This document shows, piece after piece, positions 1-64,000 of a DNA stretch of 64,000 nucleotides. The notes under the pieces were generated by a model that ran no database searches, was not told the DNA's origin, and saw nothing but the letters and a program-made list of their open reading frames with translations. Both the position numbers and the translations under genes were made by a program. The DNA is from Octopus bimaculoides (taxonomy: Eukaryota), in assembly GCF_001194135.2 (NCBI RefSeq), contig NC_068996.1, forward strand, positions 52,817,232-52,881,231, given 5' to 3'. Numbering within the stretch: the stretch's first letter is position 1; every line of letters starts with the position of its first letter.

Positions 1-399
1 CATTGAAGTCACCAGCCACAAAAGAAGGTCCCTGTCATTCGTCAACGAGGTAGTCTGCAAGAGGGTGTCATAAAATCGGTCTTTCTGTCCATCAGGTAGC
101 CCCGGCTGAGGGGCATAGGNNNNNNNNNNTCATAAAATCGGTCTTTCTGTCCATCAGGTAGCCCCGGCTGAGGGGCATAGGCTGAGATAATAATTGATAT
201 ATACACACGTGTATGTAAATACATATGTATGTACATGCATGCATACACAGGGAGGGGTGCTGAGGTGCACGTTCCCCCCCCCCACTCAAGGAAAGAAGTG
301 TGCCCTTCTAAATAATGCTCTTATGCCATTTTCTCCTGGAATTGTATTCCCTTCTGATCTTGTGCTCCACCCTCACTTGGAAAATTTCCTGGGACTGTG

Positions 400-1330
400 C
401 CTGATGCAATGCATGTACATACAAGCATGCATGTATGTTTTGTTTGGCATGGTGATGCTTATAACCTGGTGTTAGAACAATATACATATGTTTCAGAATA
501 AAGTGTTAACTGGATACAGAGCATGATATGAAATTCAATAACTGACAAAAGAACAGGAAAATTATGCAATGAACTTCATTAGCTTACAGCTGTTCCTGTT
601 ATAGGATGCAATTCACTCAGACCTAAGTGCTCGTGCATCACATTATAGCTTTCTCAGAGCTTCCAAAATGAAGTGCAATTTTATTTGGTTGCGCCACCTT
701 TGAAAGTTGGGCATCACACAGGCAATGACAGGAGACTGAGACCTTAGGAGATACACTGTGATTGAGAAGACCCAGCAAGTACAGTGAGATCGTAGCCATG
801 GCTGATGCCAGTATTGCATGTTCAGCCCATTTAAAAATACCCTTGATGTGCTGGACGATATGATATGCTTGAGAAGACCTGTTGAGTCAAGTAAAACCAA
901 AATCATAGCTGTGGCCAGTGCCCCCTGACTGGCTCCAGTATCGGGGGCATGTAAAATGCACCATCTGAACATGGTTGATGCTAGTGCCTTCTGACTGGCT
1001 CCTGTGCTGGTGGCACAAAAAAAGCACCATCTGAAAGTGGTCTATGCCAGGTCATCCTGACTGGCTCCCATGCCGGTGGCACATAAAAGCACTATCTGAA
1101 CATGATCAATGCCAGGGCTGCTTGACTGGCTCCTGTGCCGATGGCACATAAAAATTACCCACTACACTCTCAGAGTGGTTGGCGTTAGGAAGGGCATCTA
1201 GCTGTAGAAACATTGCCAGATCAGATTGGAAGTTGGTGCAGCCTTCAGGCTTTCCAGACCTCAGTCAAACCATCCAACCAATGCCAGCATGGAAAACAGA
1301 CATTAAACGACGACGATGATGATGATGATG
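400..1330 (+). mobile_element. Abundant (GAT)n-tailed SINE-like repeat (family A) with internal tandem subrepeats
   Basis: About five gccag..ctgactggctcc..gcac..aaa subunits at 910-1160; ends ttaaacgacgacgatgatgatg. Related copies near 13465-13900(-), 16470-16750(-), 22190-22565(-), 35090-35320(+), 45950-46090(-), 48520-48815(+), 53655-53920(+), 57450-57790(-). Confidence 0.85.
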
Positions 1331-1599
1331 AAAGCATTTACATGTTAAGGAAAGATCATTATCAAAAAATATGAAAATACAAAAGAAATTGTGCTTGGAG
1401 TTTGAAGGATAAAAGCTGCTCTCAGAAATATGCAAATTTATGCATTTTTGCCAGAAAACAGGAAAGCTACTTATAAATGCCAAAACCTTCCCAGGTACCC
1501 CACAACAAAAATTAGTAGTTAGTTATTTCTAATCAGGGCTAAATAGATGCCCAGAAGACAACCAGCATGGAGAAGGGCCTGGAAGCTTAAGGATCCTGG

Positions 1600-2225
1600 G
1601 AATGGACAGAGATTTACAGATGTATTACTTTAAATAGAGGAGAATAAGCGTCACAAGATGTGGAAGACAACTGGAGGTTTCTACGAGACAACCTACTGAG
1701 GGCTACTGACCAGATCTGTGGACGGTGCAAAGTCCCCTCTTGACCCAAGGTAATGTGGTGGTGGAACATAGCAGGGAATTGTATCAGACTGCCAGAAGGG
1801 AAGCTAGGAGACAGGTTTACTTAGCCAGAGGGGAAGCAGATAAGAAAAAATTTTCAATGCTCTGCGCTGTGAGGACCAAAGACTTGAGGTGTTTCATGTT
1901 GCAAGACAGTGTGTGAGAGAGAATCATGATGTTATAGGAGAGAAATGTGTCCACATGGATGATGGCTCACTTGCATTTAATGAGGCTCCAAGGAGAGAGA
2001 CTTGAAGCTGCTACTATGAAAGGTTGCTAAATGAAGAGAATGGATGGGAGAAATAGAGTCTGCTGAATGCCAACCCAACAGAAGGACCAGCTATCCGAAT
2101 TGACAGTACCTTGGTAGATAAAGCAATTAAGGGTATGAAGACAGGAAAAGCCCCTGGCCCATCAGGAATCACCGCAGAGATGCTTAAAATATCTGGTGGT
2201 GTTGGCTATAGCCTAGTCACCCATG
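1600..2225 (+). mobile_element. Degenerate RTE-type LINE ORF fragment (linker before RT)
   Basis: Translates to ...ERLLNEEN...VDKAIKGMKTGKAPGPSGITAEMLK, the KAPGPDGI-type motif, with stops and frameshifts. Confidence 0.85.
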
Positions 2226-2414
2226 TTTGAGGGAGGACATGCAGTGAAAATAACCAGATCTGTGGAACACAAAGGATTAGATTCTTCAAGACAAAAGTTC
2301 TTGACACATTTATGGAAAATGACTTCCAAAAGTGGCAGGAATGCCGGGACCAGTGTATTGTTGTGAAGGAGATGATGTTGAAACTTAGGTAAATAAGTTA
2401 TTTTTTATTAAAAA

Positions 2415-3055
2415 TTAACTGGATTACCTGGTGTTGCCCGGGTTACTGTTGTTCTTATTTAGATTAGTAAACAATAAATATGAAGATATATTATTTTTTA
2501 TCGTAATTATTTCAAAATATCTATATTTTAATAAAAAATATCCAAATTATAATAGAATCTAGATCTGAAACTCTGAATCTTGAAGCACCTCAGGGTAAAC
2601 AGTATTCATTGTGTAATTTTTGTTGGGGTCCAAATGAACAAATTGTTGCTGTTTCTAACTTGTGAGCAACCAACATAGAGTTGGTCAGGGGATAAACATG
2701 TAGTAAAGAGATCAAGTCCAACCACCTTGAGGGATCGACCCCGAGGTTTATTAATTGAAATAGCAAAACTTAGTTTGACTGGAAACTGAAGCCTCTTAAA
2801 TTCAAATGTAGGTATGAGAGGAAATTTTGGAATAAAGACATTTTCTTCTTTGTGACTACCTGTTATGATTGTTGCCTGTAGGACATAGGGCTTCATGGAA
2901 GTAACAATAAAATGAGTTCCATTTCACAGGCAAGGTGGGTCAAGATTCCTAAGCAACATAATGGAAGCATCTAGCTTCAGTGTCAACTTATGCGGTGGCA
3001 TCCCTGTGGGTTTAAATGCAGAAATTCAACAGGGTATTGAACAGCCTGATCTTGG
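2415..3055 (-). mobile_element. Helitron 3' fragment (PIF1-like helicase C-terminus and degenerate terminal hairpin)
   Basis: YPVEFL...PPHKLTLKLDASIMLLRNLDPP and FKRLQFPVKLSFAISINK...LKVVGLDL...QLYVGCS; acccgggcaacaccaggt near 2425-2445 resembles the Helitron subterminal hairpin. Confidence 0.9.
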
Positions 3056-3519
3056 TTGACTGTTGTGTGAATTGATGGAAAATAATTTCTAATGTATATA
3101 TTTTCATATGTGCAAGCACAACACATACACACTCATATACAAAAAGTGTTGTTGTTGTTGTGGAAGTGGTAGTGGCATAAAATGTCCTTTACTATATGGT
3201 ATGTAACGAATGCACAAACACACACACACACACATATACAAAATGTGTCATTGTCATTGTCATTGTGGTATAAAATGTCCTTTACTCTAATTGACAATAG
3301 AAATATTATTTTGGAGAAAATGCTATATTGTTTTAATCCAAATGAAAATAAAAAATTACATGTTGACACTCGCAGGGTGTAATACTATTATCTTGTAAAA
3401 TTTGATTTGATTTGGTGGAGCCGTTTGAGAATGCATAGGGAACAGACAAATAATGAATTTTATATAGAGAGAGATAACTACTCCAGGAACATTTTGATAC
3501 CACCTCACACACACACACA

Positions 3520-3820
3520 TGTCTTCTTTTATCTTTTATTTGTTTCAGTTATTGGTTGAGGCCATGCTGGGACGCTGTCTTGAACAAATTGACCTAGTAC
3601 TTACAGCATCAGCCTCTTTTGCCAAACTGCATAGTTACAGGGATGGAAACAAACCAATAAGTGGGGTGAGGACAAACACAGATTCAAAGACACACACACG
3701 CACATATATGACAAGGCCCCCACTTAGTTTTCTTTCACCATATTTGCTGACAATGCACTGGTCAGCCTGAGGTTATAGCAGAAGCCCGAAGTGACTGAAA
3801 CCAGAACCAAGTCCTTAGTT
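3520..3820 (-). mobile_element. tRNA-headed SINE (family B)
   Basis: Shares the aaagccttgtgagtggatttggtagacagaaactgaaagaagccc core and gaaacaagtaaaaga tail with copies near 11540-11930(-), 12160-12250(+), 16255-16985(+), 23470-23780(-), 51725-52100(+), 55850-56080(+), 63140-63260(-). Confidence 0.8.
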
Positions 3821-4827
3821 CACACATTTCGTCACTCAGGCTCATCATAGATTTTGCATAAGACAAATTCCTGCATGTTTTTCCGCTTTATTTCTTGCTC
3901 CAAATAGCTTATTTTTTATACCTAGCTCTATGTCTTTCTCCATTTCTAAGTTAAGGGTCAAAAATAAAGCAACCCTGTGAGACACAACTGATCTCTACAC
4001 ACAAATGCACAGAATAACAGCAATCAAATAACGACAGCAGAGTGCACCACAAACATCAGCGACCTGACTGTCGCCTGTACTCTTGACAAGAGATGCCAGT
4101 TAGTCTTTTACACCTACCAAGCTTGTTTGTATTAGCCCGAGTTGCATGACAATTTTTTGTTCCTTTAAGAATATTGTAGAACAGAAACTTTTCATAGATT
4201 GGAATTTAAATCCTAATATCTATAGAAGTTTATTGTTTCAAGAAAACAATGAATTTGAATTATTTTTAATTTTTATGATCATATTTAACAACTCNNNNNN
4301 NNNNNNNNNNNNNNNNNNNNNNNNNNNNNNNNNNNNNNNNNNNNNNNNNNNNNNNNNNNNNNNNNNNNNNNNNNNNNNNNNNNNNNNNNNNNNNNNNNNN
4401 NNNNNNNNNNNNNNNNNNNNNNNNNNNNNNNNNNNNNNNNNNNNNNNNNNNNNNNNNNNNNNNNNNNNNNNNNNNNNNNNNNNNNNNNNNNNNNNNNNNN
4501 NNNNNNNNNNNNNNNNNNNNNNNNNNNNNNNNNNNNNNNNNNNNNNNNNNNNNNNNNNNNNNNNNNNNNNNNNNNNNNNNNNNNNNNNNNNNNNNNNNNN
4601 NNNNNNNNNNNNNNNNNNNNNNNNNNNNNNNNNNNNNNNNNNNNNNNNNNNNNNNNNNNNNNNNNNNNNNNNNNNNNNNNNNNNNNNNNNNNNNNNNNNN
4701 NNNNNNNNNNNNNNNNNNNNNNNNNNNNNNNNNNNNNNNNNNNNNNNNNNNNNNNNNNNNNNNNNNNNNNNNNNNNNNNNNNNNNNNNNNNNNNNNNNNN
4801 NNNNNNNNATATACATACATACATACA

Positions 4828-5056
4828 CAGAGTTGGCCAAAACTCACCCAACAGTAAACCAAAATTCCATAAATACTATCTGTAATTCATTATTGACTCG
4901 AATGGGAAAATGTGTCACTCAAGGACTTCAGTTTGAACAATTTTCATGTTGTTTCATAATTAGATACTTTATTAAATCCATTCAGTTGTTAAACATAGAC
5001 AAATCTTGGAATTAAATGGTTTTGATTTACTGTCAGGTGACTTTTGGTGTACCCTG
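4828..5056. mobile_element. Tc1/mariner-type MITE
   Basis: Imperfect TIRs cagagttggccaaaactcacccaacagtaaa / rc cagggtacaccaaaagtcacctgacagtaaa; TA at the right end. Confidence 0.65.
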
Positions 5057-5110
5057 TATATATATGTATATATATATTTCGTATGTGCATAATGCCTCTC
5101 CCAAGGTTTA

Positions 5111-5145
<35 letters not shown>

Positions 5146-5587
5146 TTAATGAATGGAGTAAAACGTATATGTTAACTGCATACTTTTATTTCCAACATAT
5201 GTTTCGAGGAATTACAATTTATACGATCCATAAGAATCGGCGATGTTAAAAATGTAAACTTCTCTTCAGGGAAATGCATGGGANNNNNNNNNNNNNNNNN
5301 NNNNNNNNNNNNNNNNNNNNNNNNNNNNNNNNNNNNNNNNNNNNNNNNNNNNNNNNNNNNNNNNNNNNNNNNNNNNNNNNNNNTATACATATATATATAT
5401 ATATATACATATAAGCCAAGAGAGTTAGGGGTTGAAGATCCAACCCACTAAGGGATAATATCTTTCCAATATACTGCTGGGAGGGTACCCAGTTATTGTT
5501 ACACTAGTGTTATACCATGTGCAATAAGTGGGTGCATACATACATATATAAATTTGACATGGGTGATTCTTTCTTGGTATATATATA

Positions 5588-5935
5588 TGTAGTAACGCCG
5601 TGCGCATGCGTGGAATTAAACAAGCAAGCGTTTCCCGCTCAATTCATTCTCTTTCTCGCTGGCCAGCGATTGAGCATGGACGTGTGTTTAAGCTGTCTCT
5701 CTACATCTTTCGGACTTACGCTCGACAGCTCGCTCACAACTACAGAACAACGTCCCAACAACTATGCTCATACACAATAGAAGCTGTAACAACAAGAACT
5801 AAAGATTTGTATGTTTACCACCTAAATAAAGAGTTGTTTAAGTTGATAGTCTGGAGTTCAGCATTCCGTTATATTCTAAGTTTATAGTAGGAAAGTCGGG
5901 TATACATCTAATGATGTATAACCAATTTTACTATA
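5588..5935 (+). mobile_element. 5' LTR of a Gypsy-like retrotransposon
   Basis: TGTAGTAA...TTACTATA inverted termini, AATAAA about 110 nt from the 3' end, tRNA-Trp PBS (tggtgacc(c)ccgacgtgat) one base after the end. Confidence 0.8.
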
Positions 5936-5936
5936 C

Positions 5937-6150
5937 TGGTGACCCCCGACGTGATTCGAAAACGCAGCCCGCTGAGCTGAAATAACCCACTTTCTACTAA
6001 AGTGGTGACCCCCGACGAAGAAAAAATGCAGCATGAATTCTGGACTACCAACTTATAACTGGTGAACCCGACTAAAGAACAAATACAGCCATGGAGACCG
6101 AACTACATATTACCAACATCTCCAACCATAGTCAACACGACTCAACAAGA
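5937..6150 (-). repeat. Tandem array of 3-4 degenerate CCA-ended tRNA-Trp-derived units (PBS array)
   Basis: tggtga(c/a)cc..gac at 5937, 6003, 6060 and a weak copy at 6129; on the minus strand the first three units align with the 3' half of tRNA-Trp. Confidence 0.8.
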
Positions 6151-7149
6151 GCGGTTTTTATTCTCGTCTCTGTTAGAGTGGATTTTTCCACTCACGAAAA
6201 ACAGACAGGAATTACGGCCTGCTTTTTATTATGTTCTTATATGTCGCATTCACACTCTCACATTACACATACATCTTTTATGCCACACANNNNNNNNNNN
6301 NNNNNNNNNNNNNNNNNNNNNNNNNNNNNNNNNNNNNNNNNNNNNNNNNNNNNNNNNNNNNNNNNNNNNNNNNNNNNNNNNNNNNNNNNNNNNNNNNNNN
6401 NNNNNNNNNNNNNNNNNNNNNNNNNNNNNNNNNNNNNNNNNNNNNNNNNNNNNNNNNNNNNNNNNNNNNNNNNNNNNNNNNNNNNNNNNNNNNNNNNNNN
6501 NNNNNNNNNNNNNNNNNNNNNNNNNNNNNNNNNNNNNNNNNNNNNNNNNNNNNNNNNNNNNNNNNNNNNNNNNNNNNNNNNNNNNNNNNNNNNNNNNNNN
6601 NNNNNNNNNNNNNNNNNNNNNNNNNNNNNNNNNNNNNNNNNNNNNNNNNNNNNNNNNNNNNNNNNNNNNNNNNNNNNNNNNNNNNNNNNNNNNNNNNNNN
6701 NNNNNNNNNNNNNNNNNNNNNNNNNNNNNNNNNNNNNNNNNNNNNNNNNNNNNNNNNNNNNNNNNNNNNNNNNNNNNNNNNNNNNNNNNNNNNNNNNNNN
6801 NNNNNNNNNNNNNNNNNNNNNNNNNNNNNNNNNNNNNNNNNNNNNNNNNNNNNNNNNNNNNNNNNNNNNNNNNNNNNNNNNNNNNNNNNNNNNNNNNNNN
6901 NNNNNNNNNNNNNNNNNNNNNNNNNNNNNNNNNNNNNNNNNNNNNNNNNNNNNNNNNNNNNNNNNNNNNNNNNNNNNNNNNNNNNNNNNNNNNNNNNNNN
7001 NNNNNNNNNNNNNNNNNNNNNNNNNNNNNNNNNNNNNNNNNNNNNNNNNNNNNNNNNNNNNNNNNNNNNNNNNNNNNNNNNNNNNNNNNNNNNNNNNNNN
7101 NNNNNNNNNNNNNNNNNNNNNNNNNNNNNNNNNNNNATATATATATATA

Positions 7150-8400
7150 TATATATACTAATCATTATCATCATCATCATTTAACACTTGTTTTCCATGC
7201 TCGTATGGGTTGGATGGTGTAACCAGAGCTGTGAAGCTGAGGGGGCTGCTCCAGACTCCAGTCTAATGTGGCATGTTTTCTACAGCTGGATGCTCTTCCT
7301 AACACTTTACAGTGCATGCTGGGTGCTTTTACATGGCACCGAACAGGTGCTTTTATATGGTGTTACACAGGTGCTTTTATGAGGCACCACCATGAATGCT
7401 TTATACCACTAGAAGGACCGGTCTTAACACTTCTGCTGTGAGGTATGGCAAGGTGCCAGACATCTCAGTCCTTTGTCATCTCACCTAGAAGGTTCAGCGT
7501 CCTGAGGTCGTCTTCCTGGGTCTCCCATTTCCCCTTGTTCCATCTTTTAGAGATCAGTACTTTTTTATGGAGCTGTCAGCATCCATCTGCATCATATAAC
7601 CAAACCAGTGCAGAGTCTTCTCTCATGCACACAGCAATTAATTCCGCTTATGCCTAAATTCTCTCTCAAAACCCTAACACTGTCACAGATGTACACCTAC
7701 ATTACACATCCATCAGAGCATACTAGCCTCATTTCATTCTAACCTTTGCATGTCCTCTACATTCATGGCCCACATCTCACTAACCATGTAGAGTTGCTGT
7801 CTGTATACATGTATCATACAATCCTCCTTTCATTTGGAGAAACCTTTCATGGCCAACTGAGGTAACAGCTCTCTGAATTTCCTCCATCCTACTCTTATTC
7901 TAGCTATCATACTCTCTGCGCATCCTCCCCCATTGCTAATCTGATCCCCTAGGTAGTAGAAATTATCTACTACCTCTAATGAGCCATTAGGATATTTGAG
8001 AGAATCAATTTACTGAGTCTCTGTAGTTTTTACGGATCTTGTGCGCCTTCCGCATTTGAAAACTATCTTCTCTGATAACCTTCCAATTAACCCACAGCAC
8101 CTCTTGTGTCCATAGCTTACACTGGGTACACAGTGTGAAGTTCCTGCCTACACTTTTCCTACAAATTGAACAGGGCCACTTACCTGAGTGGAATAGGGTC
8201 CTGTCAGTTTACTTGCTTAGCCATCTACATATCATACATAATATATACACACTATCAATAGACAACTCCTTTCAGGGCAGCCAAAACAACCTTGTTCTGT
8301 TATGTTAAGTTCCTCTCAAAGGAACATAGGATACTTACATCCTCCTCCTCTTGCCATCTCAGTTGTGTTTCACACACTTATGATCACTGTACTTTCCTTT
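7150..8400 (-). mobile_element. 5'-truncated RTE-type LINE whose 3' end is the family A (GAT)n-tailed sequence
   Basis: Minus translation ...LEVVDNFYYLGDQISNGGGCAESMIARIRVGWRKFRELLP...ERRLHWFGY...; contiguous with the family A tail at 7150-7420. Confidence 0.85.
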
Positions 8401-8559
8401 ACAGAACTTGTAGAAGTTTAAGCAAAACATGAACACCACCGCCTTCCCCTTCACTTTGGAGTGAATGACTGAGACTCAAGCCAACAAGAGAGCCTCTATG
8501 TGGTTATTTGACCTGCTGAAAATAGCAGTCAAGCTTCGTTTAGATCGTACATCATCATT

Positions 8560-8795
8560 AACCCTTTAGCATTCAAGATTATTCTGTCAAATGTAATACT
8601 TATTTATTTGTATTGTTTTGAATTAATCTTGTATTAACTTGTAGCTTTGAGGTTTTAAAGATGTGATTGTTTAGTTTTAGAGTGACATTAAATGGTAGGT
8701 GTGAGAGGCAGATCTGGCCAGTTTTGGCCAGTTTGAACATAAAATGGGTAGAAAACTTGGGCTGGATATTGCCAATTTAAATGCTAAGTTGTTAA
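8560..8795. mobile_element. Non-autonomous element with TTAACCCTTTAGC-type ends (piggyBac-like MITE)
   Basis: ttaaccctttagcatt...aatgctaagttgttaa; related copies near 14346-14575, 36905-37104, 54116-54312 and a fragment near 35920-35990. Confidence 0.65.
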
Positions 8796-9687
8796 ACAAG
8801 CACAGACACATTAAAGGATATATTCACGAAAGTATGAAAATGCTTTTGCTTTAAATTACACAATCCTAAGTGGATTGGAATGCTTTAATGCTAAATTGTT
8901 TTTAATAAATGTGATTGAAGACGGATGATACATTCACCAATGTTCAATTAAAATTTGTATCATATTTGGCTATGCTAGGCTGACAAACTTGATAACTCCT
9001 TCAACATAAATGTTTGGCTTAACTAAATGAGCCTAATTAGAGAGCTTGCTATTAATGGAACAAAATTAGGACACAAACATTTATTCTCAATTAAAATACT
9101 GCTAATGTTAGTCAAACTATGCTTTAGAACTTTGAGCATGTTATTTCCACAATTATTGTACATTAACGATGTGTACATGTTTCGAAATTTATATAACTGT
9201 CTATATTATGTAATGCTTACATATAAGTATGAAAGCATTTTTCTATGTTCACAGACATAAGACAATTGTCATACAACTAACAGTAAGCTGACCCTATTTG
9301 CATTTCTCTTAAGTAGGCATTCATATAATGCACACACCCACACACCCACACATCAGATGTGCGCGCACACACACACACACACATACTCACTCACCAATGC
9401 ACAAACATAACAAAGTAAGGCTGAATTGACTTACATTTATCTCATACCTACTTCTAAATAGATAATTTGTTATCTAAATAAGACCTATATTTCTCATCTG
9501 CTTTTGCTCTCTCTCTCTCTACTTAGTGATCTACCCACACAATGAACAACCCAAATGCTTTCTGTCTGTCTGACAGACTCTATGCATTTATGCATACATG
9601 GTTATGTGTATGCAAGCACACACACACACACACACAAACGCACATACATCACACACATACATACATCACACACACACACATATACAT

Positions 9688-9718
<31 letters not shown>

Positions 9719-9849
9719 ATACATCACACACACACACACACACATCACACTCACATACAGATGTATATGTACCTATATATGTATATATCTACTACATATG
9801 TGGGAAATTCTGTCTGTGGGTGTGTTTGTTTGTGGAGTTGTTAGTCAAC

Positions 9850-10687
9850 TCCTGCTACATCAGATTTTCCATCACCTTGTCCAGCAGTTGTCGGATGAAT
9901 TCTGGTGTATGGATGCAGTCAGAATGCCTTCTGTGTCCATTCCTGTTGGTCACCGCTTCACAGTCTCCTCTGCAATTGTCCATGTCAGCATTTACAGAGT
10001 TCAAAGTGCATTGAGCAGCAGTCATGATGTCAGCATTTTGATACCCAGNNNNNNNNNNAGAGCGAATCCTCATGCTACAGGTGTAAATAGTGAATAGTTG
10101 TCATAGAGACATTAGTCTCTCTCTATCACCTTTCAACATAATTATATATGAAGAGACATTGGAACAATTCAACAACATAATAAAAAAGTTTTATTTTTGA
10201 TGATGCTTGGTTGCATAAATCCTGTGTCACTCAGCGTAGCAGCCGCTGATTGAGTTGTAATCGGAATTGGAAGGTTAAGAGCTTCCTTGATGCCTGCCAG
10301 AGGAGCAAATAGCTATCATATCAATAGCATCGTGGTGAAAAGTGCTTCGTGGAGGAGAGAGGTGTTGTCACATCGAAGGTCTCAAGCTCAACTCGCCTAA
10401 CAAAGTGAAACTCACTGTTTAAGTACGAGTTTTACTACGCATGCGCAACTCGAGGGGCTTCCGGTGGAGAAGTCCTCTGCACATGCGCAGAATAGTACTT
10501 CCTCAATGGCGGCTATAATTTCGTGCCACTACACAGGTAACTCTGTTCCAGTATTCGGATGGCTTCCAGTCTTTCCGGTCAGCCAACTGCTTCTCAACTT
10601 TAATCATTATGCTCCACTTCAATACATCAAGCTGTTCATGGAAAAAGGAAACAATAAAACCATCAGATTTAGCCCAAACACCCTGTA
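9850..10687 (-). mobile_element. Left part of a Tc1/mariner (maT-like) transposon, split by a solo LTR
   Basis: TA-cagggtgtttgggctaaa end at 10687; KPSEYWNRVTC and MRIRSGYQNADIMTAAQCTLN match the uninterrupted copy at 17014-17470. Confidence 0.8.
10082..10533 (-). mobile_element. Solo LTR, 452 bp, with 4-bp target site duplication
   Basis: TG...CA termini; CAGG at 10078-81 and 10534-37; the empty site gttacctgtatcatgagg is seen near 17180. Confidence 0.88.
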
Positions 10688-12260
10688 TATACGCGTGTGT
10701 GTGTGTGTGCATGCGTCTGTATGTGTGCATGTACATACACACACGTGTGTTTGTGCATATGTGTATGCGTATTTGTGTCCTTGTTTGTGTGTGCACAAGT
10801 GTATGTGTGCATATTCATTAGCATTAAGATGTCTGCTTTTGTCTTTTTGAATTTTTTTCTTCCATATTGGGCTGGAAATGTCTACACCATGTCTGCAAGT
10901 CCCGATTTGTCTCAATTCTCTGCCATTAGATCTAATCCTATTGAGTAGGGTTACTATTGAGCGACCTTCAGCGCTTCTGTACTTTCCACTATCAATACAC
11001 CCCAGTTCTTCACCAGATTACTGTTAATCTATTAAATTGTTAATCTATTAGACTGTTATTCTCTCATACATTGACTTGCATCTGCATGTTCTCTTATTAT
11101 CTCTTTGCACAAGTCTCCCACAACCCGCCCTCACACACACATCCGCATTTAATGTTTTTTTGTGGGGGGGGGGGGCAACACTTCCTTTTACATGATCTAA
11201 GAAGGAAGCCTGCATGTGACTGTCTGACTCGCTAGATACGGCAGCTGAATCTCCCTGAAATCACAACCACCATCTTTGAAAATGACTTGTCGGATAGTGT
11301 GGTTCAGGTTCCTTAGATTAAACCACAAAAACTAAATATTCACACACACACACATGCATGTATGCATATACACACACAGAAATAAAACCAATCCAATGAA
11401 CCATTCAGCTGGAAAGTCAAAAGCTTGTGTTTATTATTCCAAACATTGATTTATTCGAAGAAACAGTAACCCATTTTGTTGTTATTTAACAGATTTCAAA
11501 ATTGCCCAAGATTCACTCATTGAATAATTTATCTTTCATATGTTATCTTTTGCTTTTTTCAGTCATTAGACTGTGGCCATGCTGGGGCACCACCTTGAAA
11601 ATTTTAGAGTCAAATAAACTGATCCAAGTACTTATTTCTACTATAAGCCTGGTTCTTATTCTATCATTCTCTTTTGCCAAACCACTAAGTTAGGGAGACA
11701 TAAACATACCAACATCAGTTGTCAAGCAGAGACAAGGACCAAACACAAACACAAACACACACACATATATTTGTAATAGGCTTCTTTCAGTTTCCATCTA
11801 CCAAATCCACTCACAAGTCTTTGGTTGTCCCAAGGCTATAGTAGAAGACACTTGCTGAAGGTGCTATGCAGTGGGACTGAACCCACTATCATGTGGCCCA
11901 GAAGCAAACTTCTAACCACACAGCCATTCTGCAAGTTAATTTTTTTTTTTTTTTTTTGTGAGAAAAATATGAATATTACAGAGTTTTGAAAAATTACCAT
12001 TTTATTAGTTATATGACTTTGAATAAACGTGAAATATGATTTTACTGAAATTATAATTACAGCTGGTTCTATTGGACTTATCTATAACATACAATGTTCC
12101 AATCAAGAATTAAGTGATGGGAGAATACATATACAGGAATCCCTAAAGACATCATGGTTACAGGTTCAGGGTCGCTGTGTGTGTCAAGTGTCTTCTCCTG
12201 TAGCCTCCGGCTGACCAAAGTATTGTGAGTGGATTTGGTAGGCAGAACTGGTGATGTTCC

Positions 12261-12680
12261 TAAAAAGGGACAGACAGAATAATCCTACAAAGGGACAGAT
12301 AGAATAAGCCTAGAAGTGGACAGATAGAATAATTCTAAAAAGGGACATATAGAATAAGCCTAGAAAGGGACACAGAATAAGCTTAGAAAGAGGAAAGAAT
12401 AAGCCTAAAAAGGGACAGAAAGAATAAGCCTAGAAAGAGACAGAGAATAAGCTTAGAAAGGGACAAAGAATAAGCCTAGAAAGGGACAGATAGATTAAGC
12501 CTTGAAAGGGACAGATAGAATAAGCCTAGAAAGGGACAGATACAATAATCCTAAAGAGGAATAGATAGAATAAGCCTAGAAAGGGCCATTAGAATAAGTC
12601 TAGAAAGGGACAGATTGAATAAGCATAAAAAGGGACAGATAGAATAATGCTAGAAAGGGACAGATAGACTAGCTTTAAAA
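12261..12680. repeat. Purine-rich minisatellite, about 24-25 bp unit (aagggacagatagaataagcctaga), roughly 17 copies
   Basis: Direct inspection; lies between two halves of a family B SINE. Confidence 0.9.
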
Positions 12681-14029
12681 AAAGTACTATAGTTGTATTA
12701 TTTGATTAAAAACTTCTTCAAGGTGGTGCTCCNNNNNNNNNNCTTCTGTAGTATGTCACAGTCTAATGGCTGAAACAAGTAGAAGATAAAAGAAATAGAT
12801 GTGATATTTGAAGAGAAATTTAGTGGAGCATCAGACAAGCTCTTATGGTTTACTTATTAGTAAAACTCAGCATTTCCACCAGCTGTGCTTTCAATATTGA
12901 TTCCAGATAAAAAGTGCAAGGCAACGATTTTGAGATAAATTTAAATGTGTCACCAGTTGAAATATGTCTGAGAGATATTTTTATGTACTATAGCATAGAA
13001 ATAAGAAAGTAGTTTTGTACCTTAGCTTCAAATAATATAAACAGATTAGAGGAAATTGAGATGGTCGTAACCTAGTTTTTGACAGAAAAACACATTAACA
13101 GACACGAACAGATTTTAGCCCTTGGCCTATCAGTCAAAGGTCAAAGCTAACTCCACCACAATAATCACTACAACATATCAAATATATGATAACTGCAGCA
13201 AGTATTAAAGTATTAGCAGTTTCTGGTTTGACCAGCTGCCACAGGCTGTTGTCAGCACAAACGCACATTGATACAAATAGAAAAACTATAGATTTTTGTC
13301 CGTCAAGAAGATCATTTTAAGCATTTTTCTTAATATTTCATCAGGATCAATAGTGACCCAGTCTAAGTCTCTCATAAGTAATAAATGAAGTTTTTCTTGA
13401 TCTCAGTTCTCTCAACCACTTCAATAGCTTTATTTCACCTTCTATCATGGACTCCCAAATGACTGTCATCATCACCATCATTCAATGTCTGTTTTTCCAC
13501 GCTGGCATGGGTTGGACGATTTGACATGAGCTGTTCAGGCTCCATGCCTGTTTCGGTATGGTTTCTATGGCTGGATGCCCTTCCTAATGCCAACCACTTT
13601 ACAGAGTGTACTGGGTGGTTTTATGCAGCACTGGCAAGGGTACTTTTTATGTGGCACCAGCACCCACGAGCCCACAAGATTAGGATCACTCAGCTGAAGT
13701 GGGATGCAGGGGACAAGCCTGTTTGCAAGGGCAACCATGATTTTACTTAGCTTCATGTGTCTTCTCAAGCACAGTAAACTGCCACATGTTTCAGTCCCTT
13801 ATCAACCCCTCTGTGAGTCCCAAAATCTGTAGCTCCTTTCTCACCACTTCATCTGTCACTTATTCTTGGGTCTACCCCTTATATATGTTCCCTCTACAAT
13901 TAGAGATCAACACTTCTTCATTCAACTGTCTTCATTCATACAGTATATCAAAAAATATGGTTTGCTCTTTTCAATAGTAACTGAAACTGATGCTTCAAAC
14001 AGAAGTGCAATAAAGAATTTCCCAATACT

Positions 14030-14235
14030 TCAGAGATGCTTTCATTTTAAGAAGGAAATTCCACATGTGATATGCCACTTGATTTTTACGATAATGAATC
14101 ATAAGAGAAAACTACTTATGAAACTGGAGATATCAGTTCTGGACCTGAATAAAGTGTCTTCTGGATAGACACAACATTATTTATCAAGAAGTGAAAATAG
14201 CTCAGATTAAAGATTATTCCTACAAATTGTCAACT
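14030..14235 (+). mobile_element. Mariner fragment related to 19330-19500
   Basis: Shares ataatgaatcataagagaaaactact..tgaaactggagatatcag..ctggacctgaataaagtgtcttctggata. Confidence 0.6.
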
Positions 14236-15272
14236 ATATATTTTGCATAATGCAACAGAATTTGCCACAGGAAAACTGAAATTTGATGTTGAAAATACTA
14301 AGCTCAAAGTGTAGTCATTTCAACATTTGAGCTTAAAAGAACAATATAACCCTCTAGCATTTGATCAGATTACATCCAGCCCATATACCCTACCTATTTC
14401 ATGTTCAAATTGGCTGTGTCTAGCCTCTCATACCTACCCTACAATGTCATTGTAAAAATAAACAATCACATCATCAAAATCGCTAAACTACAAAATAATG
14501 CACGACTCAGTCAAAACAATGCAAACAAATAAGAATTACATTTGACAGAATAATCCTTAACGCTGAAGAAATAAAAGGAATTTTAATGAATTCATGGCTG
14601 TTGATGGTTGCAGTTTGTGGTGATATGTTGTAACTAGAATAAGATAGCTCTCTCTTTTGCCATCTAAGTAATAGGAAGTCCTAAAATGTTATTTTCAGTC
14701 TATATGAGAAGGAATTTCCTCTACCTCACCATTTATAAAGGGTCACTTCTTAGATGAAGGGAATATCTGTGAATTACCACAAATTTATTTCTTCTTCAGT
14801 CTCAAACTTAAATTCTTCTGACACCATTGAAGAAGTAAAAGCCAAGTCATTCAGTATAGCTTCAATATTTAGCCTAATGGCTCAACTGAGAAGCAAATTT
14901 GAGAGAAGAATAAAGGAGTGACATTTTGCTGTTGCAGCAAATACCAAGCTTAGCCAGTTTACTCCTAGTGTATCAAAGAAATGAGAAGCAGATTTCATTG
15001 TTGTCTTTGAAGGAGCTATAAAGTACATAAATAACATGTATGATTTGCTACAAAAACTTTTCATAACTAATTATTAAAACTTTGCCAAACAGGTGCCAAT
15101 TCTTTTAGAAAATTCTGTAATGCAGCGAACACCTGCAGCCCTTAAAATATTGAAAAGGATGAATTTTAGGAAGTGTATTGCATTGTAGAGGCAATTATCA
15201 ATACTCCTGAGATGATAGATAGTCATAGTAAAGGACATTATCTCTTTGTGTGTGTGTGTGTATGTATGTATG

Positions 15273-15304
<32 letters not shown>

Positions 15305-15322
15305 TATATATACACATATATA

Positions 15323-16060
15323 CAGGGTGTGATGGGTAAATTGTTGCCATTTTATATTTTTAATTTCACACATGCACATTGTTTGTGTTTGATTTTGTCA
15401 ACTACACAGTAGGGTCAGTTGGGCACTGTCTATAAGAAAAACAGCACCATGATGCAATTCACTCAGCAGAAATTTGGAAACGACATGCTGTATTGCTTAG
15501 CATTCACACTGGAAGCTCCTATATGAACATTTCAGACTATTTGGGTATCAGTCTGAGGACATATACCCAGAGTGATAAAAATCAAACATCCAGTCAACAT
15601 CATGGTGTTTGGAGTGATCACTAGTGATGGCGACATTATGCCTCCATTTCTCTTCCCATACGGTGTCACACTCAACAGAGAAGCTTACATCAAATGCCTG
15701 GAGGAGGTAGTACTGCCCTGGTTCAAGAGGGTGGCTGCTGGAAGATGTTATGTTTGGCAACAGGGCTCTGCACCATGGCACACAAGCAGGAGGACCCAGT
15801 CGTGGCTGTCAGAAAATTTCTGCAACCACACCACTCCTAACATTTGGCCACTTAACTCCTCAAACTGGGACACCCTTGATTATTATGTTCAGTGAGGGAC
15901 CAACAAAACTCCTTGTAGCACCAAAGACAAACTGAAGGCAAGGATTATGGCAGCATTCACCAACTTAAAAAAGGAGACCATCCAGAAGAGTTATTGGGAT
16001 ATATATAGAGCTATGAAAGTATGGATGTCATGTTGGGCCCCCACTGGTTCAGCCCATCAT
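15323..16060 (+). mobile_element. Internally deleted maT/DD37D-like transposon (transposase C-terminal half)
   Basis: TA-cagggtg start; KHPVNIMVFGVITSDG...YVWQQGSAPWHTS...IWPLNSSNWDTLDYY matches the ITm catalytic motifs, with the Asp of QQD mutated. Confidence 0.85.
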
Positions 16061-16202
16061 TTTACAGTTATTTGTTTAGATTATGTCACTCTAATTGGAG
16101 TCTATATTATCATAATAATATATAATTGTAGTTATTATTGTATAAAGACCTATGTAGTTGCTCTTCTCGTAATTTATCAGCCTTCAGGCTTGTTTGCAAA
16201 TT

Positions 16203-16257
<55 letters not shown>

Positions 16258-16427
16258 GCACAGGAGTCAGGAGTGGCTGTGTGGTAAGTAACCTGCTTAC
16301 CAGCCACATGGTTCCAGGTTCAGTCCCACTCGTATGGCACCTTGGACAAGTGTCTTCTACTATAACCTCAGGCCAATCAAAGCCTTGTGAGTGGATTTGG
16401 TAGACAGAAACTGAAAGAAGCCCGGTG

Positions 16428-16462
<35 letters not shown>

Positions 16463-17013
16463 GTATATATATATCATCATTGATTAACATTCATTTTCCA
16501 TGCTGGCATGGGTTGGATGGTTTGACTGATGTCTGGAGAGCCAGCGGCTGCACCAGACTCCAATCTGATCTGGCAATGTTTCTACAGCTGGTTGCCCTTC
16601 CTAACGTTAACCACTCCGAGAGTGTAGTGGGTGCTTTTTACATGTCACAGGCACAGGGGCCAGTAAGATAAGCCTGGCAACGATGACGTTTAGGTGGCGC
16701 TTTTTATGTGCCACCAACACAAGAGCCAATCACAGGGCATTGACGTTGGTTGGTGCTTTATGCGTGTGTGTATGTTTGTGTGTCTGTGTTTGCCCCCCCA
16801 ACCATCGCTTGGCAACCGATGTTGGTGTGTTTATGTCCCCGTAACTTAGCAATTTGGCAAAAGAGACTGATAGTATAAGTACTAGGCTTACAAAGAATAA
16901 GTCTTGGGTCGACTTGTTTGACTAAAGGTGGTGCTCCATACTGGCCACAATCAAGTGACTGAAACAAGTAAAAGAATAAAAGTATATACATATATGTATG
17001 TATGTTTATGTAT

Positions 17014-17470
17014 ATGGGTGGTGTTCAGGCTAAATTTGATGATTTTTTTTTATATTCCTTTTTATGAAGAACAGCTTGATAAAACAGTCAACAGCATTGG
17101 ACAGCATAAAGATTAAAGTTGTAGTTGAGAAAAAGTTAGCTGACATGGGAAATGAGAAGCCAAGTAAATATTGGAACAGAGTTACCTGTATCATGAGGAT
17201 TCGCTCTGGGTATCAAAATGCTGACATCATGACTGCTGCTCAATGCACTTTGAACGCTGCAAAGGCTGTGAAATGTGACATGGATCAGCTACAACAAAAA
17301 CTATAAAGATGTGGCCAACAGGAATGGACACAGCAAGAGTTCTGACTGCATGTGCAGACCAGAATTTATACAACAGCTGCAGGACAAGGTAATGGGAGAC
17401 CTGAGCAAGGGAATCCAAGCTTTGGTGAGAGAGAAGATTGTAGGAGTTGCCTCCATGATGCTGGCCCTGA
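17014..17470 (+). mobile_element. Left part of the same maT-like family (N-terminal transposase remnant)
   Basis: MGNEKPSKYWNRVTCIMRIRSGYQNADIMTAAQCTLN; homologous to 9850-10687. Confidence 0.75.
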
Positions 17471-17879
17471 ATGTTATCTATTTGTGAAATCTATGGTTCT
17501 TTTTACAAACCTGAAGAAGACGAGTGCTTATGTCTTTTCTGTTCTATACAGCAATGGTCACACTTAGTGAATTTTTTTCAGTGGGGAACTCAGTTGGGGA
17601 ATCAAATGAAGCTGTCTGCAAGTGAACTCATTCAAAGCAGAAGAGTGCCCAGCCATGGGCAGAAATAAAGGGCAGAAATATACATAAATAAAAAGTGATA
17701 GCATGAAATTTCAACTCAGACTCAATGACCAGAGTTAAAAGAAAATATTCAGAATAATGAATAACTGAGTGGGAGAAATCACTGATTAATGATTGAATGG
17801 CTTGGTTTTTGCTGGATTAAAATAAGCATAAAATAGCATGTTAGAATTTTCATATAATATATAAATAATAATAAATGTG

Positions 17880-18115
17880 CCCTTTTAAAGCCTAGCCAAG
17901 CTCATGGGCCCGGTTTCCCGGTTTCAATGGCATATGTGTTCCCCAGCTGCCAGTCCATCGCAGCGTTACTCATTTTTGCCAGCTGAGTGAACTGCAGCAA
18001 TGTGATATGAAGTGTTTTGCTCAAGAACACAATGCGTCGCTTGGTCCAGGAATCGAAACTACAATCTTACGATCATGATCCTGACACCCTAACCACTAAG
18101 CCACGTGCCTCCACA
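17880..18115 (-). mobile_element. tRNA-headed SINE (family C)
   Basis: Head gtggaggcacgtggcttagtggttagg...gtttcgattcc (A/B-box-like); core gttcttgagcaa.acactt.atttcacgttgctcca shared with 21580-21925 and 36078-36310. Confidence 0.8.
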
Positions 18116-18729
18116 TTTTCATATAATATAGAATAAAGCAAAAGTGATTATTTATTGTTTTTCTATGTTTAAATTGTATAAAATAAAAAATTAAAATGTG
18201 ATATAAATGAGTGTGTGTGTGTGTGTGTGTGCATTTGGTAACCTATGATTATATATGCAATATCCTCCATTTCAGGACTACCATGTGTGCCACAACCTTA
18301 TTTTCTGTAATCTGAAAATGACCACACTAATTTGAAGATAAAACAGAAACAAGGTATAGAATTTAGGAGACCTGTTTGGTGAGGCTGTCAATCAATGGTA
18401 ATTTTGATGCTTTGTTGGGTGGACCTTCAAGAAAGTTGGTACATGTTATAAGACTTGTCAATGTTAACTTTTAACCTGTAATCTTCAAATATTGTGACCC
18501 AAGAGTCTCTTATATGTCAGTGAGTTCAATCATGATTAATTACATAATTGTTATCTGCATGTCTGAAATGGTGCTTGTCAGTGTTTTAAACTTCAACACA
18601 AAATATATGAGGGCAAGTCAGAAAACAATGCAGTTTTTATCATAAGAGTCATTTTTTTAAATGAAATTATTTGATTAGAAAATTATTATTTCTAATTCTC
18701 ACAACATGAGATATTCAACAACAGTACTT

Positions 18730-19046
18730 TGGAGTAAAGATTGTTTGCCAACATAACATGGCAGTCCTGGTTTAGGATGAATGTTGCTGTAATTTAGCCC
18801 CAGGAGACATTGTCTCTAGCTGGCTATATGACACGATCTGTCGCTATATTTTTGAACAAGGGAATCTAGCACCCCCACTCAGCTCAAAACAATATGTCGC
18901 GAATTCTGGGTTATTTCCCTTTGAAGATATGACACAGATCGTGTTGTATAGCCAGCTGGAGATGATGTCTCCTGGAGCTAAATTACACCAACGTTAGTCC
19001 TAAACCAGGACTGCCATGTTATGTTGGCAAGCAATCTTTTCTACAA
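18730..19046. mobile_element. Foldback (long-TIR) element with about 135-bp arms
   Basis: gtaaagattgtttgccaacataacatggcagtcctggtttagga... is inverted at 18915-19044; a shorter copy lies at 59905-60049. Confidence 0.88.
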
Positions 19047-19119
19047 ATTATTTGATGTTTAGTACAAATGTAATGGAACATATATTCCTGGTCAATAATT
19101 ATTAATTTTTATTTTTTTA

Positions 19120-20110
19120 CCAGATACATGAATAAATGAGCCATTTTCAAAATGGCTGCCCTGCTAGAAGCCTGTCAGAAGTAAAAAGTAGTGACTGAAT
19201 TCCTGAAGGAGAAATTCTTGTAAGCATTTACAAAAGACTGAAAAATGTTTACAAATATAAAACTTTAAACTAGAGCAATAAGTGGAGGTGGGCACACTGC
19301 CTTAATGACAATTCCAACAGACCAAAAAAGATTTTCATTTTAAGAAGGAAGAGCCATTTGGTTTTTACAATAATGAATCATAAGAGAAAACTACTAATGA
19401 AACTGGAGATATCAGGTCTGGACCTGAATAAAGTGTCTTCTGGATAGGCACATTATCAAAAACTGAAAATGACTCAAATAAAACATTAATCTTGCAAATT
19501 GTCGACATGCTTTGTAGTGACTGATCGTCAACTGTCAAACTTGTCAACAAGGAAAAAGCAGATGCTTTAATTAAAGCCGGTAAATGCATAACCATTGATG
19601 AGCTGGCATCAGAACTTGGAGTTAGCCATGATAGTTCTCAAGACATTATTGAGTCACTTGGATATTGAAAAGTGTGGTCAATGAGAGGGTAATTGTTGCA
19701 CTGTGCTCCTTGAACTTAGCAAAAGACAGAACCTTCTTCAAAGGCTCATAACAAGTGGTGAAACTTGGATTCATCATTGTAAACCTGAATCAAAAAGACA
19801 ATCAATGGAATTGTATCATCCAGTGTCTCTAAAGACAAGAAAGTTCAAAGCAGAAAGTCAACTGGAAAAATCATGGTGGCTATCTCTTGGGATGCTCAAG
19901 GTGTTATTCTTATCGAGAAGAGAAACAGATAACTTTAAAAGCAGACATTGAGATCCTTAAAAGACTTAGAGCAAGAATTTACTGTGCAAGATATGGAGAC
20001 AGATAAAATGCTTCAACACGGCAAACCTCAGAACAAGGGAGGCAATCACTTCTTTTGGGTGGACATCTCTGTCACATCCTCCTTACTCGACTTATCACTC
20101 TCAGATTCCC
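19120..20110 (+). pseudogene. Degenerate mariner (DD34D) transposase
   Basis: LLQRLITSGETWIHHCKPESKRQSME matches the (V/I)TGDETWVHHY.PESKRQSMEW motif; many frameshifts. Confidence 0.88.
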
Positions 20111-21472
20111 ATTGAACCAGAGATGCGAATCTGAGAGTGTTAACTTGAGAGGGGAGGGCGTGCAGGAAAGATCAAGGAATGGACCCTAAATTTTTCACTT
20201 GGTTCAATATTAACTCTCATCTACATAATACATACCTCTGTACATAGAAGCTTTTTCAGACCACCCTAGTTATTCACCTACTCCTAGCTTTCTTAATACC
20301 TACCAGATCATTAGAATGAGGGGCTCTGTTGCAGGCCTTCTCTTGGTCTATAATTGCTGTGTATAGAGAGATTTACTTCTAGCTAAGTATTTCTCTTGCA
20401 GTTATCTCATTAGAAAGATATCATCAATGGTACCACTTCTTCATACAAATTTATACCATTTCTAATCAATTTTGCAAAAGCTTTTTCTGTAATTTCCATG
20501 ATGTATCTTACAATTTGATACCCTTGTTATTTCCTCCCTCTAATGCATTATCTCTCCTGTTGTAACAATTTACTATAATTCTGCTAACTGGTCTCTCTGT
20601 TGGGTCTACTTGGAGTAGACTCTCTCTCTCCCATGCATCGTCTTCTCATTGTCGCACACTCATGCCTCTTTCCTGCACACGTTTTACAGTGTGACAACTA
20701 GAGATGCAAAGTATTCAGAATAAAAAGACAGAATATCAGAGAGAATTGAGGTGACATCAAGAAGTGTATACAGATTAACAGTGGTGCATTTACTGTCACT
20801 CACACCAGCACCAGTTATTCTGTAAACTTCAGGTCTCTGATTCTCACACCCTACATGTGGAAACTTCTTTCTTGACATCTGCCTCTTTTTAAATATATGT
20901 TGTCCAGTTTTCTTTTTAGCTTTTTGACATTTGTCTTTGTAACTTCCTTTCTTCCAGTCTTCACAGACCTGTCTAAGCTCATTATATCACTTCGCACGAG
21001 GTGTTGCTCCAACCATATACTTGGTGTGTGGCCTTCAGCAGACTGTCCCATTAGATATGCTTGCATTTGACTATAAGTCTTTATTTCATATCATCAAATG
21101 CTCCAAGAAATACTTCTCTGAACATCTTTTTCATGGTTCTCTAAAATTCCTTATTTTTGTTCTCCAAATTGTCTTGAAACCTTAGCATATCTTGACCATA
21201 TTTTTGTCTCACAACCACTTCAATTCTTTCTGCCATGAAGGAATAAAGTTAATATACCACATGTAAATATTCAAAACAGATTTTTACATTAACACTAAGT
21301 TTAATTCATCCATGACTTATGTCCCATGCACCACAACAAGAGAAACAGTTTTAGCTCTTATTTTGAAATCCATAATCACTATTCTATTTAGGGGAAAGGC
21401 TTAATATTTAGTTACCTGTCTATCTGATTGACTGGTGAGAATGGAAGTCTACCTAACTTTTTGGGTTCACCT

Positions 21473-22092
21473 CAGTGGTTCTCAACCAGGGTTTATATGA
21501 CCCTTGGGGGGGGGGGCAGGAGTCCAAAGAAGATTTTGTTAAAGTTTGGTGCAATAGGTTGGTTATACTTCTACAATATGTGAAGGTGCATGGCTGTGGT
21601 TAGAGCATCAGGCTCACAATTGTGAGGTAGTGAGTTCGATTCCCAGACCGGACTGCATGTTATATTCTTGAGCAAGACACTTTATTTCATGTTGCTCCAA
21701 TTCAACCATGTGTAGAAACGAGTTGCGACGTCACAGGTGCCAAGCTGTATCGGCCCCTTTGCCTTTCCTTTGGATAACACTGGTTGTGTAGAGAGGGGAG
21801 GCCGGTATGCATGGGCGATTGCCGGTCTTCCATGAAACAACCTTGCCCAGATTTGTGCATTGGAGGGGAATTTTCTAGGTGCAGTCCCATGATCATTCAT
21901 GACTGAAGGGAGTCTTTACCCTTTTTACTTCTACAACATACGAGATACTTTAACAATATTTTATACAATTCCTAATAAAATTTAATTATAAAAACAGGGT
22001 TTTTTAAGTAAGTGGCTATGGGGGGTCCATCTGAGTAAAACAAGAATCAAAAGGTCAATAAGCAAAAAAAAAAAAATGGCTGAGAACCACTG
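21473..22092. mobile_element. hAT/Charlie-like MITE containing a nested SINE
   Basis: TIRs cagtggttctcaacc / rc of gctgagaaccactg; no clear 8-bp TSD. Confidence 0.7.
21580..21925 (+). mobile_element. Full-length family C SINE with 14-bp TSD
   Basis: tacttctacaatat (21566-79) and tacttctacaacat (21926-39) flank the element. Confidence 0.85.
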
Positions 22093-22869
22093 ATCTAAGT
22101 TGTAGGTCATCAGGTGGCCAGTTGGTTGCAAATGTTGAAGTCAATTGAATCACAAAACTCCAGTAGACTTGATCCTTTCTCATCCTTGTTACTGGAGTGC
22201 AGATGTGGCTAAGAAGTTTGGGAGCTGTACCAGGCTCCATTATCTGTTTTTACAGCTTGATTCTCTTCCTAATGCCAACCACTTTACAGAGTGTACCAAG
22301 AGCTTTTCACATGGCAACAGCACCAGCGCAGTTTATGTGGCACCCTCATTGACAAGGTCACCAAGTACCTTGTAAGACAAGAAGAGGCAAAACCCCCTCA
22401 ACTGAAAGGGAGGGAACAGTATTAAGGGGTGTGGCTTTGTGCCAGTTGAAAGATTGAAAGTACAGAGATAGTGTCTTGCTGTAGATACATGGATATCCCA
22501 ATTGGAAAAGAAGAGACAGTGATAGAGAGGAGAGGATGATGAAGATGTGTTTGGACATGCCCCAGAGCAGTAATTCTTAATGTTGGGGAATACACTCCAT
22601 TGGTGGGGGTCCCAATTTTTTTTTGGTTTTTTAGAGGGACATGGAATTGTGAAGATTCTTTTTCACAGCAAACACACTACACCAATACTCAGCCAAGCTA
22701 GACCGATCTCTCCAGTCAAGTTTAGTATATGAAGACTGTTTGCTACAGCATAGCACTTTTTTTTTGTAATCAGTACTAAATGAAAGAGTTACTGGTAGAT
22801 TATTTTGTATTAAATAATTGTGATAAAATATAAAATTCTTTTTTTCCAACTACTAGTGCGGTATACATT

Positions 22870-22995
22870 TTTCTGGTAAGTTATAGTGGAGCTTGGAAGA
22901 AAATAAGTTGGGAAACACAATCCTTGAGGGACATTGGAGTAGCGAGAATAGGTGAGGTGATATAGAGGTCTGGACTGGAGAGTGGGTAGGATAGA
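22870..22995 (-). mobile_element. Old CR1/L2-like RT fragment
   Basis: SNVPQGLCFPTYFL resembles GVPQGSVLGPTLF; a similar remnant lies at about 46160-46480. Confidence 0.45.
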
Positions 22996-24296
22996 CAATT
23001 TTCTAAGAGTAAAATCTTTGTCTATTAATGGTCCTATGTTTTGTTTTTTTTTTACCTCTCTCTCTCTCTTCTAAACATTTATCTGTCCTTAAGATTAAAA
23101 CAATTTGGAGTAGTTTTCAAGATACTGATAGCAAAATATTATCTAATCATCTGGCAAAAATTAGTTTTTAATGAAATATCATGGGATATATATCTGGTTG
23201 CTTGTAAAAGCTAGTTTTCTCTACTTTCATATCCAAAAGCCTTGGGAACATACTTTTTTCAGTGGAACCAGCACTTATTTTCATATCAAGAAAATAAACC
23301 AACAATTCAATATATCATCTGCAGGATACATATGTGGCACTGACTTGAGCAAGAGAACTAAGCCACCAGACCATGGATCAAAGGGTACCAGGCTGCACAG
23401 AAAAAATACATTCCATTCCTATTTAATTTACTATTACAGCCTGCAGGGTATTTTTGCATTATATATACATGTAATTTAGCTTTCATTTCCTGTTTCAGTC
23501 AATAGGCTGCAGCCATGCTGGAGCACAACCTTGATGAATTCCAGTTGAATGAATAAACCCTGATACTTATTCTGATCTCTTTAGTCAAACCACTAAGTTA
23601 CAGGGACATAAACACACCAAGAGTGGTTGGTGAGGGACAAATAGATACATACATGATTGCTTTCTTGCAATTTCCATCCACCAAATCCACTCAAGGCTGA
23701 GACTATAGTTGAAGAAACTTGTCCAAGGTGCCATGCAGTGGGACTTAATCTGGATCATGTGATTAGGAAGCAAGCTTCTTTTTTTTTTTTACCACACCTG
23801 TGCTTATATATATAACTAAATTATACATGTGGTTCCCTGGTCAGTGGAATAATTTTCATGCATGAAACTGGTTCATGGACTTGGATTACTTTAATAACTT
23901 TTTATGAAATGGAAACAATGCAAAGTTAACCGTCATTTTTTTCTAATTTTATTTAATTAAACAGTATATTGCTGATGTGATGTACTAAATGTATGCATTT
24001 ATCACAGATATAGCATTTTGTACCATACTTCTTAATTAAGTTAGCATTACCAATTAATTCCTTTCAAAATGTTTTGTTAGTCTAACAGTAATATTAAGAT
24101 TGTTAAAGGGTAGATAATCCAGTTGAATCAATACACATTTATGAAGTTTTAAAATTTCAACTATAAAGGAAAAAAAAAATCTTAGTTTTCATAAATGGAA
24201 TGATACACAAGCTTCAAATATAATTCAGAAACTATTTTATGGAATAATTTAGAGTTGCAATTTCACAGTATCATTCAGTTATTAAATTTATTTAAC

Positions 24297-24725
24297 ATTA
24301 TTTACATTTGACGGATATTCGTCCTCATCTTGTTTGTTGTTAACACGTTTCGGCTGATATACCCTCCAGCCTTCGTCGGGTGTGTTGGGGAAATTTCGAA
24401 CCTGGGTTCTCATTCCTAAGGTATTTTTAGATATTATGATTCAGATCACTGCTGAAATTGAACTCGGAATCTTGGGGTTAGTAGCCCGTGCTCTTAACCA
24501 CTACGCCATGTGCGTAGTGGTTAAGAGTGCAGGCTACTAACACCAAGATTCCGAGTTCAATTCCAGGCAGTGACCTGAATAATAACAACATTGAAAAATC
24601 CCTTAGGAATGAGAACCCAGGTTCGAAATTTCCCTAACACACCCGATGAAGGCTGGAGGGTATATCAGCCGAAACGTGTTAACAACAAACAAGATGAGGA
24701 CGAATATCCGTCAAATGTAAATAAT
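24297..24725. mobile_element. Head-to-head palindrome of a tRNA-headed, Penelope-tailed SINE-like unit
   Basis: Arms 24297-24506 and 24512-24725 around a 5-nt loop (catgt); tRNA-like gcgtagtggttaagagtgcaggctactaac...gagttcaattcc at the centre. Confidence 0.9.
24636..24680 (+). ncRNA. Degenerate minimal hammerhead-like motif (mirror copy at 24342-24386, minus strand)
   Basis: aacac-ac-CCGATGA-a-ggctg(loop)cagcc-GAAAC-gtgtt: the core differs from CUGANGA at U4, and stem III/cleavage triplet is collapsed. Confidence 0.5.
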
Positions 24726-24866
24726 TCCTCATCTCTTAAATATAGAACTGAAATATATTTAAGTTTGAAAGCAATTTAGATACACAAGAATTTTTTGTAA
24801 ATATAAAAGCTAGAAACATATAATAAAACAAACATTTATAATAAATCAAATAAACGAACACAAACT

Positions 24867-24887
24867 TTTATTACATTTCTTTTTATT
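24867..24887 (-). terminator. Tandem AATAAA poly(A) signals, probable distal end of the Syb 3' UTR
   Basis: Plus-strand tttatt at 24867-72 and 24882-87; U/GU-rich sequence follows on the minus strand (tgtgttcgtttatttgatttatt). Confidence 0.5.
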
Positions 24888-27188
24888 CATGAACAACTAC
24901 AAGTCATAAGTCTAAGATAACAAGTTAACTTGTGCATCATAACAGGGGTGCCCCCACTGAAATAGTTGGAAGGGAAAATAACTTAAAAACAACTAAAATG
25001 GAAAAACAAAACCCCATAAAAGTCAAACTTTTTCAAGCAAGGGACGTGTCCATCTGCATTGAGTTGTATGAGAGAATGTGTGTATCAGTGAGTGTAATGA
25101 GTGTGTTCGTCTGGCTATTAAGGAGACAGGCTATATTGTCCATATTTGGTCAAACTCACTCAACAATTGTATTTAGAAATACAGTAGCAGGACTGCCATT
25201 GTCCTTAACAGTAATAATAATCACCATATACATATGTACACACACACACGCACACACAGAACTGGTATTAATTTACTAAGGATATCTAAATGTTTATTTA
25301 TATATGTATGTACATATATGTATATATTTATACAGACACACACAAGCACTCACACACTCATACACACACATGAATAATAATATAATAATCTAATTTTGCC
25401 AATATAAGGGCAGTAGAAAAAGGTCATGACAACAATCAATTTCAGTGACGGGCTTCCCATTCATTAGTGTAACTTTAACCTTTAAAATAATTCTCCCAAA
25501 TTTACACTGTTTTCCAAGGGACCTCTAAATGAATACAGACAACATCCATCATACACTGTATAAGGCCCAAACAATAAAAAGAGAGGAAAAAATTAAAATG
25601 AGATTAAAGGAGGAGAAATAAGCTTATATAAGTGAACATTAGGATAAATAGTCAAAACAAAATGTTAATGCTATGAATTAGATAACAATATTAATGGAAT
25701 CTTTCAAATAAACAGAGGGCTACTGACTTGGAATGAAGTTATTTAAAAGACCCATTTCAAAATTAGTGACAACCAACAATCCTAACTCGGAAAAATGTTG
25801 GAGAACAACAAGAAAAATATATATATATTATATATATATATATAAACATAAAGGATTTTTTATTTTATTTTTTTTTCTGGTAATTTTCTCATACAAAACA
25901 AGACTTGAATATTTATTACAGCGGCATATTTTTGATTTCAAGTTTTATTTTGTTGAGAATTGAAGAAAAAAAAAAAAAATAAACAACCCAGAAGTGAAAT
26001 ATACAGATGAATAAAAAAAAAAATAATAAAGGATAAAATGAAAATCAGATAAGAGATTTCAAATTGATTTTGCTGCTTATTTGGAGGGAGAGATTTGTGT
26101 AATATCTGTGAGATTTCTGGGCAACAGCCAAAATGATAAAAGGGAAATTAAACTTTCTTTTGGAAAAAGGGAAACAAAGAAAGGCTCTGTTATAATAAAA
26201 AGGAACAGAGAAAGATAGATTAAATGAAGAGGAAGTGTGAATATAGCTTTCCTGCTGTATTAGGCATTAAGCAACCATCTTGGCTGATAGGTCTTTTCTC
26301 ACTATCTCCTCAAGCAGTGTTGACTTATTAAGAAATACTTAACATGTATGAAAGTGAAAAGGAAGCATTTAAAGGCTTCATTAGATGGTTTGGGTTTTTT
26401 TTTTTGTTGCTCTCTCTCTCTTTCTCTCTCTCGCTCTCTCTCTCATCAGTAATCTATAAGAGCTAAATAGATTTGGAAACTGATTATCTTTTATATAAAA
26501 GATACAGAGCCCATTTGTTTTTCTCCAATATTTTTTTTTTCTTTTTTATTATTTTTTAAAATTTTCATAAAGGTAGTGAATTGCTTGATGAATTTAATCT
26601 GCACCAGATTTCGGCTGAGAGCTGTACACATCTCACACCATCAACTGGTGTACTGAGTAGATCTGGTTCCCATTTCAGCAGCTTATAGAGTTAAACATTA
26701 AAAAGGAAGTCAGAGAGGATAATTAACAGAAGTTAATTGATAAATACAAATAAATAATCCAAGGCTCCTAAAAGAGTGTACTTTTCTTTCATAACAAGAC
26801 AGGTAAGTTGGTTTGTGTAAGTAGACTAAACAAAAACACCAACCAAGTGCTGCCAGTAGGTCTTCCTCACATTCATATACAGATATACAAAGGGAAGGGG
26901 GAATCATTGGTGGTTTTGGGTTTTTTTTTCTTTTTTTTTTTTTCGAGATTCAGATTGCATCATGAAGCATTGACACAAGCTACAGTTAGGAATTTGAAAC
27001 AATTTAAACAAATAAAAAATAATTGAAGAGAGATTTCATTCAAAATTTTATTTTCAAACAGCCTATAAAGTATATCTTAATAGTTCAGGATTTTTTTACG
27101 TTTTTAATTTTTAACCACAATTTTATTAAATTAAGAGGTATGGAAGCTGCTAGGAAATCCACCATACACTAATTTAAAGAGTTTACTT

Positions 27189-27220
<32 letters not shown>

Positions 27221-28483
27221 CTCTTATTTCATCATCAAAGTAAGAGAATACTATTTTAAGATTGTGTTGTACATCATGAACAAGTATTTTGAGCCATACT
27301 TGTGTAAATATCTAATTACACTGAAGAATAATTGCAACTGCCAAAAACAGGTAAGGACAAAAATAAAAGGGGGGAGGGGAATGAATAAGGGGAGGAGAGG
27401 GAAAAATTGACTTTACAGAAACTATTTACATGAAGGGAAAATTAATTTAGAAAATAAATTAATGGCAATAGCAGCACTATAAAACAATATTTATGTGGAA
27501 ATAAATAATGTTAGTGTCCAGGTTTATGACAGCACATTCATCATTGATTTAAATACATGAGCCAATAGATATCTAAGTTATTTCTTAAGCTATCAGAAAA
27601 GAATTGGCTAAAATAATTTCAGTTATATGACTAATATGGAAAAATAACCCCATTTCAACCACATACACCAGCAGTGTTTACAAATTGCTGTGATAGATCA
27701 TATACTAACCAAATGAAATATTCAATATATATTTTTTAATGGTGATATTATAACTAACACACCATTTTTAAGTGGATTTTATTTTATACATAAATTATTT
27801 ATTTTATTTATTTTGTTTATTTTATGTTTTTTTTACAATTTTATTTATACAAATTTTCACAAACTATAATTAAATACATTAAAAGCCAGCTTAGTGGCTT
27901 CTCTTTACTATGTTGTGAGTGGGCATAGCATGGTTGTGCCAGAGAAATGTAAGGTATTAGGAGAGGATAGGTATCTGGAGAGCAAGGAGAAGGAATGCAG
28001 GCATACATGCAGATAATGCACAGAAGTGTGAGAGAAAACAAAATGATGAGAGAAATAATGGAAAGACGACACATGCAGCAACATAGATACACCATAGAGT
28101 TCCTAAAACATTCACAGAAGGGGAGGGGCAGGGAGATCTCAGATAACAATTGCAAATTACATTAACATATCCATAATTATTATATTAGTAATACTTCTGA
28201 GAGTATAAACATAAGTATACATCTCTACAAAATTCATACACATTAACATATACACAATACATACACAAGCTAACACCCACACATACATACACACATTGAA
28301 GAGCAGAACAAATATATAAAGCCCACAAATGTGTACAGAGTATACACCCACCCTTACTACGTCCAGCCTTGACAAAAAAAACATTCATCCAACCATCTGA
28401 CCCACCCTTCCCCCCACTCCCTACAAATCTACACTAAATATGTTGCTTTGGTCAAAAGAGTCCTGCTGCTGGAGCCAGATGCT

Positions 28484-28509
28484 TCACTTATTTTCATTCA
28501 CTTGCCAAA
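28484..28509 (-). CDS. Syb: Syb alternative terminal exon 3, coding part (V)WQVNENK*
   Basis: ttcttttttttttctcttttcttaaatttcag|tt tgg caa gtg aat gaa aat aag tga; very strong acceptor, followed by about 3.6 kb nearly free of dispersed repeats. Confidence 0.78.
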
Positions 28510-29137
28510 CTGAAATTTAAGAAAAGAGAAAAAAAAAGAAAACATCAATGTATGTGCACACATACATACATACATACATACACACACATATATATATATA
28601 CATATACATACACAAAATCAAAACATGCTATGTTAAAGCGTATTTTTAAAACTAGTTTCATGAATCAAATATACACACACACACGAGGTATAGGTAGTAT
28701 TTGTGGACAATTATCAATACATTACTCTCTTCAAACCAATTAAAAGGATTTTCCTATGGCAGACAAAATACAAGAAATGAAAGTCATTATTGCCATGTGT
28801 GTATGTGAGAAACAACATTTTATATGTTGCAAGATCTTTGGTATACAAAGTTCAGATGGAATTGGAAGCCCCTCATGAGAATGTTTAGGGGTCCCCCCTC
28901 CTTCTTTGATACACTTCATTCTCAATGAACTATCAGGAAACAGTAACTCATCCAACCTTATTGATATGGATCCCAGAAAATCAATAAGGGCCATCACCAA
29001 AGAACTTCTGGTGTCAGAGTGGACATTCAATACAAGTCGTCTGTATTGAGGGGAGACCAATTCTGCAAAGACACAGAAACCCATTTGATCCATGCCAAGA
29101 TTAAAACCCCTCCACAAACATGGCATGCTTTGGTTCA

Positions 29138-29151
29138 TCAAGACCCAAAAT
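29138..29151 (-). CDS. Candidate Syb terminal exon, (D)FGS*
   Basis: ccatctctcatttctcttgttag|at ttt ggg tct tga; good acceptor but lacks the V-W signature. Confidence 0.35.
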
Positions 29152-30191
29152 CTAACAAGAGAAATGAGAGATGGCTATGTACAGATGCTTCTGATGTCCT
29201 CAGAGTTTGTAGAAATTGTGATGGCTTTAGGAATGGTGAGTAAAGAAGATCATATCATATCTTTCCACAGGGTCTCAGTGTTTTTATGATAATGTAACAC
29301 CAAATTTGCTATGGACTGCTACGTCTGGTGTGTTGTTTAAAGGGAGACTAATCAACATTCTCACAATACACATTTGCACTCATATGACAAAGAGAATGTG
29401 AGAGAGACTGCAAGCAGACAGGAAAACATTCTACTATGTAAAATTGAATTTCTTTTAACTTACTTTTATCAAAATGCTACATAGCTAACTAAATATAAAA
29501 CATAGATTGCTCCAACCATAATTATGTATATTACAACATTTCAATGAAATCTATTAATTATTAAATTTATAAAGCATGTCCTTCAATCAAATACACATGG
29601 AAACATTAAAATTCTTTTAAAATATTTTACATAGTAGCATTTATATCTTAGTAGAGTTAGAAAGAAGAAATAATAACATCTTTAATAGCAATAATTGAAC
29701 AGTGATGGAGCAATTTTAACTTCATAACTTTGAAAGAAGTGGGTATTAAAGTTTAACAGTACAGGAAATTTAACCTTCTGTAATAACATTAAAAATATTA
29801 AGGTAAATAAAAATGTACACTATCAAAATGAAGCTTAAATGTTCAGACATTAATAAGCACCAAGGCACATTCTAATATGAGTGGTGCATGGCAGCACGGA
29901 TACAGCACCATACAGTTGAAATTCTGTTGTAGATGATTTTACACCTTCACGGAATCAATAAAACCAGTATTAAGAGTATACTGAAAGTTCCTCAACAATT
30001 TCCTTCTGCTATAAACCAATAAGTTTGTTTCAATGTGTATTGTAGCTTATTTTACAAAATTAATGTTTTGGTTTACTTGGAGATTTACATATTCTGAAGC
30101 CACCACCAAAGTATTTCAAACCTATGCTTCAAAACCATTTAAACACCAAATTACTAATCTATTAGTAATCACAGATCTCAATACTGTATCA

Positions 30192-30229
<38 letters not shown>

Positions 30230-30754
30230 AGCTTAACAATCTAAAACTTTTCTTGAAATATTTTAACAAATATTTTGCAGAATCTTTCACTGCAAAACAA
30301 TTCCTTACTACTTAAGGTCTGCATAATTCTCTTGTATATAGTGAACACTGTTTTAGCTGTTCAGTTACACTCTCTGATCACTTGCATTCAGTTAGTCCAT
30401 CTTCACCATTCCATGCATCATGCTAAATTTACTCCTGCTGTTATACAATATCACATTCTGCACTCCTGTTTATCATTGTTACAAAAAGTAAAAGTGTCCA
30501 CTAAATATATAGATTCCATAAAACTTACCAGGGTTCTCATATAAACAATTTTAGAACACTGAATTAAATGAAGGCTATGTTATTGTTAGGTAACTAGTCT
30601 CCAGAAGTAAGAGAAATAAATATTTGAAAATATGCACAAGTGCACAGAAATCACAATATATGTAAGTCCTGAAGAAATATCTGTACATTTCAAACTATAT
30701 CAATTACATAAATGTTTAAAATGAACCTGTTCTATCACATAACCCATTAGGATT

Positions 30755-30800
<46 letters not shown>

Positions 30801-30863
30801 AAAACATATCAGGAAAGAAACATACTCTAAAGAATAGAGAAATAATTGTTACAACAAAATTTT

Positions 30864-31218
30864 AATTCTGGTCATAGAGTTACCAAAAGTTTCGTATCTG
30901 CCAAAGTCAAAGCCTTGTGGACAGCTTGTCAGACTATACAAAAACGAATTTAAACTTTCTACCATGCGGACATGAGGAAACACTCAGATATCAAGATTTA
31001 AGGCCCAATGTATAAACATGTTAATGAGGATGAGTTGTCTTCTCTGGACCACATGATAAAACAACCCTTAGAGACCCAAAAAGGCCTTATCAGCAAACAG
31101 GGAGATCAGATTTTCCAGCAGACAGCGCCGCTTGAAGTGGACATGTTTAGAGTTTTTTTTGTCTTTGTATTGAGTCTGACGAGCTGTCCACAAGGCTTTG
31201 GCAACTATGACCAGAATT
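30864..31218. mobile_element. MITE-like inverted repeat within the Syb 3' region
   Basis: aattctggtcatag...aaagccttgtggacagcttgtcagact is inverted as agtctgacgagctgtccacaaggcttt...ctatgaccagaatt. Confidence 0.85.
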
Positions 31219-31411
31219 TATATATATATATATATATATATGGCAATATTTAACATCGAGATGTTAACAAAGACAGGAAATAGAATAAAAACAATTTGTT
31301 TTGCACAAGAAAAAAATTGTTGATGCAAAATAAATATTGGAATCAATATTTCCATGTACTCAACTGCAGATTACTAAATTTTAATTATTGTGGCTAGACA
31401 CTATTCAAAAT

Positions 31412-31817
31412 CAAAAAGGAAATAATTCACCATCACTAAAAAGTGACCAAGGGTGCAGGGAACACCAGCATTGCTAGAAATAAGAGTCAAAGACTCTTTA
31501 GCCACAAAAGCATATGTTCTATGTACTGACAAGGGAGACAACCTCCATCCTTCAAGGGCATTAGATTGGCAAACCAATTTTGCATGAAAATTTAATGCTT
31601 ATCAGTAACACTCCGTTGTGGGTGATGAAGCTGAAATTTCAGCAGTCAGTATTTATAGCATTTACCATAGGAATCAGTGGCTGATCCAGCAAAATGGTAA
31701 TGTGAAAATTATAAAATAACTAAGGTGGCTGGACACAATTTAAAACCAAAAAGGAAATAATTCACCATCACTAAAAAGTGACCAAGGGTTCAGGGAGCAC
31801 TAGCATTGCTAGAAATA
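31412..31817. repeat. 71-bp direct duplication (31412-31482 and 31747-31817)
   Basis: caaaaaggaaataattcaccatcactaaaaagtgaccaagggt.caggga.cac.agcattgctagaaata twice, 3 mismatches by eye. Confidence 0.9.
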
Positions 31818-33727
31818 TATGAAAAGGCATGATTCTCAAGCTTGTATGAGAAGCTGCTACATAAAAGCCATATCAGAATAGCTGATACAAAAACTCATTC
31901 ACTTTACTGTAGCACATCATGAACAATAGGATTTCAGTATTACCTGGAAAGCATTAAATGTACATAACTGTTTCTCCAATAAAAGATGGAAAATTTTGAC
32001 TTTACAAAAAAAAGGCTTACTGTGTAAACCCCAACATTAGTAGTCCTACTGAAACAGTTCTATTACATGCAGGTAGTTAGCTGAAAAACTTAGATGCAAT
32101 ACACAAATCCTTCTTCTTAGTCCATACCGTGTCTCCATCTAGCCGACGATGAGCAGTGTCAAGGAGAATGATGAGAGGATGTGAGTGTTATATCACACGA
32201 GACTGTGTATTTTGATGAAATTTACATACAGACCAAAGAGTGCAGATGAAAGAATGGATTTTCAAAGAAACTGCTACATGGTAACTCACACTGCCAAATC
32301 TTTATCCAGTTTTTAAACAGCAGTATATCAACAGTGACTGTACATTGCTCAGTATATATTAAATATACAAGATAGAAAGACTGCTTCAATACTGGACCAG
32401 AAACACTGACATGCTTGTACTAAATAGCTCTTATTTCTTTAATTATATCATTTAAATATTTTGCATGAGGAAGCATGTTTAAATTGTTGCACTTGTCAGT
32501 ACTTCAACTATTTACAAGTAATTCTGGCATTGTTTTTGCTGACAGATCTTACTTTGTTTGAAATAAGGAGCTTTATCTCAATAACATTTTTAAAAACTCT
32601 ATAAAAAAAACTCACTACTACTTTTCCACTCAGTTATTCTGACTTAATTTCAAAATTTTGAATTAGCGGATACCAGAAGTCGTCACCAAACACCAGCTGA
32701 TTTACAAAATTCAACATTATAATAACTTTGCCTACATTAACAGTAGCCGATGTAACAATTGTTATAATTTACATCTTATTTTTTCTAATGTATTCCACGA
32801 AACACCATACATGATTAATCAATGTTACATATCATCTTTCTTTTCAAAATCAATATTCTTAGGAAATATCACTTTCTCCCATAAAGTCCTTATTAATGTA
32901 ATGTACCTTTACAATTTCCAAATAATTAATCTAAAGAGGACTCTTACATAAGAATTCCTTATTTACTTACTATGTATATAAGATATTTAACTCACTGAAT
33001 TATAGAATAAAAATTGTCAATTCACAACCCTTCAAATGTTAGAAAACTAACAAATACCTCACATGCACATATCATTTCTGTTTTTTAAAATTAGAAAAAA
33101 AACTCCCATCTCAGTCATCATTTCACCTACAATCCCTAACTTTCACATGTCTGAAATAACTATTTTTAAATATTTGCTCTAGTTACTTCAATTGTAAACA
33201 CATTCCACTTTTAATTTACAAAATGCTTTTATTCTCAACACACCATACTAGTTTTAATAACAATTCTTCAGTTCTAAAACATTAAATCAAATTGTAATTA
33301 ATGAAGTATATTTGCATTTTGATACAATTATAAGTGATATAAAAAAAGATAAAGCAACACTGTTAAGAAACAATATGAAATAATATTTGAACCTCATAAT
33401 TCTGAAAAACTGCATCATTATCCCAAATAAAAACTAATACTTGCACTGCTTTACCATTAAATTAGATTCTTAATGGAAATAGTAAATTGTATTTTGTTGG
33501 CTAAAGGCTTTATCTAAAGTAATAGTATAGATAATGATTTGAACAATCCTTAAAACTCAGTAAGATGATGAACTTTCATACACAATTCAAAAAATAAGAC
33601 TGACAAAAAGAAAAAACAAAAGAACTAAAAAAAACAACCCACATACACACAAGTATAAAATAATAAAATTGGACCATTAAAATAATTACAAAAATCACAA
33701 CATCAAAAGAATGAAAATAATCTACCA

Positions 33728-33753
33728 TTAGCCATATTTGTTGGCTACCCAGA
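33728..33753 (-). CDS. Syb: Syb alternative terminal exon 2, coding part (V)WVANKYG*
   Basis: ttttcatttctcttctctcatttgccatgcag|tc tgg gta gcc aac aaa tat ggc taa. Confidence 0.75.
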
Positions 33754-36700
33754 CTGCATGGCAAATGAGAGAAGAGAAATGAAAATAACTTTAGTATAAA
33801 ATCCGTCAAAGGATAAGATTAGTAAAAAGAAATTGGAATAAATTTAGTTCTATTACTGTTATTAATAATTATAATTAGGGAAATTCAATTAAATAAGCAT
33901 TTAATTTTGAAGTCATATAGTAAATGTCTTTAAATCTTAAGTTGTGATTTTTGATTAAGTATTTGACTAAAATGAGAATTATGCAAATTGATGAATACAA
34001 AACTGTAAAATGTTCAATTTTGAAGAAAATATATTAAACTATTATCAACTTTACAAGACCATAATCTAATAGTTTCCATTTGTAATGCAAAGCTATAAAA
34101 CTTTAAGATGAATGAGAATATGAAGATACATATCGTGATGCATTCAAACAATGCTACATTTAAAATAACTTTACACAACATCTAAAAGAAAACACACACA
34201 AACATACATAAATAGTATTCAAGAAGTGGACTTAGTGCACATTACACAACAAATTGAAATGCATGCACCATATTAAAAATCTGAAAAGGCTATTTTAAGA
34301 GGAATTATGTGAAAGTGTAAAGATAAATGATAAATTTAAAGAATTATGTATAATCCGATATTCTATAGTTCCCTAAAATTTAAATCTACAAGTTTTTCAC
34401 CGATTGTAAAATGTAGATTTCAAATTCTATCATTAGCGTTCGGCTTTGACAAGAAATATTTTAAATACATAGCATTTAAGTCGTTACTTATAAATTGAAC
34501 ATAAAAGAATTAATGAATACACATTTTACAAATTAATGTTATGTATATATTTAGAATTCTTTTAAATTTTTAAATGTTCAGTTTGTATAGTAAAAGTGGT
34601 GTAATGAATTCATAAAAATAATTAGAAAGTAATTATGGATATAGATTTACTCAAAAGCCCAAAATATATCCTGTACCAGCCCATCTTTATAACTTTCCTG
34701 AAATTATTTCTTGCAGCAATATAAACTATTCTGGCTTCACTTCAGATATACACCAACTGTTTACTATAACTGAACATAGCTACTTTTGTTTCAACAGGCA
34801 CAAAAGCAGATTGCCAGATAACTAATGAGCTTTAAAAGATATTAGTGGTCCTATAGATGATGTTAAGAGTGCAAAACTCTCAGTACATATTCCTCTAGCA
34901 TCTTTAAACTCTACAGATATTCATCCCAGAAGAAACAATATTTTAAAGATTTTTCAAACATGTAGATGCACATAGTTTCAACTTCAAATAAACTGAAATG
35001 ATTTACATTATGAGTTTCTTAAAGTTCTTTCATTTCAAGATAATTTGTACGGGAAATAAAGATAAGGTAGAAAGTACAATTAACATTAATATGTTTTGAG
35101 CGTGGCCGTTGCCAGTACCACCTGACTGACCCTTGTGCCAGTGGCACGTAAAAGCACCCACTACACTCTCGGAGTGGTTGGCATTAGGAAGGGCATCCAG
35201 CTGTAGAAACTCTGCCAAATCAGATTGGAGCCTGGTGTAGCCATCTGGTTTCACCAGTCCTCAGTCAAATCGTCCAACCCATGCTAGCATGGAAAGCGGA
35301 CTTTAAACGATGATGATAATGTTCCATAACAGGCTCAAACAAAACAGATACGAGGCTTTAATTAAGACCACATTAGAGAGAGAAACCCGATTCAGGGCTC
35401 CTCATTTGAGTGAATTTTTTAGCAATATGATTAAGTGTGCTACATGGAAAGACATACTGTATACATAAAAACCTTACTAGAAACTACCTGTTCAAAACCC
35501 AAGACTTCTGGTTAGAATAGAATACATACTGGTAAACTGCCTGATTGGAAAATTGCTAACAAATCTTTTAGAGCTTCAAGTGATGCATTCTATAGACTGT
35601 GTGGAATTTAACATAGGCAGTACTGTGCATGAACAGAAACACACGTGTATGTGTGTGCGCGTGCATGCGTGTGTGTATGCATGAGGGAATTAATAGACAA
35701 AGTGTTTTTACTCTAAGCATGAATCTAGATTCTACAACAGGTCATTAAATGAGTTCAGATATTTTTTTGTTTCTCCAACAACTTTGCGTGAATCGTTTAA
35801 AACTTAATCTGAGATCTGACGAATTGCTGTATCAAGGACAGGTTAATATTGCAAGTATCTGAAACACTACAATAAATACGAGAGAAAATGAAGGGCTTAA
35901 GCTAAACGAATGAAGTCTTAACATTCAGACATCTCAGTCAAATGTAATACTGACTTATTTATATTGCTTTTAATTAATCACACAGTAATCTGATTATTTT
36001 AAGATAACACTAATGATAAGGTTAAAAGCAAGAGGCCATAAAACCAGTAGAATATTTGGGAGGGATATATCTAGTTTGTGGAGGTGCATGGTTTAGTGGC
36101 TAGTGTTGGATTCATGATCATGAGATTGCGGTTTCAATTCCTGGATTGGGTGATGCGTTGTGTTCTTGAGTAAAACATTTCATTTCACGTTGCTCCAGTC
36201 CCCTCAGCTGCCAAAAACGAGTGATACTGTGACAGACTGGCATCCAGTCTAAGGAGGAATTATATTCAGAGAAACTGGCTTTATGCTCCTTGTGGAGTAA
36301 TGAGGACTAACCAACCTATAGCTAGTTTAAATTCAAAAAGTTTAAACAAAAATTATTTTTTCTTACAATGAATAAACTAATATTATATTTAATTATTGTT
36401 CAATATTAATCAGAAAGACAAAGTTTTGAAAATGTATATTTCACAGCAATGATACAATTCAAGGGAAAAGATTTTTGGTATCTAAAATAATTAGAACTCT
36501 GACAAGTCATTTCAAGGAAACTTGTGCAAAACCGAGATAAAGAGATGAGGAACATCATTCTTTATTATGTTTAAAAGGGGTAAAATCCAATACTTTATAG
36601 AATTGGAGTCTAAGTAATTGGTAGCTTGTGTTAGATTCCTATAAGGGCTGATTTAACCCGTGGCTAAGAACTAATAAGATGAATATTTGATCAACTGCAC

Positions 36701-38083
36701 CAATATGTTCCACCAAGTGTTATAGATCAGACTAGTTATTGCTTTTGTTTCACTTCCAGGACAAAAGAATATAATATCCCTAGAAACAATATTTTGGGAA
36801 AAAGAAAACCAACGAAACTATTAAAATGGTAAACTTTCACATGGTCATTCAACCTGCTAAAATTATAGCCAACCGTAATCTCAACTCTTTAGTATTCAGG
36901 TTACTCTCTCAAACGTAATGCTTATTTATCCACAGAGTTTTCAATTAATCATGCATTATCTTGTAGAGATTTTCATGGTGCGACTGCTTATTTTTAGAAT
37001 GACATTGAAGGATAGGTGTGAGAGGCCAGATCAGGCTAGTTTTAACATAAAAATGGTAAAACATTTATGCTGGATATGGCTCAGTTTGAATGTTAAAGAG
37101 TTAAATCACACTTTACTGCCTTAAATGATTTAGGCCAAGAACTGTCATTGGATTAGATCATTAAATACTAATTTAAACACTAAAATAGACCAAATAAGCA
37201 TACTAATACTTAAGGTCTCCTACCTTAAAAAAGAGGCAACGTGTTTTGATAAACAACTTATGTTGAATATATTAGAATATCTAAAAATAATATATTTCTA
37301 AAAAATCAGTCAATGAAAATCAATACCAGAATTCTAAATTCAAATAGATAAATCACTAAATAGAACTAAAATCTAACATCTACAATCACAAAGTAACATA
37401 AAAAATCTGACATCTACACAAAGGATTATGGGAAATTTCGCCGTAAATATTTTTGCTGTTGGAAAATTAGTCATAAGAAATTTCGTTAATGACTTTACAG
37501 TTTTTTAATGTTTGACATTAAAAATTTGCCTATTAATGCTTTTACAAAACAATGATTTATTTATTTAACAAAATGCTGATATAATTTTCCATACAGTGAA
37601 TTTGTTTTAGGGCGAATTTTTTCAACACATACAAGAAGCTAACTTTTAAAAGGTAAAACAGTAAGAAATTCCTACATTTTACTCCCTACAACCATCAAAA
37701 ATAAAATTAAAAAATGCATATACAGTCAAAATCTCTTAGCAAAAATGAAAGCCACAAAATAAAAATGCCTAAAAAATGATAAAGATTAATTTTTCTTGGT
37801 GTGTGTATGTGTGTGTGCACGCGCATGCATGCACAAGCAATTTTGAAATATCTTTATGAATTTAAGTGCAACAATTAGGAAAATTCCTGTGCTAAAAAAA
37901 AAAAACACAAAAAACATCCTAACAGCAGAAAACCAATACACACAGTAGAACTACACTTGAATCTCGGACAAAACATCTACCTGTATAGACAACATGTACA
38001 ACATCTAATGAATACCAAGATTGTGTTGGATAGTGCAATATATTCATAAGACAAGAAATTTGAGCTTACACATCGCAAAGTAT

Positions 38084-38100
38084 TTATGCGAACACCCAGA
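38084..38100 (-). CDS. Syb: Syb alternative terminal exon 1, coding part (V)WVFA*
   Basis: ctatttctttgtcttcctacctatgacag|tc tgg gtg ttc gca taa; strong pyrimidine tract; the phase-1 G from the TM exon completes Val. Confidence 0.7.
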
Positions 38101-41100
38101 CTGTCATAGGTAGGAAGACAAAGAAATAGGAACAGATTAAGTATTGTGTATAAATTTATGTACATATATATAATCCATAACATTTATATAACTGTCTTGC
38201 ATAACTGCAATTCATAAAACAACCATCTCATTGTATTGTATGCAATATTAAGAACGTGTAAATGTTACACTTAGTGAATATCAAGCAGATATAAAGAAAA
38301 ACATGCAAATTGGACAAGTTAATTCAAATGAGAATGGATAAAGGGAAAAACAAGCTCACTAGAAAACGTTTGTGTTTTTATATGAATATATGAATGGGAA
38401 AATATCTGTGGTTAAAGAATGAATAATGGTTAAAAGTTACTAACAATGAAGAGGCTCAAAGAGAATATATCTCATTTGAATGAAATTTAAATTTATCAAT
38501 ACAATGAGTTAAAACATTTTAAAGTTTGCACACTCAAAACATATTAAATAGGAATAAATTAGAATACCAATTAATACAAACCAAGATGTAATGTAGATAT
38601 TTAAATTTATATACTAAAAAAAAATTCAACTTGAAAAGACTGAAGAGTATAGCTACACGTTAGAAAAGATGAATAGTTAAAAACAAATTACAAATTAACA
38701 TTTTAATCTTAAAATATAAAAACGAAGTTTATATTAATATCAAATTAGAACTTTATTAAATTGAAATTTAAAACAATTAGTATTGTCATACTTAAAATGA
38801 ATCTAAGTATTTAGTTTTAAAATGTAATTAATTACAATACTAGAATTATTGATATTTAAGAAAAAACTCAATCATTTGAAACATTTTAAAAAGGATGAAA
38901 CAAAATATACAAGTTTGAATAAATACTAAAGAAAAACAGCTAATGCAAGCTATCTTGTAGTGGAATACTGAATTCTACAGTAATGTTCAATTATAAAACA
39001 TTTTATGCAATGAAATTGAAGTGAAATATATGAGTATATGAAGTACGTACAAAGAACAGAAAGCAAAAATGAATGGGACAAAGTGAGAAAATTTCTTGTC
39101 ATATCTAAATTATTAATGGTTTTTATTTAAAAACCTCATAAAAATCCAATAAAAATCCTGAAAACATTCAAGTACCAAAATCTTATTCCTATGTATTAAA
39201 AAAAAAAGAAAAAAAACATTCAATCCAGTTATCATTTCACACTGGTACACAATATATGTAGCCATAAAAATTATGAATTGTGATGAAATTATTTTTCAAA
39301 TAAAGGAAAGAATTCAATTCATTAGATGAATAATAAAATTTAAATAATATACAGAAAACACAAATACTTGTGTAATATATATTTACAATCTACCCCTCTT
39401 CAGATATTAACCAAGACCATGATGAAAACAATTTAATCCAAGATCATAGAAACTTAAGCTTTTAATACAGATAGATTTTGTGAAGTTGGGATTAATTATC
39501 AAAATGATGAAAAAAAAAAACATTGTATTGATAATCAAAATACAAATGGAAATCTTACTTGAAAAGCATAAGAAATTATGGAAATTATTTTCCATATTAT
39601 AATAGTTAAATCTATTATTCAAATAGCAGTACACCTGTCCAAAATGCCAGTCACTATTCATAGCATAGTAATAATGTTAATGATAATTCAGTCCATAAAA
39701 TATGTTCTGGAAATTTATAAAACAGCAACCAATCAAAGTTTCACAGAGTATTTTCACAAGATAATGCTACTAATTTAACTATGGGTGGTCTTCCAAATGA
39801 ACTACACATTATATAAATACACAATTGTCCAAGACCAGTTATAGGCCTTTCATAGAAGAGAAATTTTATATTTTTTAATTATTTTATTACTATGGAGAAA
39901 CTGTTTTGTTAGACTGATGAAATTCTTGATCATAATAAAAATATCATTGATATTTTTTATCTTTAATTTGACATGGATGAATACTCTTAAAAGTTTTCAG
40001 AGCAATGGATTAGCTGAATCAGTAAGATACTGGACAAAATAAGTTGGATTATTTGAATATGGACCTGTACATTTCACTGTTCAAATCCACCAAGATCATC
40101 TTTGCTTGTCATTGTTCCAAAGATTAGCAAAATAAGTGCAACTCAAGTACTGTGGCTGATTTAATCAACTACACAACTCTCCAAAATGAGTCTTTCTACC
40201 TATGTTAAAGATCAATAAGTTTATGGTATCAATTTTCACTAAATATTTGAATACTAAATCTAATATAATAAATGTGAAAACTAATTTCTGTGTGTCACAC
40301 TTTGACCCCCCTCTCTCACTATTCAATGTAACTTCTATTGTTGATGTTTTATTAAAAGTAGTAGTATTGATGGTGGGAGTAATAAGAGAAAGAGTGGATA
40401 TGTGAGAGAGTGAGGTACTGAACACTGAATTCATTTTCTTAGTACCACCACCATTGACACCACATCTGCCACACACACACGCACACCATTCAGACTTTTG
40501 ATGCCACCACCATCAATACCTTTGACTTCACTGCCTTCCCCTCCACCACCATCACCACTGTCATTCACATTGCTTACTCTCACTGTCAAGCCTGACCATC
40601 TCAGCTACCACCACCACCATCACAACTATAGCTCATACTATCACCCCATTACCATAAAAAAAGGCTGAAAGGTGCATGTATGGCAGAGGTGGTAGCAATG
40701 GTGGTACTGTTGTTTATCATGCAGTTTGCAATAAGTTCCAAGTTGACAAATTATATCACTGTTTTGATGAAAATTGTTCAAGTTTAATAAAATTTAACAT
40801 GTACTCAATGCATGAAGTGTCATTGTTGGGTCCAAGTCCTAAAGAAGAGATCTACACAGGAGCTAGCTTAAAAGTCACCCAATAGAGCGGCTTTTAAGCA
40901 AGTATCTTCTACATTCAAATATAATCTAGAGAAAAAAAGTCATCATCAGCCAACTTGACAAAGAACCTAATGCTAGTAATACTTGGGAAATAGCCTTGCC
41001 TAATGTACTGAAAGGGTGTTGGCTAGAATTCAATATTTCTCAGTATGAACAACCGACTAGTTTTAGTCTGAACTGTGGCCATGCTGGTACACAACCTTCG

Positions 41101-43889
41101 AAATTTTTAGTTTAAATCAATACTAATACTTGGCCTTGTACTTATTTTAATGACCTTGGAAAGAGAAATGTAACATCATCCTGGAACAGGATTTACAACT
41201 CAGGACAAAGGGGAGTAACTGACCCTCCTCAAGTTATTCTGACTGGCTCTTTACTAATTCTGCCCACTATAAAACTACTTGCTAATATACATATGTAAAT
41301 AGAAAAACATGAAAATATATTAGTATTTTATTTACAAACATATTCACACATTTGAATTAATACACACAGGCTCACACATACTGTGCATCCAAAAAGACAA
41401 ACTGCTGCTCACTACTTTTGTACATCTTCTCATTCACAGCTGCAGTTTCAGTTACTTAGTTATGTAATTGTTGGGAAAAGTTGACAGTTGTCACCTGCTG
41501 GCAAAGAATAAACTGCATGAAATGTTTTAAGTTGTGCAATGTTTATGGTAATAAGGCATAAGCAATGGATGTGAAAAGATTAATGGAGGGCAGAGGAGAA
41601 CGAGCTAACAGAGAACATCCAATGAAACGTTTAACTTGCATTAAAAAACTGAGCATACACAAGAGAACTATGAAAGCAGACAGACAAGGATTGTTGGCTG
41701 TGCTGGTATAGATATATAATGCATACAGATGAAATTCTGACATAAATTGACCAAGAGAGAGAGAGAGACAGGGATTGATGAAGTCAAATCTAAAAGTTAT
41801 AGACGATTTCAAATAGCAGGATTCAGTATTGCAAACAAGTATGAGAAAAAAAAATGTTAAAAAACCATCACATTGTTTGGAACATAACTTAGATGATGCT
41901 TATATAGAGTTAGGAAGAATTTGAAATAAATGACCATTTTAAGATGGGCAATTTTGTTGCAATAGAACCAGAGATGACCTCAAGCAAGTTGATATCAAAA
42001 ATGAATGGTTTAACAGCCCCAGGATGTTTGAATGTGGAATGAAAATAAGCCAGTTTATTTAAAAGACAAATTAGAAAAAAAATCTAAGAAAACAGCATAA
42101 ATATAACAAAAATTCTAAAATATACCAGAGAATTAAAAACTAATAAATGGATTGACTATAAGCTATCAAATGGATGAAACATGGATTTTATAAAATGGCC
42201 AGTTGAGTAAATGAAATGATTTATGAGGAACAAAGAGTTAGTTCAGAGCATCAGTTATAATTAATAAGCATTTAGCCGATAAAAAAATACAACTTGCCAA
42301 CACAAAATATAAAGCTATCAATATTTGATACAAGTCAGGTAAACAATTTCACTAATATTTACTATGGTTACAGATAGAATTGTTCACAACAACTGATAAG
42401 ATTAATGCAGATTAATGCAACAACCTTAAAGTCAGAAAAACAAAGTTAATTATTAAAATAAAGACAAGCTGAAAATGTAGATCAAACGATATTTGCATCC
42501 ATAAATATGTAATAATGTTCACATTATCAGGATTATTCCTTAAAAATTATAGTTGATTATTCCTTAAAAATATATAACTGGGATAATTTGAAAGCCAATT
42601 TATGAAACAAGTTTCTGGTTAACTAGTTTCTTAGATTGCTTTTAGACAACATTTTAAAAACATTTCAAAATGAAATGGTTCACAGCACCTTCAGCTTATT
42701 TTGGGCAAGTGGAGATAAGCAGTTAACATCTCTATAATTGATTTCAGATATGTAACCTCTTTGATCAAATTTCTTTAGTTGTGAAAAGAAACCTTTTATT
42801 TCCTATTTACTATATCTACCAAGAATTCCTTTAACATTTCTTTCAGGTTACTACAGTCTAATACACAAGATGCTTATTTTATTTTTATCTTTATATACTT
42901 TAGTTCATTCTAATTTGTTTTTACCAATTAAAAATGGCAATTACTCTTAGATAAAACAAATTTAAAAAGTCACTCACAGATCCAAGATAGTACACTCAAG
43001 TAAATTTTTAGTATTAGAAACATAAACATGACTGACAATTTATCTTGGAATAAGTCACTGAGATATACAACAGGGATCAATGTATGTAGCAGAAGACTTT
43101 TCAATAAACATGTATATAATGTGCTTCCTAATTAAATGACACAACTCTGAAACCAATTACAGAATACCAAGTTCTTTGTAGAATAGGTGTACATCATGGA
43201 GAAATTTATCAACACAGAATTAACAATAACCCTTAACAAGCAACTGGAATCCATAAACTTCCTTTCTTTGATGCGGATTTTAGCAGTGAAAATGCTATCT
43301 AGCAACATTTTGTATAAACAAACTGTATTGGCAGTCAAACTTATACGATCACCAAGTCCTACCATTTTAATAATCTGCACAAAATTATAAAGAAATTACA
43401 TGGTTGTTCTAATAGTGACTGATCTGTTTTCTATCCAGACTCTCAGACTAAAATTATATCTGGGTTTCTATGACACAGGAAGCTGAACCTAGGGACATAT
43501 TACATTGGCTTTTCAAATTTCTTTTTTCTATTGGCATGAGTAGTGTTTTGTTTGGGGAAAAATCATTTAGCCCTATCATCAGCCAATTTGTCTGAGAAAT
43601 CTGAGTTATACTCTTGTAGTGAATGTGATCCAACTATTTTTAGTTTGATTCTAAGTTCACTCAATCAGATTGGGACCCAATATTTCTGGCATGAACATAT
43701 CTTTATCAGTCTTTGTTATTCAGGTCAGTTAAGTACTAAATTAAGTAATTAAGGCTTAACCACGTTTGGTGTCAAAATACTGGAAACCAAACAAAGTATC
43801 ATACAAAAGACATGGAACCAACCATGCAATAATCTAAGATTGACTTTCAATGAGTAAATGAGCCAAATATGAATGCTAAATACAAAGTT

Positions 43890-43997
<108 letters not shown>

Positions 43998-44310
43998 TTG
44001 CAAAAGATGGAAAAACAGAAATGAAGATAGTAACATTATAAACAGGGTTATCATAGAAAGTTGATTAAATTTAAGTTTACTTCCAATTTAGTGTTTTTGA
44101 GAGTTGGGATTGAAAACCTGATCCATCTTTAATTAAACAATTAGTATATTATATAAAGCATTTAAAAAGTGAATTAATAGACGCATTACAAATTGAGGTA
44201 TTTCATACACTGGAATTAAGAGAATATTAGAGCAGCACAAAAGAACTGACATCTTCTTTGCAATACAGTGTTAGAATAGATGGCAGTTCGTAAGACCAAC
44301 AATAACTTAC

Positions 44311-44362
44311 CAATGATAATGATAATAATCACAAGTACAATGGTAACAAGAATAGCGATCAT
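44311..44362 (-). CDS. Syb: Syb alternative transmembrane exon B, MIAILVTIVLVIIIIII
   Basis: ctcttttacag|atgatcgctatt...attatcattg|gtaagt; same length (52 nt), phase and donor context (ATCATTG|GTAAGT) as exon A; 17 hydrophobic codons. Confidence 0.85.
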
Positions 44363-44628
44363 CTGTAAAAGAGAATTTCAAAAAAGCCAAAAGTGCAAAT
44401 AAATAAAAAAATTATAAGTAAAAAGAGATAACATTGTTTAACCTCTAAAAAGATTGACTTCAACATTACGAAAAAAAAGTTTAAATTAACTGATGCTCAA
44501 AAGCAGCTTAAATGCTTTCCGATTTTTTTTTTTTTAATTATCTTTTTAAATTTTGTCTCAAATTGAGTACATGAGCATTCTCATGAAATCTTATGATTAG
44601 CAATCTAATATAAGAGGTTAAAATTTCG

Positions 44629-44665
<37 letters not shown>

Positions 44666-45145
44666 GCGTGCAAGTGCAAGATAAAAAATAATGACATTCC
44701 AGAATATATTTCAAAGAAGAAGGAAAAGAAAAAAAAAAAAAAGAAAGAAAATGAAAGAATGAAAGAAAGATAGCAAATTTGCTTTGCGTGCTATGGGGAA
44801 AAAATTCAAATGCAAATTGTCAAAGTATATAAAACTTGAAATAAAATTTCTAAATTGGCATTCAGTGCTGGAGAAAAGAAAAACACTTTCAAGATGTCGG
44901 TTCAGTAACAATCAGCTTTCATCTGGTTGAAAGGTTATTTTTATTTCATTTTTTACCACTCAACATATTTTCATACAGTAACCCATACTTTCTGCTCGTT
45001 TTATAAACGATAAAATTTAAAACAAGCAGAAAATTACTGCATATCATACTGAGTGGGCAAAAAAAAAAAAAGTGTGATTTCCAGGAAGCTGTTGTAAACA
45101 AACTCAACAGGAAAGTGATTGATAATCGATGGCACCAGCACTTAC

Positions 45146-45197
45146 CAATGATTACAGTGACAATGGCTGCCACAATCGCACCAAGAATTATCATCAT
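45146..45197 (-). CDS. Syb: Syb transmembrane exon A, MMIILGAIVAAIVTVII
   Basis: aatttcag|atgatgataatt...gtaatcattg|gtaagt; 52 nt, phase 0/1; canonical VAMP TM segment. Confidence 0.95.
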
Positions 45198-46488
45198 CTG
45201 AAATTATTCAGTAATAAGGCTTCATGATTTATACCATGTTCATAAAATAATTCTACCAGGCTGTATACATTCTAAAATTTAAACTCCTTAATTATTGAAT
45301 TGAAAGAAAACAAAGAGAAGAAAGGAAATGGTCATCACATTTCATTTTTATATAAGATATGTGTTATGGATCAAGTATCCATAATTGAAGATCTTAACTG
45401 TTATCCTGCCAAATTACATACAAAGGCAAATTGAAGATAAGCTTCTTATGTCACTACTCATGGAGACAAAAAATGTAGCAGGGCACATCTAATTCGAAAT
45501 TATGTACAATTAAAAACAGAGTTTATTTAAAGCCACAATTGTAGCCTAATGTAATCTTATGAAAAGTCATGACTGTGGCTTTTAGCAGGGTAACAGTTAA
45601 TATTTTTGAAATAATTACAGAAAGTATGAGTCAACATATTTAATTATCTGAACACTATATTTTGTAAAGCTGTTGAAAGACTATTCTTACATGTATAAAA
45701 TAAAGTGCCAAGAACATTCTATAATGTAAATGAATACATTTTTAAAAAGAAATTTAAATACTTTAAAAAAATTTTTAAATGTTTTGTACACATTTTTTAA
45801 TCCAGAATAAGATTTCAAAATTAGTTCACAAATTACCAAGATATAAAATAAATTACTCTAACAGCTTTAAAGTCAGTTTAACTTAGTAAAATAATATACA
45901 GATTAACTATATATTTCATCATTTAACTGCCACTCTCCAAGCAAAGATGCATTGGAAGATTCAATAGGATCCAACAAATCAGAGGACCGTGACATGCTCC
46001 AATGTCTTTTATTGTGGTTTCCAAGGTCGGATACCCTTTCTAACAACCACTTGACAGAGCATACTGGTTGCATTTTCATGCTACCAGCAAGACTAAAAAA
46101 GAACTTAAAGTGGCCCCTAAAACTGAAGGAGACTTTAAGAGCGTAATAATTTTTAGCAAGGTAATGAAAGACAGTAAAGAATGATAAGAGGAACAGATTT
46201 TTAGCAGTGTGGTAGTAGTGGAGGAGGGAGTAGTATGGAAGGAAACAGGGAAAGGGAGGTCAGGGTCAATGGTTAGTGAGAAAGGAAAGGTTAGGATTGT
46301 GAAGGTGATGAGACTGGCTGTGTAGAGGGGGTATTCTGCATTATAAGGGTGAGTATGAACGGTAGGCTTGAGGGGAAGGGAAGATGAAAGAGACAAAATA
46401 GATGAGTGGCAAGAATCCATGAAGAGTCAATAAGAGGAGCAGGAGTTGTTGCGGACAGGCTGGTGTGGGAGAGATGGTGTAAAAGCTG

Positions 46489-46543
<55 letters not shown>

Positions 46544-47492
46544 NNNNNNNNNNNNNNNNNNNNNNNNNNNNNNNNNNNNNNNNNNNNNNNNNNNNNNNNN
46601 NNNNNNNNNNNNNNNNNNNNNNNNNNNNNNNNNNNNNNNNNNNNNNNNNNNNNNNNNNNNNNNNNNNNNNNNNNNNNNNNNNNNNNNNNNNNNNNNNNNN
46701 NNNNNNNNNNNNNNNNNNNNNNNNNNNNNNNNNNNNNNNNNNNNNNNNNNNNNNNNNNNNNNNNNNNNNNNNNNNNNNNNNNNNNNNNNNNNNNNNNNNN
46801 NNNNNNNNNNNNNNNNNNNNNNNNNNNNNNNNNNNNNNNNNNNNNNNNNNNNNNNNNNNNNNNNNNNNNNNNNNNNNNNNNNNNNNNNNNNNNNNNNNNN
46901 NNNNNNNNNNNNNNNNNNNNNNNNNNNNNNNNNNNNNNNNNNNNNNNNNNNNNNNNNNNNNNNNNNNNNNNNNNNNNNNNNNNNNNNNNNNNNNNNNNNN
47001 NNNNNNNNNNNNNNNNNNNNNNNNNNNNNNNNNNNNNNNNNNNNNNNNNNNNNNNNNNNNNNNNNNNNNNNNNNNNNNNNNNNNNNNNNNNNNNNNNNNN
47101 NNNNNNNNNNNNNNNNNNNNNNNNNNNNNNNNNNNNNNNNNNNNNNNNNNNNNNNNNNNNNNNNNNNNNNNNNNNNNNNNNNNNNNNNNNNNNNNNNNNN
47201 NNNNNNNNNNNNNNNNNNNNNNNNNNNNNNNNNNNNNNNNNNNNNNNNNNNNNNNNNNNNNNNNNNNNNNNNNNNNNNNNNNNNNNNNNNNNNNNNNNNN
47301 NNNNNNNNNNNNNNNNNNNNNNNNNNNNNNNNNNNNNNNNNNNNNNNNNNNNNNNNNNNNNNNNNNNNNNNNNNNNNNNNNNNNNNNNNNNNNNNNNNNN
47401 NNNNNNNNNNNNNNNNNNNNNNNNNNNNNNNNNNNNNNNNNNNNNNNNNNNNNNNNNNNNNNNNNNNNNNNNNNNNNNNNNNNNNNNNNNNN
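46544..47492 (-). other. Assembly gap, probably containing the missing Syb exon (about 80 nt, DALQAGASQFE...WWKNxK)
   Basis: The expected phase 1/0 exon between ELDDRA and MMIILG was not found in called bases 45198-49412; this is the only gap in that interval. Confidence 0.65.
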
Positions 47493-49412
47493 TTATGCAA
47501 CAAGATGGTGTAATAATTTTTAAGAAAAGATGCTTTTACATTCATCAGCTGTATTTGTTACAAATGAAATGGAAAAAATGTAATAGGCAACAGAGAGCCT
47601 GTCAAACAACTTCATTAAAAAGAATCATCAACCCAAGTTTATTCAAGTATTCTTTTCTGTCTGTTCCTGCACAACAACAGTTTACCAATACATCACACCC
47701 AAAATACTAAAATTACAGCTTTTTTAATGACCTATTTAATAATGTTTTCTCAATTCCTCATTTTATTTGTACTACAGGAAAATGTTGATAGCTTTCACAG
47801 ATCAACTGAGATTGGCAGGATTGTAACATATGTTTAGTAGAAACAGGAGGAAATTCTTGAGAATTGATATTCAGGAGACAAATAGGCAAGTTGAAAGTTC
47901 AGGTTGGGTGATGAAAAGCAGTAGGAGTGATAAGAAATTGATTCATTGGGTTAAGCAAGATTCAGAAAGGATATAGAACGTGTGTCAATCAGAAACATAA
48001 ATAGGGAAGTTTCACCTACACATAAGAAAACTTTTCACACACCCTACCCACAACAAACCAATCTACATCTCTGTATCATTACTATCCGGTAGCCCCCTCT
48101 TACTCTACATACCCAGGTTTTCACCTCTCACTTCCTCTCCCCACTCTCTAATTACACTTCTTTGGCGATATCCTGCCACTTATATTACGACCTTCAAACC
48201 TCAAAGGTATTCCCTGGCACTTGCCACCATCTATATCTATCTACCTTTACTTGACCATCCCATTTACATTCTGATCCCTGTTCCTTGTGAGTATGCCCGG
48301 CACTTTCACCACACTCTCCTTCTCCTGCACTTCCCTCAGGTTAGGTAACCATGTATCTCCTTTGCAGCAGCACACCCGTTTCTGTCCTTGTTCCTGATCT
48401 CTCTCTCTCCCTCTTTCCAGCTGGGTAACCATGTACCTCTGCTACAGCAAGACACCTGTTTGTGTCTCTCTGTCTCTCACTTTAACCTTTCATCATCACC
48501 TCCTCCCCTCTCAAAAGATCTTTGTCTTGCAGGTTACATGGTGACCCTGCCAGTGCAGGTATCACTTAAAAAGCATCCTATCAACACTGTAAAGTGGTTG
48601 GCATTTTGGAAGGGCATCCAGCTGTAAAAACCTTGCCTGTGCTTGTGCCATGTACAAAGCACTAAGTCCACTCTGCTGAATGGTTGGTGTTAGGAAAGGC
48701 ATCTGTCTATAAAAATCCTGCCAAAACAGCCACAGAAGTCTGGTGCAGGATGCTGCCTGGCCGGCTCCTGTCCCACCCTTGCCAGCATGAAAGGCAGATG
48801 TTAAACGATGATGAAAATATGTTATTGTAGAAAGGTCACAGCAACAAAGTGAAAAGAAGACAAGAGCTACGAGATGCGAACACTGAAGTCACCAAGACAG
48901 AAGACTTTAGGGAATGAGAAATAAACACTCTCAATGTAGGATTTATCACAGTTTAACAGTTGCAGGTATTTAAAGTGTTCAAAATGTGGTAGAGGGATGA
49001 GGAAAGTACATTGAATGAAAGTAATTGGAAATTTTTGATGCTGCTATCCAGATGAGAGACTGACTGCGCCATCTTTCAGAGTAAAGTTGGATTCGTGACA
49101 GTAAAGGTCAGCTAGAGACATCAGGTGAGAAATTTGTCTTGAATGCGAGTTACTTACATGTTAATATCAGATGAACAGAATCTAGGTAGATACACTATTA
49201 CTGACTCTCAGAATACATTGATTAAATTACACTATTTTTTAACAATATACCAAACAGAATTTTCAAGCCTGACTAAAACATTTTCACTTTCTTTTTATTA
49301 GATTCCAAATTAGCCAATTCTTTATTAACTCAGTCGTTTGGATGAGGATTTAGATAAATTGAAAAATTATATTTGCATGTCATGTAAGAAAAGAAATTTT
49401 AATAAAGCTAAC

Positions 49413-49491
49413 CTGCTCTGTCATCCAGTTCGGAGATTTTAGAATCTCTTTCCAAAACTTTATCAACATTCACGCGCATAATATCTACAAC
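49413..49491 (-). CDS. Syb: Syb exon, [26 protein letters not shown](D)
   Basis: tttcttcag|gttgtagat...gacagagcag|gttagc; 79 nt, phase 0/1; zero-layer Arg in VLERD. Confidence 0.96.
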
Positions 49492-49718
49492 CTGAAGAAA
49501 AAGAAATATAAAAAGTGCAACAGCATTAATAATTTATGCTCCAAATAACCATTTTCATTACTTTATGAGAAATATTTTTTAAGCTGGTAAAAGGAATTTT
49601 TAAGAAAACTGTATGAAAATAAACAAAAGTAAAGATAGTCTTACACAAAGAATTTGAATGGATCACTTTGTAAAAATTAAGATTGACTAATAAGCAAGAA
49701 CAAAATTGTATGAATTAC

Positions 49719-49824
49719 CTCTTCAACTTGAGCCTGTGTTTGTTGCAACCGTTTACTTTGCTGGACAGGCTGAGGAGGGCCTTGTGGTGGGCCAGGAGGG
49801 CCACCAGGCTGTGGTGGGCCTGAC
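49719..49824 (-). CDS. Syb: Syb exon, SGPPQPGGPPGPPQGPPQPVQQSKRLQQTQAQVEE
   Basis: tttctttag|gtcaggccca...gttgaagag|gtaatt; 106 nt, phase 2/0; contains the start of the SNARE motif (RLQQTQAQV). Confidence 0.96.
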
Positions 49825-50635
49825 CTAAAGAAATATATTAAACAATAAATTAATACTTTGATTTTGAAATGAATTTAATCCAAAGCCAACATTTTTATTC
49901 AAATAAGTTTCATAATTTTGACACATCTTACTTTAAAGGGAATCTAATGCAAAAACTAACTGAAAGCAATCTGACAAAATTAGTTGATAACTACTTACAA
50001 AAGAAAGCCGATATTTTAGAGGAATAAAATAATTATCTCCTTAATGAATAATTTATTTTGACTATTCAAAATAAACTTTAATTAGCAAACAAACTTACGA
50101 AGCTAAAACACTTCATGTTTAATACTTAAGCAAGATTGGATTAATCATACTGTACATCCCCAAAAATGATAAAAGAAAAAAATTTTTTTGCAAGATATGA
50201 ATATCAAAAAGACAAGCATAACTTAATTTTTAGCAATGAAAAAATAGTAAATTTAATGTATTTTTTAAGACAATAAAATTATCTCGAATGATGATATTAC
50301 ATTAAACTAGAAACATTTCAACAACCTTATGGAAATCAATAAGATTTGCTACCTTATAACTGCTATAGAGAAACTGTTTCTAGAAATCAACTTAAAGAGA
50401 TTTTCATAAATATAAGATAAAAGAATCACAAAAAAGAAAAAATTATATAAAATCAAGATAGAAAGAGTACACATACTGGNNNNNNNNNNNNNNNNNNNNN
50501 NNNNNNNNNNNNNNNNNNNNNNNNNNNNNNNNNNNNNNNNNNNNNNNNNNNNNNNNNNNNNNNNNNNNNNNNNNNNNNNNNNNNNNNNNNNNNNNNNNNN
50601 NNNNNNNNNNNNNNNNNNNNNNNNNNNNNNNNNNN

Positions 50636-50668
<33 letters not shown>

Positions 50669-50888
50669 TCCTTTGGGATGTTGTACGTGTCCAACAGAAC
50701 AGTACATAAAATAATTTCAAGCATTTATACATGCAGCATCTGTACAATATAAGCACAGAAAACTAAAAAAACTGAAAGAGATTTGTTCTATAGAGTGCAG
50801 AATAAACACAAAAATTAAAATAAATTTACAGAGTCAACAGTGATTACAACAATGAGCAGTAGCTACAGCACATTAACTCTGTACTTAC

Positions 50889-50930
50889 GGTGGACCCCCA
50901 GGGCCAGCCTGTGGATTTTGTGGTCCAGAC
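50889..50930 (-). CDS. Syb: Syb exon, (M)SGPQNPQAGPGGP(P)
   Basis: tttacttag|gtctggaccacaa...ggtccacc|gtaagt; 42 nt, phase 2/2. Confidence 0.93.
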
Positions 50931-51011
50931 CTAAGTAAACATGGAGAAAAATGCATTAGCCACTAAAGAACGAGGATTTCTTTGAAGTATATTTTTTTCA
51001 CCAACACTTAC

Positions 51012-51034
51012 ATGGTAAAAAGCTGTTCCAGGAG
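51012..51034 (-). CDS. Syb: Syb 23-nt microexon ending in AT of a split start codon
   Basis: Minus strand: ttgttttatacag|ctcctggaacagctttttaccAT|gtaagt; 81-nt intron to the next exon, which begins with G. The AT|G split is also seen in vertebrate VAMP2. Confidence 0.65.
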
Positions 51035-53177
51035 CTGTATAAAACAACATTATATTACAAGATATCTATATAATAGAAATGTCCTCCTCTTTGATTCATC
51101 TAGAGCAGAAAATCCCATACCCAAAATATGAAGGATTATGAAAATTCTGGAGTTTTCACTTCAATTATCAATGAACAGTAATTAATATTGATGATCAGAA
51201 AAATAGAAATACATTGGCAGAAAGGGAAATTCATGTAAATCAAAATGTGATAAGGTTAAAAAGGTCTATGCAACAAGTAGTTTTAAAATGAATAGAAATT
51301 CACCAAATATGAAAAAGAACAGAGTGCTAAAAAAAGCAAAACACAAAAAGTTAAATTATATTTTTCAGGCACAGGAGCGGCTAGAAGAGGTATCTGTCAT
51401 GAGACAGATTCATGAGAAGATGGAAGCCTGTGGCGAGGAAGCTGGGAGTGTTTGGCACCAGGTAAGTGGGAGCCAAAAACAAGGGAAAGAAAAAGCAAGG
51501 GGTCTACCCTGGTGGTCGGATGCCTATCCTTCAGGAAAGCCATTACAAATTGCATCTGTAATGAGCAATGCTTCAATTGAACATTGTAAATATAATCCAA
51601 TTTTTATTGTGTATTTAAAATTGTAAACATTTAATCGATACAGCTACTTCACCTCTTTTATGTTTGTCTGTCCTTGTTCGTCCCCTTTTTGTAATGCCTT
51701 TATGGTGAATATTTATGAAATAAAGTAGCTTGTTTACCAACCACATAGTTCCAGGTTCAGTACCTTGGGCAAGTATCTTCCACAATAGACTCGGGCAACC
51801 AAAGCCTTGTGAGTGGATTTGGTAGACAGAAACTGAAAGAAGCCCATCACATATATATATATATATATATGCACGTGTATGTGTGTGTGAGCGAGTATGT
51901 ATATTTGTGTATGTTACCCCACCATCACTTTGCAACCGATGTTGGTGTGTTTATGTCCCTGTAACTTAGCAGTTCAGCAAAAGTGACCAACAGAATAAGT
52001 ACTAGGCTTACAAAAAAAAATTCCTGGGGTCAAATTTGTTTGACTGAAGGCGGTGCTCCAGCATGGCCACAGTGACATAACAGAAACAAGTAAAAGAAGA
52101 AATATTCTTTTAGAATTCCTTGTATTAATAAATTAGCTACTATATAATGAATATTTATTGGTACAGTTTTGCCATGGAGAACATCAAGTAGGAATGATCA
52201 CAAGCCAAATGTTCAATGCTGAAGGGACATCGAGCTGAGAATGCAGATTATTTCTTAAAATTTCTTTTATCTTTCAATGATCTTAAATAATCATTGACAG
52301 GGTGGAGCCAAAGGGCATGTGCCCCCTCCCCCCTCAACAAAAGTGCACCTTCTAAATAATGTCATTACGCCTTTTCTTCTGGAATTGTATTCCCTTCAAA
52401 AAAATGCCTGAGATTGTGCCTGATTGATGAGGGATATCTAAAAACAATTTGTAGCATAGGGATCATATGTTCATCAAATGCAAGAATGAAAAAGTTAATC
52501 AAGCAAAAATTGGCACAAACATGTGTAGTTTAGTTGGCTAAAAACTACACGATTTCAGGTTTGATCTCACAGCATGGTACCTTGGTCATTCTTAGGCAAA
52601 AACAATGTGGAAGCCATCAGAGACTATTCCTATTTAAGAATAGTCATCTAGTCTAAAACCTAATCCTTGGGTGCCTTAAGTAAAGTACACTTTGTCACAG
52701 TCAGACAAGGTGTCTGGCCTAAGAAACACTTCTTCTTGTCACCAGCTTTGGAGACCCTAATCTTTCTCCTAAAAATTATAACCGACTAGATTTGTCAGTT
52801 AACTAGCCAGAATGGGTAACTGAAAAAGTGAAACACATTAATAGAATTACAAACTATATCAAGGGTCACATCAGATTGATCAAATGAAGAGCCAATGAGA
52901 GAACCTGTACATGATTTCTTGACCTATTAGAAACAATAGCAAAAAAACTCATTAAAAAAAAAGCTGTAAACAATGGCTAACTATATTAACTTGTAAGAGG
53001 TAGGATGATCATGGCTTAAATATCTAATGGGTCTATTGGATTCACTGTGTCTTCAAAAACAAATTATTATTTTTTTTAAATAAAAGGTCATGATGACATA
53101 TTTCTTGTTAGGTTGATCCCTACAATTTGAGAAGGCAAGTGGTCTGAGCCAGCGAGATTCAATATAAAAAGAAGTTT

Positions 53178-53214
<37 letters not shown>

Positions 53215-56200
53215 TGTGGAACAGGAGACGAAAATGGAAGACTGAAAACAATGTTCAAGTGGAAAGCAAAAGTAAAGAATCCGAAAAAAAAAAAACCGAT
53301 AAAATAACATTCCATAACAAGAAAAGACAAGAATGTAATGAACCTTCAATTGATCTCAACATTGAGAATTCAAATGTTCAAATCAACTTTACCTACTTGT
53401 TAGCATTGACAGATTAAATCAGTGAGACGACTTGTGACAGGGCTTTACAGTACAATCCATACTCAGTCTCCAGAGCTTCTAAGTACTCACTTAACCCGCT
53501 AGAAGCAACAAGCAAATCTACCTCAAATGAAATGCTAGTCATAAAAATTAATCATATATTGCTAAACTAGGACCGTACGAAAATATCTTCTCTTAGGAAT
53601 GACAGAGCTAAGCAACTGTCATAGGACACAAAGACAAAGGAAATGCATTATACAGTGCCGATGGACTGGCTCCTGTGCAGGTGACACGTAAAATACACCA
53701 TTTTGACCGTGGCCGTTACCAGTACCATGTAAAAGCACCCATTACACTCTCGGAGTGGTTAGGGTTAGGGTTAGGAAGGGCATCCAGCTATAGAAACTGC
53801 CAAATCAGATTGGAGTCTGGTATTGCCTCCTGTTCCACCAGTCCTCAGTCAAATCATCCAACCCATGCTAGCATGGAAAGCGGACATTAAACGATGATGA
53901 TGATGATGATGATGATGATGACACGCAGAATATTTCAGAATAGAGATCATTTGGTTTAAGATGCTTTTTTTTTTAACCTAACATATAGCTATAAATGTCA
54001 GGACTAGAGAGAAAACTCCAGTGAAATTCTTAGCTAACAACTGAATGCTCCGTTTTGCATCTGTTGATAACAATGCTGTGTGTGTGTGTGTGATATGGCA
54101 GATGTTTGGGAAACTTTAACCCTTTAGCATGAAGATTACTCTTTCAAAAGTAATGTTTGTTTATTCGCATTGCTTTGAATTAATCATGTATTATCTTGTA
54201 GCTTTGAAATTTTAAACATAGTAGTCTAAGTGTGAGAGGTCAGATTTGGCTGGTTTGAACATAAAACAATGTTTTTGGCCAGATATGGCCAGTTGAAGTG
54301 CCAAAAATTTAACAAGTAGTTTATGAAAACTATGCAAGCTACAAACGAATGCTGATAGCATGATTAGAACTAGAATTTCACATGACATTTTATATTCATT
54401 TTAACAATAAATTTCTGAAATCAGATGACAGGCAGGCAAGAAAGAAAGATGTGGAAAATGTTCAGGAAGCAGCTGTTCCTAAGTATTTCTATTCTGGTGA
54501 AAAGCAGATTGTGAAACTAATGTAAGAAATATGGCACTGCATGGTAGAAAGACATGGTCATCGAGAGTGAATGATAACAGAAATTGAGACAAGCAGAATC
54601 TAGTGAGTGTCTAATGTAAATGCGAGATATAAATGTGAATAACTGAGCTGTGTGAGATGTTCATGAATGATTATCACCAAGAATTGGATGTAAAGTAAAT
54701 TAACCAAATATGGGATGGTAAGAAAGAGTGGTGCAATTTCAAAGTGCAAAAATTCTATCTGACCCATGCAAACATGAGAGAAATGAACATTAAATGATAA
54801 TGTCATTGAAGTGTAACACAAAAACTGAATTCCATCTAATGAGGAAAATTAACTGATAGCCCTAACCATATATTTTGAAATTACTGAATTTGGAGAAGAA
54901 ATCCAAGTTTTTAACAACCAATAGATCTTATGAGTAAATTTAATGTGCATAGAATGTGAAAAAGAATGACTGAGACAGGAAGGGTGGGGGGGATAAGTAG
55001 TTAAATGAATAGAAAGGATAGTTGTGATCAATGGCAACATTCAGAGAAAGTTATAGAGTATCCCAAGTAGTAATGGCATATTATATTGAAGCAGAGTGGA
55101 GATTATGTGATACTAATAAAGCAGTCGATATCATAGTCCTGGGGTGGTATGCACATTTGGCAAAGGTTTGTACTTCCAAGAAATCAACAAAGGAGTTAAT
55201 CTAGTTAGGGGATAATATTGGCTCTAATAGCAACCAAAATTCCAAACTATTTTAACCACTTCTGTAGATCACATCCTCCAGTTTATAGCACATAAAATAT
55301 AAAGAATTTCCTCCTATTAGATGGTACAGATTTCATTATAATGTAATCCAAGATGATTATCGGTAATTATCTCCCTGTAGCATTAATGGCTAAAAACATA
55401 AAATGAGGCTCAATTTTAAAATTGTAGTTTGCTGAATGGTTGTGAATATAATGCTGGTAAAGGCTAACATGATTAGAAGATAGACTAAAAGTTGTATGGT
55501 CTGTGCTAAGAAATGAGTGAACACTAATGAAACAATTAGCAAAACCAGCTGATGCATTTTTTGCATCTACCATTTCAATATAAACTAGAAAATGGCTTCT
55601 AGATAGGATTTCTTTCAAGAAAGCAAATGATCCATCTCGTTTTCCAATCAAGCTTTTTTAAAACCTGTTTTAAGATTTGTGTGCATTCTTCATGTCAACC
55701 TTTTACAACCCTTATACATAACTTTTTTTAAACAAGTGAACATTTTTATATCTACATTCAGATATAATTCTACTCAGATATGAAAAACAAATATTACATG
55801 CTATATCCAAACTACAAAACAAGCACAAGTTTGATCATATATTTAAGAAGTTTACTCCACAGCTAAGCAGTTCCTAGTTCAGTCCCATTGTGTGGTATTC
55901 TGGGGGAAAATATCTTCAACTACAGGTTTGAATCAATAACCAATGAGTGGAATTTGGTAAGCACATATTGTACAGGAGCCCATCATGTACTTGTGTGACT
56001 GTTTATTATGCTGTGTTCCTTTATGTGCTGTAACTTAGTAGTCTGACAAATAGATCAATAAAATAAGTATTAGATTGAAATAAGATGTTATGAATTAAAT
56101 GCATGACAGCGGTGTTCCACATGGATGCATAATGACAAAAACAGAAAAAGCTGTGTATTTGGTAACTTGTTCTACTTCAAAGAAGTTGATGAACAAAGGC

Positions 56201-58959
56201 TCGATTCCAACTGTGACCATTTCTTTTGAGGAGCAAAGAAGGAATATATTATCAGATTTTTCTTTCATTTATCTAAGATGGTAGTAGTGTAAATTGAAAA
56301 ATCTCTTGGCTTTCTGTAGCAATTTGGTCTTCTAGCTAGTAAGTGCGTTAATTTTATATAATTCAATGACCATATTGTAAAAATTATTAGTCATTTTTAT
56401 ACAAAGGTTTCCAAATTGGGATACATGTGCCTCCAGGAGTATATTTGCTCTTCTCAATGCCTGGAAGTTTAACCAAGCTGTACAATGTAGCAACAAATTT
56501 GTTACGAAACTAATTTATAGAAACATTTCAAAATATAGTCATTGCATGCAGTAGCAGTGACCAGATGCATTTTCTCTGGCCATACCATATAGGCTGGAGA
56601 ATAGGAATAAATTTCAATTCAAGTATACCCATTCCAAATTATGAAAGCTGGAATTTTCCTGTAAGTACAAAATACTCTGACTTCATTTCTCCATTTAAAA
56701 ATAAAACAAAATTTCATCTTTTCCGATTATATAGTCTTTGACCAAGAGAACTGCATTTTTCTCAGCTCTTCAAAGGCCTGCTTACAATAATTCTCTCCCC
56801 AGAATCTAAGATTTCGAAATGAGGATTGTGAAATTTCATGTGGATCATTACTTAACCGAATTACATACCATAACACTATATCACCAAGATATTAATGTTA
56901 AATTATTTTCCCTGAGCTGGTACAATAAAAATATGGAAAATTATAACAGAAGATAGAAAAAACAATCTATTAGGTTTTCTAAAAACTAAAATCTATTGAT
57001 ATCACTGAGAAGTATACAATGATCTTGTAAAAAAAAACCCCCTGAATTCCTGAATTATGCTTAATCAACTTTCCCGTTATTAATTGCAACTATCACTGCT
57101 CCATCTCACTTTCAATCTTCCATGAATTTCATTATTTTATTCAAAATGCAACTCCTCTGGCTGCCAACTACCATCCTAATTTACTAATCTTCTTTCTACC
57201 CATTAGATATATGAACATATGAAAAAAAAACATTCAGAGATCAACTTGCAGCTGAAATTTATATCCATAGTGCACAATGGTATTATTCTAGTATTTAGTT
57301 TCTTCTAGCAAAAGAAGTGGTAATGTGTTCTTGGAGCTGAAACTAAAACTACAGTCCAGTGGCATATAGTAGAAATGTCTCCTGACATTTTGAAAGAAAT
57401 AATTGGCAAGATTTATGTTTGAAATTTTGTTAGCAGTTCAACTTGGTTCTATCACCATCATTTAACATCTATTTTCCATGTTGGTATGGAGTGAATGGTT
57501 TGACAAGCTGGCAAGTCAGTTGACTGCACCAAATTCTGCTGTCTGCATGTCCTTCCTAATGCCAACCAGTTTACAGTTGTACTGGGTGCAATTTAGCGAG
57601 GCCATCAAGCAGTTTGCAAGACAGAGACCTCTCAACTGAGAGGGAAATAGTGTTGAGTGAAGTGGCTTTGTGCCAGGCGATGAGAGGCTTGAGTGTAAAT
57701 AGAGGGACAGAAGCAGGCATCTTGCTGTGGAGGAGATACATGGCTACCTTGGTTGGAGGAAAGTGAGATGGTGAAGGTAGATGGGAAAAAATGTGCTTAG
57801 TTGTTGCTAGTGTTTGCATAGCATGAAAGAAATGAAGACACAAATGAATATTATTGAGGAAAGCAACAAGCAGATGATGTTCAAAATAGGTTCATTTTTC
57901 AAACACGATTTAAAATAAAATTTGAAAAGCTGCACAAATGATGGGACATGGCTACTGTTAAGATGAATGTAAAGCTTCAATATCCCCTAATATAGTTTTT
58001 ATGTATCAATTTGGCATAAACAATCTTGCCTGATTAGCTATCCAGTGAATTATCTGTCAAGATTGTCCCTCCATGTTTACAAAACTTGTGTGTGAAAATT
58101 TTGGTACTATTCACAATATATCACTTCTGTACAAATGTAAACTGGTATTAAGAAATGAAAAAAATCCTTTAAGAGCTCCAAAGAGAATTGCTGGAATTTT
58201 TCAGCATGTTAACAAAAAGGGATTTTTATCACTTCCATTACAGATCACTTTTTTTCTTTCTGAATCTTTATTTCTGATGCTGTAAATGTGCTCTTCAAGA
58301 AAGAGATGGAAACATTTGTACCTAAGTTCAGAATATTTACTGCAAAATTACACCAGTGGAGAAGAAATAAGCAACTTGATACTTTGATCTAGAAATTCTA
58401 TCATAGTAATAAATATAGTTAGAGTTCCAATGTGAGACATATTCAAATATGTAAGTGGAACTTAATGGATATTCTGTGTGTGTCTTTGGAATCCTTTAAT
58501 CACAAACACTCAGGTATGCAAGAGAAGCTGATACATGACAATTCAGCATGTAGTGTATTTCTAAGAAAAGTTTGCATGATCTTTGGTTTTGGATGTAAAA
58601 TTCATAAAAAGGAATGCTGAACCCACAATTTGAGCCCTGCTGTTATCTTTAACATTTGTGAGTCATCATTGTCAATAATGTTAGGGATTAAATCACAAAA
58701 TGTATTTAGTGAAACAGTTGCTGAAGTTTCTTCTCATTAAACATTAATAAAAACCTTAATACTAACAAATTGAAATGATTACTCACAGGATATTCTATAA
58801 AGCTGCAAGAGAAACTTAAATTTCCCAAAATCTTTAATGGTTAAATTTTATCAACATTTTTTCCCCCCTTAACTTTTAGGAGTACAGGGGAATTTGCCAG
58901 AAAGCCCAAAAAATACGAAAGAAAAACTTAGGTTGTTTTATTTGATTATTATTATATTG

Positions 58960-59715
58960 TCCCTGATCTCATTCCAGACATGATCTCTAAGTGAGATTCT
59001 CAATATCAACCTTTCCATAGCTCTGTTGTTGTTTTCACTTCCTCAAGGCCCAAGTCTCACAGGCATATAACATTGCAGACAAGACTGTGTTGCCGAAGAG
59101 ATTAGGTTTACCTTCAGAACATCCTTCACTAAGTTCAAGGCTCTCCCTCCTGCACTTACCCTTCATGAGATCTCATTCTTTATCTCTTGCCTCATAGACA
59201 CATTCTGCACCGAGATACACATAGCTGCTCACCTCTTCTATTTCATTGCCTCCAACTGTTAGGTGACCAATTGGTACGCCCTCAGACCGTATGAACTTGG
59301 TATTTGTATGGTTGATCTTCAGGCCAATTGCTGAACCCCTGAAATCCAGTTTGTATAGCATAGCTTAAGCCTTTGAGATAAGCATATGACTACTGGCATG
59401 ATCAACCAGGGATAGAACTGGAGTGAAGGACATCATCACAGAATACCACCATACAAAGCTAAAATGGGGTGGTCATGTTGCAAGGTTCACAAACAATTAA
59501 TGGACATGTGCAGTTGTCAAGTGGTACCCATGCAAATGGAAGAGACCACTCAGAAGACCTCCAATCAGGTGGGGGAGATGATTTAAAAAAGATGTTTGGA
59601 ACAATGTGGAGGAGAATGGCAAGAACATGAGGGGAATGGAGCAAATGCTGTAGCCAGCAGAGTTGGCTCGGCACCAGACAGCCTGGCCAATCCATGTGAT
59701 TATAGTTATTTAAGA
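58960..59715. mobile_element. 5'-truncated RTE LINE with an inverted 5' segment
   Basis: 58960-59403 reads on minus (IGLKINHTNTK...IEEVSSYVYLG...RDHVWNEIRD); 59407-59715 reads on plus (RDRTGVKDII...KWGGHVAR...RPPIRWGDDL). Confidence 0.88.
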
Positions 59716-59904
59716 GTAATGCCATTTAATTCTTCAAACCAGTTTTACAATCACTTGATTTTATGAAATGTGTTGCAAGTAGGAGGAATAAAAGACGAAC
59801 CAAGTTTATACATGTAACTTCACCCACAACTTATTTTACACTTAAATAGATACAAATATCCACAGGGATTATTTTATACTTTGTGTTTTATGAACTTGAC
59901 CTTG

Positions 59905-60049
59905 TTGTAGTAAAGATTGTTTGCCAACATAACATGGCAGTCCTGGTTTTGGACTAATGTTGCTGTAATTTAGCCCCAGGAGAAATTACAACAACATTAG
60001 TTCTAAACCAGGATTGCCATATTATGTTGGCAAACAAGCTTTACTACAA
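59905..60049. mobile_element. Centrally deleted copy of the 18730 foldback element
   Basis: Outer 60-70 bp arms retained; the inner ccaggagacat...atgtctcctgg region is lost. Confidence 0.88.
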
Positions 60050-60799
60050 AGTACTGTTGTTAAATATCTCACGTTGTGAGATTTAAAGACTAATTTTGAC
60101 CTTGTTGGTACAGATTTCCAACAGACCAATAAATGATTTACTGCATTTCAATGGCAAGTGTGATAAGAAGAGTATGTAAAATTTGAACGGATTAAATACC
60201 AAATTCTTTTGTTTCAGACACTAGTTTATGGTTAATTAGTACATCCTTTGCTAATATGTTTTTCCAGTTTGTCAATCCAAATTTCATTCACAGAATACTA
60301 ATCAACACTTGCCTAAGGTACTGTGCAGTGAAATTGGACACAGACCATGGCATAGTTAACTTTGTATGTATCTGTCCACACACGTTTACTTGTTGTCTTA
60401 CCAACTGCTGCTCAATATAATTTGATTGTCCACGTTTACCAAAATATATCCAATCTATGTATCAGTCTTCTAGAAATATTGGGGGGGAGGGGTAGAAAGA
60501 AAGATGTTCAGCTATGATATATATATGCATATTTATAAATCTGTGTTCATTCTTGTCAACAAAAACAAGCAGGTTTCATTAGTTAGGAGTTGATAGCTTT
60601 CCATGGAGATGGTACAAAACCTATAAAATCAAATGTAAATAAACTGAAATGGCATCAAACCAAAAACTTAAAGTGAAAATTTGAAATGAAATTTAAATTC
60701 AAAGAGAAACAAAAAAACAAACAAGAATTCAAAAAGAGCATGCATGGATATTACTGTTTTTTCTAAACTTTGCTGGTGCAAAATTAATGAGTATACAGG

Positions 60800-61340
60800 G
60801 AGAATTCTAAGTTCCTCTACAATGAAGTAACTAAAGGAGGTCATTGAAAGTAGCAAGGACTTAGGATTTTTTGGAAGCAAAATGGATTTTCTATTTGCTG
60901 AAACAAGAGGACAACTCAGTGAAATTGCTAAGCGTAAGATAATCACAAATGAAAGAGAGAGAATACATTGCTCAATATTAGATGTATTTAATTCATTGGC
61001 AACTATTGTAAATGTGCATGCAACAAAATTCTTAGTGTGAAAAAGTATGTATGTAAGCTAGACACAGAGCGTGAAAGAGGAAGATAGTCTGATTTTGCAC
61101 TCTCGATACAATCATTGTTACAAGGCAGCTTTAGGAGAAATGTAAAGGGCAACATTAGGATCTGTCAAATGTTTGACACAGTAAACAGGAAAACTTATGT
61201 AGGATGTTCTCAGAAACTGGCCACCTGCCCAAGAACTCATCCACCAGTTCTACACAGGAATGATAGTCTGAGTACTTGGAGGACAGATGTGTCTGTGCAT
61301 CAATTGTAAAAATGGGTTATGCATGACTGTACACCAGTTC
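60800..61340 (+). mobile_element. Possible very old piggyBac transposase C-terminal remnant
   Basis: Fragments YNEVTKGG, GHLPK and LCINCKNGLCM in shifting frames resemble YN..KGGVD and the Cys-rich tail; weak. Confidence 0.3.
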
Positions 61341-61649
61341 CTGAAATGCTTAAGATTTTCTTTACCTATTCTACACAGAAGGATAAAACGGGATAAACTA
61401 TTAACTTTTTAGTTAATAAAAGTTTTTCCAACATAAGGCAGTTATCTGAACAAACCTGAGCTTATAGCATACTGAAGACTGAATAGTAATGAAAGAATGC
61501 AATTGGCTAATCATTTATCAATAACACATGGTACCACCCTTCCAATTACTTTCTCAGCAGAACAACAATAACTAGCTTGCATCATTTCCAATGACCCTGC
61601 ACAAGATGAAAAAATTCTAAATTACAGGTTTCTTACCAAGATCTTTGTC

Positions 61650-62050
61650 AACTGAATATTGTTTCCTATATAGTGTAAATTAAGGACTACATATCTGACA
61701 TGATTCTGGAGTCCTTTAGCATCCAGTGTCTCAAGAAGATTCTTTCAATTACATGATAAGATAGGACTGTGCATACAAATATCCCTATTGAACGAAAACC
61801 AACAGCACTGATCACTCTAGACAAACAACTTGCATAGAGTGATCCATGATACTACATGGACATATAGTTCACGCACTTGATTCACATCTCCATAGAATCC
61901 TCTACAACCAGTTACAGCATGACCAATGCCTGGTTGGAAAGTAAAATAACTGGTTTAAAGACCACCTGACAATTCATTTAAGGATCAACAACAACCATCC
62001 AAAAGTCAAAGACTTCATTGCCGGATGTCCTCAGAGAGGAATTGAAGAGG
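61650..62050 (+). mobile_element. Degenerate RTE/BovB-like LINE 3' fragment
   Basis: LESFSIQCLKKILSIT..DRTVHTN resembles LE.FH.RCLRRIL.I.WQD.VTN. Confidence 0.7.
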
Positions 62051-62261
62051 AATATAGAGGCAAAACATTTAGTACAACCAAAGTAGTACTTGAAGGTTTA
62101 GGATCATCATCCTAATGTTAGGTGTGCAGCTTCAGTTGCAAATAGGACATTGTTTTAATATGTACTTTCTGTGCTTGCATGGATCAAACAGAATTTGTTG
62201 AGAGATTTTCTACAGCTGAATGCCCTTTCTGTTGCCAACCCTCATACTCCCAAGCAAGATA

Positions 62262-63052
62262 CGAGGGGGTACCCAAAAGAAAATGGAATTTTGCAATATT
62301 ATTTTATTCACTTAGTTCTACATGTTTACACTTATCACCTTCAAAGTATTCTCCATTTGAAGCAGTGCGTCAGCCCAAACGCGTTTTCCACTGTTAGAAG
62401 CAGTGCCGGAACTCTTGCTAACTGATGCCTTTTAACACCTCCATCGTTTTTTTCTTCACTTCTTCCACATCTGCAAATTCCGTAGCATCAGCTTTCATCA
62501 TCGAAAGAAGGTCCAAATCAACTTCCAACTGTTCTTTTCAGTCCATGACTGCTTTTGATCTTCTGTCAGCCAGCAAGATACAAATTTTGCTGCAACTCTT
62601 TTCATTTGCAATTCCTCACTCAAAGTTTTTGGCAGGTGCTCCAGGACACACCAGTCACATCAACTGTTGTTTGGTGATGATCCTCCAAGATCAGTTCATG
62701 AACTCTTTATTCGTTCAGAAGGTCAGTGGCCATCCTGAATGAGGTTGGTCTTCAAGCAGCAAATGACCATTCCTAGAGTGTGGAAACTACTCATAAATTA
62801 GTGTTTTGCTCATGGCAGCGTCCTTGTAAGCTGTTTGAAGCATGACAACTGTTTCAGCAGAAAACAATTTCATGGAAGTACGCTGTTCCATCATTTCAGC
62901 CATCACAAAAATTGACAAACAGGGGAGATGCACTGCAAAACAAAGAGGTATCACATAGCAAACTGATGCCTGACTTCTAGTGGTGGAAGCCTGAACTACA
63001 ATGGGTTTATCCCACAGAGAATGTCTCCAGTTACTTTTGGGTACCCCACCTG
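62262..63052 (-). mobile_element. Internally deleted mariner (about 790 bp) with both TIRs and TA TSD, inserted in a family A SINE
   Basis: TA-cgagggggtacccaaaag ... cttttgggtaccccacctg-TA; MEQRTSMKL...MLQTAYKDAAMSKTLIYE joined to FADVEEVKKKTMEVLKGI. Confidence 0.88.
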
Positions 63053-63325
63053 TAATTTCCCCATGACCAGACCTGATTCTCAGAGAAGAGTGGAAACATA
63101 TGATGCTCATTTAAAATCATCACATGATGCCAAGACACACACACACACAAGAGGATTCTTTCAGTTTCTGACTATCAAATCCACTAAAGCTTTGGTCACC
63201 CTAGGGCTATGTGGAAGATCCTTATCCAAGTGGAACTGAACCCCAAAACACATGATTGGGAAGGCTGTAGTAATCAAAAGAACCGCAAAGATTCAATGGA
63301 CAACCGTAAGCCAACACGTTTGTAT

Positions 63326-63363
<38 letters not shown>

Positions 63364-63829
63364 AAAAAGAGATTGTTTAGCCTCAAACTAATCTTGACAA
63401 AGCAGATATGCAATCAAAAAGCTATGCTCATCATTGTCAGTTTGGAGTATGCACAACTGTATTTTTCAGTAAATATTTTTTCATCAGTACAATATGCTAG
63501 GAGGGAGATTTGGATGTTATTTCTAGTAGGACAAGCAGACACGAGGATCCCTTGTTGGCTTTTCAATATGTAAGGAGATACACTGAACTATGTATGTGAA
63601 AGGAAAGACGTTAAAGCATGTGAAACAAAGAGATGTTTCAGTATATGTGGGACAGAGAAACAGAGAGAGGGAGAGAAACAGTGAGAAAGAGAGAAACAGA
63701 ATGGGAGAAGGGGAGAGAGAGAGAGAGACAGGGGAGAGACGGAGAGGGAGAGAGAAAAAGACAGAGCAAAAAAGATGTTCTTGTGTATTTGGGGAAGTGA
63801 GAGAAATATCCCGATGTGTGTAAGAGAGC

Positions 63830-64000
63830 AAGAGAGAGATCCTGGTGTATGTGGGGGAAGGAGATGTCCCAGCCTATGTGAGGAGGGGAGAGGTGTCCCG
63901 GACTGTGGTGGTGGGGGAGAGAGGTGTCCCAGCCCATGTGGGGGAGAGAGGTGCTCCTGCCCATGTGGGGGGGGGAGGTGCTCCTGCCCATGTGGGGGGG
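63830..64000. repeat. G-rich minisatellite (cc(a/t)gcccatgtggggga..gaggtg), preceded by a GA-rich low-complexity tract
   Basis: Direct inspection; runs off the window end. Confidence 0.8.

Follow-up and report, generated by a model that had tools for sequence, protein, structure and literature searches.

Does the octopus synaptobrevin gene end in one way or in several? The window (the whole stretch of Octopus bimaculoides DNA that was analysed, 64,000 nt long) contains, on its minus strand, the 3' part of a synaptobrevin/VAMP gene, i.e. a tail-anchored R-SNARE of the brevin type. The first-pass annotation had picked out three acceptors downstream of the transmembrane (TM) exons, each opening with Val-Trp (V-W) and soon reaching a stop, and had proposed that they supply alternative luminal tails and 3' untranslated regions (UTRs). 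We think it probable that the gene has a modular C-terminus, assembled from two TM exons and at least three alternative last exons.

Gene identity and the tandem TM exons

PF00957 is present in every protein match of the gene, and its product is near-identical to the O. vulgaris protein CAI9734828.1. The exon at 49491..49413 (minus strand), which encodes the SNARE motif plus a G, carries the R-SNARE coiled-coil homology motif, and its translation is 100% identical over the shared residues to squid synaptobrevin (PDB 1L4A chain A; P0030). Upstream on the same strand are a Pro-rich N-terminal exon, SGPPQPGGPPGPPQGPPQPVQQSKRLQQTQAQVEE (49719..49824), and a 42-nt N-terminal cassette exon, SGPQNPQAGPGGPP (50889..50930). 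The cassette is found in the O. vulgaris protein and is skipped in the mRNAs represented by two Logan RNA-seq contigs from another cephalopod (L001 and L002). The TM anchors are in the window, whereas the juxtamembrane exon that precedes them (encoding ALQ..., the KRKFWWKN segment) was not found anywhere in it. As the sequence of this exon is present in both CAI9734828.1 and the L001 mRNA, it is presumably hidden in an assembly gap of 949 N at 46544..47492.

The anchor is encoded by two tandem 52-nt exons on the minus strand that are alternatives to each other: TM-A, MMIILGAIVAAIVTVII plus a phase-1 G (45146..45197), whose donor serves the tails, and TM-B, MIAILVTIVLVIIIIII plus the same G (44311..44362). 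Both run from phase 0 to phase 1 and end ...ATCATTG/gtaagt after 17 TM residues, splitting a codon; the phase-1 G that the tails were said to continue is therefore real. TM-A is identical to the TM segment of CAI9734828.1 and belongs to the MM.ILG class, which was found in every lophotrochozoan sampled as well as in vertebrate VAMP1/2. TM-B has 96% nucleotide identity to positions 446-497 of L001, is used in the L001/L002 mRNA, and corresponds to the exon of the MW.ILI class in a chiton and in the snail Biomphalaria. The two exons differ in their fraction of beta-branched residues (0.59 versus 0.76) and in glycine (one versus none).

Three probable V-W terminal exons

The three acceptors read exactly as had been claimed. 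At 38100, ...cctatgacag is followed by TCTGGGTGTTCGCATAA, which with the preceding G gives V W V F A and a stop; this coding part of terminal exon 1, (G)TC TGG GTG TTC GCA TAA, occupies 38084..38100, and its putative 3' UTR would continue in the direction of lower coordinates. At 33753, ...catgcag is followed by TCTGGGTAGCCAACAAATATGGCTAA, giving VWVANKYG and a stop (terminal exon 2, coding part 33728..33753), and at 28509 ...atttcag is followed by TTTGGCAAGTGAATGAAAATAAGTGA, giving VWQVNENK and a stop that ends at 28484 (terminal exon 3, coding part 28484..28509). All are on the minus strand, and successive acceptors lie 4,347 nt (tails 1-2) and 5,244 nt (tails 2-3) apart. Pyrimidine fractions over 20 nt are 0.75, 0.80 and 0.85 for tails 1, 2 and 3, equal to or better than those of the gene's other acceptors (0.60-0.90), and the tail 1 acceptor has cag and a YTRAY at -40. 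As in alternative-last-exon systems of the VAMP1A/1B type, at least two acceptors lie downstream, each opening a short ORF that is in frame and closes with a stop of its own.

Tail 3 is confirmed as a genuine terminal exon by transcript evidence in a related cephalopod and by a conserved 3' UTR. In L001 and L002, which come from two independent runs, TM-B is spliced directly to VWTVNDNKKGGN and a stop; the junction reads GTA TGG ACA GTG AAT GAT AAC ..., and the stop codon and the sequence beyond it align in register with the window at tail 3. L001 532-752 matches window 28489-28282 at 71% over 233 nt. The conserved proximal 3' UTR spans 28230..28483 (minus strand) and includes the shared blocks TGAAGCATCTGGCTC, GTAGATTTGTAGGGAG, GTAGTAAGGGTGGG and ATATTTGTTCTGCTCTT; similarity fades after about 28230. 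By its residues tail 3 falls in a K-rich polar class. Neither the multi-kb 3' UTRs attributed to the tails nor the suggested coupling to mRNA localisation or stability found support. The only UTR length seen is at least 557 nt, for the tail-3 type, and the AATAAA/ATTAAA motifs found about 0.5-0.7 kb after each tail stop are at the background density of such AT-rich DNA (2-4 per kb).

Shared layout, combinations and conservation

Is this arrangement peculiar to the octopus? It appears instead to be ancestral, being found also in the chiton Liolophura and the snail Biomphalaria. In the Liolophura locus (L003), TM exons at 25257-25308 and 26235-26286 are followed by VWVATTYG, AWVATKYS and VWAVTANQKDDGQK, each with a stop; in that of Biomphalaria (L004), TM exons at 19762-19813 and 21811-21862 are followed by VWVTQG and VWVVTSTGG..., again each with a stop. 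Both loci therefore have, as in octopus, two TM exons and then two or three V-W terminal exons. The RefSeq/Gnomon isoform sets of other lophotrochozoans (for example Liolophura sinensis X2/X5/X6, Biomphalaria glabrata X2/X4/X6, Mytilus edulis X7, Magallana gigas X7) repeat the pattern of two tandem 52-nt TM exons (MM.ILG and MW.ILI) and several V/A-W terminal exons, and also the class order, with short or ...YG tails proximal and the K-rich polar tail distal. The octopus gene differs in that TM-B starts with MIA where its counterpart has MW, in introns two to three times longer, and in having none of the long luminal tails, rich in Ser/Thr/Pro, that gastropods possess. Beyond these loci, the tail classes are also represented in bivalves, annelids, nemerteans, a priapulid and echinoderms. 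A literature search found no paper describing the lophotrochozoan synaptobrevin isoform sets. Nevertheless, the novelty implied by the first-pass annotation falls away: RefSeq already contains models of such isoforms for numerous molluscs, which makes the locus ordinary as genome annotation, and an O. vulgaris entry is named "isoform X5". The V-W end-exons are part of a long-established and widespread means of varying synaptobrevin anchors and tails, and are not new in kind.

Do two TM exons and three tails then yield at least six C-termini, as had been proposed? Support for combining comes from relatives: it is seen in the RefSeq models of Liolophura, where one tail is found on both the MM and the MW exon (X2 versus X5/X6), and of Biomphalaria, where MM occurs with two different tails and MW with one of those (X2, X4, X6); the cephalopod transcripts seen, on the other hand, show only TM-B with the tail-3 type. 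Somewhat unlikely, though deserving serious attention, is that the three tails are all in use and yet their pairing is restricted, each TM exon being coupled to particular tails or each tissue having one fixed pair, which would leave far fewer than six C-termini. The single cephalopod pairing is consistent with such coupling, as are the models of several molluscs that join MW exons to long or K-rich tails and MM exons to a short tail; the Liolophura and Biomphalaria combinations, which are gene models, argue against it.

Tail 2 appears, from its sequence, to represent in cephalopods an ancient tail of the form "...KYG/TYG/KFG". Its coding part and that of the chiton exon at L003:28832, TCTGGGTAGCAACAACGTATGGTTAA (VWVATTYG and a stop), are both 26 nt long and identical at 21 bases. 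Tail 2 falls in a class ending ...[NT][KT][YF][GSTA] and a stop, which is annotated in at least five mollusc genera (Mytilus VWLYNKFG, Magallana AWVASTYG, Haliotis VYFVTNYG, Ruditapes AWVASKYS, Potamilus AWVATKYT) and in Priapulus (VWIATKYA). Exact matches to the predicted octopus isoforms were not found (0 of 20) in a protein collection with almost no cephalopod VAMPs. When the tail exons were compared with each other no extended nucleotide similarity was found, so that their common descent rests on few coding bases; TCTGGGT (V-W-V) is common to tails 1 and 2 and to the exons of chiton and snail.

How often would a V-W start arise by chance? We took as strong acceptor-like sites every YAG on the minus strand with a pyrimidine tract of at least 0.75. 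Four of these 100 sites open with V-W, where 0.52 would be expected (Poisson P = 0.002; by resampling, P = 0.0017; the probability of TNTGG given AG is 0.0052). The recurrence is more than chance predicts, as had been asserted. On the plus strand none of 49 such sites showed a V-W start that also reached a stop within 12 codons. Two extra matches, at 18326 (VWSFSDYRK and a stop) and, with a looser threshold, at 3626, are about at chance level.

Tail 1 seems to fit the short proximal class (VWVTQG, VWATQ, VWATTS) only loosely, and is a candidate called from its V-W-V start, the quality of its acceptor, and its position as the first V-W acceptor past the TM exons, like VWVTQG in Biomphalaria. 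We consider it unlikely that only tails 2 and 3 are genuine, 38100 being a chance acceptor-like site that starts T-C-T-G-G. About 0.5 V-W starts are expected by chance among the strong acceptor-like sites of the strand, 18326 and 3626 look like such noise, neither an orthologue nor a transcript of tail 1 was found, and VWVFA fits no class closely. However, the interval from TM-B to tail 3 is about a quarter of the strand, which brings the local expectation down to roughly 0.1 or less; the full CAG/TCTGGGT is common to tail 1, tail 2 and the chiton exon; the position matches that of Biomphalaria's annotated short tail; and the protein encoded by the cloned squid cDNA has a 5-residue V-W tail. 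That all three sites are coincidental or decayed pseudo-exons beside one functional terminal exon is very improbable in view of the excess of V-W starts, of a tail-2 class conserved throughout the phylum and of chiton and snail loci laid out with several tails in the same way, and for tails 2 and 3 it is contradicted, in the latter case by an orthologous transcript and UTR conservation.

Proposed mechanism and relation to other SNARE genes

In the modular scheme that we favour, the SNARE and juxtamembrane exons would be joined to either 52-nt TM exon (17 residues and the split-codon G), whose donor would in turn be spliced to a last exon, of which there are at least three. This last exon, whichever is used, would complete the Val codon, add the interface Trp and three to six more luminal residues, and bring its own stop and 3' UTR; the predicted tails are hydrophobic and uncharged (VWVFA), carry one Lys (VWVANKYG), or are polar (VWQVNENK). 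Selection would be of the alternative-last-exon kind: use of a proximal acceptor together with its poly(A) site would end the transcript there, and bypassing the two would make the distal exons usable. Separate 3' UTRs would permit isoform-specific post-transcriptional control.

The consequences of TM and tail choice for the octopus protein are likely ones, extrapolated from mammalian proteins. The transmembrane helix of mammalian VAMPs tunes fusion-pore dynamics (PMC7239655, PMC5460238, PMC4972536), and fusion-pore kinetics shift with naturally occurring variants of the v-SNARE TMD (PMC7239655); by analogy, TM exon choice may set helix flexibility and hence fusion-pore behaviour. The tail may determine how long the hydrophobic part of the anchor is and what charge its end bears, influencing membrane insertion and sorting, and may also affect the energetics of drawing the C-terminus into the bilayer.

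The analogy drawn earlier with mammalian VAMP1 splice variants proved apt, the split-codon intron falling after exactly 17 TM residues as in VAMP1A/1B. In vertebrate VAMP1 the TM residues are fused to the preceding exon, so this gene is not known to have an alternative TM exon. Otherwise it resembles the octopus gene, with one in-TM donor, a split codon and alternative terminal exons (VAMP-1A ...IV/IYFFT versus VAMP-1B ...IV/SKYR; P0040 versus P0117), each of which encodes only the last 4-8 residues and has its own 3' UTR. The VAMP-1B tail alters the terminal charge of the tail anchor and retargets it to mitochondria, an instance of how a handful of terminal residues in a tail anchor can govern the protein's destination (PMC4592070). 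All of the octopus tails retain the V-W interface and none has the strongly basic character of SKYR; they therefore give no reason to infer a mitochondrial switch.

The TM-A class resembles the vertebrate VAMP1/2 anchors (MMIILGAICA.../IYF.T) and the lophotrochozoan MW class resembles VAMP3 (MWAILIAVV.../VWSVSS); the likeness could stem from shared ancestry or from convergence between similar hydrophobic helices. VAMP2 and VAMP3 are separate genes in vertebrates and the mollusc anchors are alternative exons, so one mollusc gene may make by splicing what vertebrates encode separately; this likeness bears on the origin of the SNARE paralogues. More speculatively, and on balance doubtfully, the single protostome gene could be an ancient module, with a VAMP2-like or VAMP3-like TM exon and three tail classes with their own 3' UTRs, by means of which neurons and other cells adapt the behaviour of the fusion pore, the sorting of the anchor and the handling of the mRNA to the type of vesicle. 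In vertebrates the same ancestral alternatives would have been parcelled out among paralogues after genome duplication, and the block of 250 nt conserved in the tail-3 UTR would be a cis-element tying one anchor type to a particular mRNA fate. The giant synapse of the host animal is a classic preparation for the study of transmitter release, and here a single gene provides variants of the TM helix and of the tail that are natural and of ancient origin; should the isoforms be tissue- or vesicle-specific, they would be ready-made tools for separating the contributions of anchor and tail.

Alternative 3' exons that encode different C-terminal membrane anchors are also known for a neuronal SNARE, C. 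elegans unc-64/syntaxin, where exons 8a and 8b are chosen in neurons by the RNA-binding protein UNC-75/CELF (PMC4946901). Unlike the octopus gene, unc-64 encodes a Q-SNARE, has its whole TM domain inside the alternative terminal exon, and has no combinatorics of TM exons with tail exons.

Three V-W acceptors downstream of the transmembrane exons

The first-pass annotation proposed at least three terminal exons starting with Val-Trp (V-W) downstream of the transmembrane (TM) exons of the synaptobrevin gene. Direct reading of the minus strand gave identical acceptors, at 38100 (tail 1), 33753 (tail 2) and 28509 (tail 3), successively 4,347 and 5,244 nt apart, and identical peptides; the observation of V-W tails is thus confirmed. 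After a cag acceptor the exons open with TCTGGGTGTTCGCATAA, TCTGGGTAGCCAACAAATATGGCTAA and TTTGGCAAGTGAATGAAAATAAGTGA, respectively, and with the preceding G they encode VWVFA, VWVANKYG and VWQVNENK, followed by a stop. Each completes a Val codon, adds Trp and three to six residues, and has its own stop and downstream sequence. The 20-nt pyrimidine fractions of the tail acceptors (0.75, 0.80, 0.85) equal or exceed those of the two TM exons, TM-A (0.60) and TM-B (0.75).

Could such starts recur by chance? The frequency of TNTGG after AG is 0.0052 on the minus strand of the window. Of the minus-strand YAG sites, 100 reach a 20-nt pyrimidine fraction of 0.75 or more. A V-W start occurs at four of these where 0.52 would be expected (P = 0.002 by Poisson, 0.0017 by resampling), and three of the four are the tail acceptors. 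Chance recurrence is accordingly improbable (P about 0.002), as had been claimed. On the plus strand, 49 comparable sites also run into a stop within 12 codons, and none of them has a V-W start. The fourth minus-strand site, at 18326 (ttag acceptor, then TG TGG...; VWSFSDYRK and a stop), was rejected as a further tail, as was a site at 3626 on the same strand that appears at a looser threshold (VWQKRLML and a stop); such sites are present in the number expected by chance, the 18326 acceptor is a ttag, and neither peptide belongs to a conserved class.

Recent duplication of the tail exons was also rejected, because pairwise alignments of the tail-exon regions score no better than shuffled controls and reveal no extended nucleotide similarity; the sole pair scoring above its shuffles is the tail 1 region with the 18326 candidate. 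If the tails are related by duplication at all, the sequences suggest that it took place long ago, which agrees with their phylum-wide distribution.

Conservation of the tails and expression of a tail 3 orthologue

A C-terminus-centred protein search retrieved a Logan-assembled ORF (P0122) encoded on two RNA-seq contigs from separate runs (L001, SRR27666087; L002, SRR24189492). Both contigs are spliced mRNAs of another cephalopod, with 88-96% nucleotide identity to exons of the window. In these mRNAs TM-B is joined straight to GTA TGG ACA GTG AAT GAT AAC AAA AAA GGC GGC AAC TGA, encoding VWTVNDNKKGGN and a stop, and the stop and next ~250 nt stay in register with the window sequence immediately below 28484 (71% identity over 233 nt, with long identical blocks). 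The junction and the aligned stop and UTR therefore show that tail 3 is orthologous to an expressed terminal exon and that its proximal 3' UTR is conserved. This UTR, at 28230-28483 on the minus strand, shares identical blocks including GTAGATTTGTAGGGAG and ATATTTGTTCTGCTCTT with the other cephalopod's mRNA, and is a candidate regulatory element. The tail 3 class, V-W followed by a polar, Lys-rich end, is matched in a chiton (VWAVTANQKDDGQK), an oyster (VWAVADQKNKSSG), a nemertean (VWVVTSQKKE) and an annelid (VWVVTSQQKKE).

The orthologous loci of the chiton Liolophura sinensis (L003) and the snail Biomphalaria glabrata (L004) both contain two tandem 52-nt TM exons, in the octopus phases, followed by V/A-W terminal exons: VWVATTYG (28832), AWVATKYS (30251) and VWAVTANQKDDGQK (32501) in the chiton, and VWVTQG (23900) and VWVVTSTGG... 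(25719) in the snail, all ending in a stop. The chiton exon TCTGGGTAGCAACAACGTATGGTTAA and octopus tail 2 are both 26 nt long and identical at 21 of 26 bases. Tails of this class are annotated in Mytilus (VWLYNKFG), Magallana (AWVASTYG), Haliotis (VYFVTNYG), Ruditapes (AWVASKYS) and Potamilus (AWVATKYT), and outside molluscs in the priapulid Priapulus (VWIATKYA).

Tail 1 is the first V-W acceptor past the TM exons, the position of the annotated short tail in Biomphalaria, and its local chance expectation is about 0.1 or lower. It has in full the CAG then TCTGGGT (V-W-V) that is common to tail 2 and the chiton exon, and short tails occur in other animals (VWVTQG, VWATQG, VWATTS and echinoderm VWATQ). 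The squid cDNA protein, at 125 residues with a 5-residue V-W tail, has the length expected of TM-A plus tail 1. Judged from these sequence features, tail 1 is very probably a real exon.

Exact look-up of 20 predicted products, which combined three N-terminal variants with TM-A or TM-B and the tails and included two read-through forms, found none on record. Absence from the 5.8-billion-protein collection means little because the collection is nearly blind for cephalopod VAMPs, its cephalopod matches being limited to the squid PDB fragment, a read-through model from O. vulgaris and a single Logan ORF. In JGI metagenomes neither a cephalopod-specific exon-3 DNA pattern nor a protein query found cephalopod transcripts (the 80 loci belong to other animals), and no published description of this isoform architecture in molluscs or cephalopods came up in the literature, whether queried by topic or by peptide string.

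Gene layout and combination of TM exons with tails

A motif scan and direct reading placed the other exons, all on the minus strand: a cassette exon of 42 nt (50930..50889) encoding SGPQNPQAGPGGPP, a Pro-rich exon (49824..49719), a SNARE exon (49491..49413) ending on a phase-1 G, and the tandem 52-nt TM-A (45197..45146, MMIILGAIVAAIVTVII) and TM-B (44362..44311, MIAILVTIVLVIIIIII). Both TM exons start in phase 0 and end ...ATT G before gtaagt, so that whichever is chosen contributes 17 residues and the G of the split codon. Over the cytosolic part, identity to squid synaptobrevin (the chain in PDB 1L4A) is 100%. No juxtamembrane exon was found across the whole window; it is presumably hidden in an assembly gap of 949 N at 46544-47492, flanked by (GA)n, where gene models on this assembly would break.

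The cassette exon opens with GTCTGG, one base off the GTCAGG that starts the next exon. It is included in the O. vulgaris protein and skipped in the L001 and L002 mRNAs; the N-terminus is therefore alternatively spliced too. The O. vulgaris record (CAI9734828.1, P0121; "synaptobrevin-like isoform X5") has TM-A and a read-through of its intron. At 44949-45203 (minus strand) the window matches it past the gtaag donor (...VII-GKCWCHRLSITF...), the two intron translations showing few differences; the window therefore derives from an Octopus that is near O. vulgaris yet distinct from it. Comparable "GK..." or "GE..." read-through models are annotated for Ostrea (X1), Patella and Lottia, and all of these C-termini look like intron-retention annotation artefacts, not real ends.

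The window also holds a 25-nt tandem repeat (about 17 copies) and long (GA)n and (CA)n microsatellites (12259-12668, 43895-43997, 9617-9759); the (GA)n tract sits in the intron separating TM-B and tail 1. The intron contains, directly before the tail 3 acceptor, a 133-aa ORF (28740-29141, minus strand) that matches no Pfam family and probably arose by chance or from a repeat.

TM-A and TM-B would be mutually exclusive, since double inclusion shifts the frame. The C-termini of Physella X3 (P0066; DVAYSYWCSCCHYYHY...) and a Magallana entry (P0012; DVVNSYCNHSYYNH...) look like such double inclusion, with the second TM exon frame-shifted after the first. Tail choice would be standard alternative-last-exon selection, the proximal acceptor and poly(A) site competing with distal ones. 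How freely do TM exons and tails combine? At least six C-termini had been proposed. In Liolophura, X2 (TM class MM) and X5/X6 (class MW) end in the same tail, and the Biomphalaria models include MM + VWVTQG, MM + VWVVTSTGG... and MW + VWVVTSTGG..., so that combination holds for the models of these species; in cephalopods, however, the only pairing seen is TM-B with a tail-3-type end. The multi-kb 3' UTR proposed for each tail found no support here: the tail-3-type mRNA gives at least 557 nt, and the poly(A) hexamers ~0.5-0.7 kb past each stop are uninformative, their density being that of the AT-rich background. Given the conserved UTR block, isoform-specific regulation is plausible; that anchor chemistry is tied to mRNA localisation is speculative.

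Anchor properties and parallels in known SNAREs

Alternative last exons are already a known VAMP feature, and similar isoforms (X1-X7) are in RefSeq for many molluscs, the O. vulgaris entry itself being named "isoform X5". The vertebrate VAMP1A and VAMP1B records (P0040, P0117) diverge at ...VIV/IYFFT versus ...VIV/SKYR, and the octopus split-codon intron likewise falls after exactly 17 TM residues; the octopus tails therefore correspond to the last exon of the vertebrate gene. All lophotrochozoans sampled have an extra intron that sets the TM segment apart in an exon of its own, of which there are two alternatives. By sequence, vertebrate VAMP1/2 anchors resemble the MM class (MM.ILG) and VAMP3 (MWAILIAVV.../VWSVSS) the MW class, so one mollusc gene may splice what vertebrates split into paralogues. 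The earlier interpretation is partly supported; the modular 2 x 3 anchor seen across the phylum, together with this parallel, matters more than the octopus tails themselves.

Beta-branched residues make up 0.76 of TM-B versus 0.59 of TM-A (0.67 versus 0.44 in the N-terminal half), and TM-A has one glycine, TM-B none. Among natural v-SNARE TMD variants, those differing in beta-branched or Gly content alter fusion-pore kinetics (PMC7239655; PMC5460238; PMC4972536). The octopus tails differ in charge and hydrophobicity, properties of the tail that influence targeting of tail-anchored proteins, VAMP-1B included (PMC4592070). From this mammalian work, TM and tail choice may have functional consequences. 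Another SNARE gene, C. elegans unc-64, offers a functional parallel in its exon 8a/8b, where the choice is made by UNC-75/CELF (PMC4946901).

Follow-up and report, generated by a model that had tools for sequence, protein, structure and literature searches.

The synaptobrevin gene of Octopus bimaculoides most probably carries two tandem-duplicated, mutually exclusive tail-anchor exons of 52 nt, an arrangement that is shared with other animals. As judged from sequence comparison, the pair is an old and widely conserved cassette and not a cephalopod invention. Its framing as a cephalopod peculiarity in the initial annotation is contradicted by the tandem pairs that are present in the genomic DNA of oyster, sea hare, tubeworm, and spider. 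The isoforms are already contained in the RefSeq and UniProt models of many species, and for the octopus pair the most fitting designation is that of a tandem cluster of mutually exclusive exons. In the full-text literature, which covered few subscription journals, no description of a synaptobrevin transmembrane (TM) exon cassette was found for any animal. The Tritonia and squid-editing papers merely mention synaptobrevin.

The 64,000-nt stretch of DNA that was analyzed (contig NC_068996.1, hereafter the window) contains the larger part of a minus-strand gene for a synaptobrevin/VAMP (brevin R-SNARE), and no other substantial reading frame was found in the window. The features around the exon pair are the following, with positions counted in the window and exon borders marked by a slash.

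49719..49824, minus strand: exon for the proline-rich N-terminus and the first part of the R-SNARE motif, (S)GPPQPGGPPGPPQGPPQPVQQSKRLQQTQAQVEE; acceptor ttag/G, donor GAG/gtaatt
49413..49491, minus strand: R-SNARE exon including the 0-layer Arg, 26 residues + 1 nt; acceptor cag/G, donor G/gttagc
46544..47492, no strand: assembly gap of 949 N, in which the absent exon for DALQAGASQFEASAGKLKRK[FY]WWKNCK is inferred to lie
45146..45197, minus strand: TM exon A, 52 nt, cag/ATG…ATCATTG/gtaagt; MMIILGAIVAAIVTVII + G
44965..44994, minus strand: downstream arm of an inverted repeat with its partner at 45618-45647; the arms lie on either side of exon A and have a perfectly matched core of 11 bp in common
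44311..44362, minus strand: TM exon B, 52 nt, acag/ATG…ATCATTG/gtaagt; MIAILVTIVLVIIIIII + G
38084..38100, minus strand: candidate alternative terminal exon, ag/TCTGGGTGTTCGCATAA; (V)WVFA-stop; predicted by its acceptor and by the phase that is needed here
33728..33753, minus strand: candidate alternative terminal exon, cag/TCTGGGTAGCCAACAAATATGGCTAA; (V)WVANKYG-stop; predicted

The identity of the gene is given by its two SNARE exons, which, when joined to a sequence of 61 amino acids, match PF00957 (Synaptobrevin) with an E-value of 9.1e-11 and a score of 41.9 bits, above the curated cut-off of 26.4. The coding product of the first exon (49824-49719) reads …GPPQPVQQSKRLQQTQAQVEE, and the 0-layer Arg is present in the motif ISELDDRA at the end of the second (49491-49413). 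Over their segment, both exons are identical to the synaptobrevin of the squid Doryteuthis in PDB chain P0017, a crystallized fragment. Exon 1 and the juxtamembrane exon are missing from the window sequence. No frame for the juxtamembrane motif KRK[FY]WWKNCK (DALQAGASQFE… exon) was found in 45190-49420; in Ostrea and Ridgeia, the corresponding exon precedes exon A at a distance of 0.5-0.9 kb. Downstream of the pair, both predicted terminal exons display a good acceptor followed by TCTGGGT…, and the split codon is completed as Val. The predicted VWVANKYG-stop tail is similar to three tails of molluscs, AWVASTYG, VWLATTYG, and VWLYNKFG, the first of which (AWVASTYG-stop) is encoded in Ostrea by an exon at L001:20514. 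A 17-residue hydrophobic exon followed by a short predicted lumenal tail, either VWVFA-stop or VWVANKYG-stop, has the makeup of a tail anchor.

Exon A (ATGATGATAATTCTTGGTGCGATTGTGGCAGCCATTGTCACTGTAATCATTG, 45197..45146 on the minus strand) and exon B (ATGATCGCTATTCTTGTTACCATTGTACTTGTGATTATTATCATTATCATTG, 44362..44311 on the minus strand) are spaced by 783 nt on the coding strand of the gene. Both consist of codons for 17 hydrophobic residues plus 1 nt and therefore end in phase 1. The initial annotation had described two 52-nt exons that start with ATG after a CAG acceptor and end in ATCATTG/GTAAGT, and both were recovered at these positions, with a recount of their Gly, Ala, and Ile residues in agreement. 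Of the phases proposed there (0/1), the phase-1 ends can be read directly, and the phase-0 start is consistent with Ostrea, in which the juxtamembrane exon ends in phase 0; the preceding octopus exon falls into the assembly gap. A strict scan of both strands of the 64-kb window for AG/ATG-52 nt-/GT exons with an open frame and at least 90% hydrophobic residues was passed by exons A and B only. A third TM exon or any further exon of this kind was sought in the window with the same hydrophobic 52-nt exon scan, and none was found.

The two exons encode different anchors. Exon A is of type A and VAMP1/2-like, with one central Gly, three Ala, and four small residues in total. Exon B, the second in the tandem, is Ile-rich and contains no Gly, one Ala, and one small residue, and it closes with a run of six Ile. 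Its mean hydropathy is higher (3.75 versus 3.03 in exon A), as is its number of β-branched residues (13 versus 10), which in the N-terminal half of each transmembrane domain (TMD) make up 6/9 in exon B and 4/9 in exon A. The acceptor tract is also richer in pyrimidines in exon B (ttttggcttttttgaaattctcttttacag) than in exon A (gccttattactgaataatttcag). Between the exons, 33/52 nucleotides and 8/17 residues are identical; adjacent position, equal length and phase, and a recognizable similarity thus characterize them as a tandem cluster. The intron flanks of A and B at the octopus locus were compared with each other and no mutual similarity was detected, which argues for an old and not a recent duplication.

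The reading frame restricts how the two exons can be combined. In silico splicing was carried out with a placeholder for the missing upstream exon, the phase of which was taken from Ostrea. Exon A alone or exon B alone yields …KNCK-TM-VWVFA-stop or the variant ending in VWVANKYG-stop. When both exons are included, TM-A is followed by the out-of-frame sequence DDRYSCYHCTCDYYHYH…, which is rich in Asp, Tyr, Cys, and His, and when both are skipped, the product reads KNCKSG… and has no anchor. Because each exon measures 3n+1 nt and the frame is shifted by both or neither, exactly one TM exon is expected per productive mRNA. Out-of-frame models with double inclusion do occur in the database, in Magallana (P0019) and Physella (P0067). 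NMD is not an obvious safeguard against double inclusion, because the stop codon would fall in the last exon. The earlier proposal of duplicated, mutually exclusive exons is thus upheld for the old tandem duplication, and its exclusive part is strengthened by a frame that is predicted to permit one exon at a time and by the isoform pairs of orthologues described below. As to the mechanism of exclusion, the inverted repeats that flank exon A form a candidate loop-out structure, and RNA pairing is only a lead.

The same cassette was found in genomes of other animals. In the oyster Ostrea edulis (L001), a type A exon at 14013 (MMIILGVIIAVIVIIII) is followed by an exon at 16556 of the MW type, which starts with Met-Trp (MWLILIAIIVIIIIIIV). 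The same order, type A and then MW type, is seen in the tubeworm Ridgeia, an annelid (L003, 15318 and 16283), and in the sea hare Aplysia (L006, 14779 and 16019). In the spider Argiope (L004), an exon at 17379 starting with MIAIM… (MIAIMVGIGLIIVIIIA) precedes an exon at 17635 starting with MWAIL… (MWAILIGVVLIIIIVIV). The Met-Trp exon is therefore the second of two 52-nt AG/ATG…G/GT exons in all four fetched loci that have the pair. The eight exons can be aligned gap-free, with AG/ATG and G/GT.AGT as invariant positions. In the brittle star Amphiura, a single type A anchor is encoded in one piece with the exon before it, and the scan of this locus returned no second exon; the pair is thus not universal in deuterostomes. 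Inverted repeats are also present around exon A in Ostrea and Ridgeia.

At the protein level, the two anchors appear as isoform pairs. Numerous entries from invertebrates were retrieved when the SNARE region together with exon B served as a protein query. The paired models of Biomphalaria (XP_055863645.1/XP_055863646.1), Physella (XP_059148188.1/XP_059148189.1), Aplysia (XP_035828734.1/XP_035828735.1), and the chiton Liolophura (XP_064599343.1/XP_064599344.1) differ only in the cassette, and each of the four pairs has consecutive accessions and is located on one contig. Isoform X1 carries type B and X2 carries type A in Biomphalaria (MWLILIGVVVVIIIIIV and MMIILGAIIGIIVIIII, respectively), Physella, and Liolophura, and in Aplysia type B is found in X2 and type A in X1. 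Isoforms with the A cassette are named “synaptobrevin-like” in RefSeq and those with the B cassette “VAMP3-like,” the latter because the shark VAMP3 anchor is type-B-like. In the hagfish Myxine glutinosa, isoforms X1/X2 (P0031/P0124) and X3 (P0099) are identical save for the cassette and the junction codon, and the same holds for A0A8C4N592 (P0123) and A0A8C4N573 (P0126) of Eptatretus burgeri. The hagfish cassettes read MWAILAIVLVIIIVIII-I and MMIILGVICALVVLVVI-L. The generalization that vertebrate VAMPs have a single TM exon, from which the initial annotation had started, can thus apply to jawed vertebrates at most, since the hagfish pairs differ in the cassette. The cassette is 17 residues long in the isoform pairs of the RefSeq and UniProt models. 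Transcription of type B is documented for at least one mollusc, a gastropod, by a 2.5-kb Logan contig of Pomacea (run SRR23453228) that carries an uninterrupted type B coding sequence.

For cephalopods, protein searches with a 104-aa hybrid and with a 40-aa query (juxtamembrane stretch, exon B, and tail) returned no full-length synaptobrevin of either type. The sole cephalopod match in these searches was the TM-less squid PDB chain P0017, to which a query that joined both SNARE exons to exon B through a guessed juxtamembrane sequence is 99% identical over 77% of its length. A degenerate DNA pattern for exon B gave 0 matches among metagenome contigs. The absence of exon B from the cephalopod proteins is not evidence against its expression, because type A cephalopod proteins are missing from the database as well.

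These results bear on the possibility that cephalopods carry exon B as a silent relic, with splicing into it lost, so that octopus would make only the type A protein from this gene. This is unlikely. The Trp2 of every retrieved MW-type second exon, a residue that defines this class, has been lost in octopus exon B, and exon B was not found in any protein or transcript from cephalopods, a result to which little weight can be given for the reason just stated. However, exon B has kept its open frame, its length of 52 nt, its ATG, a strong polypyrimidine tract with a CAG acceptor, and a G/GTAAGT donor, and its product is still a 17-mer of hydrophobic residues throughout. The retention of all these features would be unexpected in an unused exon, and the copy, which shows no similarity in its flanks, is not a recent one. 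The use of exon B in octopus is suggested indirectly by the open frame, the exact length, and the consensus splice sites, together with the logic of the frame and the isoforms of orthologues.

The assignment of exon B to type B draws on its position and its residues. It is the second exon in the tandem, as is the MW exon elsewhere, it lacks Gly6, and it has Leu-Val at positions 10-11 and a C-terminal Ile run. Its product starts with Met-Ile-Ala, and its second residue is Ile (ATGATC), in the place of the Trp by which the MW-type class of second exons is defined; it thus deviates where type B is otherwise most conserved. Exon B (MIAILVTIVLVIIIIII) shares 11/17 residues with the type B cassette of Aplysia (MWAILIAVILVIIIIIV) and 9/17 with the type A consensus (MMIILGAIIGIIVIIII). 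A call of orthology at the nucleotide level was rejected, as the identities of exon B to octopus exon A (33/52), the first Argiope exon (32/52), and Ostrea exon B (31/52) are all about 60%, draw on the same codon set, and are uninformative. Because these identities are about equal, the orthology of exon B and type B rests on the tandem position and the residue pattern, and as such it is likely, though not proven.

The ambiguity of the nucleotide comparison leaves some room for a functional exon B of different origin, which arose in cephalopods by an independent duplication of exon A or replaced the ancestral B, in parallel to the Met-Trp exon. An origin of this kind is improbable. It would account for the Met-Ile-Ala start, which is found in the first spider exon and in a Priapulus exon (MIAIM…) in place of Met-Trp, and for the identity to octopus A (33/52) that is no lower than that to Ostrea B (31/52). 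A tree could not settle the origin of exons with so little length and complexity. The independent origin would not account for the second tandem position, length, and phase that exon B has in common with type B, nor for the missing Gly6 and the Leu-Val at positions 10-11 followed by the Ile run, and no leftover similarity in the introns marks a younger duplication. A chance resemblance, in which an AT-rich intron happens to hold an open hydrophobic 52-mer with splice-like ends (the codons for Ile, Val, and Leu being AT-rich as well), has next to no probability and is effectively refuted by the eight-exon alignment, by the same arrangement in four other phyla or classes, and by 200 block shuffles, which gave 0 such exons in the strict scan and a mean of 0.025 in a looser scan, compared to only two exons in the window, both on the gene's coding strand and separated by 783 nt.

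In the preferred reading of an old, mutually exclusive pair, a transcript would carry exactly one TM exon, which would be continued in frame by a short C-terminal exon and yield a tail-anchored v-SNARE. Inclusion of exon A would lead to a VAMP1/2-like anchor with a Met-Met start, a central Gly, and several Ala, and inclusion of exon B to a Gly-free, more β-branched, and more hydrophobic anchor. The cytoplasmic SNARE motif is common to both, so that the isoforms would engage the same t-SNARE partners and would differ only inside the vesicle membrane. Isoform A may serve small synaptic vesicles and isoform B a cellubrevin-like or large-vesicle role with a different fusion-pore behavior.

The role of the v-SNARE TM helix in fusion is debated and has mostly been approached through artificial mutants or cross-paralogue chimeras (PMC4972536, PMC5460238, PMC7239655). 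Natural v-SNARE TMD swaps alter the kinetics of the fusion pore, and the effect tracks the β-branched content of the TMD's N-terminal half (PMC7239655). Anchors with low β-branched content are associated with small synaptic vesicles and those with high content with large granules (PMC7239655). Replacement of the central Gly of VAMP2 also alters the pore (PMC5460238). The supply of two biophysically different v-SNARE anchors by one gene, as the initial annotation had suggested, would be consistent with this TMD-swap work (PMC7239655, PMC5460238). By analogy, synaptic vesicles may use isoform A, and isoform B, with faster pore expansion, may be cellubrevin-like or belong to large vesicles.

A natural switch of the 17-residue anchor alone, which leaves the SNARE motif intact, would amount to a ready-made experiment on this question. 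It would point out the TMD features that selection keeps apart, namely a central Gly with small residues on the one side and an all-β-branched helix on the other. The pair would further permit expression and rescue to be tested for each isoform in animals that have giant synapses. For annotation, the octopus synaptobrevin should be modeled with two TM isoforms, and models that contain both exons should be regarded as frameshift artifacts.

The simplest reading of the distribution is that hagfish and several protostome lineages kept an old cassette, which was lost or resolved elsewhere. Similar low-complexity helices could also have been reached by convergence. A more specific scenario, which is plausible but falls somewhat short of an even chance, places a mutually exclusive A/B exon pair in a single proto-VAMP gene of the ancestral bilaterian. 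The pair would have been kept in molluscs (including octopus), annelids, chelicerates, and hagfish, and after genome duplication it would have been resolved in jawed vertebrates into VAMP1/2 with anchor A and VAMP3 with anchor B. If this holds true, one octopus locus would supply both synaptic-vesicle and cellubrevin-like v-SNAREs, and a cell-type-specific choice of the helix would tune the behavior of the fusion pore. The cassette may then be a clean case in which some lineages achieve by alternative splicing what others achieve by gene duplication (VAMP2 versus VAMP3). The wider lead would be an ancient cassette for swapping the anchor, parallel to the split of VAMP2 and VAMP3, and it would be of more interest than the octopus pair itself.

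Compared to known systems, the octopus pair is closest to those of other molluscs and Ridgeia. All of them have two tandem 52-nt exons with an ATG start and a phase-1 end, of which the first is type A (MMIILG…) and the second is free of Gly6 and Ile-rich. The mollusc isoforms are otherwise identical and use alternative short C-terminal exons, including one for a …YG-stop tail, as predicted in octopus. Differences lie in the start of exon B (Met-Ile-Ala in octopus, Met-Trp in other molluscs), in exon A, in which Ala-Ala and Thr take the place of the Gly-Ile and Ile of other molluscs, and in the intron between A and B, which measures 783 nt in octopus versus 1.2-2.5 kb in Aplysia and Ostrea. Moreover, the octopus pair is known from genomic exons alone, whereas isoform models exist for the other molluscs. 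The hagfish VAMP isoforms present the same A/B dichotomy and are seen as protein models only; as hagfish belong to the vertebrate lineage, any homology with the octopus pair would be very deep.

In jawed vertebrates, the two anchor types are encoded by separate genes, in contrast to the alternative exons of one gene in octopus. The anchors of VAMP1 and VAMP2 are type-A-like (MMIMLGAICAII… and MMIILGAICAF…), and that of shark VAMP3 is type-B-like (MWAILIAVVLIIIIIIV). The cytoplasmic SNARE domains of VAMP1/2 and VAMP3 are near-identical, and the main difference lies in the anchor. A similar layout is known from the neuronal SNARE gene SNAP-25, in which the tandem-duplicated exons 5a and 5b are of the same length and mutually exclusive and change a membrane-proximal segment; they affect the palmitoylated linker and part of a SNARE helix of the t-SNARE. 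The synaptobrevin pair resembles exons 5a/5b in this layout but differs in that it replaces the v-SNARE's transmembrane helix in its entirety.

The intron that separates the tandem transmembrane (TM) exons A and B of octopus synaptobrevin contains long poly-U and CU-rich tracts (window 44630-44790, minus strand), including a T run of about 30 nt and ttctttctttcattctttcattttctttc…, located 270-430 nt 5' of exon B. In their sequence, these tracts resemble the binding tracts of polypyrimidine-tract-binding splicing repressors. Exon A is additionally bracketed by the arms of an inverted repeat, and arms are likewise found on either side of TM exon A at the synaptobrevin loci of the oyster Ostrea edulis (L001) and the tubeworm Ridgeia (L003):

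Octopus, window 45618-45647 and 44965-44994, arms with an 11-bp perfect core (CAUACUUUCUG/CAGAAAGUAUG)
Oyster, L001 13627-13652 and 14439-14464
Tubeworm, L003 15269-15282 and 15496-15509

If the arms pair in the pre-mRNA, exon A would be looped out and exon B favored; AT-rich introns may just as well have produced these matches by chance.

In the hagfishes, VAMP isoforms (Myxine P0031, P0099, and P0124; Eptatretus P0123 and P0126) differ solely in carrying a type A (VAMP1/2-like) or a type B (VAMP3-like) cassette. The alternative-exon arrangement has therefore apparently been kept in at least one vertebrate lineage, either replacing distinct VAMP2 and VAMP3 genes or in addition to them. In the brittle star Amphiura filiformis, the TM segment and the juxtamembrane region share one exon with no intron between them (L005 33587-33704). 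A second TM exon was sought at this locus and not found, so that one echinoderm, at least, lacks the cassette. In spiders, the segment VV[GD]IMR[VT]NVEKVLERDQKLSELDDRA occurs in two copies back to back in the models P0008, P0010, and P0018 (Argiope, Larinioides, and Trichonephila; Argiope locus L004), which suggests a further pair of mutually exclusive exons, inside the SNARE motif itself, with both copies wrongly included in the models.

The octopus window contains assembly gaps and repeats:

46544-47492, gap of 949 N at the expected place of the synaptobrevin juxtamembrane exon
46491-46543, (GA)n microsatellite adjoining this gap
43895-43997, (GA)n microsatellite downstream of exon B
120-129, 4295-4808, 5284-5383, 6290-7136, 10049-10058, 12733-12742, and 50480-50635, further N runs
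12259-12668, tandem repeat, 25-nt unit x17
924-1153, tandem repeat, 66-nt unit x3.5
9617-9759, (CA)n tract
63849-64000, tandem repeat at the edge of the window, G-rich 27-nt unit

The last four are unrelated to the TM exon pair. Owing to the position of the 949-N gap, any synaptobrevin model on this assembly would be broken or would lack the juxtamembrane exon.

Downstream, two candidate alternative terminal coding exons each start with TCTGGGT after a good acceptor:

38100-38084, minus strand, VWVFA*
33753-33728, minus strand, VWVANKYG*

The choice of C-terminal tail may diversify the isoforms further, independently of the TM cassette. Comparable exons occur in Ostrea, giving AWVASTYG* and VWAVADQKNKSSG* (L001:20514 and 27068).
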